Shown here: positions 1 to 64,000 of the stretch, in pieces
Layout: the number at the start of each line of letters is the position of its first letter
Numbering within the stretch: position 1 is the stretch's first letter
From: Mytilus trossulus
Lineage: Eukaryota
Direction of reading: 5' to 3'
DNA: 64,000 nucleotides
Assembly: GCF_036588685.1 (NCBI RefSeq)
Contig: NC_086375.1
Coordinates: 93,310,001 to 93,374,000 of the forward strand
Translations under genes and position numbers: made by a program
The notes under the pieces: generated by a model
Seen by the model: only the letters and a program-made list of their open reading frames with translations
Database searches by the model: none
Told to the model about the DNA's origin: nothing

Positions 1-51
1 TAGGTAAAACTTACAGCTTGTGAAAACGATTTGATCACAAAAGCAGTCAAC
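1..51 (-). CDS. TEP exon 26, partial (WLTAFVIKSFSQA...)
   Basis: catag acceptor at 52-54, WLTAFV motif; probably truncated by the window edge. Confidence 0.9.
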
Positions 52-3000
52 CTATGAAATTGAAAGTTTGTTTTTATGTTTAAACAGATTTAAAATATTA
101 TTATAAAAAAGAAGATATTATTGCCGTCCATAAAATCTTCACCAGAAAACTACTTTTTTCTTTTCCATACATTCTTTTTTTTTTCTTGCAACTGGTTTAC
201 ATTTTTGTTTTGTCTTACAGCTTCGTTTATACTCTCCTCGTTTGTCTCGTATAAGCGTGCTAGCCTTGAATAAGATTAGTAAGTGTTTTAATTCCAGATC
301 ATGTCAAACCTAATTGGGTTTTACTGCTCCCTGCAAAGAAGTCAGTATTGGGTGAAACAATTGACAGTTCCAATTCTGACTACAATTACACTTTTTCCCT
401 ATGTAACATACCCCACTCGTCTTTTAATGAAGTGTAAAGCAGGAATAATGTGTCTGATAGATACGAAAAGAGCACACAAGCAACGACTATACACTATTTA
501 ACTGCTGACTTATAATAAAGTAGTGTTGTCAAATCGTACACTTTTGCCTAACCGGTTACTCGGATAATCGTTCGACCGATTAACCGGTTAACCGGTAATT
601 CAAGTTGGTGTTTGAAAACCTTATCAATAGAACCCTATACATAGATATAAGATGTGGTATGCGTGTTAATTTGACAACCTTTCATCCAAGTCATAAATAC
701 GCTTTTAGAATTGAAGTTTTTCCTTTAGCATGTTACTCATACTTTCACGTATACATTGAGTACATTCACATTGGTTTGCATTTCACAATTTTCTAATTTA
801 AAGTAAGACTAACCCTTGCACTACGGAGGTTGCACATTTAAATGTAGGTTTACACAATATAAGATAATTATATTTTATGTTTGAAAGAAAGAAATGTTTG
901 CCTACAAACTGCTAATCTAACCCTAATATCTATAAGTTTGGTCAACTGTTTAATTCGTGTAATATTGTAATATTAAAATAAATATGTAAATTTATCAAAA
1001 TTATAAATGTGAAAGTCAGTCCTCCAAGTTCATTTCATTGTATTGTTCACACATGCTTGTAAAAATTGTACCTTATAGTTATATTTATGTTTGTTCTCTA
1101 TAACTATGTAATTGCAGTTTTATGAGAAAAAAAGTATTCGAAAACGAAATAATGAAGTAATTGGTAAAATTAAATCTCATTACTGATTTAAAGTTACTGT
1201 TAAAAAAAAACATATTTACTAATTATGTTTCTTAAAGATGCTGCCCCGAACTCTAATTAATTTTATGTTTTTAGGATTAACAATACCAGACTTAACTAAT
1301 CAATCAGATCGGTAATCGAACACTAATCGATCATATTTGATCAGTAATCGATTGATGACAAGAAGTCATCGATCAGTAATCGATCAAACTCTCTCAGGAG
1401 TTTGATCGATGAGAGATCGATTAGAATACTGATCGATTTAAGATCGATTACTGATGGATTAGTGATTGATTAAAGACAGATTAGTGATTTTATTATTATT
1501 GGGAAAACAGTGCTATTCAAGAAATAAGCCACCCCCTTATGGAAGACATCAGTTGTGAAACAAAAATTCCATGAAAATATTTTCACCATTGCCAAAATTT
1601 TCTGGAATTCTAGGATTTACTCAGTAATACATGTTTATACAATATGCAGTTGTAACCAAGAGAAGGGTATCTAAAAGCTTAGTCCTAACATATTACTGAT
1701 TAAAAACTACATTTTTGTAGGTTTACCTGTGTATATTAGTACAATAACTATGAGGTCTTGAAAGGCTATTGTATTTTTTCTTTTACGCCTTTCATTTACG
1801 GACGGCATCAAAGCAAAATTTAAAATAGCCATCCAAGATGTCATAATTATTGATATAAAAACCTAATTATTATATGTGTGCATGTAACAAATTTGGTTGT
1901 AGAGGGGTCTAAATACAGCACAACTACATTTTCCAAAAGACCAAAAGAGTGAAAAAATAGATTTAAACAATAACATTTGACTTGATTATAGTAGTATATA
2001 TATGCTTCCATGGTTTGATAAATATTTGATGCCTTTTAAGGCAGCAACCATTTGATTTTCTAGGGGGGGGGGCTATGGGTTTTTTTTCTGGACAATTTTT
2101 TTTTTCTCAGAATCAAAAACAAATTATTTTTTTCTACAAAAACTGAAAACAAACTTTTTTTTCCAAAAATAAAAAAAATGACCAACAGAAGGGGTGGTCT
2201 CTGCTGAAAGTTTCTCTATAATCAACATATCCCCCCCCCCCCCCCCCCCGAAAATCAAACGGTTGCTGCCTAAGTAAATGACCTTTGTTAACACATGAAA
2301 ATTAATTTTGACATATAATATCAGCTTCAGACACTTGTGATGTTAAAGATGAAAATTTAAACCAAGTTATATATATTTAAATCTGTATTTTTCATAAATA
2401 AGGATTAATCAACACAAATAAATTGTGCAATTTGAAACTTTAGATGAGATTTAGGTTTTGTCCTCAAACATTATTTACAAATGCCAGATTTTAGGTCACA
2501 ACTAAATAGCCAGAAAATTTACCAATTAACAGAAAATTGATACATCATTTATTCAAACACACTTGTTTGTCTTCACAGCAGGATATTGTCTAATTACCAC
2601 AATATTGTAGAAGACTGACCAGAAATGACCAGCTGTGGACTATTACTCTACTATGTATTGCAAAATACTGTTAAAAATAAAGAGATTGTTATCAGTCAGG
2701 AGTCAGTGGAAAACTGTCTATTGACTTTTGAATTTACATACAGAAGATCCCCCCTTTTTTCTAAAATTTTAAAATAGTCTTAATACAAGGCAATAGTGGA
2801 GTATTTGTAGTTAGTGTTTTATTTTCACATGAAAGCATATATAACTAAAGATATAAAGTAAAATGATTATAAATAAGAAATTAAACATGTTTTTAAAAAG
2901 AATTGATTATGTGCCTGCTGCGTGTGTCTGTCACAAGTCAGGAGCCTGTAATTCAGTGATTGTCGTTTGTGTATGTGTTACATATTTGTTTTTTTATATA

Positions 3001-6000
3001 AGTAAGGCCGTTATATTCACCTTTGATTTGTAGTTGCATAGTGCAACTACAAATCATTGTTCTGGCCTTTCATTGATATTGTGTAGCAAGCTTAGAGTTT
3101 TTTTCTGAAAATATGTTGATTAAAGAGAAACTTTTAGCAGAGACCACCCCTTCTGTTTGTCATTTTTTTTATAACTGTTTTAGTTCATTGATTTTTTTAT
3201 AATTTTGAAAAATTTGTTAATTTGAATTTAGATTTTTTTTTTTTTTGATTTTCTAACTATTTCAACCTATTTTAATAAATGTTGAATTAAGTGTTTCCTG
3301 GTAGAATTTTGTCTTATAAGAATATCAGTTTATATGTGAGGTTTACTTGATGATGGTCATTAATTAGTTCTGCACAGTGAAATGTTTTGAAGGAATTGTG
3401 ACCTTCATACAAACTATTTTATAGGTCATTTCATTAATTCACCAATGTTCTATTTCTTTTGAATCCTCTGGATAGGTTTTAATGGGATATGATACACAAT
3501 GTAGCACCAATTGAATAATCTGTTTTAATAAGATGCCAGTATTTCCTGAATACTTTTTGAAGTTATTCTGCTTGAAGATGATAATATGTAATAAATGATA
3601 CTTAACATCTATTTTAAAGTTTTTCCTTTTTCTTAATTTTATCTTTTCTGTCAAGGAATTTGATAGAATTTGTTTTACCAATTTCAGTTAATAAAATAGT
3701 CTTTCAATAAAGAGTTTTCTTTCAGGTTTGTGTTTTTATGTAAATGAATACCTTTGCCTGTAATATAGAATTGGGTTGGTTTGGGTTTTTATGGAGATGT
3801 TGGAATTTTTCTGTAACACCAGTTTTTTCATGTGTTTGTCTTTGAGTATTTCAAGGTCTAGAAATTTTATGGAATGATTATTGCATTTCTGAGTAAACTT
3901 TAGCAGGTAGTGTTGTTGAATAAATTGAGTGGTAGGGATGAGCTGGTCACCATGGTCACTATTTTGAGCTCTATTACATATTTCATGAAAAAAATCTTGA
4001 AATTTAGATGGAGGTGAAGTTTTTAACCTGCCTGTTTATTTCACAAGTGTCTGAAATTAATTAGATGTCAGAATCTTGTGATGTTTGTTAATGTTTCCAT
4101 CAGTGTGGTCAAATCAATTATCTCTAAATCAATTTTCACATGCAATCTTACAAGCTATTTATTTGCTGTTTGTGCTTTTGATCCTATTATTTTGACATTT
4201 TAACCTATTTAACATTAACAATATATAATAATGAACCATTACATTACTACAAATGTATCCTGAAAAGAAATTCTGATGTGTTTAGAAGAAATGGCAATGT
4301 ATCTTTCATCTGTTAGATACATGTATTATACTTTAATTTTATCTTATTTTCATAAAAAAAAACATTTATATGCTTTCATGACAGATTTACATTTTTGATA
4401 AGTAAAAATGTGATATGGGAACGGTTGGGTACATGCTGGATCCAAATTCTCATGGAAATAATGTTGTACATCATATATAATTATATAAACGGTAGTCCAA
4501 ATAATTATGACATCTTTGAAGGCTATTTTAGATTTTGCTTTAAACCTTCCGTCATTGAAAGGCGTAAAAGAAAAAATACAATAGCCTTTCAAGACCTCAT
4601 AGTTATTGTACAAATATGGCGTAATCAATTCCATCTAAGATTTGATGGTCAGTTCTTTATCAGTTTAATGATCTTTCATCTTGTTTAATGTGACACTTTA
4701 TACGATACTTTAGTTGCACAGTTGAACTGCAATAGTTTATCCAAATAATCTAAGACATTAATCAATGCCTCACATAAATTAAGAACATATTTATAGTACG
4801 ACCTTGTGAGAAACTTTATAGATTTGGTCAGTTATATTAGCTTGAAGTAACACATTGTTTTAAGAGTGGAATTTAGTAACGTTTTATATTGGAAGTTTTA
4901 TATGTGAAACATCAAATATATATTATATATACATGTACTTTTATAAATACGATTAAACATGTGAACATTAACTCTGTGACTTTGTGGTGATATATATATA
5001 CTACATGTATAGCTAGTTCCCTATATTAACGGACAAGATGCTGTTCTCGTTCCCGGATAATGACAAGTAGTGCCAACACACAAAAAACACAAGAGAAAGC
5101 CCCGTTATATCAATATACACGGGTAAACCTACAAAAATGTAGTTTTTAATCAGTAATAGGTTAGGACTAAGCTTTTAGATACCCTTCTCTTGGTTACAAC
5201 TGCATATTGTATAAACATGTATTACTGAGTAAATCCTGGAATTCCAGAAAATTTTGGCAATGGTGAAAATATTTCCATGGAATTTTTATTTCACAACTGA
5301 TGTCTTCCGTAAGGGGGTGGCTTATTTCTGGAATAGCATTGTTTTCCCAATAATAATTAAATCACTAATCTGTCATTAATCATGCAATCACTAATCCATC
5401 AGTAATCAGTCTTAACTCGATCAGTAATCTAATCGATCACTAATCCATCAGTAATCAGTCTTAAATCGATCAGTAATCTAATCGATCAAACTCCCGAGAG
5501 AGTTTGATCGATTACTGATCGATGACTTCATGTCATCAATCGATTACTGATCAAATATGATCGATTAGTGTTCGATTACCGATCTGATCGATTAGTTAAG
5601 TCTGGACAATAGCAACCAATATACTGGACACTTGATCTGTCAAACTAATTACCACGACGACAATTTATAAATAAAACATAACTATTTAATGATTTGATTT
5701 TCAACACAATTTTTTATCAAATCTATCGAAGTTGAAAAAAGTCCGGTTAACCGGTTAGCGTTTTTGGTATTCGGTATTCGGTCGTTCGACCGATTAACCG
5801 GTTAACTGGTTAACCGTTGACAACAGTATAATAAAGTCATTCTGATAGTAGTTAGTAGTTCTGACAAAAGGTGTGACAAAACGATTGTTTAACGAACAGA
5901 CGGACGAACAGATCGACGTATGGTTTGACGTCCGGGGTTTTTTATGGCAAAACAAACCCATGTAAGGATAGTTACATACATTTAACTTGAAAGTTATTTT

Positions 6001-9000
6001 GTCCCCTCAGTGTGTCAATCAGGGTTCGTATTTACATCATATTTATGTATACATATATATTAATCGTCATCACTCACATCATCACCTGTCATTGTTGTTG
6101 CCTTTATTATTTTGTATTTGTTGTTTTGTGTTTCTGCACTTATTCTTATTAGATTAATAATATACGATGGCTTCAGAGATTTCATTATATAAGCAGGCAT
6201 AATATAGGATAAACCTTACCAGGTAGTTCCACTTTTATCGTTGTTTCCAAAAGCGCTGAAAGATCCATCATCATGAACATAGGACAGTTCTCTTTGATAA
6301 CCTATTGAAGAGAACAATTATGATAACGTTAATGCATTTTTAGAGATATGCTTAGCTACATCTAAGTACATCTTGTTAATAGCTAACAGCTAATACAAAT
6401 TTGCATAACATTGATAAGTTATTGATCTGAGTACACAGTTATCGTCCTTTGATTTTCGTTGTCCTTTTCGTTGTCCACGAATATAGTCCATAGTGCGGAC
6501 AATGTATTACTTGCAAATTTATTTCTTGATGTGTTATGTCTTAAATAGCAGGAAGGGGATAAAATGGCACTGTAAAATAAAATTGATTTATGAATTTAAG
6601 AGAAGAAGAAAATATAACGTTTATTATTTTTGAAAGAAAGTTTTGACTTATGGAACATGCAGACACTTGCTTTTTGATGAAGCATATATATCTTGAACAT
6701 TCGTTTATTTCGATGAATTTTTATTCAAAATTCATTTTTATATTGATAACTCATTAATACAAAGAACCATAGGTTATCGCTCTACATTAAAGCACTAATG
6801 TAACATACGTTTTAACTAATTATGAATGCATTTAACGTGGAGTGGCTTATTAAACAGAGGCAGAAGGCGTAAATTATTCACACCATTATGAATGAATGAC
6901 ATATCATTTTAAAAATAAGTCGTAAATCAGACGTGCAGTTATTTTGTCCCATTAAGTCTGATAAGCTTGTAAGTTTGATATTTTAGGTCTATCGACTTAT
7001 TTGTATTACCTCCCTCTAAAATGCTCTCTACTCTATTTCGTACATCATTTGTAAGTCTGTTTGTTGTTTTCAGGTAAGAGCTGACGTAAACATTTGGAGC
7101 GAATCTGATCATGTTCTGTTCTCCACAGCCGTATGAAATCTGAAGGAGATCCTCCAGGCCGGCTAGTGTTGCCCCTAATAGGTCACCTGTGAAAAATATG
7201 TTACACGTAAAAATATGTTACACGTTTAGAGAATTGATTCACAGATTGTAATACCAGAAAATAAAATAATAAAATAAACATTCGAAATTATGTTGTATCA
7301 AGTGAACGGTGTAATCGTGTTCAATTATTTTAGGAAAGTTGATTTCTGATTCGTTTTATTCTTGTGACAAAACTGTTACCATGGTAGGAATATGACAGTT
7401 GTTATTCATTCGTTTAATATGTTTGAGCTTTTGATGTTTCCATTTAATTAGGGACGTGAATTTTCCTCGGAGGTCATTTTTTTTGTAATTATACTTTTTT
7501 GTAGGCAATTTCTTACTGTAATTGTTCAAGTAACACAATATTTCTGCTGGTTTATTCTGAAATTTCTTCTTCTAACTAATTTTGTATCTTTCGTTAGTTA
7601 TTTTTTTAAGTTTTATTGTGTATTAAGTACATTATAACTGCAATGAAACTTTTTTCATTTTTTTTGCCTCACTTAGTCGTATGCCAGTAGGTTTTTTTTG
7701 TTACTTTTTATTGCATTAAAGCATGACTTGTTAAGAAAACCCGAAATCTGTTTTTGAAACTATGATTGTTATGGAATTAAGATACTGGTGTTTAAATAAA
7801 AACATGTTGTTCAATATAATTAAAGTCAATACTCACCAATAACTTGAATTTTGATAAATTCTGAATCTTCAACAAGATTTGGCGGGAAAGACAAAGAAAT
7901 GGTCTCACGAACCCTTCCCCCTTGTCGGAGGTCAATAAGTAATGGAACGTTGTAGTTTTGTTTGATACCTTCGGCCTACAATTTTCAATAACATATATCT
8001 AATTTTAGGCTTAGTTTAAATTAACTCAATTTACTGGGGTTGTGACCGATTTTTTGCTACACGAAAAGGAGTTCACTATCAGATTTGAAGAGAAAAAACT
8101 GCAGTCAATTCAAAAATAAATTCCAAATGTTCATTGACTGAAAGTACATCATCATATTCTATTTAAATATAAAAATAGAAATAGAAATAAATTTCAAATG
8201 AAACAAATTTGTCGACTGATGGCATAGTTTTATTCTTCTGTTCAAGTAAACTGTTCAAACATTTTTTTCATATCTTAAGGCTTCGTAACAGACGTAAAAA
8301 AACAAATCAAAGAATAAAGATGAAAAATAATAATATGATGCACACCCGTCTTTAATTACAAGTATCCATAATTCTGTGAGTAATTAAATTACCTCTATTA
8401 GGAATTCACGCTGTACAGCGTCGGCTCCAATAGTAGATCTTGCAGTTCCGTCCAAAAGTATTTTACCAAGAGCTGTTGGTTTGAGAGGAAAATATACAGA
8501 CGCCACACTGTCTTCCTTCACTAACACAGACTGTTTAAAAACGAGTAAGTTTTATTGGTAAGTTTGAAGGAAATTATTCTTTATGCCAGTGTCTGAAGGG
8601 ACGTTTAAGATTTAGGTGCCTATAACTTGTCTATAACTAGTACAGTTTAAGCTAGGGATTTCGTAACCAAATTCTTAAAACTCATACCAAATCAATCATA
8701 GACAACCAGATTTGGCATTTTGGCTGTACATGAGCAAAATCAAAAATGGCATTTAACATATAGTTTTAAGGATGATGTTCTTGAGAACTGCAAACACTCT
8801 TAAATTGGTGCTTTGTGTCTTTAATGTGAGTTGTATAATATTGTTCTTCTAGCTGATCTTTCGGGTTCAGTCATTTTGATTCTTACAAAAAACAAAAATG
8901 TTGGGCTATTAAGCAAACGTGTAATTAAATTTCTCTCAATATGCATGTTATATATATGGGAGTTTATAAGGAACGACATTAAATAAAAATAAACAACATC

Positions 9001-12000
9001 TAATGCTTTTGAAAAATGAATATAAAAAACTCTACTATTACAAATATAACAAAAAATATTGTATACTTCTTTTACATGACATACACAATGACATATATGT
9101 TAACAAATATAGGTCACCTACTGTGGACAACAACGCCTTATTCAAATAGAGTCTACTCTACAAAAGTGCAGTACTCTATAATAGAACACTCAAACTTGAG
9201 TGTTTTTATATGTTTGTACATGATAATAATTAGTATACCTATTCATTGATACTACACTATAAAATCATTATACAGCTACCTTTGTCCACCCGTCTGGGCC
9301 TGGATTGAAGTCGTTTCCGTTAGCATCAACAAAGGTAAAGTTAACATTGTTAGCAAGCTTTACAGAAACCTGGAAATAAACCACATGTTCAGTTTCCATG
9401 GATATATAACTAACCTAAAAGTTTATATAGCGTAAGAATCTTCAAGCAAGGAATTTTAGTGATACGTGTTTTGCTTGATTTAAACTTTGAGCCGTAGCTG
9501 ATTCGTATTTGTAAATAAAACAACATATTTTGAAGACACTTGGATATGACCACAAAGGTAAACGTTTCTTTGGAGTTGCAGTTGTTGTTCATGTGTATTG
9601 GCTTTTGATTTTGCCATTTGATTATGGACCTTCCGTTTTTAATTTCCCTCGGAGTTCAGTATTTTTACTTTTTCACTTTCGAGTGTATGAATAAAAGAAA
9701 AAAAGAGTACTTGGTAAAGAAAATGATATGTTACGTAGATAATCCCTAATTCAAAATAAAAATATGATAAGAAATGAAATTTTAGTAATTTGTACTCAAG
9801 CTAGGACTACTCCTCAATTTATCTGACAATGGGATGTAGTTCAAAACTTAGATTATGTATAACGTTAAATGACATCTTCTTTCTAACTGGCTTTCCATGC
9901 CCCACCTACGATAGTAGAGGGGCATTATGTTTTCTGGTCTGTGCCTCCGTTCATCCGTCCGTTCGTTCGTCCGTTCGTTCGTACCGCTTCAGGTTAAACA
10001 TTTTAGTCGAGGTAGTTTTTGATGAAGTTGAAGTCCAATTAATTTGAAACTTAGTACACATGTTCCTTATGATATGATCTTTCTAATTTTAATGTCAAAT
10101 TAAAGTATTGACCCCAATTACATGGTCCACTGAACAAAGAAAAAGATAGTGTGAAGCTCAGGTTAAAGTTTTTGGTCAAGGTAGTTTCTGATGAAGTTGA
10201 AGTCCAATCAACTTGAAACTTAGTACACATGTTAACTATGATATGATCTTTCTAATTTTAATGCCAAATTAAAATATTGACCCCAATTTCACGGTCGAGT
10301 GAACATGTAAAATGATAGTGCGAGTGGGGCATCCGTGTTCTATGGACACATTCTTGTTTCTCCATGTCTCTCATTCTAGACGACACCAGGTATACAGTTA
10401 TACAATTAGCACTAAATACGATTGAATAATTTTAACTCTGAACACAAAATATTTGCATACCTGGTAGTGCAATGCTTTGAAACATATCAATGGTAAAGGA
10501 GTAGATTGAAAAATCTAATGCAATTATTTATGTAATAATTTTTTTTATTGTTAAAAAAGTTACCCTCAAATCCATAGGTTACATGCTTACATGTCATAAC
10601 CAAGGAGTGACCAACTATTTCAAATTGATAGAATAAATATATGTTTGATTACTAAAAAGTAAAATTACAAAAATACTGAGCTCCGAGGAAAAGTCAAAAC
10701 GGAAAGAACTTATAAAATGACAAAATCAAAGGATTAAACACATCAAAAGAATGGACAACAACTTCATATTCCTGACTTCGTACAGGCATTTTCCAATGTA
10801 GAAAATGGTAGATTGAACCTGGTTTTCTAATCCTAAACTTCTCATTTGTACCACAATCGCATCAGTTTCAATTATATTGACAATTTTGCGTGAACAAAAT
10901 GTCACAAATAGGGGTACAAAAAAATCTTAAAACCTAATAATAAGATGTTATTATATGACTTTATCCAAATTTGAATCGCAGAGGTAATGCAATATAAGTT
11001 TTCATTTGTATGACATTAAGTTAAGTCTTGGCACCAAAATCATTCATAATGTTTCGCAGAAATTATTTTATTTCAAAATTATACATTTTCAAGCTCTCAC
11101 GTACAATTTCTTTTTGTTATCCATTAGAATCAGCAAAACAGTTGTTTGCGACCGTCAAATCTTCAATTGACGGTGACAACTGTACTGTTATTCCTTGAAT
11201 AATGATTTGGGAAGGGAGTATTGCGGTGAATTTTTGAGGGACAAGCAATCAAAACGTTCTCTAGATATTGAAATATGTGGTATTATTACCATTAAGACAT
11301 ATTTCCATCCATTCATTTTCAGCACTATTTGAAATAATAAGCCTTTTTAGTATTAATAAACACTTTTCATATGAATCATATTTATAAAACAATGTATCAT
11401 TTGATTTATTTCAATTAACTGGGCGGAGTTAAAACGGTTCGCTCATCATTGACCAGTCCATCTACTGATAGTTGTTTTTGGATAAACTCATCAATAAAGT
11501 GTCCATTTATGGTCATAGTAAATTCGTTTGGAGACACTGATAGATGATCACAAATCAATGATAATTATAACGGCAATCATTCTGATCACACACATCTTCG
11601 AATAGACTGTCATTGTACATTTTAAAACGTTAGCTCCGCCAGATCAGTTGAAATAATAATTGGGTTACAAGGTAGACGATAAATTGCATATGAACTCAGT
11701 TAAGGTACAAGTGACTCTTTTCTTTAAAAGCGTCCGTGTAACTCCATAAACAAGTGTCCGTGTAACACCCGTTATTGTACTGATTTTCTTTAGCTCCACT
11801 TGGGGCAAGGTTATAGAAACCTTAGAAATGTTAGTTATCCATACAGATAAGAGTAATGAACAAGTGTGTTTATGTTATTAAAAAAAATAGTCTCATCTAA
11901 ATTATGAGAGAACCTTTAAAATCAATATACTTTTACATCAACTTATACATTTAATATTTAAATAATTAAACTTGTACCTGTTGATCTTGGTCTAAGTAAT

Positions 12001-15000
12001 TGAATACTGTGGCTTGAACTATAATAACCTCCCCTCGTATGGCAGAATACGGAAGTTCAAAGCGCATGAAAAACCTTTGGAAAGTTGTTAACTGAAATAT
12101 ATTGTATTAACTTTCCTATTGGTATGTGTGTTATAAGTGCTCTTGAATGGATAAAATGATAAATTCTCTACAATTTGTTTTGCATAATATAAAATTAGTG
12201 TGCTGCTACAAAATTACATGATCACGTAATATAAAATGATAAATACTGCAAATTTTTCTTTTACAATTTCAGTTTTCATATTTCTCTATATGTAATTTTC
12301 TCTTTTACAAAAAATACAAATGTAATTGAATTTGAATTTGAATGGTGCAAAATTTAATCAGGATCTTCATAACACCCAGACGAATAACCGACTTATAAAC
12401 ATACCTTTGTTTAATAAAATATAATTCAATTTAGATGTAAACTTATAAAATATATTAATTACATTTGCAGTATTTGCAGCAACTCCGAGACCGGTGTTTG
12501 GATTAACAGCAAATGCTGATGCAATCCATTCTGTAATAGTATCCGGAGCTGTTGTTCTTATTGTTGCAGTTCCATCCGAACTGAAATGAAATTATGTTTA
12601 TTAATTAGGTATAATTGAATAGATTCAACAGTATAGCCGCATTATAATTAATCTAAACTTTGGAAATGTAACAACATAAAAACTTTAGGCACGTACATAA
12701 ACATAAGGAGATGTTTCATGGTTACAATAAGGCAACTATCCACATATAGTCAGCATTATAAACAAATATATTTCGTAAAATGAGAATATTTTGAACGGGA
12801 AAACAAATATAGGAAGATGTGGTGTGAGTGCCAATGAGACAACTATCCATCCAAATAACCATTTAAAAAAGTAAACCATTATATATCAATGTACGGCCTT
12901 CGGCACGGGAACTTGGTTCACATCGAACAACAAGCTATAAAGGACCCCAAAATTACTAGTGAAAAACCATAAAAAAGGGGTAACCAACGGTCTAATCTAT
13001 ATAAAAAAACGAGAAAAGAGAAACACGTATAAATTAGATAAACATACGACAACTACTGTACATCAGCTTCCTGACTTCTATAACTAACTTTGCGGTATGA
13101 GCTGATTATTTCTTGATTTGTTAATATTCCCAATGTTACGACATTCAAAAAATGTGCGCTTCTCCTCTTTTGCTAATTCATAATGCATGAGAAATCATAA
13201 TCTAACCAAATCACCTTCATAACTAAGACATGATCAAATATGATATTTTAATTAATCTTACCTTTCGAAACGAAACGATAATAGGTGAAACAGATGATTT
13301 TTTTTTGTATGTCCTACTACTCACCGATGTTTCTGTTATGTTGTCTGCGATTTAATGGTTGAATAAGATTATTCAAAATATTTTGTTGAAAATGTTACAG
13401 AATGATTTTATTTTTTTACTTTTAAATCCTCAATCCAATAGCGAAATCAAATAAAAGCTCATCAATTATTAAACGAATGGATAACAACTGTCATTTCTTG
13501 ACTTGATACAGGCATTATTATGTTTTTAGAAAAAATTTTGAATTTAACCAAGATAAACCTCTCACTTATATGACAGTGGCATAAAATGCCATTGAATTAG
13601 CAGCAATGTGTGAACAAAGCTAACAAATATAATAGGTACAAATGTTAATAAAAAAAGAAGAGGAAGGGGGAAGACAGCAGTCATTAGTGTGTTATAATCA
13701 TTAAAGAAGTAGATTAATAAAGGCAACAGTAGTATACCGCTGTTCAAAACTCAAAAATACATGGACAAAAAACAAAATCGGGGTACAAACCTAAACTGAG
13801 GGAAACGCATTAAATACAAGAGGAGAACAACGACACAACATTTAAATGTAACACACAGAGAAACGGACTAAGCAATAGACAAAATCCAATGAGAATAACA
13901 AATATAACATAAAAACAAAATCAAGAAAAACAAAAAGGTAAATAAACAAAGCTCATTAACAAAAACGAAAGAGACGAACACAATACCGGGTAATTTACCA
14001 TAATACTATAACACAATGACGAGATGTATAATATCAAGCCACGTCAAATGGATATTACCAAAATTAGACTCAAAAGTAACAAGTTCTTCAATCCAATAGC
14101 GAAATCAAATAAAAAGCTCATCAATTATTAAACGAATGGATAACAACTGTCAATTCTTGACTTGATACAGGCATTATTATGTTTTTAGAAAAAATGTTGA
14201 ATTTAACCAAGATAAACCTCTCACTTATATGACAGTGGCATAAAATGCCATTGAATTAGCAGCAATGTGTGAACAAAGCTAACAAATATAATAAGTACAA
14301 ATGTTAATAAAAAAAGAAGAGGAAGGGGGAAGACAGCAGTCATTAGTGTGTTATAATCATTAAAGAAGTAGATTAATAAAGGCAACAGTAGTATAAAGTA
14401 AAATCACAAAAATACTGAACTCAGAGGAAAATCAATTTGGAAAGTCCATAATCACATGGCAAAATCAAAAAACAAAACGCATCAAAAACGAATGGACAAG
14501 AACTGTCATATTCCTGACTTGGTACAGGCATTTTCAAATGTAGAAAATGGTGGATTAAACCTGGTTCTATAGCGCTAACCCTCTCACTTTAATAACAGTC
14601 TCATCAAATTCCGTTACATTTACATGATGCGTTAAATAAACAGTCACAATCAATAAAATAGTCAAAATATGGGAACATCAGTCATCATTTGTCGTTCAAT
14701 GTGCATACAATAGTTATCAAAAGTACCTGGATTATAAACAATTTTAAATTTTACAGAGGCAATGAGCGCAGACAGGGTTAAAAAATCAAAAGTATGTAAG
14801 AATAAATTACAGAAATCGAACTAGTCCAAAAGTTATACATAGAATTTATGAGAATCCAAAACTTTTAAAAGGAACAATTTAACAGGACACAAAAACCTAT
14901 CCACGAACACATGGATCTACTTGAGTGTCCGACGTCAGAAAAAATATATACGTCACATAAATTTGTCGTTCAATGTGCATACAAACAATTTTAAAATTTA

Positions 15001-18000
15001 CATAGGCAATGTACGCATACAGGGTTAAAAAATCAAAAGTATGTAAGAATAAATTACAGAAATAGACCAAGATTCAAACTAGTCCAAAAATTATACATAG
15101 AATATATGAGAATCCAAAACTTTTTAAAGGGAACAATTTAACAGGACACAATAACATCTACTGTCTAAGAACACATGGATTGATTTGAGTGTCTGACGTT
15201 AGAAAAATTATATACGTCACATAAATTTGTTGTTCAATGTGCATACAAACAATTTAAAAAAAAATTTCATAGGCAATGTACGCATACAGAGTTAAAAAAA
15301 TCAAAAGTATGTAAGAATAAATTACAGAAATAGACCGAGATTCAAACTAGTTCAAAAGTTATACATAGAATTTATGAGAATCCAAAAATTGTCAATTCCA
15401 CTACGCCATTGATTGATTTTGACGTTTGTGGTTCAATGTATACAAGTAATTCATAATAGAAATATATCATAATGACATATTATAGACAAATATCATACTG
15501 ACGGGATCTTTTAAAGTACAGAGTCACGTTATAAGCACAAAAGAAATACAAAGAGTCACATATACAAAACAAATCACCAAAAAATGAAAGCCAATACAAA
15601 CACATTGACGAGATGTATAAGTACCGAGCCACGTCAAACGGATATCACATAAAACCATTCAACAGTAAAAGTAATCTTAATAATAGAACAAAAACAAATA
15701 AAAGAACAATAAAACATGTTGTTAAGATGATACACAACATCAGTACGCAAAATCTATACATCAAGACCATCGTGTATTATTTGAAAAGTTGATATACCGC
15801 TGTTCAAAACTCAAAAATACATGGACAAAAAACAAAATCGGGGTACAAACTTAAACTGAGGGAAAAGCATTAAATACAAGAGGAGAACAACGACACAACA
15901 TTAAAATGTAACACACAGAGAAACGGACTAAGCAATAGACAAAATCCAATGAGAATAACAAATATAACATAAAAACAAAATCAAGAAAAACAAAAAGGTA
16001 AATAAACAAAGCTCATTAACAAAAACGAAAGAGACGAACACAATACCGGGTAATTTACCATAATACTATAACACAATGACGAGATGTATAATATCAAGCC
16101 ACGTCAAATGGATATTACCAAAATTAGACTCAAAAGTAACAAGTTATAATTTACAAAGACAAATTAGAAAGAAAAAAAACTGTAACATTTAATTAAGATG
16201 ATAGACAAAACATCGTCGTACCCAGAAACTAGACTTCAAGACCGTTGTGTATAATGTGTGAAGTTAATACACAAGTTTATCAAAAAGCTCTTTGTATCGT
16301 TCAAAAAACTATTTTAGTAAAAATAATAGACGTTCTTAAACATAACTGATGCATCACATTCCTGTTAAGACACTAGTGAAGGTCTGAGTTGCAACTTCAG
16401 GCTAGTGAGTACCTAATGCATTGGGAAAAGTATATCCAATATGCAGGTGCAGTTGGAGTATTGCTTTTAAAGTCTCGGAAACTGATTTTTTTTTTTAAAA
16501 GTCTAGTTTGTTATCAGATGTAGGTAACAGCTTGTTTGTAGTACTGTATCTGCTTTAATCTATTGGTTTAGAACGTAGCTTAACAATACATTATTTACAA
16601 TAAAGCTCTTGCACTCTACAATACGTTGTTCATAAAATTAAAGTATACCGAACCACAAAAAAAAAAACGGAAAGTTCCCAAGCAAATATCAAAATCTAAA
16701 ACCTCAATAAACATTATCAAACAAAGTCAGCATAAGGTTATTTAGTTTTTTATTTAGACTTTATATTGTTCCAATTCTTGCAGGTTTGTACAACTGGTGT
16801 TGACCATTTGAGTAAAATTGAAGTTGAAGAACTAAAGTAATATTCCAACTCAAAGAATACTCACAATCTCCTAAATCAACACGAAATGCATAATCTGCTT
16901 ACTTGAAATCGGGTTATCCCGTTAGAATTCTATTATACATGAAAAACATAGTGACCACCGAAAACCAATGACTGGAAATCACGAACCCCTGGAAAAACCT
17001 TGGGTATACATTTTTACACAACATATCAATTTTCATATCTACAAAATCATCAAAATGGATATTTATCATCAGAAGGTTTACATATAATAGCTTCATTCCT
17101 CACCTTGTTGTTTTATTGACCCATATCCAGGTTTCCGGAAATTTCTTTCGAGTTCTCCCAACAGATGCCAATTGAGCAGATGCTGCTCCTTTCTCAGCAG
17201 ATAATGCCCAACGTGCCCATTCAGCTGAAACAATTTACCCTAGTATTTCCAAATATAGCAATCGATAAGGACCTCTTGATGATTGAAAAGTGAAAGGAAC
17301 GATTTTTTATTATATATAATGCATGCGTATCCAGCAAACAGATATGTACCACATTCAACCTTTGCAAGGCAAAATTTATAGTCAAGCACATTCACCTTGT
17401 ATTGTCCCATATCCATGTTATGCGTACTACTTTCCTTTCAACTTGAGAAGAAAAGTCAATAATAAACCCTATAATGATCATATTACAGAAATTGATCAAT
17501 TGTAATGGTAATGTCTCACCCTGTAGTGCTGTTTACCCACAACCATGTTTCTGGAAAATTCTTCCGTGTTCGTGTGGGACTAGCAAGACTGCCACTTCCT
17601 GCGAATCCTGCAGCGCCCCCTCCTAAGCCCCCTCCTAAGCCCCCTCCACCATCATCAGCGAAGGATGCAGAGGGTCCAGGTTGGCCACGGTGTCCAGAAG
17701 AAAACATTCGCACGGCTGAAATTAAATGAATGCTCACCAGCATGCAGAATTTATCCATTATTATGCTGTAAAAAAATACTCCTAGTTTAAACAAGGGAGA
17801 AGGTCCGGTAAAGGCCGAATTATCCTCAAATTTAAGATTCATCTGACGAAAAATTGTGTACACTTTTTAAACACTTAAGTGTCTATTTTATTTAAATCAA
17901 TTAGTTTCTGTGAAAGCTTTTAACTGATTTAGTCATTAAAAACGCACTAGTTTTTGTCTGAAATGAAAGTGGTCGCATCCTTGTTCATCCTCAACCTTTA

Positions 18001-21000
18001 TATATATTATGTTCTATCGTAAAATACAACTTGCATTTCAATATTAAGGATGAACACGAATGCTGCCACTTTCGTTTTACACGAGAACCGTCTAAAATTT
18101 AACTAAAATGCTAGAATTGTGAAGTTTTCAGTAATTTCGCATGACTTAATGGTGCTAGTACCCGATACTTGTGCATGGTAGGGTCAATACAGCCCATATT
18201 AATGTAGCAGAAGCATTTTACTGTGCAATAAATAACTAAAAGTTAACATTTTAACAATTTTGTAAAACAGCTATACTTTGGGGCCAAAAAGGGTCTTACT
18301 GGACCAACTCCTTTGCTATTCAGTCATTTTAATTCGCAAATACTTTTCTTCTTCATTGCTTTATATAGCCCAACAGGACGACAATCACCAGTATAAATCA
18401 TATACAGCTACACGTAAATCCAACTTCACTCTGGCAAATAAGATGAAAAAACATGCTACACACTAAATCACTAAATAAGCTAATTTTAAGGAAAATAAAA
18501 GGAAGCTATATAACACCAAATGTTATTGTAGAAGGAATATCAATTGTTTTTTGTATTAAACCTTAATGAAAAATCAATTTTGGTCCCTAATTAATCAAGT
18601 ATGGTTAGTGTACATAACCTTTATACAGTGAAAAACTTATAATTTATTGGACTATCAAAGAAATCTAAGAATATATGATAAAACTATACAAACGGTAAAA
18701 ACATAAAACTAAATGCAAGAATTTAAACAGATCATGACTTAACTTTGAAAGTGAAAAGCAATCAATTTTCTCAAACCATTAGGTCGTTTGCTACTCTCAC
18801 TCGACAAAAAGATCTATATTAAGACTCGGATCTGATATTTTGTTATAATGGTATGCAGACAACCTGATAATCAGATCACATACTCTAAATTCTAAAATTG
18901 GAAAAAAATACTGATGTTGTTTTCTGCAAGTATCAGATAATCGATAGAATATTTGAAAGTCCATCAGTAACCTTATATGAATAACACTCTAAAGTTTAAC
19001 AGTTCAATTGCCTTATCAATGCAACCGGCTAAAGAAACAATCGAAGTATTACATTTTAATTCTATAATAAAAAATTCAAGTGTTAACTGGATTTTTGTCT
19101 GATAAAACCGCTTCGTTTAAAAAAAACGGACGGGTTATAACAACTTATCTTGTCATGTAGGTAATTATGTTATCCCTGTTACAAAATTATATATGTATGT
19201 GTTTGCAGATAAAGATAAAGTAACCTTAAAATAAATACTTATTTGAAGAATTATACTCTTTAAAATAGGTTTCTCGATTCGAAACATAAAACGTAACACG
19301 ACGAATGTCACCAGAGGAGGACGAATTTGTTTTATGAAACTCTGATCTGTGTTTCTCAGTCTTTTCTTATTTTTTTGGTATTTATTGGTGTCTTCTTTGC
19401 AATTCTTATTTGGCTATTTTATTGATAGACCGCCTTCTTATTTATTTATTTTTTAACTTAGTGACATGTATTACACTTGTTTAGCAGATACGGGACTTTC
19501 CATTTTGTATTTTATTCGTAGTTCGATATTTTTGTTATTTTATCTTTTATAATACATGAATAAACAAAAGAGATATTAGCGTTTTATTATCGATGTTAAC
19601 CTATGTTTCATTAGGGCACCCAGTTCTGAGCAATAACCACCATTTCAAACCCCGGTGTATTGTTTGGGCTGTCACATTTTAATGTTTTCCTAGTGTTATG
19701 GGTTAACATACTTACATTGTGGAGGAATATACTGATAAAGCAAAGCATCTGTTAATACATAAACACCAGCTCCCTGTTGATAAAATAAACCATGTACAGT
19801 AGTTGTCGTTTGTTTATGTAATATATACGTGTTTCTCGTTTCTCGTTTTTATATATAGATAAGACCGTTGGTTTTCCCGTTTTAATGGTTTTACACTTGT
19901 AATTTTATGGCCCTTTATAGCTTGTTGTTCAGTTTGAGCCAAGGCTTCGTGTTGAAGGCCGTACATTGACCTATATTGGTTTACTTTTATAAATTGATAT
20001 TTGGATGGAGAGTTGTCTCATTGGCACTGATACCTTATCTTCCTTTATCAGTTTTTAGTGACAAACTATTCTGAAAACAGTTCGACAATTATGAATAAAT
20101 AAAGGCAACAGTAGTATACCGTATATAGTATATAGTATGAAATGTTCCTGAAAAAAACTTAAGCATATATCATTATATTTATTTTTGCTATGCAAACCTT
20201 TTTTCCCCTATGCAATAATATTTTATCTAAAAATGCATCTGACAAGGACATTTAGATTTGGTCATTGTTGTTTTTTTGCAACTGCCTGGTCATTTATTAT
20301 TGACTTTTGAGTTTTATTATCACTTTGGTATCTTTCGCCTCTCTTTGTATACCCCTTCTTTTGTATTTTAAATACATGTACTTGAAATTGTTCAGAACTA
20401 AAGCTTAATTGTATTTTTTTATAAAATGTGCTGTTATACTTACATTAAAAATCGAGAATGCATCCCTGCCGTAAACAGGTCTTGGTAACCAGAAGTCCCA
20501 ACTACTTCTTGAAAAGAATCCCGAGTTGCCATAACTTTGAAGTTCATTCAATACCTATGAATATTTAAAAGTGTTTTCTTTTTAAATACAATGAAATCAG
20601 TCAATAAAACTTATAAACTTCAGTGTTCCTGATGTTTCGTTGTCTTTCTCTTTTAGATGATGTGTTTCCCTCAGATTATTTTTCTCTGAATCGATTGATG
20701 TCGTTTAAACAGCGGATTACTACTGTTGCTTTTTAATACCACATATTTTGATTTTTTTTTTATAAAAAATATAATATCCAAATAAGTCTTTAAGGCCGTA
20801 CTTTAACCTATAATGGTTTACTTTTTAAATTGTTATTTGGATGGAGAGTTGTCTCATTGGCACTCACAACACATCTTCCTATATCTATTTAAGAGTGCTC
20901 GCGAGTATAAATCATTTTTTTTCTAATATAAGATTTCGCTATATTTTTCTATAAATGAATTTTATCATATACTTAACAGAAAAATGGAAAAAAATGAGGT

Positions 21001-24000
21001 CACCGTTCATTAAAGCTCACAATCTGCCTCCGAAAGAAGCATACATTTTTGTCCTTTTTTTCTGTTGGACTAATAGGAGAAATAGAGGTAAAATCGAAAT
21101 AAAAAAATAGCCTTATTACAGAAATGTCTTTACTTTTACAAATATTTAGTGTGTGTAAAGTTTATTTGAAAACATTAACAAAATATATAGGTCACCGATG
21201 AGTTCAAAAGGATATTAAAATTTTATTGCAAAAAATGTCATTTTTGCACCAAAGGGAGATAATTTGGACTTTTTCATTGATATAAACATTTTTTGAGTGA
21301 TCTGGGGCCAAACCGAATCGATTTTTTGGTTGATTTTTGTACCATATCATTAAGTAAAAACTAATAGTTTTATAAATAAAATTTATTATATACTTAGTAG
21401 TAAATACAGATATATTGTATGTGAAATACAATCAATGGCAAGTGTGCTGTATCAGCCACCCGTGATGATATCATTATCAGCACGATTGCAAAAGCTTTAT
21501 AACATCTTTAATATGTATGACGTCACGTCATCGATAGCAGTTACTGTTGTCAAACCTATAATCTGTATGACGTCATTTCAAACCTCATCATCTGTATGAC
21601 GTCATGTCACATAAAAACATCAACTTGAGGTATATGTATATAATAAAGTGTATATGATATGGCCTTTTCAATATCACACACCGTATTTACCCTCAACCAA
21701 TATAACCCCTCGAGCAGAGCTCTTGTGATTATATTGCTGTCTCGGGTTAATACGGATGCGATATTGAAAACGTTATATGATATTCCCTATTCATCATGAA
21801 AAAAAAATGTTCATTATTCATTATTGGATTCATGGTTTAATGGTGTCCATTTTCGGTGAATTTGTTATGTTATTGATTAGAGTGCCATCCGCTTTTAGGT
21901 GCGATATTTTCTCATTGTGTTTAATGCTCATTGGTGGCATTGGGCTATTGTTTTCACTGTCCTTGGGCTCGGGTTGTTGTCTTTGACACATTTTCCGTTT
22001 CAATTCGTAAAGGAATCGAAATTAATGCGTCATGTTTTGTTAGCTGCTTCGAATCACTAAATGAGTATTTTTGTGTAGTGATATCATCTCCTGATTTCGG
22101 TGATAGAACATTTTNNNNNNNNNNNNNNNNNNNNNNNNNNNNNNNNNNNNNNNNNNNNNNNNNNNNNNNNNNNNNNNNNNNNNNNNNNNNNNNNNNNNNN
22201 NNNNNNNNNNNNNNNNNNNNNNNNNNNNNNNNNNNNNNNNNNNNNNNNNNNNNNNNNNNNNNNNNNNNNNNTGATATCATTTCCTGATTTCATTAATAGA
22301 ACACTTTTCTCGACTGCTAGACCTTTGAGAGAGAGAGAAAGAGATACTTACATATTGTGTAGTGATTTCATTAATAGAACACTTTTATCGACTGCTAGAA
22401 TATTGAGAGAGAGAGCTTACATCTTGTGAAGTGATATCATTTCCTGATTTCAATAATAGAACACTTTTATCGACTGCTAGAACATTGACTAATGAGTTTG
22501 GATCCGCTGTCAATCCGACTTCTACGTCATCACCTGGCTTAGCTCGTCTTGTGTTGAAGTTAATGTTCACCTACAAAGTACGCAAACAATCAGTATAGTG
22601 ATCTAACACTATAGAAAAATAACATTTTTTAACTTAATATGTTTAACATATCTATAATGACAATATGAACGCAATGAATAAAGTATCATGTATTGTTCAA
22701 GAAGGTGAAGTGAGAAGTGAAGGGATGTTTTCCTTCAACATTTATATATTTATGCTTGAAAAAGGAACAGATGGGTAACGAGTAATTAACATTGGCATTA
22801 AAGTGCGAGGTTTGGCATGCCACAAAATCAGGTTCAACCCACCATTTTTTTTCTTTAAAAATGTCCTGTACCAAATAAAGGCAACAGTAGTATACCGCTG
22901 TTCAAATCTCATAAATCCATGGACAAAAAACAAAATCGGGGTAACAAACCAAAACCGAGCGAAACGCATTAAATATAAGAGGAGAACAACGACACAACAC
23001 CGAAACGCAACACACACAGAAACGGACCAAGCATCAGACAAAACACCGCGAGAATAACAAATATAACATGAAAACCAAATACATGAATTTGGGATAGACA
23101 AGTACCGTGCCACGTCTTATCTCAATATCTCAAAAATAAGAGGAAACACAAACGACTCGACGTTAAAATGCAACACACAGAGAAACGAACAATAATATAA
23201 CAATGACCATCTTCCTGACTTGGTACAGGACACTTTTAAAGGGGAATAAAAGTGGTGGGTTGAACCTGGTTTTATGGCATGCCAAACCTCGCACCTTAAT
23301 GGCAAAGTTGAATATAACATTGAAATAACAACATAATAATTCCAAGTCAAGAACATGGACATTGTTATATTATAGTTCGTTTCTGTGAGTGTTACATTTT
23401 AACCTTGTGTTTCCGTCGTGTCTCTTATATTTGAGTGTGAAGTCACATTACTATAAGACGTGTCACGGTACTTTTGTATCCCAAATACATGTATTTGGTT
23501 TTGATGTTATATTTGTAATGCTCATGATTATATTTAATGCTTTTCCCTCAGTTTTAGTTTGCTACCCCGAATTTGCTTTTTGTACATAAATTTACGAGTT
23601 TTAAACAGCGGTATACTACTGTTGTCTTTATTTATTTCCTTCTATTGTGATTATGCTTTCCTTAAGGTTAAGGAACCATTTTATTTATTACTTTGTATTC
23701 ATTTCGAAATCATTTGCCTGCAGAAGTACAGATATAAAAAAAATGTTCAAGTGTTTGAGGATTCTGTATGAAATCTTTACCAAATAAAAGTGTGTAATAT
23801 GGCATGTTAAAACTTCATATCAGCAGTAACCGATAACATCATGTTATACATATTGTATCATCTATAACTAGTATTGTAACTTGGCTTTTGTTACTATTGC
23901 TACTTAATATCGATATTTCTAATAACTTATGATAACAGTGCAATCCTGTACCACATAATCAGGCAGGACAAAGAAATTTACATTGCAATAGACCAATTTG

Positions 24001-27000
24001 GTACCTCGTTATAAGATATTACTAATAACTAACGGATATAGAGCAATTCTGTACCACATTATATAATAGGAAAACGACAAATTAACATGAAAATAGAGGA
24101 ACTCCATAAAACTTTTCAAGACAACACGAAAAACTAATAAAACAAAACAATTCCGTACTACATCGTATGATAGAACAAACAAATTAACATGTACTAAAGC
24201 AATTACAAACAAATTAACATGTATTACTATGGAAATAGAGCAATTCCGAAACTTATTTTTAAAAGTAATGTATTCAATTAATGATTACTAACCGACTACA
24301 ACAAATACTTACTTATTCAATATGCCCTCTACAATGGGAAATGTAATTGCAATCAGCTTATTTTTATCTTTGAGTTTGACTGCCCCTCTTGTATCTTTCG
24401 CCCGTCTTCTACAACTTACTTTAATATTAGACATATCTTTAATATTAATTGTAATTGCATCAACTACAACTTACTTTATTTTTGAATATATCCTCAATAG
24501 GAAACGTAATGGCATCAGCTACAACTTCGCCATTTCGTCGTCTTACATAGTAAATCAGTAACTTTGCTTGAGGAATCATTGCATAATTGATTCTGAGGGT
24601 ATGATCATGCTGCTTTCTGTTTCTCATACCGAATCGTCCATTTTGTACAAGTGATCCTTTTGAAAAAACCTATGGGAATGATTTTGATTTGAATGAATAA
24701 TTTTGATAAAAGATATCCTGAAAGAAGACGAACATATATTTCGTATGAACTCTTTTCGAAAATATGATGAAAAGCATATCTGATAAACAATATTCATGAC
24801 AAAATAAAAAGCTCACACATTATTGGTGACATTAAAATGCCGACTGGTAACCCGTTGAATGCTCTATGAAATTAAACGTGTAATACTAGCCCTGAACGTG
24901 TCATTTCATTTACGGCTAGCCCGAATATTTCTGTACTTTTTTTCCTCGAAAAATGAGAATATTTTATAGTACTATGTTCCTAACAAATCTCCTGGTGTTA
25001 AATTTAGGTCTCATTATATTCATTTTTAAATATTTATAACGATATAAGGTTGCCTATTTTTTATTTTGGTAAAATTCTGACCCCTTGTAGTTATCATTTA
25101 AAAAGCCACTAGTATGTACTAGTTTTGCGGATTACAACTTGAAACGTATAAACAAATCTACCCCTTACATTAAACCAATAAACATAATTATGAATCGATA
25201 GAATTATAGTAGTTATGCATACTCCATTTAATTAATATTTCAGATAAATATTTCGTGGCGTTCGCAATAACATACTTTGTAATTGCAGAAGCGGATCATT
25301 TCTGTTACTTTTATAACCAATGGTAATCTCTGACCAGGCTGAATATAAATGAGAATAAATACTTTTAAACAAATAAATACAATGTGATTGATACAGAGAT
25401 ATCCTTTTTCATTGCATATTGCCTTTTTGCAGTGATCTGTCTAAAGAAAAGTTTCTATTCGAATTCGGTATGAATGGTCATTATGCTACATCAACACTTT
25501 AAAGAATTGGTGATGATTTTTTTCTTATAAGTTTTTCTTCAATATTCAAATAAACAGCGAAAATTATTTCGTAACGTGTATTTATGAATACTTGAGGTTG
25601 AATACATCTTCGGTGCTCGTATGTTTCTTCCTTTTATGTATGTATTTGTTTCTTCCTTTAATGTATGTATTTGTTTCTTCCTTTTATTTTTATATGTATT
25701 TATGTATGCATTCGTTTCTTCCTTTAATGTATGTATTTGTTTCTTCATATCATTTATTCTATTGCGTTGTGTTAGGTACTCCGAAGCCTGATATGATGTC
25801 TTCGTATTTAACTCTCAAAGAAATATTGCATTTGTTGATAATGTGACTAAAAAACCGTAAGTGTAAGTTTTTATTGTATGTTGAATATATGAAAAGAATT
25901 GTTTTGAAATCTGTTTTAAGTTTCATTTGAATAAACAGGATTGATTTGACTATCAACAATGCCTGCTCCTTTTGAAGTTTACCTGAGCTTTTTGGTTATT
26001 TTTAACTTCAACTTGTATGTAGTTTCTGCTAGGGGATTCTGCACGGGACAAATATCTGGACGCTCTCGATTTGCGATAGACAGCCTGTTTAAAAAAATGT
26101 ATATAATGGGATTGTATATAAGTACATAGACACAACCGATTCAAATTTAAATTTTGAAAAAAACTAAGCATTTGTACAGTTTTAATAATTGTTTAATCGC
26201 AACAAAGATTTGAAAATATTTATTTTTAGTTTCATGTATTTTACTGTTAATGAACCAAACGTTTTTATAGTTAAGAAGGATATAAATAGTCTAGATTTAT
26301 AATGTTTTCACATCAACTAATTTGTCAAACTTTCAAAGAATTTTAAGAAATTTTGTATTAGCTTGTTTTTGAAACAGATATATATAGATATAGGAAGATG
26401 TGGTGTGAGTGCCAATGAGACAACTCTCCATCCAAATAACAATTTAAAAATTAAACCATTATAGGTTAAAGTACGGCCTTCAACACGGAGCCTTGGCTCA
26501 CACCGAACAACAAGCTATAAAGGGCCCCAAAATTACTAGTGTAAAACCATTCAAACGGGAAAACCAACGGTCTAATCTATATAAACAAAACGAGAAACGA
26601 GAAACACGAATATATTACATAAACAAACGACAACTACTGTACATCAGATTCCTGACTTAGGACAGGTGCAAACATTTGCAGCGGGATATAGTCTAGAAGT
26701 AAAATTTGGAAGATAAATTTTGTTTGATTTTTCCATCTTTTACTAGTAAGAAGACTATTTTCTATACTCTCAACTTTTTAAACATCTTATATTGTGTTCA
26801 CTCTTAGTACTATTCTTTTTAGACCCAAGCTGATCTTTAAAATATAAAGATAGCATCTATAACACAATGTCATAGTTACTGATAAATAAACTTACTTTAA
26901 GTTTACATAACACTTTATCACTGATAGCAGTAATAACAGATGAGACACTACAGGGATTCGCTGACGCCGTTACGAATGTTTATATAAATAGACTAGAAAT

Positions 27001-30000
27001 AATGGTCATTTGTTAATCGAATAATATCTGTTTGATTAATATATCTTTAAATACCTCTATTATACCAGACTGTGCTGCTTTAGGGAATTTAGCTGAGAGT
27101 ACAATTATTCCTGATTCTGGGATCTGTTCCAAACGTGTCCACAATACTTTACTGTCTGTGTTTATTGGTGGTGGAAATGACGGAATAGGCCTAATCTGAT
27201 CACCACGAGATCCAGGCGCCCCTTGCGGCCCAGGCTGTGGTTTCTGTTTACCAGGCACTGTATACGTTACCGTGATGTTTACAAATCCCAATGGTGGTTT
27301 TAATGGACTGTCGTCTCTCTGTGTGGCTCTTAACTAAAATGTACCATTGACATACAAAGATAAAGACGAACACTTAAACATTTTAAGGTAAAATACATAC
27401 ATTTAACATTGAAAACACCCTTATTGAGAAGTACCAGTCACTCAAATAACAATGACAAGTAAGGATTTGTAGGATGACTATCACTATGACAACTGTCTGC
27501 TAGTGACCGAATTGTGCGGATGTAAGTATCTTTAGGTCAGCTACAAGTCATTTTATTTTATCAAATATTGACGTATTTAGTGAGTAATGTTTTAGAATGA
27601 ATTTCTTGTATCATCACTCTTTCACGGAAATCCTTTAAGAACACCGCCAATTTTTGAATGAGGAAACTACTGAACAATAGTACCCAGAAAGTGTCCAAAA
27701 GCTGAACCAAATTTGCAGCGCAAATTGTTTTTCATGCCGTCAATATTTTAATAGTTTTCAATTATATTCACAAATATTAAATATAAATATATGTGCAAAC
27801 TTTATCAACCAAAGTCTACAAACTAAATGATATTCGAAAGTCGAAAACAAATCGACATGACTATATACTATAGACTGAGTAACACCACATTCTGAATTTT
27901 TAGTGACTTTCCCGTTCAACGTCTTTAATGTATACGATACAGTTTTGATCCCATAATTAAAATTTACTAATAGCTTATTTTTTATCTGTTAAAATTACAT
28001 TTAATATAAAAAAAAATATACCATCATGAGCTACTTTTGGGTAAAATGAGACATACATTTCAGATATTTGCTCAAAATTAAATAGACACAAGTCTAAATC
28101 AAATTTTTTTTAAAAACCGCAATATTCACTTTTTCATGAAAATTGCAAAATAATCTTGATACGTAATCCAACCGAATGTTATTTTAAAAAAGAGGATATA
28201 TGAACTCGTTTAAAAGTAAAATCAAATTGAAAGATAAAACAGTCGAAAAAATACATCCTTTCCCGATAGTCACAGTTTGACGTTAGCAACGTTATTATTT
28301 CCCCTGTAATTTATCGTATGCTCTTTCTCAAGCTTTCAAGATGTAACGTTACAATAAGATACTTCGTTTTTTTAACATTAGCGATCAATTAACATTACAC
28401 TATTGTTAATTTTGTCTTCTCATACTTCGACATATACATGTTGTTAGCGTCACCTTCAAAACATGCATCATCCGCAGTGCAACACTTCAATGAAAACAAA
28501 CGTCACAGTTACGAAAAGGATAAAGACCACGAAAAAATGCCACTAGTGAGGTCGACGATCTACACATCGTATTGGTCAATAAATTCGTATAAGTGACTTT
28601 TAATATCTACTCACTATTATTGTATAGTCCAATCCAGGTTTGAAATTGCTAGACATACTTGAGGAAAACGTAAGTTTTTCTGGTGTGTCATAGATTTGGA
28701 CATTTCCTGTATCATTTGCTGAGATGCCTGTAATTGATTCTGTTACTTTAGCTATAACTTCTATGTAAGTTCCCAGTTTCGGTACAATTTCACTCATCAA
28801 AACTCGGATTGTAGCTTTTCCATTTATCTACATTATATAATAAAAAAAATCAACAGTAGAATGTCTACGATTAATTATCTTACGAAAGACTGTCTATTAG
28901 CATCCTTATGTAATTAGCACTCTGAAAAGACTTAAAGGCAGGATCTTGTCTATTTACATCATTATTGAATTTGCACTCTGAAAAGACTTAAAGGCATATT
29001 ACTGTCTATTAGCCTCGTTATAGAATGGCCACTCTGAAAAGACTTAAAAGCATGATACTGTCTATTAGCCTCATTATATAATGGGCATTCTGAAAAGGCT
29101 GAAAAGCATGATATGGTAGCTCTAAAATACCTGTTTATGCAAAACAATAAATAAATTATGCAAATCAATTATGCTTGTTATCAATTCTAATTGTAGGATT
29201 CACTTTTGTATTATTTGTACAGACTAATAACAATAACAGTCTATGTTTGAACTTGAACATTGTATGTCTATGTATTAGGCCGTGTTCACATTGACCTAAA
29301 TTCGGTGTTGTGTTAGTGTAACTCACACGTAAACTAAACACAATTGCGTTCCCATTGATAAAACTCAATGTTTACATGTAGTTTAAATCATGTTTTACCT
29401 ACACACAGTCGATAGTCGATGTAGGCCTTGTGTAGGTTAGGTGACACAAAACCAGGCATTTAGGACATTAGTTTTATCGTGTATTTTAAGGGAGCTTACT
29501 TAAGGATGTAGGAATATAAGGCACATCAAAAGTGCATGTTCTTTAGTGTTTGTGAATTGAAACTGGAAAATGGTTGTTTTATAGGTCTTGAAACTCCGTA
29601 AATATATGCATGCAAGACAATGATATCAATCCCAAATTGATAATCATAATTTTGTTAAACTAAAATCTCAATCATGCACTGTGGTTTAAAACTTTAAAAT
29701 AACTTTCTCCAAATATCTTGGATTTCTATCAAACTTTGACAGAAGCTAAATGTTTATGATCATAAGATAATACCCGAAAGTAAAGATTGTAAAAAAAATC
29801 CATTTTTCCCTATATTACATTTGTACTTATAAACATGATAAATGGACTAGTTTTTTTCCCAGTTAACATTACATACACTCTGCAGTTAAAGTTTTTAAAA
29901 CATTAGATTTTATAAACCATCCTGGATTTTTACCCAATTTTGACAGAAGCTTCTTATAGTACTAGTCAAAGGATAGTATCTAGAGGAGAATTTTAATATT

Positions 30001-33000
30001 TTTTCCTCAGTTTTGTTGAGCCTGCGATTAACAGCAAAAGTAGGCGAGGCTATTTGTTCTGCAAAACCCTTACAATTTTAATAGCTTAATACACCAATAA
30101 CCCATCTTCTGTTAGGGGTTGAATTGAAGGTCACATGAACACATATTCAATGAGGTCCAAATATTCACCTGCAAATGCACAACTCATCAACCTTGTTTCT
30201 CAGCTAATTTAACAAAATAGAACTAGATTGGCTACTAACAGTGAATTATAATTCCACTATTTTATTTTTATTAATGATTTAACAAACAAAATTTTTTTTT
30301 TTTTTTTTTTTATATATCGAAGCTAATGCACATAACAGTTCATTCCAGTTCTTAACCCTTCACAACGTTATCTGATCTTTATATTAAGGTAATAAGTCTA
30401 AATATTCTTCAAACTCGAAGTTTTTTTGAAAAAAAGTTAAAACATAATGCTTTGGGAGAATTTTCCATTTCTGATTTCCATGTCTGCTGAGATTGGTCAA
30501 AAATTATCTGTATAATGCTCAACTTTAACCATTTTGGATTAAAACTAAAGTTACTCTGATTTAACCAAATACTTGAAAGTCCATATTTATTCAAGATATT
30601 TTGAATACAAATTAACCATTCAATATTTTAAAAGTACTAACTGATCTTCTAGTTAGTATTACCATAACTTTTGATCATCTGACCATAATACAACATTGTT
30701 TTAGCAGTCAGTAAATAGGTGTAAAAACTCATTTTAAAATTAGTAATTACTGGTAATAACTGGGCCGTTTCAGGAATTACTTGTATTTACTAAGTGCACC
30801 GGGAATTACCTGTAATTCCTAAATTTTAGTAATTACATGTAATTCCTAATTTCACCTATTTACTGTAACATATATATTTAAGGGGGAAACTATTTTTGAG
30901 TAAAATTGAAATTTTTGATAATTATTATTTGTCTAAATTTTACAGATTTTTTTTTGTTAAAAAAAATTAACGTACTTTATTAACCCCTAATCAAGACTCA
31001 AAGCAGCATCATTGCCGAACCCGTAAGGCAGCAACCAATTGATTTTCGGGGGGGGGGGGGCAAGGGGGTGGGTGTTGAGCTATGGATTTTGTTTTGGAAA
31101 CAAAAAATGTTTCCAGTTTTTGGCCCTGAAAAAGAAATTGTTTGTTTCACCCTCAGCTGCCACAATATATAATGCTAAAATTGATTTCGACTTGTCACAA
31201 AAATTTGTCCTGAAAAAAATCAATAGCTCACATCCCCCTCCCCCTCCACAAAAAATGAAGTAAATAGTTGCTGCCTAATTCATTTGAAAAGGTCTTCCCG
31301 AATCGACTTCACGTACACAGAAATATTCGCCACTGGTCTTTACTCAAAAAACGATTCACGCATAAATGCACGACTTAAAAAAGATTGAGGTAATTTATAT
31401 GTTTGTCTTGTATCTCAGATCCGTTAAATAACACGCGTACGTAAAATAAATTAAAAAAAACATTACCCTATTCCTTTACCAAATACTCCTTGGAGAAGAA
31501 ATACCATTTGAAACGAACAGAAAAGATAAAAATGTAGTGATCCCTAATATATCAATCCTTTAATTCCGGCTGTAAGCACGCTGTTGCAGCTAACGTTTTC
31601 TAATGCAGTATCTAGACATCTCTAGTATATTCAAATTACTGCAAATTATAAAAATGGCTTTCATAAAGTAGCAACCACGTAACTTAAAAAAAGGGGGAGG
31701 GTTATTTTTTATCTGAGTCAGATTTTTTTTCGCGCGTACGTTTTTATTCCTTTTTTTTCGATGCTGGTGATCAAATACTTTTTTTTCTAATATTTAACAC
31801 TATAATGTATGGGGAAACTCTGGATTCAGAATACTTTTTTTATCATCTGTATGACCATTTTTTTTTTTTTATCAAATTGAGGATCGGAATATTTCCACTA
31901 CCCATCCCCCTTTTGAAGTCAAATGGTTGTTCCGTGAGCGCTAGAAAAAATTTCCAAATAATGATGACTCGACAGAAACTGTGCTTACAGTACATATGAA
32001 CATATGTTCATCAACATTACTGTCTGAGAGCTTCTATCATATTGTTTCTCATATATATACCTTGAATTTCTTTACAATCTGATCTTTAGTATTTCGTCCC
32101 CATCGACGTTTGATAGTCAATTCTGCATCACCTTGAACTGGCTTCCCAAAAGTGTACCTGAATATCATTTATATGAGATAGAATTACTGATATATTTCAT
32201 ATAATTCATTCAGTTTTGAAGAAGATTAAGCAATTGGTTTGATATTTCTTACACAATCAAGGGGTGAAATTGTTGTTACAAAACACTTATATGTGTGAAA
32301 TGGTCCTTGTTTGTTCAGCACAGCACAGTTATCTGGAATAGTCTTTAACAGATTCGTTTTATCAGGATGATAAAACGAAAGATTGCGACGTTCGTCAAAT
32401 CAATAATGACTTTCAAAGATCACATTTTTCAGGGAAATAAGACTTGCGAGTTTTCAATGCTATACTAAACACTCAAATTTCTTCACAAAATGCCTATACA
32501 ATTTCAGGAATATGACAGTGATTTTTATTAATTCCTCTGATTTATCAAGTGATATGTTTGATTTTGCCATTTTTAATGGCTTCCTTTTTATTTAATTTAC
32601 CTAGATTTTTTGGTTAAAATGTGGGGTTTTTTTAAATATTGCACCTGAAATGTTCTTTTTTCGTCAAATTTGATACCATTTAAATACCTTGTGAACAACT
32701 GATGATAGCTTGATTATGGGTTTTAACATAATAATCATCATATTATAAGATCGGTATTTGGAAGAACAATATTTCTCGAAGACGTTTACAGTAATTGAAC
32801 CAACGCTAAACAAATATGCAACTATAGATATCAACATATTATATGAGCATGATCATGATGATGTAACCTTGCCTAATGATCGTTTATTTGTATGACCCCG
32901 CAAAGAAGTTACAATGTATATACGGCGTTTTTTCTCAATTATATGCTTTGTCGTCTATAATCTGAAAAAGTCAGCATACTCACAGTGCGTTAATAGTTAC

Positions 33001-36000
33001 TTTGAAAAATCTGTCTGTTTTCAGTTCAAATTGAGGCAATACAACGTTCACTTCAAATTTAGGTAGAACTACATAAAAAACATAAGATATTAGTTCTACA
33101 TTTGTATTAATAAAAACATAAGTGCAAGTAAAACAAAAAGTTTCAATATGTATATATATGTTGACAGACAATTAACGAATCGACAGTAATTTGTATATTC
33201 TGTTTTATTGTTGAATGCTTTATACGTTATACATTCTCTATTATAATATTTTACCATCTAACAATAGATATAGACAATATAACTGATTTCTATCGCACAA
33301 CAGGTGTTATACGTGATATATCATAATGGAATTGTTCAAGGACCCTTGATGAGCACTACTAACTAGATAGACAAAGAGCCTGCCAGGTAAATTAAATACA
33401 GAATTTCTAAACATTAATCATATTATATGTGCCATGGATTGTATTTCTATCATTTCAGAATGTTTCTAGTATATTATCTCCAAATATTCACCAACCTGTT
33501 CCACTGTTTTACGAACACGTAAGAAATACTCACCAAACCGTTCCACCTCAAAATACTTAGTGCTCTTTTCTCTCTAAAAACAAATTAAAAGCCATTCGTA
33601 TTTCAAGACTATCAAAATAAGTAGAAACCGGCATCAAATAAATATATTTTGAAATTATTATCAAATTTAAAAAATTGTCACAAATTTTTTTCAAAATATA
33701 GTGCTGTGCGGCATATTTTCAACGTTCCTAAGCCCTGAACCTCCCACAATTTAAACTAAAACTGATTTTCTGAACAACTTATACCTTAAAGGAAGGGTTA
33801 CCACAGATTTCAATATACACAATGACCACATGTATATTTACTGGTATCATTCCCAAGTTTTTTTCTGTACATGTGAGATGGAACACAGAGAGTATAACTG
33901 GGAACCAGTATGTAAACAAAATTAATTTTCTATGAATATTCTGGATCTCCCCAAAAGAGGCGTGGTTTGAGAAACAGCTGTATTTACAAAGTTCACCCTT
34001 ATATAGTTCCAGGTAGCATTTGTATTTAATGGATTTGACCCTCGCTTGACATAACAAAATACTATTAGTCATTAGGACGTAAACATTGTTATTAGTCACT
34101 ACTCCGAGATCGACACAAACTTGATTGATATCAAACCTTTCTAACATAATACGACTAAAACATTTCTGTTCAAGTCAAATCACGACAAGCGATTCGGGCG
34201 CATGAAATCTATAAAATGGCGAAGAGGGACAACAGACGAAACCTTATTCAGTAGGATATATTCCCCCTTAAGACAAGCCTGATGAAACAAAGCAGTACCA
34301 ACTCTTCCCATTTGTGTTTTAGTTCGAAATGAAGAATACCCTCACGACACTTTGGTAAGTGTCGTGAGGGTATAAGTTGAATTTCTAATTGAATGGTAAA
34401 AATCAGTTAGTGTAATGAGCTTTTACTCAATTTTTTGGGCTTTATCTGCGAGGAAAACAACATATTTGTCATGGAAGTAGGATAAGTGGATCTTTTTAGA
34501 TTGATGTAGCATGGGCATTGATAGACCATTCAATTTATTAATTATTATTTGAATCAACGACCTCACAGACTTATTTCATAAAAATGTTAAAGGATCACAA
34601 TATTTCGGACCTTAAGATATCATATTTAGCAGGGGAGTGTTATTTGCGATTTCACACAAATGTTGAATGATCACAATATTTCGGACCTTAAGATATCATA
34701 TTTCGCATGGGAGTGTAATGACGATTTCATAAAAATGTTGAATGATCACAATATTTCTCTCCTTAAGATATCATATTTCGCAGGGTAGTGTTATTGACAA
34801 TTTCGAGTTCACCGCTTATAACGTGGCCAGCTGGATTATATGTAACTTCGGAATTAGCACAAGTACAACCTGGAGGTTAAAACTTGAAGTCGTCAATTTT
34901 AAGATCCTGGAAAGCGTGTTTGTAATTGTAAAATGTTTGGTATAGGTGTAATAGATGAAAATGGAGGTATTGTCGATTGAACTAATTTATGATGAAGGAT
35001 ATTGTCTAAGTTGACGCCATCGAAACTGTTGTTAGCAATGGAAATATTACGAAAAGATCTTTTCTCTTTTTCATCTTTTCTAATGTCTGGTTTGAAAGGT
35101 CTGTGACTTGCAATATCCGAAATTATAGCTGAAAGTTTGTATTGGTTTGAATGAGGGTTTGTAACAGTGGCTTTCAAACTTAAAGTTAACAGAGAATGAA
35201 GTTTTGAAAGGGTAATGAACAAAGTTGTTTGCACATTTGATGAATACATAACGGCTTTTGTAGAAATGGCAGCAAGACATTAATAGAGACAGCATGCAGT
35301 ATATGTGATGTATAATGACGATGACCTTGACTGCGTCTACGTCGAGGAGTAGAGGTGAAAATATTCATCACATTCACCGAGCTACACGAAGGACTAGATA
35401 GAATACCTATACCATCAATTTTGTCATTGCAACCATTATCTACGGAGAGGCGTTGCAATGTGAGGACTACTAGTGCTGTGGTATATTTTTCGATAATGCG
35501 AACTGCCATAGAAACGTTTGAATTATGAGGCTGATAAAAATGCTTTCAAGATATGTCGTTTGCATTGAGATTAATGTCTGATCTATGACCGTACATACGT
35601 TTCTTTAGCCTTCCTTTCGTTTCATTAGCGTATAGCACTCCGCGGATGTTGCACTCTAATCCGTAGACGACATTTATCGATTTACAATTCAGATCTTTTT
35701 CAGGAGTTTTGCATCCTTTGGTCTCACATTTCGAAATGCGACAGCGTTAAGAGTCATCAAAATCCAAAATGTATTTAAGGAGAACTGAACATGGCTGTAT
35801 ATGTGTCATATTGCAGTCACTAGTCACTAGTTTGACGGTTTGAATGAGTAATGTTTCAGATGTGTGTCATGTATGGTGATGAGGGGATACCTTCCGTATT
35901 GGGCATATATTACCTCAAATGTATTTGGCACAACTTTTGGAATTTTGCTCTTCAACTTTGTCGTGTTTGGCTTTATAACTTTTTTAATATGAGCATCACT

Positions 36001-39000
36001 GATGAGTCTAATGAAGACGAAACGCATGTCTGACGTACTACAATATAATACTGGTACCTGTGATAACTGGTTATATACCCTCGATACTGATGCTTGTCAT
36101 TCCTTTTTTTTAATGTGTCTTAATATTAACTCTTTATTATTATAACATAAATAATGTTTAAGAGTTTTTCACAATTTCATCATTTCAGCAATAACTTGAT
36201 AAGGTCTAAAACTGTTTATACCCCCCTGTCAGTGTACAATGAATTTTGTAGCGCAAAACTTTTTATATTATAGCATCCCAGTTATAAATCTTCGTTAAGG
36301 AAATGTTATTTTGGGAGTTGAAATTCCGCTCCAAAACAAATATTGATAAAAAATGAAAATTTTTATTTCCTGTGTATATTACTGTTAGTCTTAAAGTCAT
36401 GATAATATACAGTTGAACGGCAAACGATTTAATGGCTTCTAAGTTCAAGACATTGGTCACGTGATAAAAGGTCAGAGTTTACGATTTTTTTGAAAACGTG
36501 CATGCCTCGTGGTTTTTGGACTCGTATCGTCTTATTTGAACTCGTACATTAATAAAAACCAAAGTGTTCAATTCTAGATTGAATAAGCTTTCTTATTTTA
36601 TATAATTATAATAAAAAAGTATTGTTAAAATGTTACAAATTCACGAGTGAAGTGAAACTTTTTTTTCTGAAAATTTGCATAGGTCCACGGAAAATCCGTA
36701 ATAAATCCTTAAATAGGTTTGGTAACGTGTTGAGGGGTATAAAATATGAAGTAAAACCATTTTTTGCTCCTACTATTTCAATATCAGATCACAAAAACCC
36801 CGGATACGCAATTGTGTCAGTTTATTCGTGGCGAAGCGGAGATCAAAGGGAGATAACTCGGTACGCGCATCGTATGATATTGCAAGTTCACAACAGTAAA
36901 TTTGAGTAAAATTAATGATTGCAGATCTATTTCGACGAGTTCTTGAATACCTTTCAATATTCTATGTTCCTCTACTGTTGTAACATTAAAATAGCCATGG
37001 AAAGGTTGAATATGACATTTTTTTTCAAGTTCTTACAGGTTTTTGAACACTTCCATAGAAGACAATTACCTACATTTTATAACAGACTGACTTTTTCTTG
37101 ACAAAATACTTGAACTTATTGTATATATATATTCTCAAACACCCTTTTGGTAGATAGAAGGATACAAGATGGGTTTATCAGTCATTTGTCAGAAGAATCT
37201 GTGTTACAATAGATGCAGAAGCAGAAGATTACATTTAAACAAAAATATGGAAAAAGGGAAATAGTCTTCAAAATTGTGAGCATTTAATACCATAGATTGA
37301 AAATAAAATCAATCTGCAGTGGCCAGAAGTACATGTACAATTTTTGTTTTATTATAGCTGCTTTAAGATACAGTTGCAGATCTCAGGGAGTCTGGTGATT
37401 GGAACCTCATCTTTATGGAAGATTAATGTATTTGAATGGGATCATGCATATAGTTGGAACCACCTTTTTATCCTTGTTATTATGGTTGAGAATACCACCA
37501 CTTATGTTTTAAATTTTCTGGATTCACCCTGAGATAAGAAACTACATAAGTTGTACAAGTTCTGTTGCTTGTCTTAATCTGACAAGAGAAAAAAATCTGA
37601 ACATTCAAATCAAATTCAAAGACCCAGAAAGGGATTTAAAACACAATAATCAACACAAAGATAACTGAACAAAAGCAGCATTGCAATCTGCTATCCTGCA
37701 GTTATCATGAATCCTATTATATTTAATATTTGAAGTTTTGCTTTATATTTTTTCTTCTTTCTTATATTTGAATTCAAAAGTCCTGCAACCAACTAACCAA
37801 CTGTAAGTCCTTTCAATTAAATTATTGATTGGATGATAACCTAAGCTGGCCAGTAAATAAAATTTGAAAATGCTTTGATGAAATGAAATAGTGGTATGAT
37901 GTCATTAGATATACTGAATGACTTTAAATTTAATCCAAGTTCACATTTACCTGCTCTAAAATGCAGTCAATTGGACTACAAAAACCTGAGACTATACTTC
38001 AATGTATAACATAGAGATTGTGGTCACCTCCCATTTAATAGTAGTCTCAGACAAAAACAAAACTGACTTAAAAACAGTATGTTTAGAATTTTATTGAAAA
38101 AGGACAACAATGGGAAATTTATTATTCTGATATATCAGAAATAATCTCATAGTATCAAAGCAGAATGTCAGTTCTTTAAATTGAGATAACCAGTTTAATC
38201 ACATTATTTATTTTTATAAAAAAAACTCATATTATCTGGATTTACAATCATTGACTGAGCTTGTCATCAACTCGCTGAATTTAAATGATTTTAAAAGTTA
38301 ACCTGTCAATACTAAAATAAAGAAATGTGGTTAAGACAAGATACTTTATTCCAATTAAACACTGTTATAGGGCATATGAAGAGCAAAGTAATGTACATGT
38401 ATTACAATGATTTATATATATGTATATATAATGGAACAATTATGTTGATATTAATCAGATAAATATGAAGATAACCAACTTCATTCTTAGATTTTTAACC
38501 ACAGCCAGTGCAGAGCCACACATGTATTTGAAAAGGCATATAACAATTATATCTTCAATTAACTGGCAAATATTCCCAAAGGCCCAATTAAAACAATATC
38601 TGTACTCTATATATTGATAGTTTTCTGAGTTCAAACCATTTATTTTAAATTGCAACACTTTTCAATGCCTCTAGGTTTTCTTGAATGAAAAGCCAATAAG
38701 ATTTGGCCCTTGTGCTGAACTTTTCAAATTTTTTACAACTTGTTATTATATTATTATTAAATTCTTTTCTTAAAAAATTTAACTTATAAATGGGAAACTG
38801 ACATTTATGATATAGTTGCCAATGAGATAGCAGTCTGGACACTTATTATCAGAGTCCAAGTCTCTTTTAGCAGTGACAGTTAAATTACAAGTCACTTTAC
38901 ATACATCAACAATCAATACATTCCATTGTTTTAAGGCAAATGAGTAAAATAAGAGTAACAATAGCTTTTGCCTTACTACATGCACAAGAGAATATTAGAA

Positions 39001-42000
39001 ATTAAAATATAAATAAGTAAATATCAGAGGCAAAAAAGACAGGACTTAGCCACTGGACTCTTAGTAAAGTATGACTTATCCTTAGGGGAGTTGATGTATA
39101 CTAGAAAAAATGATGTTGATGATTTGACCCCATCAATCAGCATTTTAGCATTACATTATTGTCAATTGCTATCTGCTCTATTTGTTCCAACCTGTTATGA
39201 GAGTCAAAACGTATACCTAGGGTGGGAATTAAACCCATGTACGTTCTTTTACTTTATTGTTCTTTGTGTACATAAAATGTACATGTACATGAAATATATC
39301 AAATGCAAAAAAAAATGCTGTAATGTATCATTACACTCTCATTAGTTAAGGACAAAGAAAAGGAAGTCCCTGCGCCTACCTAGACGTATTTCTTGCACAG
39401 GCACTTGTTTCTATCCATTGGAAGAACCACTATAAACGTATATATATACGTTGATAGTGGTTCTTCCAATGGATAGAAACAAGTGCCTGTGATTTCTTGA
39501 GTAAGATTTATTATATTACTCTTGAAAGTATAACACGATAAAGGTTATTGGTAAGTATATAGTAACATCAACGTGTATTTCAGGTAAACAAACTGTCAAA
39601 CATAAACAATCTACCACGTGTTTGTCTGCTGTGCTTGAATTCAAAACGACCCATCAGGCTTATTTACACGAATTGTTGCTCAATCAGACAGTTAAATATG
39701 TCCGTTTACCTTATGGGGTCTGTTAAGAATGGATTTGCTGTTATAAATTGTGTATGCATGGAAATATAAGGAAGATAACATTGATTTTTACCGTAACTTT
39801 TGAATACACAACATTCCCAAGGTATCCCCACAAAACACATGGCTACTTTGTAACGACGGCTGGTAACGTGTAGCCACTTTCTAACGGCAAATGTAATTGG
39901 ATGATATTTAAAGATCAATAATAAAATTGCTAATAAATGATTGGATACGAAATTGTGTCAGATTATAAATAGGTGAAAAATTGTAAACATTGAAATCCGC
40001 CATCTTGACGTAGGAAACAAACTAATTATCAGTCTTGGATTAAAGGACATTGCGCACATTGCCAGCGTATCATGCATAAACAGTCATCTGCAAATATATC
40101 TTTTAATTTGTGTTTTACAATTACTTTTCTATGTTTTAGTTAATTTAATGTTTTAATTTACTACAGAATGGGACATCGTTCTCAAAGATGCCGTAGAAAA
40201 AATTATAGGTGGCGCTGTTTGTGGGCGTAAACATTTTACATACGGGTTCTTTTTTTGTCGACAAATTGACCTCTATCTGTCAGATTCAGGCGTTTGCCTT
40301 CCAACTGATATATTTTCCTGAACGATGTTTGAATCTAAAGTCCTTAAGACAAATCTGATCAATATTGAGATTTGATCATCGGAAGATGTTAAGAAAAAAA
40401 ATAAACCTTTTGCTCCACTCTGATTGTCCAGCTTCCCAGATTTGTCAATGTAGATAATTGGAATGTCCCGGCAAATACACCAAACGATGGACGAACATTC
40501 AGAAATTGTTTTACTCTATTTCTTTTGGGATCCTGAAAGAAATATTTGCACTGGTAATAAGCTTTGTGTTCTTAAATTTAAGAAACTGAACGTTAAAAAT
40601 GTTTGACTTTTCACTGAATAAATGACAATTGATTATATATGTACATGGATTATATATTGGAACATGTTGTTTTCATTGTAATCGCACAGAGTCAATACCT
40701 TAGCTGATGTACTATCAGTCCTAGGCCTTGCGGTCATAAAACTTTTGAGTTAGTTTTTTGGTACTCGTACTCGAAAATCAACAAATCAAAATGCTGGATT
40801 TCTGGTTTCCAGGATGATTTTTGTGCTTTGAGCACTGAGCAAAGTTGTATGACTTCAACCCCAGGTGGTTACATCAGATCAGTACTCAGTACATTGGTAC
40901 TATTATGATAATTTTGACTTAAACATGAACGTTACTATTTATATCGACATCATTTAATTTTTTCTTATACATGTGGGTATATTTTGTATTACGTCCGTTA
41001 AGTTTAGTCGATTCTTCCTCTCTCCCATTATCAATATTGATTTTCTATTCTCTCTGTCGGTTTCATATAAACGACTTTTTGTTTTACATTTCAGCGATGT
41101 TATCATCGGAGTCCTATTAATTTTGCTTCTCAAGTTAAATACAATCTATAAAGAAGTTTATCTTAATGACATATTCATAGATATGACATGTATTGTCGAA
41201 ATGCGCATCTGGTGCAGTAGTATTGGTACCGTTAATGTTATAAACTTACTTGTATATAAATTGTCAAAGGAGCTGTGAGAACTTTTAATCTTGTATTAAT
41301 ACCAAAAACTCTAAACTGAACTGTTGAAGAATAAATACAGTTTATATATAACACAGAATGCTTCATATGTTAACATTTCTATTACAAAACCAAATATCAT
41401 CATGATTTCAATGTCCTCACTATAGGAGCTCTAACTATTAAACCGATCTACGTGCCTAAAATTCATTTTCTACAAACATATAAAGTTGTTAAAGAATGCT
41501 ATTTAGTTAAGCCTCATTATTACATTTTTTTTTAGATAGATACACGATTAATTTTAAATCAGGATTTGATTCTGTCAATCAATGTATACCCTTGAACATG
41601 AGTGCACTGCTGTTGTTTTTATTTTCTATAAATGCACATAGCACACTGAATGCATCTCAGCGACCGCTAAACAGACTTTGTATTTGCTGTCAAATGGATA
41701 TTGAAATGCAGATATTTTAGCTTTTTCCTTTGAAGCAGCTGATTTTTAAAATTGATTCCTAACATAAAATTTGATTCAAATGAATATGTCAGTATTTGAA
41801 TTTCTTCAGTAAATATTCTTATTTACAGGTGACATTTCTTTTTACTATGAGATCACCCTAAGTTTTTGGTGGGGTTCGCGTTGTTTATTCTTAAGTTTTC
41901 TATGTTGTGTCGTGTGTACTATTGTTTGTCTGTTTGTCCTTTTCATTTTTAGACATGGCGTTGTCAGTTCATTTTCGATTTATGAGTGTGACTGTCCCTC

Positions 42001-45000
42001 TTGTATCTTTGGTCCCTTTTTTTGTACCTTTTTTTCCTCGCAATAAGTTGACCAACCATTCTTGGCACAGGATATTTTATATTGAACAAAATTCTGGTAT
42101 TCAATGTTTATTGTTTCAAATTCTCATTTGATAAATAGTCTTTATTACAATTTACTTATTCGGCAACTTTTATGATAAAAAAAACATAATTTATTTTTAT
42201 AACATGGTTATAATGTATTATTATATAGATATAGGAAGATGTGGTGTGAGTGCCAATGAGACAATTCTCCATCCAAATAACAATTTAAAAAGTAAACCAT
42301 TATTGGTTAAAGTACGGCCTTCAACACGGAGCCTTGGCTCATGTATATTTATGAGCTTTCTGTTCCATTGCAACCTTTGACTGATGTTATTTCTTAAATT
42401 ATGACGTCATAAATACCTAGATCTCCTGGTTTGTAAATGGCTTTGTCAGTCTGGATAAAAATGGACGACACTTTGCTTGAAACTTGGACTCTTGTAGCAG
42501 TTTGGTCAAATGTAATATCACCGATAACGCGCACTCGGATCTTGTAATCATATCCTGCGGGGGTGTTTCCTGGTACCTCAAATGAATATCACATAGATAC
42601 TTAAATTCAACATTTCAAAAACACATTGAATACAAAGAATGATATAAATGTGGTTTTTGTTTAAATTAACTTATTAAACGCTTTGCTATATATTTAATGC
42701 GTTTAACGTTATTACGGTCAGTTTTATTTAATATCGATGTTAAGTCGAGTGATATTGGACCAATTTCAGAAAGTACTATGGTTAATTGTTTTCAAGAATC
42801 CTTTTCATCAGGAACTTTTGATAAGCTCTATTCATAAGGGAAAACAATTATGTCAATATTCATTATATAAATAGCTGTAATAGCTTTGTTGTTCCCATTC
42901 TTAATTTGTTTTCCCTTTGTTTTCCCTTGTTTTATGTTTTTTGTGGATATTTTTGTAATTATTGAAGAGTTTCCTGTTTATTTTAAATAATTATTTTCTA
43001 TATATCTTTACAAATGTGTATTTGCAAATCTCTATGCGAGTAAATTGTAATGTGTCTAAAGTTATCCTCCTTGCCTTAAAATAGGTAGCATGAGCAATTA
43101 CATACTTAAATAAGATAGAATTTGTCTTATTTTGTAATGCATGTGTAAAATTAAATTAGTTCATCGCCTCTTTGTGTTTCTATTATTTTTATACACTAGT
43201 ATGTGTACATTTTGTATATACGTTTTAGTAATCACCTCTGTTTGTCTATATTATGTTGATATACTTGCATGTGTAACTGTAATTTCATTGCCTGTGTATG
43301 ACATTGTGCATGGAAAGAGGTAAAATGTTTTAAAAAGGGACAATAACCCAACATTGCTTCGAAATACTTTTTGTGTAAAGTTTATTCAATTTGACCCCGC
43401 ATATTCATCTATTCAAAGGCTCTATACTTACTTTTATATGAACAACTCCTTGTCCCTCTTTAAAAAAAGAAAAAAATACATTCAATTGTATAGCGATAAG
43501 TTCGTCAATGTATAAAATGTTGACGGGTAAAGGTAGAATTATGGTAAACGCTTACAAAAGAGGGACGAAAGACACCAAAGGGACAGTCAAACTCGTAAAT
43601 CTAAAACAAACTGACAACGCCATGGCTAAAAATGAAAAAGAAAAACAGAAAAACAATAGTACACATGACACAACATAGAAAACTAAAGAATAAACAACAC
43701 GAACCCCACCAAAAACTAGGGGTGATCTCAGGTGCTCCGGAAGGGTAAGCAGATCCTGCTCCACATGCGGCACCCGTCGTGTTGCTTATGTGATTACAAA
43801 TCCGGTAAATAGTCTAATTCGGTAGGTCAAATTCATGAAAGGGAAGGGGATTTTAGTTACGACGTAAGGAACATATCCGATATCATTTGTGAAACGGTTA
43901 TTCCATAACGGTCAACCAACTCGTGATGGCGTCCGTAAAATTTACGAAGGGATGATTTCAACTTCACCATTTGGAACTCTTGGTTTAATAGCTTCCTTGT
44001 GAGCTACAATATATCACTTTGTTGTCATCTATGATAATATCAAAGATTTCTGAGTGATTTTGATCATATGTTTAGTGTCGATATAGGAAGATGTGGTGTG
44101 AGTGTCAATGAGACAACTCTCCATCGACATGAATATCAATAATATGGTCATATTTTACAAATTTTCTGTTTCTTTTTTCGAAAACTAAAGATTTTCTTAT
44201 CCCAGACATAGATTACCTTAGCCGTATTTGGCACAACTTATTGAAATTTTTGGATCCTCAAAGCTCTTCAACCGTTGTACTTGTTTTGCTTTATAAATAT
44301 TTTGATATGAGCGTCACAGATGAGTCTTGTGTAGACGAAACGCGCGTCTGGCGTACAAAATTATAATCCTAGTTCCTTTGATAACTGTTTGATCGCCTTT
44401 TGCTTTTGGAATAAATGCGATTTCCTCAATTTTCTTATTCTCTTTGCATGTGTTCTATTTTTACAATTTCTGTCACAATTCAGTTCAACTGGTTCTTTGT
44501 GTAAAGTATGGTTTCGTCATTCTACCCTGACGTGTAGCTTACAATTGTGTCTTAAGGTGGTACCTAACACTACAGGGAGATAACTCTGTGAAATCAGCTA
44601 AACGTTTTAATTACGTTGTGTTGTTAAGGGAATAATACGCTTCTCAATTATCAAAATTAGTGTTTGTCAAACTGCAATATAACCAGTGTAATTTTTCTGA
44701 TAAAACGGTTGGTTAAAATTTTCTAAAAAATTTATATTTTTGCCAATGGGTTAAAGTAAATACTTTGTAAAAAATTTAAGAAAATTAAAATAGCCAAATT
44801 ATTCTTAGTCAAAGTGTTGGGTACCACTTTAAAGATAACTTTGTTATTCTGTTTATAAATCTATAGTGATAATGTGCTGTTGATTTTATCAATTAGATCA
44901 AAATGTATTTTATAAAAAACAATTATATATATATATTTAAACTCACGACGTAACACGCGTTGTGCCTGTGTACTGGCTATTGTTTTGTTTTCTTTGTCTA

Positions 45001-47446
45001 GTATAGTTGCAAAAATTGTCACTTTTCTATCACTTCTCTTTAAAGCTGATAAACAAATTCTAGCGGATGCTCCAGCTCTTATCTGTTTCGGTACAGTTGC
45101 GATGTATGTACTGAAACAAAAAAACAAGCAATAAATACAAGATACATTATTAAAGTTTGAGTTTTCTAAAAAAAAAAAAAAAAAAAAATCAGCAAAAATA
45201 CCGAACTCTAAGCAAATGGCTCCTGCAATGATACAGGCATTTTCTTTTGATGGTGAAAATGGTGGATTAAGCCTATTGTTATCGATAGCTCAACCTCTCA
45301 TTTGTATTACAGTCACATAAAATTCCATAATACTGACAACAATGTGTGACAAAATATAAACAGACTAAATAGGTAAAAATGTATGAAACAGCGGTACAGC
45401 AGTTCAACATTGTGTTTAAATCTTTATAACCATAAAAACAAACAACTATGTCAACAACAAAAAACACAAAGTCATATGGACAAAGCAGATTAGCATACAA
45501 GAAATAAAAGAATACAAAATTTCACCATAGCACAAAAACACAATAATAGGATGTTTATGTACCGATCCACGTCAAATTGTTACTACCAAAAAAAGCAGAA
45601 GACATTCTTTGACATACGCCTGGCTCCTTAACTTTCTGTTCACACACTGTTGCCGTTTAAGTCTGAGAAGCAGCTGTAGACTGTTGTATAAGTTTTACTG
45701 TTGAGTCTTGTTTATTGATATCCGTTTGACGAGTCCTGGTACTTATACATCCTGTGCTATGGTAAATTTGTATAATTGTTTTTGAAAAGAGGGAACATTA
45801 TAAAATTGAGAATGGAAATGGGGAATGTGTCAGAGAGGCAACAACCATAGAACAGACAACAGCAGAATTAAATTTAATTATTATTTAGTTCTTCTGAATC
45901 CCTTTTTATTTTTAATCATGATTTAATTAGAACATATGAACCCTTTAGATACATCCGAATGCGATTTCTATATAAAAAAAATGAGATCCAAAAGATAGTT
46001 TTTTCGAACACAATTCATTACATGTACTTGTCAGGTTACTTGCTCTGGTATATCAGTTATTATGGTTTTAAGCTGGTAAATTGTACTTAATGTTTATCGG
46101 TTCAAATAGGATATAAATAAAAAAGTTCCGGTTGGAGAAAATAAATCAATACTCTAATCAATAGTTTTCCATTCATAACTCTAATCACTTTAATTTGAGT
46201 GGATTGCATATTGATCAAAGAATTTCCCATTTATGCATGTAAAAAGAACAGAAACTTGGGTGGAAATTGATAGTGGTTAATCGTCTGTAAATACGCAGGG
46301 AAATAGCTTTGCTGTTCATTAAGGTTTTTTCATAGATAAAAGCAAACATAAAACCAAACTCTGTGTTTATTTACTCGCCATTTCCTACCAAATGTCCAAA
46401 TAAACGAGCTATTTTTTTATTAAACATTCAAGAAAATATTATGTTACATAAATCTAGTTGTCCCAATTGAAAGAATTCATGTATGTGCATTATAGATTAA
46501 CTTATGTCTGCTTCATATTTGAACAAACACTCATGCTAGAAATTTCCCATGGGTCGGTTGAAAATAAACTTTAGAAAAAGTTCGAATTTGATTTTAAATT
46601 GTGAACCTTTCGTTTTTATGTAGTAACCCTTTCATATGAAATCTCTGAGTTGTTATTATATTTCACAGCTGTGCTCAGGATTTCATTGAGAGAGGATTAC
46701 TGCATACAAAGAAGTAAGTTCACCAAAGGGTTCTAAATAATACAGTTAGAGTCATATATTCGAAAGGTGGATGGACGCCATGATAGTTTGGTTGATCGTT
46801 ATTCAATATATGGAATATCTGTATCGAAGATGTCGAGAGATATGTTTTATTTGTCGTTATCATATTTCCGTCATGTTTCTGGCGTTTATTATAACAACAA
46901 ATGTAATACCAACCGATTGTTGTTTCGCGTCATTGATAACACGGCGGATTCCATAAGCGACGGAGAAAACGCATACTCCGTTTTCATTGACGTTATTGTT
47001 AGAATCGTTTCATATTGTTTACTTTCTTTTAAAATTAAATGGCAAATAATTAGCAGGTTAAATTAAATGGGGAAAATTATTAACGAAATCTCCGAATTTC
47101 AAGGTAATTCCAAAAAGGGGTAAATCTATTTTACCTGACGCAATTAACCAACGAAACACCTCTTACATTCCTGACTTGGAACGGGTACTTTCTGATAAAA
47201 CGGTGAGCTTAACGGGTAATAGCTACCTTAACTACTCATATTCCAAATCACTGGTTCCTATATTGACTAGTTTATTGGAAAAGTATGCAGTACTAGTTTG
47301 TGAACAAGGACACCAAACACAATCTTGGAATTGTATAGGTACAGGTGCTGGTTAGGGTTTAAGAGGGTTAAAAAAATACAGTTAACTTACTTTTTGGCCA
47401 CTACGAGCCCAACATGAGCCAATAGCAGACTTAAAACAAGTCGCAT
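1..47446 (-). CDS. CD109: Thioester-containing protein (invertebrate TEP / CD109-like, A2M family), spliced gene; 3' part lies outside the window
   Basis: Manual splice reconstruction gives an open frame across 26 exon positions with GT-AG junctions and matching phases. It includes a signal peptide and the family motifs FIQTDKAIYKPG, VLPKFEV, YTFGKPV, LAVDKSVLLL, FPETW, PDTITEW, LPYSAIRGE, GCGEQNM, YQRELSY..DGSFSAFG and WLTAFV. No ANATO-like Cys cluster is visible, so it is not C3-like. The symbol means CD109-like; orthology is not established. Confidence 0.93.
1286..5605. mobile_element. Long-TIR (foldback-like) non-autonomous DNA element with 6-bp TSD
   Basis: About 445-bp inverted repeats (1286-1730 / ~5121-5605) beginning CCAGACTTAAC; TSD ACAATA at 1280-1285 and 5606-5611. 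Confidence 0.85.
2040..2270. mobile_element. PIF/Harbinger-type MITE
   Basis: TIR GGCAGCAACC..TTGATTTTC, TAA TSD, internal poly-G and poly-C runs. Confidence 0.75.
6220..6301 (-). CDS. TEP exon 25 (GYQRELSYVHDDGSFSAFGNNDKSGTTW)
   Basis: Conserved thioester-domain motifs; aatag / GTAAGG. Confidence 0.95.
7010..7186 (-). CDS. TEP exon 24, thioester exon (GDLLG...ISYGCGEQNMIRFAPN...)
   Basis: Intact GCGEQ at 7116-7130. Confidence 0.97.
7837..7975 (-). CDS. TEP exon 23 (AEGIKQ...PPNLVEDS...VIG)
   Basis: EG and P.N.V..S motifs; tgtag / GTGAGT. Confidence 0.92.
8393..8530 (-). CDS. TEP exon 22 (SVLVK...VYFPLKPTALG...DAVQREFLIE)
   Basis: F.L.P..LG and DAV motifs of MG7. Confidence 0.92.
9280..9369 (-). 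CDS. TEP exon 21 (VSVKLANN...GPDGWTK)
   Basis: ttccag / GTAGCT, phase 0-0. Confidence 0.85.
9892..10360 (+). mobile_element. Helentron-associated (HINE / pearl-DTC84-like) non-autonomous element
   Basis: subTIR ATGCCCC with nearby inverted GGGGCAT, TCCG/TTCG microsatellite, about two 169-bp internal tandem units, 3' GTGGGGCAT plus short hairpin. Confidence 0.7.
11406..11658. mobile_element. MITE with ~30-bp imperfect TIRs
   Basis: TTATTTCAATTAACTGGGCGGAGTTAA / TTAGCTCCGCCAGATCAGTTGAAATAA. Confidence 0.55.
11978..12091 (-). CDS. TEP exon 20 (LTTFQRFF...LPYSAIRGE...VFNYL)
   Basis: LPYS..RGE and VFNY motifs. Confidence 0.95.
12463..12580 (-). CDS. TEP exon 19 (SDGTATI...APDTITEWIASAFAVNPNTGLGV)
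   Basis: PDTITEW motif; starts in phase 2. Confidence 0.95.
13428..16143 (+). repeat. Local tandem duplication of a ~655-bp composite repeat; second copy split by a ~1.4-kb insertion
   Basis: 13428-13735 is nearly identical to 14087-14395, and 13736-14083 to 15793-16143; insert ~14396-15792 is flanked by TATA. Confidence 0.8.
17104..17224 (-). CDS. TEP bait-region cassette exon 18C (SEWARWALSAEKGAASAQLASVGRTRKKFPETWIWVNKTTS)
   Basis: gtttcag / GTGAGG, phase 1 to 2, 121 nt, second FPETW motif. Confidence 0.9.
17396..17441 (-). CDS. TEP putative cassette exon 18B, 46 nt (FERKVVRITWIWDNTS), baitless variant or decayed duplicate
   Basis: Pyrimidine tract cttttcttctcaag, GTGAAT donor, phase 1 to 2, no stop codon; TWIW homologous to the ends of 18A and 18C. 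Confidence 0.55.
17520..17715 (-). CDS. TEP bait-region cassette exon 18A (Gly-rich; ...RTRKNFPETWLWVNSTTG)
   Basis: atttcag / GTGAGA, phase 1 to 2, 196 nt, FPETW motif. Confidence 0.92.
17794..18313. mobile_element. MITE immediately upstream (in transcription) of bait cassette 18A
   Basis: Imperfect TIRs AGGGAGAAGGTCCGGTAA / TTACTGGACCAACTCCT. Confidence 0.55.
19716..19773 (-). CDS. TEP exon 17 (GAGVYVLTDALLYQYIPPQ), ends in phase 1
   Basis: G..VLTD motif that precedes the bait region; aacag / GTAAGT. Confidence 0.92.
20444..20554 (-). CDS. TEP exon 16 (VLNELQSY...GRDAFSIFN)
   Basis: catag / GTAAGT; linker region typical of TEP/CD109. Confidence 0.9.
22066..22420 (-). repeat. Tandem decayed copies of the exon 15 3' end, donor and (CT)n, spanning an assembly gap (N 22115-22271)
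   Basis: Repeated TGATATCATTTCCTGATTTC..TAATAGAACACTTTT.TCGACTGCTAG units. Confidence 0.8.
22421..22570 (-). CDS. TEP exon 15 (VNINF...PGDDV...LAVDKSVLLLKSGNDITSQD)
   Basis: LAVDKSVLLL motif; tgtag / GTAAGC. Confidence 0.94.
22790..23635. repeat. Cluster of AATAAAGGCAACAGTAGTATACCGCTG-family repeats in both orientations
   Basis: Copies at 22874-23160(+) and 23385-23635(-); inverted pair 22790-22870 / 23215-23305; also 13716, 20099, 60330-60430. Confidence 0.65.
24475..24669 (-). CDS. TEP exon 14 (VFSKGSLV...LLIYYVRRRNGEVVADAITFPIEDIFKNK)
   Basis: Family motif YY....GEVVAD; catag / GTAAGT. Confidence 0.93.
25276..25338 (-). CDS. TEP exon 13 (PGQRLPLVIKVTEMIRFCNYK)
   Basis: attcag / GTATGT, phase 0-0. 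Confidence 0.85.
25983..26084 (-). CDS. TEP exon 12 (AVYRK...SPSRNYIQV...AQ)
   Basis: SPSxxYIQ motif; aacag / GTAAAC. Confidence 0.9.
26389..26690 (+). repeat. High-copy interspersed repeat (ATAGGAAGATGTGGTGTGAGTGCCAATGAGACAAC family)
   Basis: Other copies near 12809-13080, 19790-20045(-), 20790-20890(-), 42229-42340, 44081-44125, 50520-50680(-), 55620-55880. Confidence 0.8.
27055..27333 (-). CDS. TEP exon 11 (MG4 with Pro-rich / Gly-X-Y insert)
   Basis: 93 open codons between ttttag and GTATTT, phase 0-0. Confidence 0.88.
27926..28325 (-). mobile_element. Degenerate copy of the TTAA-flanked element at 54852-55448
   Basis: ATACGATACAGTTTTGAT ... TATCGTATGCTC termini, reverse orientation. 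Confidence 0.5.
28615..28827 (-). CDS. TEP exon 10 (INGKATI...VTESITG...FKPGLDYTII)
   Basis: VTE..TG and FKPGL motifs; tgtag / GTGAGT. Confidence 0.92.
28885..29110. repeat. ~56-bp degenerate tandem repeat, about 4 copies
   Basis: Repeated ACTGTCTATTAGC...CACTCTGAAAAGACTTAAAG. Confidence 0.75.
30709..30865. mobile_element. Small MITE with Tc1/mariner-like termini
   Basis: Perfect 13-bp TIR CAGTAAATAGGTG; internal AATTAC/GTAATT repeats; TA on the right flank only. Confidence 0.55.
31027..31275. mobile_element. PIF/Harbinger-type MITE, same family as 2040-2270
   Basis: GGCAGCAAC...GTTGCTGCC termini, TAA TSD. Confidence 0.7.
32061..32157 (-). CDS. TEP exon 9 (YTFGKPVQGDAEL...KKFK)
   Basis: Conserved YTFGKPVxG motif; phase 2 to 0. 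Confidence 0.93.
32984..33068 (-). CDS. TEP exon 8 (VLPKFEVNVVLP...INAL)
   Basis: Conserved VLPKFEV motif; tgtag / GTGAGT. Confidence 0.93.
33534..33573 (-). CDS. TEP exon 7 (REKSTKYFEVERF)
   Basis: ttttag / GTGAGT; FEV.. leads into VLPKFEV. Confidence 0.88.
34575..35790 (-). pseudogene. Decayed Penelope-like retroelement 5' ORF with N-terminal GIY-YIG endonuclease (Naiad/Chlamys-type order)
   Basis: Minus-strand translation gives CKSINVVYGLECNIRGVLYANETKGRLKKRMYGHR (GIY-YIG-like), then GCNDKIDGIG, NILHHKLVQS and CTCANS..YNPAGHVISGEL, with stops and frameshifts. It ends in three ~70-bp tandem copies at 34575-34790. Confidence 0.75.
35993..36036 (+). ncRNA. Minimal type I hammerhead ribozyme, copy 1 (in repeat 35880-36068)
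   Basis: CTGATGA, stem II GTCT/AGAC, GAAAC, GCAT loop, GTC cleavage triplet (after 36030); stem I gcatca/tgacgt. Confidence 0.75.
39396..39491. mobile_element. 96-bp fully palindromic MITE with 8-bp TSD
   Basis: 48-bp arms with one mismatch; TSD ATTTCTTG at 39388-39395 and 39492-39499; CACAGG termini. Confidence 0.85.
40407..40532 (-). CDS. TEP exon 6 (DPKRNRVKQF...FQLSTLTNLGSWTIRVEQK)
   Basis: MG2 motifs DP..N...Q and FQLS....LG.W.I; tttcag acceptor. Confidence 0.92.
40724..40862. mobile_element. Short MITE
   Basis: Imperfect TIR GTCATAAAACTT / AAGTTGTATGAC. Confidence 0.45.
41250..41320 (-). CDS. TEP exon 5 (VQFRVFGINTRLKVLTAPLTIYIQ)
   Basis: aacag / GTAAGT junctions, phase 1 to 0, MG2 motif VxFRV. 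Confidence 0.9.
42417..42576 (-). CDS. TEP exon 4 (VPGNTPAG...FIQTDKAIYKPGDL)
   Basis: Conserved MG2 start motif FIQTDKxIYKPG; GAG acceptor, GTATTT donor. Confidence 0.93.
43432..43457 (-). CDS. TEP exon 3, 26-nt microexon (QGQGVVHIK)
   Basis: Long T tract with AAG acceptor, GTAAGT donor; bridges phase 1 (exon 2) to phase 0 (exon 4). Confidence 0.75.
43556..44003 (-). mobile_element. 3' end of a Penelope-like retroelement (ORF C-terminus plus tail), 5'-truncated
   Basis: Translates LTRKLLNQEFQMVKLKSSLRKFYGRHHELVDRYGITVSQM; tail copy at 41846-42020(+), degenerate ORF-end copy at 46765-46870(+). Confidence 0.7.
44311..44354 (+). ncRNA. Minimal type I hammerhead ribozyme, copy 2, core mutated to CAGATGA (in repeat 44126-44386)
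   Basis: Fully paired stems I and II, GAAAC-GCGC-GTC; U-to-A change in the CUGAUGA core. Confidence 0.7.
44556..44828. mobile_element. TTAA-flanked MITE (Kolobok-like)
   Basis: TIR GGTGGTACCTAACACT / AGTGTTGGGTACCACT, TTAA on both sides. Confidence 0.7.
44947..45110 (-). CDS. TEP exon 2 (MG1: NTYIATVPKQIRAG...QRVLR)
   Basis: tttcag acceptor, GTGAGT donor, A2M N-terminal-like sequence. Confidence 0.9.
47391..47446 (-). CDS. TEP exon 1 (start codon, signal peptide MRLVLSLLLAHVGLVVAK)
   Basis: ATG in ACCATG context, hydrophobic stretch, GTAAGT donor in phase 2 matching exon 2. An upstream ttcacag acceptor at 47464 implies further 5' UTR exons. Confidence 0.85.
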
Positions 47447-47509
47447 GGTTACTCCTTGTGTATCTGTGAAATATAATATAAAGAATTTAATACTCTTGTA
47501 ATTATAAAA

Positions 47510-47995
47510 CGTAAAATCACAAAGATACTGAACTCAGAGGAAAATCAATACGGAAAGTCCATAATCAAATGGCAAAATCAAATAACAAAACGCATCAAAA
47601 ACGAATAGACAAGAACTGTCATATTCCTGACTTGGTACAGGCAATTTTCGAACGTAGAAAATGGTGGATTAAACCTGGTTCTATAACGCTAACCCTCTCT
47701 CTTTAATAACAGTCTCATCAAATTCCGTTATATTTACATGATGCGTTAAATAAACAGTCACAATTAATAAAATAGTCAAAATATGGGTACATCAGTCATC
47801 ATCGCATAACAATTTTAAAAGGGACAATTTAACAGAACACAAAAACATCTATCTACGAACACATGGATTGACTTGAGTGTCTGACGTCATAAAATTTGTA
47901 TACGTCACATAAATTTGTCGTTCAATGTGCATACAAACAGTTTTAAAATTTACAAAGGCAATGTAAGTATACAGAGTTAAAAAATCAAAAGTATG
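47510..47995 (+). repeat. High-copy interspersed repeat (AAAGTAAAATCACAAAAATACTGAAC family)
   Basis: Other copies at ~14396-15792, ~49882-50198, ~10655-10920. Confidence 0.8.
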
Positions 47996-48190
47996 TTTTA
48001 ATTAGAAGTATAAATTATAGCTAGATTGATGTGTGCTGAACTGTTAAACAGTTTCTGTATGTCTTGCCAATGTTACAGTTGACATGCTTGTAAGTATAAG
48101 GTTATATAAAATACAGTATTTCTGTGAAAATAGAAGAACAACGGAATAAAGAAATGCTAAACCAGAATATCACTATCAAATAAAGCCTAC

Positions 48191-48229
48191 CTTATTAACT
48201 GTTAAGGTATATTGTTTGAATGCCGTCTG
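48191..48229 (-). other. Possible short 5' UTR exon of the TEP gene
   Basis: ctcttcttcag acceptor and AG|GTAGGC donor upstream of exon 1; no transcript evidence. Confidence 0.3.
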
Positions 48230-49295
48230 CTGAAGAAGAGAAACAGTTTCATTTAATCAACAAACTGTGTGGAACACATATCTATACATACAATATATCT
48301 AAACCTTTGACACTGGTTGCATATGTAAGCTTTCACTTCAATCAAAGGTCTTCTTAATCGTTAGTAAATATTGTTTATTAAACAATCTAGAAAATGATTA
48401 TATTAGTAACATATTGTATTTAATATATCTTTTCACCTAATTTTATATTCAAATTCAGTAATTATAATGTATTTTGGCAACATGTTTTATATGTCGTAAG
48501 GAAAAAACACTTTCGTCCAGGAAAAAAGTAATCATTTATAAAACGCAAAATAGTCCCGTAAAATAAGCAATGCCGGAAACACATCACTGTATACGTGACT
48601 AAAGTGCATCCTGTAAGGCGATTAAGTTGTAAAAGTATTTATGGTAAGAATGCAATTGCGTGGTGCATTGCTGTATAACTAATCTCTTTGTGCTTGTATT
48701 CACAAGCTATTTAATCCTGAGATAACAATGTCAATCGGATATATATTTTTTTGTTTATGGTAATGATGCAGCTTTATTAAAATAAAGTTTGACTTGATTT
48801 AGATAGATTTACCACAAAACGAATGCATAATGATTCACACAGAAAATATGTGTTCATAAATGTTTAATTGAATAATTCTTAACAGTCATGATTATTTTTA
48901 ATATGACAGAACTTATGACTTTACTCAAATAATGAACTAGTATGCAATACAATGAATTAAACATTTGTTTTTAAGACATTTACAATGTATATAATAGTCT
49001 ACAAATATAAATTACTTACTCTTTTTCCACAGCTATAGGTCATCGTACTGTCTTGACATTGGGCAGAGCTAATACCGCATAGTCAGCAAACAAAAGGCCA
49101 CGAAATCACAAATGTTGAACAATCCTAATGAGAAAACTAACGGCCTTATTTATGTAATAAAAAATATGTCCGAAAGTAAATATCTTACACAGTGAGAAAC
49201 GACAAACACTGAAAAACAGACTCCTGACTTGGGACATGTTCATTCATACCGAATGTGGCGGGGTTAAACATGTAAGCGGAATTAAACCCTCCCTA

Positions 49296-50410
49296 TTCTT
49301 CTCTTCTTCTTCTGCTTCTGCTTCTGCCTGATAATGGCAACAATCAACGAGCTGATTATTTTGCCATGACTTAGGTGCGCATACAGAGCCCCCCTCTCCC
49401 AATTCGATAGTTTAGTTCATCTTTGTCTGTGATGCTTTTAAAGACCTTCATCAGTTACAGCCACTTTGTCGTGTTCTATTTTATAGAGCATAGTTAGCCT
49501 AGCGTCTTTTCGACTTTTTTCCAGAGATGGCCAATCCAGGTGTTTAATCATTTTGCTGACACTTGAGTGATTATGGTGTTTGTTGGAAACATATCTTGCT
49601 GCTCTTCTCTGGGCCATTTTTAAACTATCTATTTCGGTTTTAAAGTATGGGTCCAATACTGGACTTGTATACTCCATTATTGGTCTTGCGAGGCTTTTGT
49701 ATGCATTTTCTCTTTATGAAGTTGTTCCTATGTTAAGTTTTCTCTTAAGGAAGCCTATTGTCCTATTGGCTTTGTTGCATATATTATTGATATGATCATT
49801 CCACTTCAGTTCGGATGTGAAGGTGCAGCCAAGGTATTTAGCACTTTTGACAGGTTCCATTTTGTGGCCATGCAATGTGTAAAAAGTAAAATCACAAAAA
49901 TACTGAAATTAGAGGAAAATCAATTCGGAAGGTCAATAATCACATGCCAAAATCAAATAACAAAACGCATCAAAAACGAATGGGCAAGAACTGTCAAATT
50001 CCTGACTTGGTACAGGCATTTTTATATGTAGAAAATGGTGGATTAAACCTGGTTCTATAGCGCTAACCCTCTCACTTTAATGACAGTCTCATCAAATTCC
50101 GTTATATTTACATTGATGCGTTAATTAAACAGACACAGTAAATAAAATAGTCTAAATATGGGTACATCAGTCATCATCGTATAACAATTTTAAAAAGGAA
50201 AGGTTTAAGATGTCGGAATGGTGTTGTTTTTGCGGCTGATGGTGAGAACGTTGCATTTGTCCGGATGGAAGGACATTTTCCATTTGACTTCCCATGTTCC
50301 CAGTTTGTCGAGGTCGCTTTGAAGGTCATTTAAACCTTTGTCAGATGAGATGGGAAGATATGCTATTGTATCATCAGCAAATAGGCGGACAGTGGATTTG
50401 ATCCCATCTT
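49296..50410 (-). mobile_element. 5'-truncated non-LTR retrotransposon (CR1/L2-like RT fragment) interrupted by a repeat at ~49882-50198
   Basis: VRLFADDT catalytic motif, F.PDKC, MEY...DPY...QRRAARY; 3' GCAGAA/GAA microsatellite tail. Confidence 0.85.
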
Positions 50411-51325
50411 ACATGTCTTACCTGAGATAGTGGTGTACTACATAAGAACGAAGTATAAAAATCAGTAGAAAAAGGCTATTAAAATTAAGTTCTCGTTTTT
50501 TAATTAAATTAAACTGTTATATTTTCCCCGTTAGAATGGTTTTACACATGATTTTTATAGCTTAATGTTCGGTGTGAGGCTATGCTCCATGTTGAATGCG
50601 TACTTTGACTTATAATGATTTACTTTTATAAATTGTGATTTAGATGAGAGAATTGTCTCATTGGCACTCATACGACCACTTCTTAAATTACTTAATTATC
50701 AAATGGATACAAATAGAAAAACATTTGACAAAAACATGGAGTGGAAGTGGCAGGGTACTTGCACATCCCAACAACAAAAGTACATATCTGAGATACTTGC
50801 ACTTACTTATAGGTGTTTTTGATATAGGAATAGGTTTTTATCTCGCACTTGATACAATTATTTGGATTAATCATGGATTAATATATGATTTGACTACGTA
50901 AGATACTGTAAAATTGATGAGTGCTCAGGATATTACAGAATTTTTTTTCGCTTTTCATATATATATAAAAAAAATAGTAAAGAAATATCAAGACGCATAA
51001 CCTTTCGGAGTTGCCTACATGCTTATCATTATGGGTTATTTGTCTCTTAACCGCGAAGGTATTTCAGAATTATCAAATATTCATTACACATGTTTTGAAA
51101 AATACCCGAAACATTAGGTTAAAATTAGATTATGTGTATAAATAATATCACCCAAATAACTTCATAACTTAACTTCAGCAGTATTAAACAAATTTAATCT
51201 TAAGACCTTTTAAATTCTACCTAGCTTATTATGTAATTTTCCAGTTTTAAAGGAATTAAATGATGATAACACAATAAATGCTCTTCAACTTTGTATTTGT
51301 TTGGCTTCAAAAGTAATTGATATGA

Positions 51326-51369
51326 GCGGCACTGATGAGTCTTGTGTAGACGAAACGCGCGTCTGGCGT
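51326..51369 (+). ncRNA. Minimal type I hammerhead ribozyme, copy 3, intact core (in repeat 51276-51402)
   Basis: CTGATGAGTCTTGTGTAGACGAAACGCGCGTC|TGGCGT with palindromic loop III. Confidence 0.8.
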
Positions 51370-52867
51370 ACTATATTATAATCCTGGTACCTTTGATAAC
51401 TATTTCAAGATTTCGAAACGCTTTTCTACATCTTTTTTTATAACGGAGTTTTAAAACAATAGTAGCAAAAATATGTTTTCGACATAAGCCATTTAGCTCC
51501 ATTCTAAATTGCAGTTTCACACCAACGATGAAGTTTGAAACCCTAATTCAAAATATGTTGGACAAGATTCAAAAATATAAATACTGCTGTCTAAAGAAAT
51601 ATGTGTCATGAAAGTCCGAGAAATGTTGCGGTTTAGATTGGAAATAATTTCATCAAATAATATACTCCAGTAATGGAAACTATGTGTTAAATCGAATAAT
51701 CCTTCCAAGCCTCCATACATTTTAAGACGAATCATATGCGTTTTCTATTATCCATTCGGAAGTAATCAGTCAATAATATGTAAAGCAAATGTAAATATAG
51801 GTAAAGCGTGTCAGCATTGTTGCATGTTTTGTCCTTCAGTATTATGATTGATTTTGATTAATGTCGTGTTCGTCACGTTTGATACACATTTTGTGTATTT
51901 CAATGTACTTTTCCCTAGTTTTATATAAACATATGGCACATTCTTTTTGTATCTGATCGGTTGTATTTGTAATCTATTTATCAATTTGTATTAAAAATTA
52001 AATTATGATTGCATCAGAGAATTGATTTACTGATACTTTTTAATGTACTTATTTTAATCATTCATGTGCACCAATCTTTAACAGGATAATCAGAAAATAA
52101 TTAATCTGCAAATAAAGAATTTAATGGGCATGTATGAATATAAAAATAAGGAATGTTATGATGCATATTTCTGTGACAGACCTCAATTACGGTTAATATA
52201 AACTCATTCTTACAACATTAAAAAGGCTCTACAACAGAAAAACTATTAGGACTACACAGTTGAGAAAGATTAAAATGTTAATTCAACCTTCATAATCATC
52301 AATTAACTAAAAAAAAAATACGTACGAAAGAATCAAATTACTCAACTTTAGCAGTTAACAATTAAAAGGTCTGAAAATTATAAAAGGAAATTGTGTGATG
52401 GGCAATGAGAACGCTTTCAACATGAGACCAATTAGCGTTTGTGTTAGAGACCAACGTTCACAGTACGGGGGCATTACAAGGGCCAACCATGACAAAAGAC
52501 AAATCTTAACATTTAAAACTAGAAAATGAACGTCCTGATTGTGTACGAAAAAATTTACGAAAAACAAATGACAACCAACGAATCACAGGCTCATAACTTT
52601 GACCAGACACATAAAGCATATGGCATGGTCAAGCTTTCACATAATGATTCAACCTCCGTTCAGTGACAGAGTTACTATACCACAACGCCAGATTAAATTG
52701 GTATCATCAGTCGAATAAGGCATCCGACTGATAGAAAGCATAACAAACAACTTATAAAAAGATCAAAGATCACTCACAGCTACTACAAAAAACAGTTTAA
52801 AACCAACTGTAACTTACAAACAAATGTCTGAAATATCAATCAGTACACTACCAATAGATAACGTGTT

Positions 52868-52975
52868 AATGTCTATGACGTGAAGATGTCTATGACGTGC
52901 AGATGTCTATGACGTGCAGATGTCTATGACGTGCAGATGTCTATGACATCTACATGTCTGACGTGAACATGTCTG
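52868..52975. repeat. 17-bp minisatellite, about 6 copies
   Basis: ATGTCTATGACGTGCAG repeats. Confidence 0.85.
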
Positions 52976-54851
52976 TCCTTTTTATCAGACTATTAGGATT
53001 GTTAGGGAGATGATATATTGTCACAGGGGGTTGAGGTAATGTACACAAAAACAACTTCCGATGCACGCATTTTATGTCTGCAGGTAATTGGAAATAGATA
53101 CAATAAGTTTTAGATTCTTTCAAAAAATTTCATAATAAAATTACTATCAATAAATCTTAAATATATATTCCAAACACAAGCAACAACAAATGTAGGGTTT
53201 AATGCGCTTCAAATTTGAGAACTTCCGATATGTCTATGCCATCTACGACTTTAAAAATAAAAATAAATAAACCGTCTATGTTTCACCTTATCAATAAAAA
53301 CTTTAAAACATATGAAATTTGATAATTTGAGTAAAATCTACAGTCTATACTTTAGATACGCACTCACTTTTTGTATACAGTTAATTGTAGATTCAAAAGA
53401 AATATCTTTAACAGTGGTCCAATTTTAGGATAATACAAAATATGTTTTTTATTTTATTAAATATCGTTAAAAGACACTTTAATAAGTTTTTTTTTAAGCT
53501 AGCCTTTTTTTCAACTATTGCACTTTTTGGTATGTTAATTTTTATGGAGAGATAAAAGCATAAATTTAATTATGATAATTTCGCGTTAATGGATGTTTTT
53601 GTCTTTAAATCTGTTTCAGGTATAAGCTTTTAAAGAATTGTTGCTAAATTGTCTACTTAAAGAAGGGGTCAATAGTCAAATGAGGAATTCAGCTCGAGTT
53701 TGTGCTTGATATTGAAAGTGGTTTGTACAAAAAAATATATAACAGTTGCCATATAAATATTAAGCGATTATATTTAAATGAGAGTGTTTCTTTGTTTATT
53801 TTTTCGTTAATTTATTATCAGACAATATGTTGATTGTTAAAATTTATATGTGTGCTGTATTTTTATCTTGTACGAACATTGTCATTATTGTGTACATTTT
53901 AATAGTATGTGTATTAACTCTCTATATAGCAAATAATTATTATACAGTTTTGTTTGCTTCTATTATGATCAACACACATTAAAAATTTAAACATAATTGA
54001 ATACGAGGCCAGGTATTTAAAAGTGTGAGTGACGTTAAAAGGTAGGTCGTTATTTATGATATTTTTATATTTATGATAAAAAAAAAGTTGTCTTGGGTAG
54101 ATTAAACAATCATTTATCGATTCCTTCTAATTTTTATTCCAGGATCTTTTCGAATAAAAAAAAAACGTAAGTGGAATACTGCTATGAGAAACAAAATCCC
54201 GAGATAAATCGAATTATAAACCTTTATGAGACACAAAAATCAATTCTGATTCACGCATCATTTCATAGCAATAATTATAACATAATGGGTTGTCATCGTT
54301 TCACACAACAAGGGAAGCTTGTAAATGATACTAGACGCCGTTTGCCTTTGTATGTATCTTGTGTAGTTATTTCTTCTAGCTAATTACTGAACCCTGAGCA
54401 TTGTTAATGAGCTTGGAGACAAATATTTTGAGCCTGGAGACAAATTGAAGTTGAATCTGGTATGATTATCATCGGTAGAGTAACATCATTCGTAAATAAT
54501 GATCAACATGTATAAATATTTTACGTTCAAGTATTTCACATTAATCTAGCTGTTATGGCAATATTTTTAACAATCTCGGCATGCGCCTCTAAACCCCACC
54601 ATACCCTTAATCAAACTTATTTAGAAGTACTGTCGTTAGAATTTACATATTTTGGGATTGATATTGACTTCCTCATAAATAATATCGGGTTATTGCATGA
54701 ACATTGGGGAATATTGTCCCGAGTAGAATTTTATATTGCACGAGCTTGCGAGTGCAATATATGTTCTACGAGGGACAATATTTCCCAATATTCATGCAAT
54801 AACCCTTTTATTGTATAGCAATATAATATTTGAAAGTAAAAATTGGTTTAA

Positions 54852-55448
54852 GGGCATACGATACAGTTACAGGGAAGTTAATGACGTTTGCTAACGTAAT
54901 TTGTTCTTTTCGCGACGTCAAACTGTGTCATATCGGGAAAAGATTCATTTTTCGACTGATTTTTATCATTCAAACTGATTTAATTTGAAAACGAGTTCAT
55001 GGACCTCTATTATCAAAACGGCATTTTGTTTCATTTTGCAGGGAGATTATGTGACCCAAAATTTATAAAACTGTAAATAGAGGATTTTTTTTTAATTTTG
55101 ATAAACATGCAGTAAAAAATGACGTTTTTTCCTTATAAATATGCGTTATTTCTGATTAAAAAATTGCATATTTTTTTAGGATATTTATAAAATACAGAAA
55201 TTACCGATTATCTAACAATAAACAATTTGTGTTTATCTTTTATGACAAAAAAGTTATGTCTTTCTTTCGAAAAAAGAAATAACGGCCACAAATCTGAATT
55301 TTGAGCAAATATACAAAATTTCGACCTCATTTTACTCAAAAAGTAGCACATGAAGGTATTTTTTTTATAACATATTTGATTTAATCAGGTAAACAATAGC
55401 CTTTGTGCAAATTTTCATGAACTAGAATCAAAACTGTATCGTATGCCC
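54852..55448. mobile_element. TTAA-flanked non-autonomous DNA transposon (Kolobok-like), nested in an older palindrome-bearing repeat (~54690-55585)
   Basis: Perfect 17-bp TIR GGGCATACGATACAGTT, TTAA TSD. Confidence 0.8.
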
Positions 55449-56812
55449 TTAAACTAAGATTTAAAAGTTGATGACGTCATGAATTTCGAAGATTTATTGC
55501 ACTAGTGCAATATTAGAATTTATTGCACGCTAACTTTTGGTTACGTTCTGTGGGAAATATTATATTGCTATACAATAATATATATTACAAGATGTAATAT
55601 TAGTACCAGTTAGACAAACCACCATCAAAGTCTCAATGTATGAAAACCTTATAACTATAAGTCAAAGTACGGCTTGAACACAGGGCCTTGGCTCACACAA
55701 ACAAGCAAACTATTCAGAACACCAAAAATAATTAGTAAAAAAACAATTTAAACAAAGCAACCAACGGTCCCACGAATATATAAAAGGAGAAACATGAAAC
55801 AATTTTGAGACACACCAACACATTTCTGACTTAGGAGGGGTGCATAAAATGAAGCGGATTGATATGTTTTAACAGGCGCCAAACTTTACACTAACCTGTG
55901 CTTGATTTGAAGATAATGAAGGCATTACTTTTTCAATGAATTTAATTGAAGTCTTTAGCTAGCATGTCAGTTACTGATGCAAGCCCTTGTTCTTCTTCTT
56001 CTTTCAATACTCAGTAGGACTCTTCTTCTAGAGTGTATACTGACTCTTGCTCGTATAACCATGCTGCCTTTTCTCCTCCACTATCAAAACAAGCAGTCAC
56101 TATTTACAGAAATAATTATTTACAAATTAAAACTATATGCATCTTGGATATAATAAGTTATATGTGTTAAAAGCTCCTATCAAGGTATCTGGTAGGATGG
56201 TTAGGCTGGCCCTCAACTCTTCTAGTGTAGCTGATGTTGTGGCTTTATCCTTTCAATTGCTGGTTGATCTTTGGGAGAAGGAGTACCTGTACTATTCTTT
56301 TTATGTTTCATTATCATTTTGCTTAGTTTCTTCTGTTACCTTTTCTGGCATAGGATTCGGACTTCGTTTAAACTGAGTTTTATCGTTCGTATTGCTGTGT
56401 TTGTTAATTTTACATTTGCTAGATATATAGATATCTCAAAAACATCTTTAACCACGCCGCATTTTTGCGTATTATATAGGGATAGCTATAGTGGTACCAT
56501 CTTAAATTTACTGTAGACGGCTTATTCACTCGAGCGATGTGAAGATCAACGTTGATATGTCAGATCTACTCTTATTGGAACTACAACAATAGAAAATCGC
56601 GACAATATATTGCCCCAAAATAGAGTAAAACTGGTTAAACCCGGAAAAATAATATCGACGAATATATTTGTTTATCAATATTTCCATCATACACAACAAG
56701 AATCATAGAACTGAACTATGCCCCTAATGGACTCAACCATGACACCGAATCTTAAGTTGCTTTCTCCTTTTTCAATTGCTTCCCACATTTGCTGACCTTT
56801 GTCGTGATCAAC

Positions 56813-56927
56813 CAATCTTGTAGAACTTACCTATCAAAATCAATCTTGTAGAACTTACCTATCAAAATCAATCTTGTAGAACTTACCTATCAAAGTCAAT
56901 CTTGTAGAACTTACCTATCAAAATCAA
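56813..56927. repeat. 28-bp tandem repeat, 4 copies
   Basis: CAATCTTGTAGAACTTACCTATCAAAAT units. Confidence 0.9.
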
Positions 56928-58631
56928 GGTTTATTTTTTTCGTTCCTAATATGTAACAAAAGTTATAAACCACAAAAATAATGAACTCCAAGTTAAATTT
57001 TTTTTTATTATAATTCTTATCTTGTTTTCGATTTTTAACTGATGATTATTTTAAGACATATACAAGTATCACAAAAAATGAATAATATAGTAACCTAAAA
57101 ATAGTACCATTATTGTTTTGCTAATGAAACAATTGGAAATGTCTTCATATATCAAGTTTTCTTTTATAAATAAATGAAAAAGCATGCGAATACAACAAGA
57201 CTAACAATTATTAAAATTCAAATGATTCTCTCACAATGTCGGATTTCTTTTATGTTGCCATTTTTTTCAAACGATAAATAACTTTGTTTGAAGTTTAAAT
57301 TTGTTAGAGATACATAAAGTACTGGTACCTTATTCCAACCTCGTTAACGTTAGTAAATAGCATATCAGTGGTAAGGCTAGTACTCGTTAATGCACAATAT
57401 ATATATAATGATTTGGCTATTAAAATTATGCAACTGAATAATATAAAATTTTATAAATTCTAGTCCAAGAAAATGATTTATTTTTTTCTGCAAACAAACT
57501 TTGGAAGTTTTCACAATTGCCTTCTTTATTTATCAATGTTTCGTACAGTTTAAGAAATTCCTTTTTGAAATTTGCAAACACATTCTGTTTAGTGTACTTA
57601 CATTCTAGTTTAGCCCTTATTTTTCCCAAATAAAAAAATCATCTTACATAGAAAACATTTGTAGTCCTTATATATCACTGTCTCATCTCTGTTGTAGATG
57701 TCCCTTTCAATAATTGAGATCCTTCTAAATTCTGCACAGAACTCATCTTATGATGGAACATACCCGGACTCGAGGTAAGAAGTGTTAAACAGATATTTCA
57801 TAACTCATCTTTTGATGCAATATATCTATGATTTATAATACTTAGAATCAAGAACTAATAGGTTGGTGTGGGCAAACCCCGAAAAATTTCTTTCGGTATT
57901 TGAAAGTTTGGGTTGTCATTCAAACGTTTTAGCAAAATATGGTTTTAATTAGTTATTCTACAAACACTGAAAGAAATAAGATATAAGGTATCGTCCAAAG
58001 TAAATGTAATAGTCCAGTACACAGTATAAATATGATGCACTGTATAAAAAGGGTTTCTTAATCAATATTTAACTCGTAAATTAGAAGAAATAGGTGATTA
58101 TTGAATTAACTTATCAAATAGAAACACAGCACGTATTTTTCTGCGTATCAGAATACAGTTACAGAAAGTAGTTTGGTATATAATATGACACTTGGTAATA
58201 GGTGAATAGCTAGAGCACATAGGCGACCATAAAATATAGTGCATACGTTAACCATGATTCAGAGAATGTACTGAACTGATCACTGCACGACACATACTGG
58301 CTGTGCAAAGCCAGGAATACGTCTTCAAATTGATAGCGGGAGGCAAAGGCACAACTAACAAGTAAACGATAAATATTGAAGAAATAGTGGATCTTCCAAT
58401 ATCCAGGTTAAAACTCAGCAGCCACTACACCGAGTACGTGACAAATAAATACATTGAATTAGTGCAGCACATTTGATTCTCTCTGAATAAAATTCCATTT
58501 AAAATGTAAGTGTTGTCAGTTTAGAATTTCTCACCCTAATCTTCATACAAAAATTAACTGCAGCTTTTTTTCAGACTTATAAATCGCCATCTGTGTCTGA
58601 GCTAAAAATAAATGAATGAAAGTAATGTCGA

Positions 58632-59929
58632 AGGACGTATCATCGGAAAGTATATATTCTCACCATGTTGTTAATTGTATTCATGTATTTATATCTACCT
58701 AACAGGACGTATCATCGGAAAGTATATGTTCTCACCATGTTGTTTCTGTTCATTGTATTCATGTATTTATATCTACCTAACATGACGTATCATCGGAAAG
58801 TATATGTTCTCACCATGTTGTTTCTGTTCATTGTATTCATGTATTTATATCTACCTAACAGGACGTATCATTGGAAAGTATATGTTCTCACCATGTTGTT
58901 TCTGTTCATTGTATTCATGTATTTATATCTACCTAACAGGACGTATCATCGGAAAGTATATGTTCTCACCATGTTGTTTCTGTTCATTGTATTCATGTAT
59001 TTATATCTACCTAACAGGACGTATCATCGGAAAGTATATGTTCTCACCATGTTGTTTCTGTTAATTGTATTCATGTATTTATATCTACCTAACAGGACGT
59101 ATCATCGGAAAGTATATGTTCTCACCATGTTGTTTCTGTTCATTGTATTCATGTATTTATATCTACCTAACAGGACGTATCATCGGAAAGTATATGTTCT
59201 CACCATGTTGTTTCTGTAGGACGTATCATCGGAAAGTATAGGTTCTCACCATGTTGTTTCTGTAGGACGTATCATCGGAAAGTATAGGTTCTCACCATGT
59301 TGTTTCTGTAGGACGTATCATCGGAAAGTATAGGTTCTCACCATGTTGTTTCTGTAGGACGTATCATCGGAAAGTATAGGTTCTCACCATGTTGTTTCTG
59401 TAGGACGTATCATAGGAAAGTATAGGTTCTCACCATGTTGTTTCTGTAGGACGTATCATCGGAAAGTATAGGTTCTCACCATGTTGTTTCTGAAGGACGT
59501 ATCATCGGAAAGTATAGGTTCTCACCATGTTGTTTCTGTAGGACGTATCATCAGAAAGTATATGTTCTCACCATATTGTTTCTGTTCATTGTATTCATGT
59601 ATTTATATCTACCTAACAGGACGTATCATCGGAAAGTATATGTTCTCACCATGTTGTTTCTGTTCATTGTATTCATGTATTTATATCTACCTAACAGGAC
59701 GTATCATCGGAAAGTATATGTTCTCACCATGTTGTTTCTGTTAATTGTATTCATGTATTTATATCTACCTAACAGGACGTATCATCGGAAAGTATATGTT
59801 CTCACCATGTTGTTTCTGTTCATTGTATTCATGTATTTATATCTACCTAACAGGACGTATCATCGGAAAGTATAGGTTCTCACCATGTTGTTTCTGTTAA
59901 TTGTATTCATGTATTTATATCTACCTAAC
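58632..59929. repeat. Satellite array: 72-bp unit, 6x78-bp, 8x46-bp, 5x78-bp
   Basis: Units start at AGGACGTATCATCGGAAAG; the 46-mer is the 78-mer without its last 32 bp. Confidence 0.95.
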
Positions 59930-62504
59930 TTCAAATGTATCAAAAAGTGTATACTTTCTAAGGTGTGAACTTTCAACAACGAAAACCTTTGTATCTGCTT
60001 TTTTTTTATTTTTACTATTCATTTAATTAAAACTTATTTGTTGGCGTATTTGCTAGATTTATTTGTATAGTTGTTTGAATGTGGTGATTTTCTGTCATGT
60101 CTGTTTACACAGTTTAAGCTGCTGAATGCGAGTTATTGTCATATTAACTTATTATGTATATTAGGATTGCTCATTCAATTTTTCATCAACACAGATAAAT
60201 ATAAGCGCTTTTTTTTATGTTTCCGAATCCTATTTTAGATTTGTATGAGATGTATTTGTTTTATAATGAAATATTGTTTACACTTAATTGCCAATCTGAA
60301 CACATTTTACATTTTTCCTCTTATAGTTGATGTGTTTACCTCAGTTTTAGTTTGTAACCCGGGTTTGTTTGTTTTTCTCAATCGATTTATAAATTTCGAA
60401 CAGTGGTATACTACAGTTGCATATATTTATTTCATTTACAGTACAGGTTGTGCAGCGTATGATGACCTTAGTTCTGATTCTGAGTATTTATTTTATCAGT
60501 TAATGGTAATACCATCGGTAGGTACAGCGAACAATGACCTTAGTTCTAATTCAGTGTATTCATTTTATCAATCAATAGTTATACCATCAGTAAGTAAAGC
60601 GAGCAATTACCTTAGTTTAGAGTATCTTTTTTATAAGTTACCGTTTTGAGATGAATTTGTATTGTTCTCATATATATGATAAGTTTTTCATTTATTAGAA
60701 AAACTTCTTTATTTTCATAGCTTCTGTGAAATATTATGACATTCAAGGTGTAAAAACAAACATAGTATTCTCGACTTATGTTATGATATCTCATAAATCT
60801 GACTTTGAACAGACACATGTGAATCGCAAATAAAAACATATCCTGCTAAACCTGTATCATCCGTGTCGTATTTTCAAGTCTTAGCCAATTACTACGACAA
60901 ACAATGAATCATAGAAGTGTGGAAAGTTATCCAGTTGTATGGTATGGATTTTGATTTTAACATAATCATATACAGTAAAACAACTACACAGGAGACATTT
61001 ATCACATAATCTGTGCCTGTTGATTACAGGGAACATTTTGAATTTTTGTCTGCGTTGTGACATTTCTTTACCCGAATATTTTATGACAGTGAATTTACTT
61101 TAATTATGTAAAGCGAAAAATCCAATCTTTTCTTTCAATATTGGAACTATTTTGTGAATCGTTTTCTTATATCCTATAGTTTCCATTGCATTTACTTGAC
61201 ATCCCAATCAATTTTAAATGACTGATGTCAATATATATCTTTAGGTTCTAGAGTTCATACTATTGTCCTTCATGATTACAAGACAAACGAAATGGCTAGA
61301 CAAATGTTGGTCAAGACCTGGTATATTGTAGTAAGTATCTGGAAGATAAATGTTGGTCAATACTAGATATACTGGAGTAAGTTATATGGTAAAATAATTG
61401 TTGGTAAGAACAGGGTTTACTATAGTAAGTTTTAATAGTAAGTCTATTGGGACAAATGATGGTCAGGACAAGAGATAAATAAACAGATGTTAATAAATAA
61501 AGATCCCCGAACGGCCTTTAACAATGAGTAAAACTCATACCACAAAGTAACAGATAGGACGTTGAAAGGTATTTAAAACATCCATATTACAAAACAGACA
61601 TAGATGTGCCCGCAAATACTGGCAGCTACATGTAGTTCAAAGCCAATAATAACAAAGTACAAATCATGGAACTAGGACTTAAGTAACAATACACAAACAT
61701 CCACCATCCAATGGATTTAGTGTGAAGGCGTCATTAAAGGTCAGAAAGAAAAACAAGTGACCTTTTGCAATACCAAAATACAGGTATCGACAGATTGTAG
61801 AATGTATATAAAAATAGTATTAATTTAGTTTTAATTAACTGGTAACAACATCAATGTGTATATCTATAGAAATAATATAGAAAGATATAATTACATTGCA
61901 AAAATTGTTAACCTTTACGGAGAAGTTTTTTCAGAAGATAGATTAGTTTACCCGGATCGTTTAAAAATTTCAGGACTCGGAAAACAGCATCTTTGAAAAA
62001 TCAAGGCTGAGCTTCCCCGATTGAAATAAGTTTTCATCAGACACAAATCTGCTGTCAAAACGAACATTGCAGAAATGTTTGCACTATTTTGAAGAAGAAA
62101 AAACTAACTCAATATTTTTAATATATCATGTTTTTCCTTCAATGCAATGTCCTACATCTTGTTATAATATTCTGTGAATTTGTATTTCCTTTCCGTTGCA
62201 GCCCAATGGATATATACGAAATGAATAACAGACTATCCTTTATCGCTGCATTTGGTGCTATTTCCTTTCTGTTCTATGAAGTTATATTGAACAGTAGATA
62301 TATCTTCCCTTTTACTGGACATGTGGGTGTACGATGTAAGTTTCATCTATCAACGTATCTTTATTTATATATAATACAACACAAAAATTAATATAAACCG
62401 TAGGAGTAAATATGTCGAATTACAGTTATCCTTCATCAGTTTCATGGAAAATGTCACTACAAAAGTAAAAAAGTCTGAAAAGACCAGTTTTTGTCTGAAT
62501 TTGC

Positions 62505-62850
62505 ATGAACTTTTACTCGACATTCTCAAGTTGTCTTAATAACTTTTAAAAATTCTTGACATAGTATGAATGTGTCTTATAAGATTCTTGATTTTTCTTG
62601 ACAAGTGTCTTGACAGTATGAACATTGTCTTAAAACTTCTCGACACTTCCTGTATCATCTGATAAGAGTCTAGATTAGTCTCGACCAATTCTTGACTGTC
62701 TTGAATTTGTCTCGATCTGTCTTGACATATTCTTGACATTCTTAATAATGTCTGATTATGTCTTGACATATTCTTGACATTCTAGATAATGTCTGAATAT
62801 GTCTCGACACATTCTTGACAGTCTTAAATATGATTTGTCACTATCTCAAC
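62505..62850. repeat. Degenerate low-complexity array of TCTTGAC/TCTCGAC motifs
   Basis: Repeated short motif, possibly a transposon subterminal region. Confidence 0.5.
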
Positions 62851-64000
62851 AGTATAAATTTGGTCTTAAAATGTGAACAGACTTATTCTGCACTGTTTAT
62901 GACATTCTATTGCTGTTATATACTTTTTATGACTAATCTAAACTTTGATTAATTTGGTATAGTAAGATATCCTTTTGGTGTAACTAAGTTGGAATACCCT
63001 GAATAATCCTCGATGTAATTTGAATATGATTCATTTTTATTAAACGTTTAAATAATTGTTTTCACTAGGAATATATTAAGTTAAAATTACTGACAAACAA
63101 CATTTAGATTTTTGCCGTTTGCAAAACTGCCAGTCAAATTTGCTTTACTAAAATAGGTGTCTTGTAGGCAGTTTCAAAATGTGACCATGTGTATCTTTTG
63201 GGTGTTGAATTTTATAATTTTTTAACAAAAATAAATATTTGGGATAACTCCTTCAGGAAAAGATTTTTTTTTAGATCTATATTATGCATGTCTGTTTGAG
63301 ATCCATTTCACAATGATTTGTATAGAAAATGGACCCACTATAAATACTATTTTTTATAATTCCTGGAGTTGATAATACTCTTCTTTTAATCTTTGGGAAA
63401 TATTCAAATTTTGTTTATGTTTAAATAATTAATTTTATAATTTGGATGAAGAAAATAAATTTTAGTTAATTTGTTTTCCTCATCAAAATAATGATTTTCA
63501 TTTTTATGTATGAACAAACTTTTTAAATTGTAATGGCATGGTCGGTCGGGGTTGGTTAACTGATAAGTTGTATGGCTTATTACAGGTAAAGCAGTAATTT
63601 CCATTGTACAGTTGTGTTTACTCTTGGGTGTGGAATACCTTAATTTTATGGGGAACATCCTGTCCATGTGTAATACTTCTGTTAAATTAATGATTTGTAT
63701 ATCATCATAATTTGCTATTTATATAAACCACATTTTGGTACAATAATTATTAACCATATAAACATTGAATATTATGAATATAGAATTAATTATGTCTACA
63801 GTATGATTGGTTTTAATCATTTAATTTATAAGATTTAGGACTCAAAATTTGTAGTTATTTAAAACCCCAATTTTAAATTGTTTTATATCAACACCAACAT
63901 TTAAATTATTTCATACATAAGATTTCATAGCCATCATAATTTGCATTTGTAAAATATTTATATACCAAAATTTTCAATGATATCCATGCCCAACTTTTTC

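What the first reader, a model, noticed from the sequence alone, without database searches (positions are those of the whole stretch)
17396..17441. Hidden 46-nt third cassette that would give a baitless TEP isoform
Seen: between 18A and 18C is a micro-exon with a pyrimidine tract, AAG acceptor and GTGAAT donor. It has the same phase 1-to-2 geometry and an open frame, FERKVVRITWIWDNTS. It keeps TWIW but lacks the bait and the FPE residues, and its acceptor lies only 78 nt from the 18A donor. Inference: it is either a functional isoform with almost no protease-cleavable bait (locked or differently activated) or a duplicate in mid-decay.
Basis: partly seen in the sequence, partly recalled or inferred. 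Interest (0 to 1): 0.7.

Follow-up and report, generated by a model that had tools for sequence, protein, structure and literature searches.

The report
Shrunken, likely dying bait-exon copy
A mussel immune gene of the thioester-protein family has two intact-looking alternative 'bait' exons with a 46-letter shrunken look-alike between them, which is likely a decaying duplicate rather than a working 'baitless' variant; such exon arrays are already known in snails, scallops and flies.

Summary
The micro-exon (18B, minus strand 17441-17396) is there as described: 46 nt, AAG/GTGAAT sites, phase 1-to-2, open, 78 nt from the 18A donor. It lies in the bait-exon cluster of a Mytilus CD109-like/TEP gene and is most likely a duplicate of cassette 18C. 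One correction: FPE is replaced (RK-VVRI-TW keeps the register), not deleted, and two codons are missing after TWIW. All 34 other cassette motifs in 14 TEP genes of this genome have F-x-E, the Arg and a donor exactly 8 codons after the first Trp; so do 12 of 12 transcribed snail cassettes (136-231 nt). The lost Phe is the plug of native A2M-family proteins, so an 18B protein would likely collapse or misfold rather than lock. Two other broken cassettes lie in this genome, and neutral-decay simulation leaves an open frame in 9-17% of recognisable remnants. No RNA or orthologous DNA could be examined, so function is not excluded (about 8%). This scan has noted bait-exon arrays before, on other DNA. 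Verdict: ordinary exon birth-and-death in a known kind of array.

The parts
17396..17441 (-). 18B: 46-nt degenerate bait cassette (ERKVVRITWIWDNT), AAG acceptor, GTGAAT donor
17396..17468 (-). Alternative 73-nt form of 18B from an upstream TAG acceptor; also 3n+1 and open
17442..17519 (-). 78-nt intron between 18A donor and 18B acceptor; branch-point-like TGAC with A at 17456 (intron base 64)
17520..17715 (-). 18A: 196-nt intact bait cassette, the one used by protein P0001
17104..17224 (-). 18C: 121-nt intact-looking cassette (RTRKKFPETWIWVNKTT); 8 synonymous and 3 non-synonymous codon differences from 18A over 17 codons; in no protein record fetched
19716..19773 (-). Exon 17 (end of LNK region, GAGVYVLTDALLYQYIPPQ), phase-1 donor
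12463..12580 (-). Exon 19 (rest of second half of MG6), phase-2 acceptor
7010..7186 (-). Exon 24 with intact thioester motif GCGEQ
1..47446 (-). Host gene: CD109-like / invertebrate TEP, coding exons 1-26 in the window, continuing past the window start

Best explanation
18B is a 46-nt look-alike of the bait cassettes that lies between 18A and 18C and is likely a tandem duplicate of 18C that lost its bait by internal deletion and is now decaying, so it would rarely or never give a working protein. Shown: position, splice dinucleotides, open frame, DNA likeness to 18C, loss of F-P-E, two missing codons. Inferred: a whole 18C-like unit was duplicated; about 69 nt of bait were deleted; the plug segment then took several substitutions or small compensating indels and the strand after TWIW lost 6 nt; the frame stayed open by luck; the 3' end looks better kept because of former use or local gene conversion. 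If ever spliced 17-18B-19, the chain would have 21 residues from the LNK T-D to the first Trp, no plug Phe and a hairpin two residues short, and would likely fold as a collapsed, thioester-spent or misfolded protein. The gene itself likely switches between 18A and 18C by frame-enforced mutually exclusive splicing.
For: (a) 34 of 34 F[PL]E[ST]WxW motifs in the 14 TEP genes fetched have a GT exactly 8 codons after the first Trp and Arg at -7; 18B has 6 codons and V-R-I, each found in 0 of 34. F and E were in the search pattern, but a scan without them found only 18B and four stray WxW hits. (b) 12 of 12 transcribed BgTEP2 cassettes keep R-x-x-F-x-E and the 8-codon spacing (read by eye) and are 136-231 nt. 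(c) 30 of 30 scorable library relatives (of 144 hits) keep R, F and E; first-Trp-to-PD distance is 20 in 28, 19 in 1, 21 in 1, against 18 for 18B. (d) T-D-to-Trp span 21 against 38-78 in 18 Mytilus spans and 54-87 in 14 library proteins. (e) Arg730 and Phe733 of A2ML1 form the plug and are strictly conserved; F735A raises collapsed A2M. (f) Broken cassettes exist in this genome: G000:C14:72111890-72111944 has lost both Trp and has an in-frame stop just upstream; a G000:C4 cassette ending at 36134883 has an in-frame TAA. (g) Simulated neutral decay of 18C leaves an open 3n+1 exon with WxW in frame in 9-17% of recognisable remnants; with three degenerate cassettes seen, one in frame is unremarkable. 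(h) 0 of 8 cluster members from three Mytilus species use 18B. (i) Two neighbouring paralogues are identical over the 17 codons of this block, so recent copying or conversion of it happens here.
Against: Both splice sites survive and the donor scores high (8.8 bits). The 3' block differs from 18C by only 1 of 24 or 2 of 27 bases while flanking introns are unalignable (binomial p 0.04-0.09 at an assumed 19% neutral divergence, 0.02-0.21 over 15-25%). The invariant Arg and the Lys sit in exact register, though in this purine run other frames also read K, R or E. Both deletions are in frame. AAG acceptors are used by 2 of 12 transcribed BgTEP2 cassettes and 1 of 25 introns here, so AAG is no sign of death. 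18C is also absent from all 8 cluster members, so absence from protein records is weak. Two draft M. galloprovincialis models (P0010, P0015) carry an even shorter link with no WxW at all; these are fused 'hypothetical' predictions and I take them for artefacts, untested. The simulation's rates are my assumptions.
Confidence: 0.72

Rival explanations
1. 18B is a functional cassette giving a nearly baitless TEP that is not triggered by the usual proteases (locked, or made directly in the activated shape).
For: Open 3n+1 frame, both deletions in frame, strong donor, likely ancestral acceptor, R-K and T-W-I-W in register, better-kept 3' block. Bait length is known to tune the native/collapsed balance of A2M.
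Against: Loss of F-x-E and of the 8-codon spacing is seen in 0 of 34 genome motifs, 0 of 12 snail cassettes and 0 of 30 library relatives; span 21 is far below the shortest seen (38); the short linker still has R, K and F, so it is not free of cleavage sites; no protein record uses it.
Confidence: 0.08
2. 18B is kept as a splicing element, not as coding: an 18A-18B or 18B-18C join gives an immediate stop and would feed nonsense-mediated decay, or its donor acts as a decoy that tunes the 18A/18C choice.
For: 17-A-B-19 and 17-B-C-19 both stop at the junction; the 78-nt intron has a branch-point-like A at base 64, so the A-B join may be physically possible; splice sites are better kept than the coding core.
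Against: The 18A-18C join stops in the same way without 18B, so this is a property of all phase 1-to-2 cassettes; it does not explain why TWIW is kept; no convincing pairing element touches 18B among the 25 longest of 204 inverted repeats shown; the neighbouring paralogues have no such element.
Confidence: 0.08
3. The used exon is the 73-nt form from the TAG at 17469, giving a short-bait isoform (span 30) and lying only 51 nt from the 18A donor, as in sterically exclusive arrays.
For: This acceptor scores 8.5 bits against -0.4; frame is open; a G000:C4 array has 27- and 28-nt spacers.
Against: It still lacks F-x-E and two codons; its added residues (FIIDFSSQV) read like AT-rich intron; the weight matrix rests on 24 sites; the 46-nt start resembles the ancestral cassette start.
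Confidence: 0.05
4. 18B is a chance intronic look-alike, not descended from a cassette.
For: Profile E-value only 0.41; not significant against 18A or three paralogues; a stray RK-x4-SWIW with no acceptor occurs in the G000:C6 array; two chance pseudo-exons with equally scored sites lie in this gene's introns.
Against: 1 of 300 shuffles reach the 18C alignment score, which ends exactly on the donor; acceptor-anchored alignment to 18C is reached by 2 of 250 intronic AGs; it lies between two true cassettes.
Confidence: 0.05

Closest known systems
Biomphalaria glabrata BgTEP2, 12 mutually exclusive exons 22A-L (Duval et al. 2020, PMC7016707; passages, section 3.3 and Table S4 seen)
   Same: Tandem phase 1-to-2 cassettes for the bait-like region, ending R-x-x-F-x-E-[TS]-W-x-W plus 8 codons to the donor, after a 58-nt upstream exon (exon 17 here is also 58 nt).
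   Different: All 12 are 136-231 nt, transcript-supported and keep F-x-E; none is baitless. 18B is 46 nt with neither.
Chlamys farreri CfTEP, seven isoforms from six mutually exclusive exons (Zhang et al. 2009; paper not held, known only from one sentence in PMC7016707)
   Same: Bivalve TEP with an alternative-exon array in the hypervariable region.
   Different: Exon sizes not seen; the seventh isoform could be a precedent for a short or missing bait and could not be checked.
Drosophila melanogaster Tep2 exon 5, five isoforms (passage in PMC5489563)
   Same: Alternative exons for the hypervariable bait-like region.
   Different: All five are described as bait variants; no degenerate copy is mentioned in the passage seen.
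Plug-in-channel element (alpha'NT / BR-C) of A2M and A2ML1 (passages of PMC9352918, PMC9156758)
   Same: The R-K-x-F-P-E-T-W of 18A and 18C aligns to A2M and CD109 R-K-[YH]-F-P-E-T-W (through paralogue P0019).
   Different: 18B keeps the Arg but has Val for the Phe and Arg for the Pro.
Broken cassettes in this genome (G000:C14:72111890-72111944; G000:C4 cassette ending 36134883)
   Same: Cassette copies in TEP bait arrays that have lost coding features.
   Different: Those have stops; 18B is open and keeps both Trp.

Membership tests
A2M-family thioester protein (CD109-like / invertebrate TEP), host gene | MG2, MG3, A2M_BRD, A2M, TED and receptor-binding domains in order | tested here: met
   Pfam scan of P0001, which maps letter for letter onto 26 exons of the window
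A2M-family thioester protein (CD109-like / invertebrate TEP), host gene | Intact GCGEQ thioester motif | tested here: met
Mutually exclusive bait-region cassette | Lies between LNK exon and MG6 exon, length 3n+1, phase 1-to-2, AG/GT, open frame | tested here: met
Mutually exclusive bait-region cassette | Homology to neighbouring cassettes | tested here: met
   1 of 300 shuffles against 18C; 2 of 250 at the acceptor; weak by profile, E 0.41
Mutually exclusive bait-region cassette | Encodes a variable bait segment upstream of the conserved motif | tested here: not met
   One residue between exon start and R-K; span 21 against 38-87
Mutually exclusive bait-region cassette | R-x-x-F-x-E plug motif | tested here: not met
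   R kept; F, P, E replaced by V, R, I, each 0 of 34
Mutually exclusive bait-region cassette | Donor 8 codons after the first Trp | tested here: not met
   6 codons in 18B; 8 in 34 of 34
Mutually exclusive bait-region cassette | Tandem inclusion is non-productive | tested here: met
   A-B, B-C and A-C joins stop at once
Mutually exclusive bait-region cassette | Junction reads to flanking exons in RNA | not testable with these tools
   No run was listed, so no reads could be laid
Mutually exclusive bait-region cassette | Conserved frame and splice sites in orthologous loci | not testable with these tools
   No related genome is offered; scans returned nothing
Pseudo-cassette (dead exon copy) | Stop codon, frameshift or lost splice dinucleotide | tested here: not met
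   18B is open with AG and GT; the case for decay rests on lost motif, lost bait and indels
Sterically exclusive exon pair | Donor-to-branch-point distance under 50 nt | tested here: inconclusive
   Best motif at base 64 for the 46-nt acceptor; weaker motifs at bases 24-42 would serve the 73-nt acceptor; criterion from human data

The most novel reading that the evidence does not exclude
18B is spliced in some tissue or challenge and yields a natural baitless, plug-less thioester protein: secreted already activated, or deaf to proteases, selected by exon choice. That would be a splice switch between trigger modes rather than between baits, and a natural test of the plug-in-channel model.
Probability: 0.08. 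Interest if true: 0.6.

Novelty: new member of a known kind. Interest (0 to 1): 0.13.

Why it matters
As read here it matters little: it is a snapshot of exon birth and death in a bait-exon array of a kind already published for snail, scallop and fly. Of modest use: cassette 18C and several multi-cassette arrays in this genome (8, 5, 4, 4 and 3 cassettes) show that mussels diversify TEP baits the same way; 18C is in none of the protein records fetched. If 18B were functional it would be a natural thioester protein without bait or plug, which would bear on how the A2M family is triggered.

Tried and rejected
RNA: no RNA holder listed; this is no evidence either way, and no reads were laid. Exact 27-nt scan of metagenome contigs: 0 matches. 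Protein search with the 43-residue frame through 18B, lengths 23-76: no candidate. Short-protein search around the bait: 6 hits, none with an 18B- or 18C-like exon. 18B region occurs once in G000, so no second allele or copy to compare. AlphaFold of paralogue P0019 on a 3-sequence alignment: mean pLDDT 31, not used; the 18B isoform was not modelled. Inverted repeats in 12400-19900: no docking/selector-like pair at the cassettes among the 25 longest of 204. Pfam: nothing on the 18B or 18C frames. Zhang et al. 2009 not held. Literature searches for a mussel TEP array or a baitless TEP isoform and for degenerate exon copies listed none that describe one; only listings were seen for most hits, and subscription papers are not searched. 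Rejected: 'FPE deleted' (register kept); 'AAG acceptor proves death' (used by transcribed cassettes); '78 nt enforces exclusion' (not shown); 'intron retention fuses 18A and 18B' (TGA follows the 18A donor). The acceptor-side likeness to 18C is only suggestive, since the first 45 nt of the same intron also align to a paralogue's post-donor intron.

Full report
Setting. The window is G000:C3:93310001-93374000. Its minus strand holds a thioester-protein gene: protein P0001, named by its source 'CD109 antigen-like [Mytilus trossulus]', maps letter for letter onto 26 coding exons, has the A2M-family domains and an intact GCGEQ. Exon 18 covers the bait region; P0001 uses 18A (17715-17520, 196 nt).

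Observation. Between exon 17 (ends 19716) and exon 19 (starts 12580) a scan for phase 1-to-2 exons ending in W-x-W gives three related candidates: 18A, 18B (17441-17396, 46 nt) and 18C (17224-17104, 121 nt), plus one unrelated stray hit in an intronic repeat. Each single cassette keeps the frame; skipping all three, or joining any two, gives an early stop.

Is it more than chance? Probably. The 18B region aligns to the 18C region with score 40 (shuffles 24.6 +/- 3.8; 1 of 300), ending on the donor. Its first seven bases match the start of C-type cassettes at 6 of 7 (0.18% of 2186 intronic AGs), and an acceptor-anchored alignment to 18C is reached by 2 of 250 intronic AGs (both post hoc, and not significant against 18A, 97 of 250). 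Against: a profile of 34 cassettes finds 18B only at E 0.41, and it is not significant against 18A or three paralogues. I put real descent from a cassette at about 95%.

What changed. Relative to 18C, 75 nt are missing: about 69 of bait and 6 between TWIW and the donor. FPE is not deleted: R-K-V-V-R-I-T-W stands in register with R-K-K-F-P-E-T-W. The DNA here can be read as 8 substitutions in 12 bases or as about 4 substitutions with small compensating indels; it is too short to decide.

Comparison inside the genome. Exon 19 finds 14 TEP genes. I fetched 10-30 kb on the exon-18 side of the 13 others. They and the window hold 34 F[PL]E[ST]WxW motifs, all with GT exactly 8 codons after the first Trp and Arg at -7; arrays have 8, 5, 4, 4 and 3 cassettes. 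A scan not asking for FPE added 18B and four stray WxW hits, which I set aside as another frame of a cassette, two lying upstream of the exon-17 equivalent and one without an acceptor. Two further cassettes are broken: one on C14 lost both Trp and follows a stop, one on C4 (counted among the 34) has an in-frame TAA. So copies are born and die in these arrays. The nearest paralogues have a single cassette each and no 18B-like piece.

Comparison outside. 0 of 8 members of the P0001 cluster (three Mytilus species) use 18B or 18C. Of 144 library hits to exon 19, 30 could be scored: all keep R, F and E; the first-Trp-to-PD distance is 19-21, against 18 for 18B. The LNK-to-Trp span is 38-78 in 18 Mytilus spans and 54-87 in 14 library proteins; 18C gives 44, 18B 21. 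The 12 transcribed BgTEP2 cassettes are 136-231 nt and, read by eye, all keep R-x-x-F-x-E and the 8-codon spacing; two use AAG acceptors (PMC7016707 Table S4). Two draft fused models (P0010, P0015) show a shorter link without WxW; untested and likely mis-predictions.

Splice signals. With a matrix from the gene's other 24 acceptors, the 18B AAG site scores -0.4 (real sites 0.2-10.5; 42% of intronic AGs score as well), 18C 1.6, 18A 5.6, and the TAG 27 nt further upstream 8.5. The 18B donor scores 8.8 (10 of 2430 intronic GTs). A random intronic position has an in-frame, open acceptor of that strength in 10-14% of cases. The matrix is small and noisy.

Does the open frame imply selection? Weakly. 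In a simulation of neutral decay of 18C (one large deletion, 10-20% substitutions, 1-3 small indels; my assumptions), 9-17% of remnants that keep AG, GT and both Trp codons are also open, 3n+1 and in frame. The 3' block is closer to 18C than neutral drift predicts (p 0.04-0.09 at 19%), which fits earlier use, current use or gene conversion; two paralogues identical over this block show that such copying occurs. By contrast 18A and 18C differ at 8 synonymous and 3 non-synonymous codons of 17, the mark of long selection on both.

What the protein would do. In A2ML1 the R730-P734 stretch threads a channel formed by MG2, MG3 and LNK, with Tyr732 and Phe733 as the plug, and R730 and F733 are strictly conserved (PMC9156758 passages). 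In A2M, F735A and related changes raise the collapsed form, and bait length affects formation of the native form (PMC9352918 passages). In mosquito TEP1, 23 residues of this region are unmodelled (PMC3464232 passages). The cassette motif aligns to this stretch. An 18B chain lacks the Phe and Pro, has a very short tether and a shortened hairpin. I infer collapse or misfolding rather than a lock; this was not modelled (one search gave no usable model, and it was of a paralogue).

What is known. Mutually exclusive bait exons are published for BgTEP2 (12), CfTEP (6; via PMC7016707) and Drosophila Tep2 (5; PMC5489563 passage). Searches listed no paper on a mussel array or a baitless isoform; Zhang et al. 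2009 was not held, and its seventh isoform, and the figures of Duval et al., were not seen. Earlier notes of this scan report such arrays in two other genomes; nothing near this window or by sequence.

Verdict. Observation confirmed. Most likely a decaying duplicate of 18C (0.72); functional baitless isoform 0.08; splicing element 0.08; 73-nt form 0.05; chance 0.05. The deciding data, junction reads and orthologous loci, could not be examined. Interest 0.13.

Noticed in passing
window 17104-17224 (-): Cassette 18C looks fully functional and resembles the sole cassette of the neighbouring paralogue, yet is in none of the 8 cluster proteins: a likely unannotated isoform.
   Followed up: partly
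G000:C14:55285698-55300600 (-), L049-L050: TEP gene with 8 bait cassettes; two (ending 55300401 and 55295791) are near-identical recent duplicates.
   Followed up: partly
G000:C14:72098600-72117906 (+), L052-L054: TEP gene with 5 intact cassettes plus a dead one at 72111890-72111944 (both Trp lost, stop upstream).
   Followed up: partly
G000:C4:36130931-36135430 (-), L063: TEP gene with 4 cassettes; three are packed with 27- and 28-nt spacers, too short to splice, a textbook steric arrangement; the third has an in-frame TAA.
   Followed up: partly
G000:C2:1064263-1075523 (+) and G000:C6:11377469-11389351 (+): Further arrays of 3 and 4 cassettes; the C2 array may extend beyond the 30 kb fetched, as no exon-17 motif was found.
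   Followed up: partly
G000:C6:11378940-11379000 (+), L058: Intronic RKKIAFSWIWDLVV with RK-x4-SW register like 18B, but no acceptor, weak donor and no profile hit; probably chance.
   Followed up: partly
G000:C3:93184542 and 93251979 (-), L045, L044: Two tandem paralogues have identical DNA over the last 17 codons of their cassettes but different baits, suggesting gene conversion of the conserved block.
   Followed up: partly
P0009, P0012: M. edulis records of the orthologue have a bait 24 residues shorter than M. galloprovincialis (span 38), the shortest natural span seen.
   Followed up: no
window 49441-49713 and 50208-50408 (-): Open frames that resemble non-LTR retrotransposon reverse-transcriptase pieces (recalled motif, not searched).
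   Followed up: no
window 34900-35750 (-): Frames with a GIY-YIG-like motif, perhaps a Penelope-like element in intron 6 (recalled motif, not searched).
   Followed up: no
window 58600-59900: Long tandem repeat giving repetitive open frames.
   Followed up: no
window 13400-16150: Internally duplicated repeat blocks in the intron between 18C and exon 19.
   Followed up: no

Follow-up and report, generated by a model that had tools for sequence, protein, structure and literature searches.

The analysis of a 64-kb window of the Mytilus trossulus genome (the whole stretch of DNA that was analysed, to which all positions without a prefix refer) points to an array of alternative bait exons in a gene that encodes a secreted, CD109-like thioester-containing protein (TEP). 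In the reading that we favor, and that we consider rather probable, the cassette 18A is the default bait exon, the cassette 18C is a second functional one, the cassette 18B is a degenerate copy, and every translatable message carries one cassette.

The gene that hosts the cassettes encodes the RefSeq protein XP_063430935.1 (P0151), named "CD109 antigen-like [Mytilus trossulus]", of 1461 aa. This protein was reached by searching protein representatives with the thioester exon and then running a word search with the best of the full-length matches. When P0151 was aligned with the window by tblastn, 24 HSPs were obtained, most of them with 94-100% identity, and 17 introns, including the one that joins 19716 to 17715, yield the RefSeq protein exactly. 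The gene lies on the minus strand and is partial in the window (1..47446, minus strand), as shown by the tblastn matches and the 17 exact introns. The exon with the start codon is located at 47446-47390 (minus strand) according to the P0151 gene model; the window thus holds residues 1 to ~1055 of 1461, and the 3' end of the gene lies past window base 1. In the intron just downstream of the exon 22570-22421 there are several tandem partial copies of the 3' end of that exon (21950-22420). They read LAVDKSVLL-x-KSGNDI-like, flank both sides of the assembly gap 22115-22271, and may stem from tandem duplication at this site or from a problem in the assembly.

The thioester exon (7008..7186, minus strand), defined by its motif, by tblastn and by exact introns, contains an intact GCGEQ thioester motif, placed at residue 950 of P0151. 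The Pfam analysis of P0151 revealed, all of them over the curated cut-offs, the domains MG2, MG3, A2M_BRD (466-599), A2M (722-813), TED (928-1242) and the receptor-binding domain. The initial annotation had proposed a thioester protein gene, and the GCGEQ motif together with this domain series bears this out: the product of the gene is a member of the thioester-containing protein/alpha-2-macroglobulin (A2M) superfamily. The anaphylatoxin and C345C domains were absent from the Pfam result on P0151, and in this respect the mussel protein is unlike complement C3, C4 and C5. The closest solved structure is that of human CD109 (PDB 8s3o), with E = 3.9e-209 over residues 13-1456. Human CD109 (PDB 8s3o, 9fx2) and the mussel protein are alike in their domain order, in the thioester and in having a bait region ahead of the FPE-x-W strand. 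The mussel model differs from vertebrate CD109 in that, judged by eye, it has no C-terminal GPI-anchor signal. The C-terminus of P0151, which falls outside the window, ends ...CGPNNCEEVKRR and, also by eye, is hydrophilic and without a GPI-signal-like hydrophobic tail. Since a signal peptide is present in the RefSeq model, this tail, as read by eye, suggests a secreted CD109-like TEP and not a GPI-anchored CD109.

The variable part of the cassettes falls in the Pfam gap between the A2M_BRD and A2M domains (residues 600-721). In the PDB search, the best matched stretch of TEP1, C3/C4/C5 and activated CD109 starts at residues 708-715, just before FPETW. The position of the gap and the starts of these matches indicate that the variable part sits at the classical bait, or protease-sensitive, position, and they agree with the initial annotation, in which the segment before FPETW had been taken as the bait region. 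The conserved end of the cassettes is the first strand of the next domain, i.e., the FPE-x-W strand of MG6.

All the exons that concern the array are on the minus strand. The constitutive exon that precedes the cassettes (exon 17; 19716..19773), with exact junctions on both sides (20444 to 19773 and 19716 to 17715), leaves at its end one base of a split codon, with the donor GT at 19715-19714. The cassettes follow in the order 18A (17520..17715; 196 nt; acceptor TTTCAG, donor GTGAGA), which is the only annotated one, 18B (17396..17441; 46 nt; acceptor CTCAAG, donor GTGAAT) and the unannotated 18C (17104..17224; 121 nt; acceptor TTTCAG, donor GTGAGG). They are separated by introns of 78 nt and 171 nt. 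The constitutive exon after the cassettes (exon 19; 12464..12580), established by its exact junction, its donor at 12463 and Pfam, opens with the last base of the split codon and encodes SDGTATIRTTAPDTITEW..., which is part of the A2M (MG6) domain.

The lengths of the three cassettes are all 1 mod 3, and all three have AG/GT borders. In each of them, two bases finish the split codon at the start and two bases open the next codon at the end, so that only messages with one cassette are translatable. A script check showed that the frame remains open through exon 19 with exactly one cassette, whichever of the three is placed between exons 17 and 19. With zero cassettes a stop appears 7 codons into exon 19, and with any two or all three of them the first cassette is directly followed by a stop, since in the shifted frame 18B and 18C both start x-TGA. 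For exon 17, the cassettes and exon 19, the coordinates, phases and splice borders given in the initial annotation were re-derived here and stand unchanged. Its statement that none or two cassettes break the frame is confirmed by the stops that the script located, and the comparison of 18A and 18C likewise upheld the observation that both end in RTRK-x-FPETW-x-WVN-x-TT after unrelated N-terminal parts.

A six-frame motif scan of the 64-kb window detected three FPETW-like sites, all of them at the cassettes. No further cassette was found between exons 17 and 19 by motif, by GC islands or by a scan for phase-compatible open AG...GT segments, the GC-rich islands in this interval being 18A and 18C only.

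The cassette 18A comprises a Gly-rich variable part followed by the conserved RTRKNFPETWLWVNSTT end. Its GC1/2/3 values are 0.59/0.70/0.36, and the sole RefSeq isoform of the gene uses it. On a splice-site PWM made from the gene's own sites, which are only 18 and provide weak evidence, the acceptor of 18A is strong and its donor is weak. The Gly-rich part contains a short in-frame tandem repeat, GGLGGGLGGG (17590-17660). Cassettes of the 18A type are present in the orthologues of M. edulis and M. galloprovincialis and in every related Mytilus model examined, and the length of the 18A-type linker differs strongly among the proteins of these two species and M. trossulus. In view of this variation across three Mytilus species, the bait diversifies in the germline too, by slippage-type indels. 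The M. edulis isoforms X1 and X2 were considered as an 18A/18C pair, given that they differ by 25 aa, which equals (196-121)/3, but it is at the C-terminus that they differ, with an 18A-type cassette in each, and this candidate was discarded.

When the M. trossulus genome was searched with 18C, other TEP genes proved to contain arrays of this cassette type. A paralogous CD109-like gene at C14:55285735-55300438 (55.286-55.300 Mb) has 8 intact bait cassettes over ~15 kb, with the same layout as in the window gene, i.e., a variable part, K/R-x-R-K-x-FPE-T/S-W-x-W, 2 nt and GT. Its RefSeq isoforms X1-X4 (XP_063414098 to XP_063414104) differ only by the cassette that they carry, so that four of the eight cassettes are annotated as used and the other four are unannotated, whereas the three cassettes of the window gene fit within 0.6 kb and only one of them is annotated. 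Another TEP gene, at C14:72098782-72117869 (72.098-72.118 Mb), contains five cassettes of the same type, and FPETW-type matches were found at three places each in C2:1.064-1.075 Mb (~1.06-1.08) and C6:11.381-11.389 Mb. Bait-cassette arrays are a family-wide feature of the M. trossulus genome, and an isoform pair of the same kind as that of the C14 paralogue at 55.3 Mb was found in Mya arenaria.

The window gene also has two tandem paralogues, at C3:93184544 and 93251981, ~143 and ~75 kb from its cassettes. Each of them has a single Gly/Asp/Asn-rich cassette, with exon 19 only ~1.1-1.3 kb downstream, which implies that this subfamily can do without extra cassettes. In the window gene, the intron of 4.5 kb that separates 18C from exon 19 is filled with repeats (13453-16092), which comprise two pairs of 99%-identical direct repeats of 284-300 nt (13453/14112 and 13733/15793) as well as a tandem array of ~260 nt (14733-15395). 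These repeats look like transposon-derived material, and they make this intron 3-4 times longer than its counterparts in the tandem paralogues.

The cassette 18C has an Ala/Trp-rich variable part of 22 codons followed by the conserved RTRKKFPETWIWVNKTT end, and it presents the full motif and the 2-nt-plus-GT ending common to every functional-type cassette found in the M. trossulus genome. Its constraint was tested on 17 and 22 codons, in comparisons that gauge past selection and not present use. Over the last 17 codons, which are the conserved ones, 18C and 18A differ at 8.5 of 11 synonymous sites and at 4.5 of 40 non-synonymous sites (pS 0.77, pN 0.11, Fisher p = 4e-5). Compared with the one cassette that each of the two tandem paralogues has, pN is 0.05 for 18C and 0.06 for 18A, indicating that 18C has gathered no extra replacements. 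In the unique first 22 codons, GC1/GC2/GC3 are 0.64/0.68/0.23, a periodicity that was matched by none of 6457 intronic 66-nt windows. Judged by these substitutions and this codon composition, 18C bears clear signs of long-term selection as coding sequence, and it looks like a real coding exon that is absent from the RefSeq annotation.

When 18C was searched as a 41-aa query in database proteins of 23-72 aa, no candidate was found. The control search with 18A matched only P0283 and a paralogue fragment, and P0283 is an ORF from genomic DNA of a related mussel (2252-nt Logan contig) with intron-derived residues at its start. Searches of the protein database therefore do not sample the transcripts of this gene, and the negative result for 18C is uninformative. 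A degenerate 18C pattern gave no match in a metagenome scan. For the isolated 18C peptide, AlphaFold predicted a helix of low confidence at residues 6-20 and, with a better score, a hairpin across the conserved end, a result that is only suggestive.

An alternative that we find possible, although unlikely, is that only 18A is spliced and the gene yields a single protein, 18C being a long-functional relic that is now skipped and 18B an older relic. RefSeq has one isoform here, although four isoforms that differ by cassette came out of the same annotation run for the C14 paralogue; nevertheless, since half of the intact cassettes of that paralogue are unannotated, the absence of 18C from RefSeq is weak evidence. 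The acceptor of 18C, which on the small PWM of 18 sites scores under all 18 real acceptors of the gene, would also agree with skipping. The donor of 18C is strong, and this combination of a weak acceptor and a strong donor fits a regulated alternative exon equally well as an unused exon. The single cassette of each tandem paralogue speaks for this alternative, as does 18B, which shows that cassette decay occurs at this locus. On the other hand, the frame, the AG/GT borders and the invariant motif of 18C are intact, with no excess of replacements with respect to 18A, and thus any silencing of such an intact and constrained cassette must be recent.

The cassette 18B holds a degenerate conserved end only (ERKVVRITWIWDNT). 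It shares 87% identity over 23 nt with the end of 18C, has a 6-nt (two-codon) deletion in the conserved strand, and reads VRI in place of FPE at positions that none of the other 15 motif cassettes listed (11 distinct) has changed. Its GC content (0.37) is intron-like and it has no codon periodicity. On the 18-site PWM its AAG acceptor scores under all the real acceptors, with a strong donor and a good pyrimidine tract. To judge from this erosion, 18B is probably a partial copy, now decayed, of an 18C-like cassette, and most likely it is not productively used. The use of all three cassettes, in which 18B would give a short 'baitless' isoform without the variable segment, appears improbable to us. 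The phase and length class of 18B are right for it, its pyrimidine tract is good, its donor is strong, and the 17-18B-19 frame is open; against it stand the change to VRI of an FPE that no other cassette examined in the genome has lost, the loss of two codons, the intron-like composition and the poor acceptor.

To a more elaborate scenario we give little credence: the window gene, alone of the three tandem paralogues, would keep in 18C an Ala/Trp-rich and possibly helical bait, unlike the Gly-rich baits in all the related Mytilus models, that would have a distinct recognition and be switched on only under particular challenge, 18B providing a rare baitless, non-cleavable decoy or regulator. 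Finally, it is extremely improbable that the resemblance is due to chance or to an assembly artefact with no real extra exons, since nothing specific supports it (the assembly gap 22115-22271 lies 4.4 kb upstream), the assembly contains the cassette region once and without breaks, no second copy or haplotig of it having been found in the own genome, and motif, phase, splice borders and substitution pattern are all concordant.

According to the reading that we favor, with 18A and 18C as the functional cassettes, an old tandem exon duplication would have produced the three cassettes. Messages with none or several of them, for which the early stop was computed, would presumably be removed by nonsense-mediated decay, and the inter-cassette introns of 78 nt and 171 nt may add steric limits. 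A search for competing RNA pairings of the docking/selector type detected only short AT-rich inverted repeats, as chance predicts. Given its strong acceptor and its annotation, 18A would be the default choice. With 18C included, the Gly-rich, flexible and length-variable linker would give way to an Ala/Trp-rich segment, placed upstream of the basic and invariant RTRK-FPETW junction, and the resulting isoform would be a TEP with a different protease-sensitive or recognition segment. We infer that 18C is spliced today and that the cassette choice is regulated. In analogy to A2M, TEP1 and CD109, it may be the variable part that sets which proteases or conditions trigger the cleavage and the activation of the thioester, and the isoforms could then have a switchable protease specificity, as had been suggested initially.

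If 18C is used, this Mytilus TEP gene would have at least two isoforms with different protease-sensitive segments, the one-isoform RefSeq gene model would need correction, and there would be more evidence that bivalves diversify their innate immune sensors via exon switching. The locus also presents side by side the birth, maintenance and decay of cassettes, with 18A in use, 18C conserved and 18B decayed. The gain is incremental, because molluscs and arthropods already provide published cases of the principle and a paralogue within this genome is annotated with it.

That the bait region is spliced alternatively is already known for Drosophila Tep2 and scallop TEP, as the initial annotation had stated and as PMC7016707 documents. 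In the snail Biomphalaria glabrata, BgTEP2 contains 12 exons that are mutually exclusive and share a conserved C-terminal part, the assembly predicts 8 variants for BgCD109, of which 4 were recovered as transcripts, and BgA2M has 3 variants (PMC7016707). These three genes share with the mussel gene the tandem, mutually exclusive central exons that vary in length and composition and have a strongly conserved C-terminal part. They differ in number and in the kind of data: the 12, 8 and 3 variants of Biomphalaria include transcript-recovered ones, whereas the mussel gene has three cassettes, probably two of them functional, and the extra ones are known from genomic sequence alone. The design of a variable N-terminal part and a conserved C-terminal part is found in 18A and 18C, while 18B retains the degenerate C-terminal part only.

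Among bivalves, the CfTEP gene of Chlamys farreri is cited in PMC7016707 as having 6 mutually exclusive variable-region exons and 7 isoforms (Zhang et al. 2009, Dev Comp Immunol 33:1070), whose expression, according to the same citation, depends on sex and pathogen. As far as these citations describe it, CfTEP is alike in being a bivalve TEP with exclusive variable-region exons; expression is shown for CfTEP, whereas the mussel array is read from the genome. Drosophila Tep2, with 5 bait-region isoforms, and shrimp A2M-2, with 6 variants, are also cited there, and on that account they resemble the mussel gene in that a bait-like exon is alternatively spliced in a TEP/A2M protein. The arthropod arrays of Tep2 and A2M-2 were presumably gained independently. 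Our literature search found no paper on bait-cassette exons in Mytilus. Of the features of arrays of the BgTEP2, CfTEP and Tep2 type, tandem paralogous bait exons with the same phase at both ends and a frame that breaks unless one cassette is included are present in the window gene. The mussel locus is a further example of this published design, which RefSeq already annotates for a paralogue within the M. trossulus genome.
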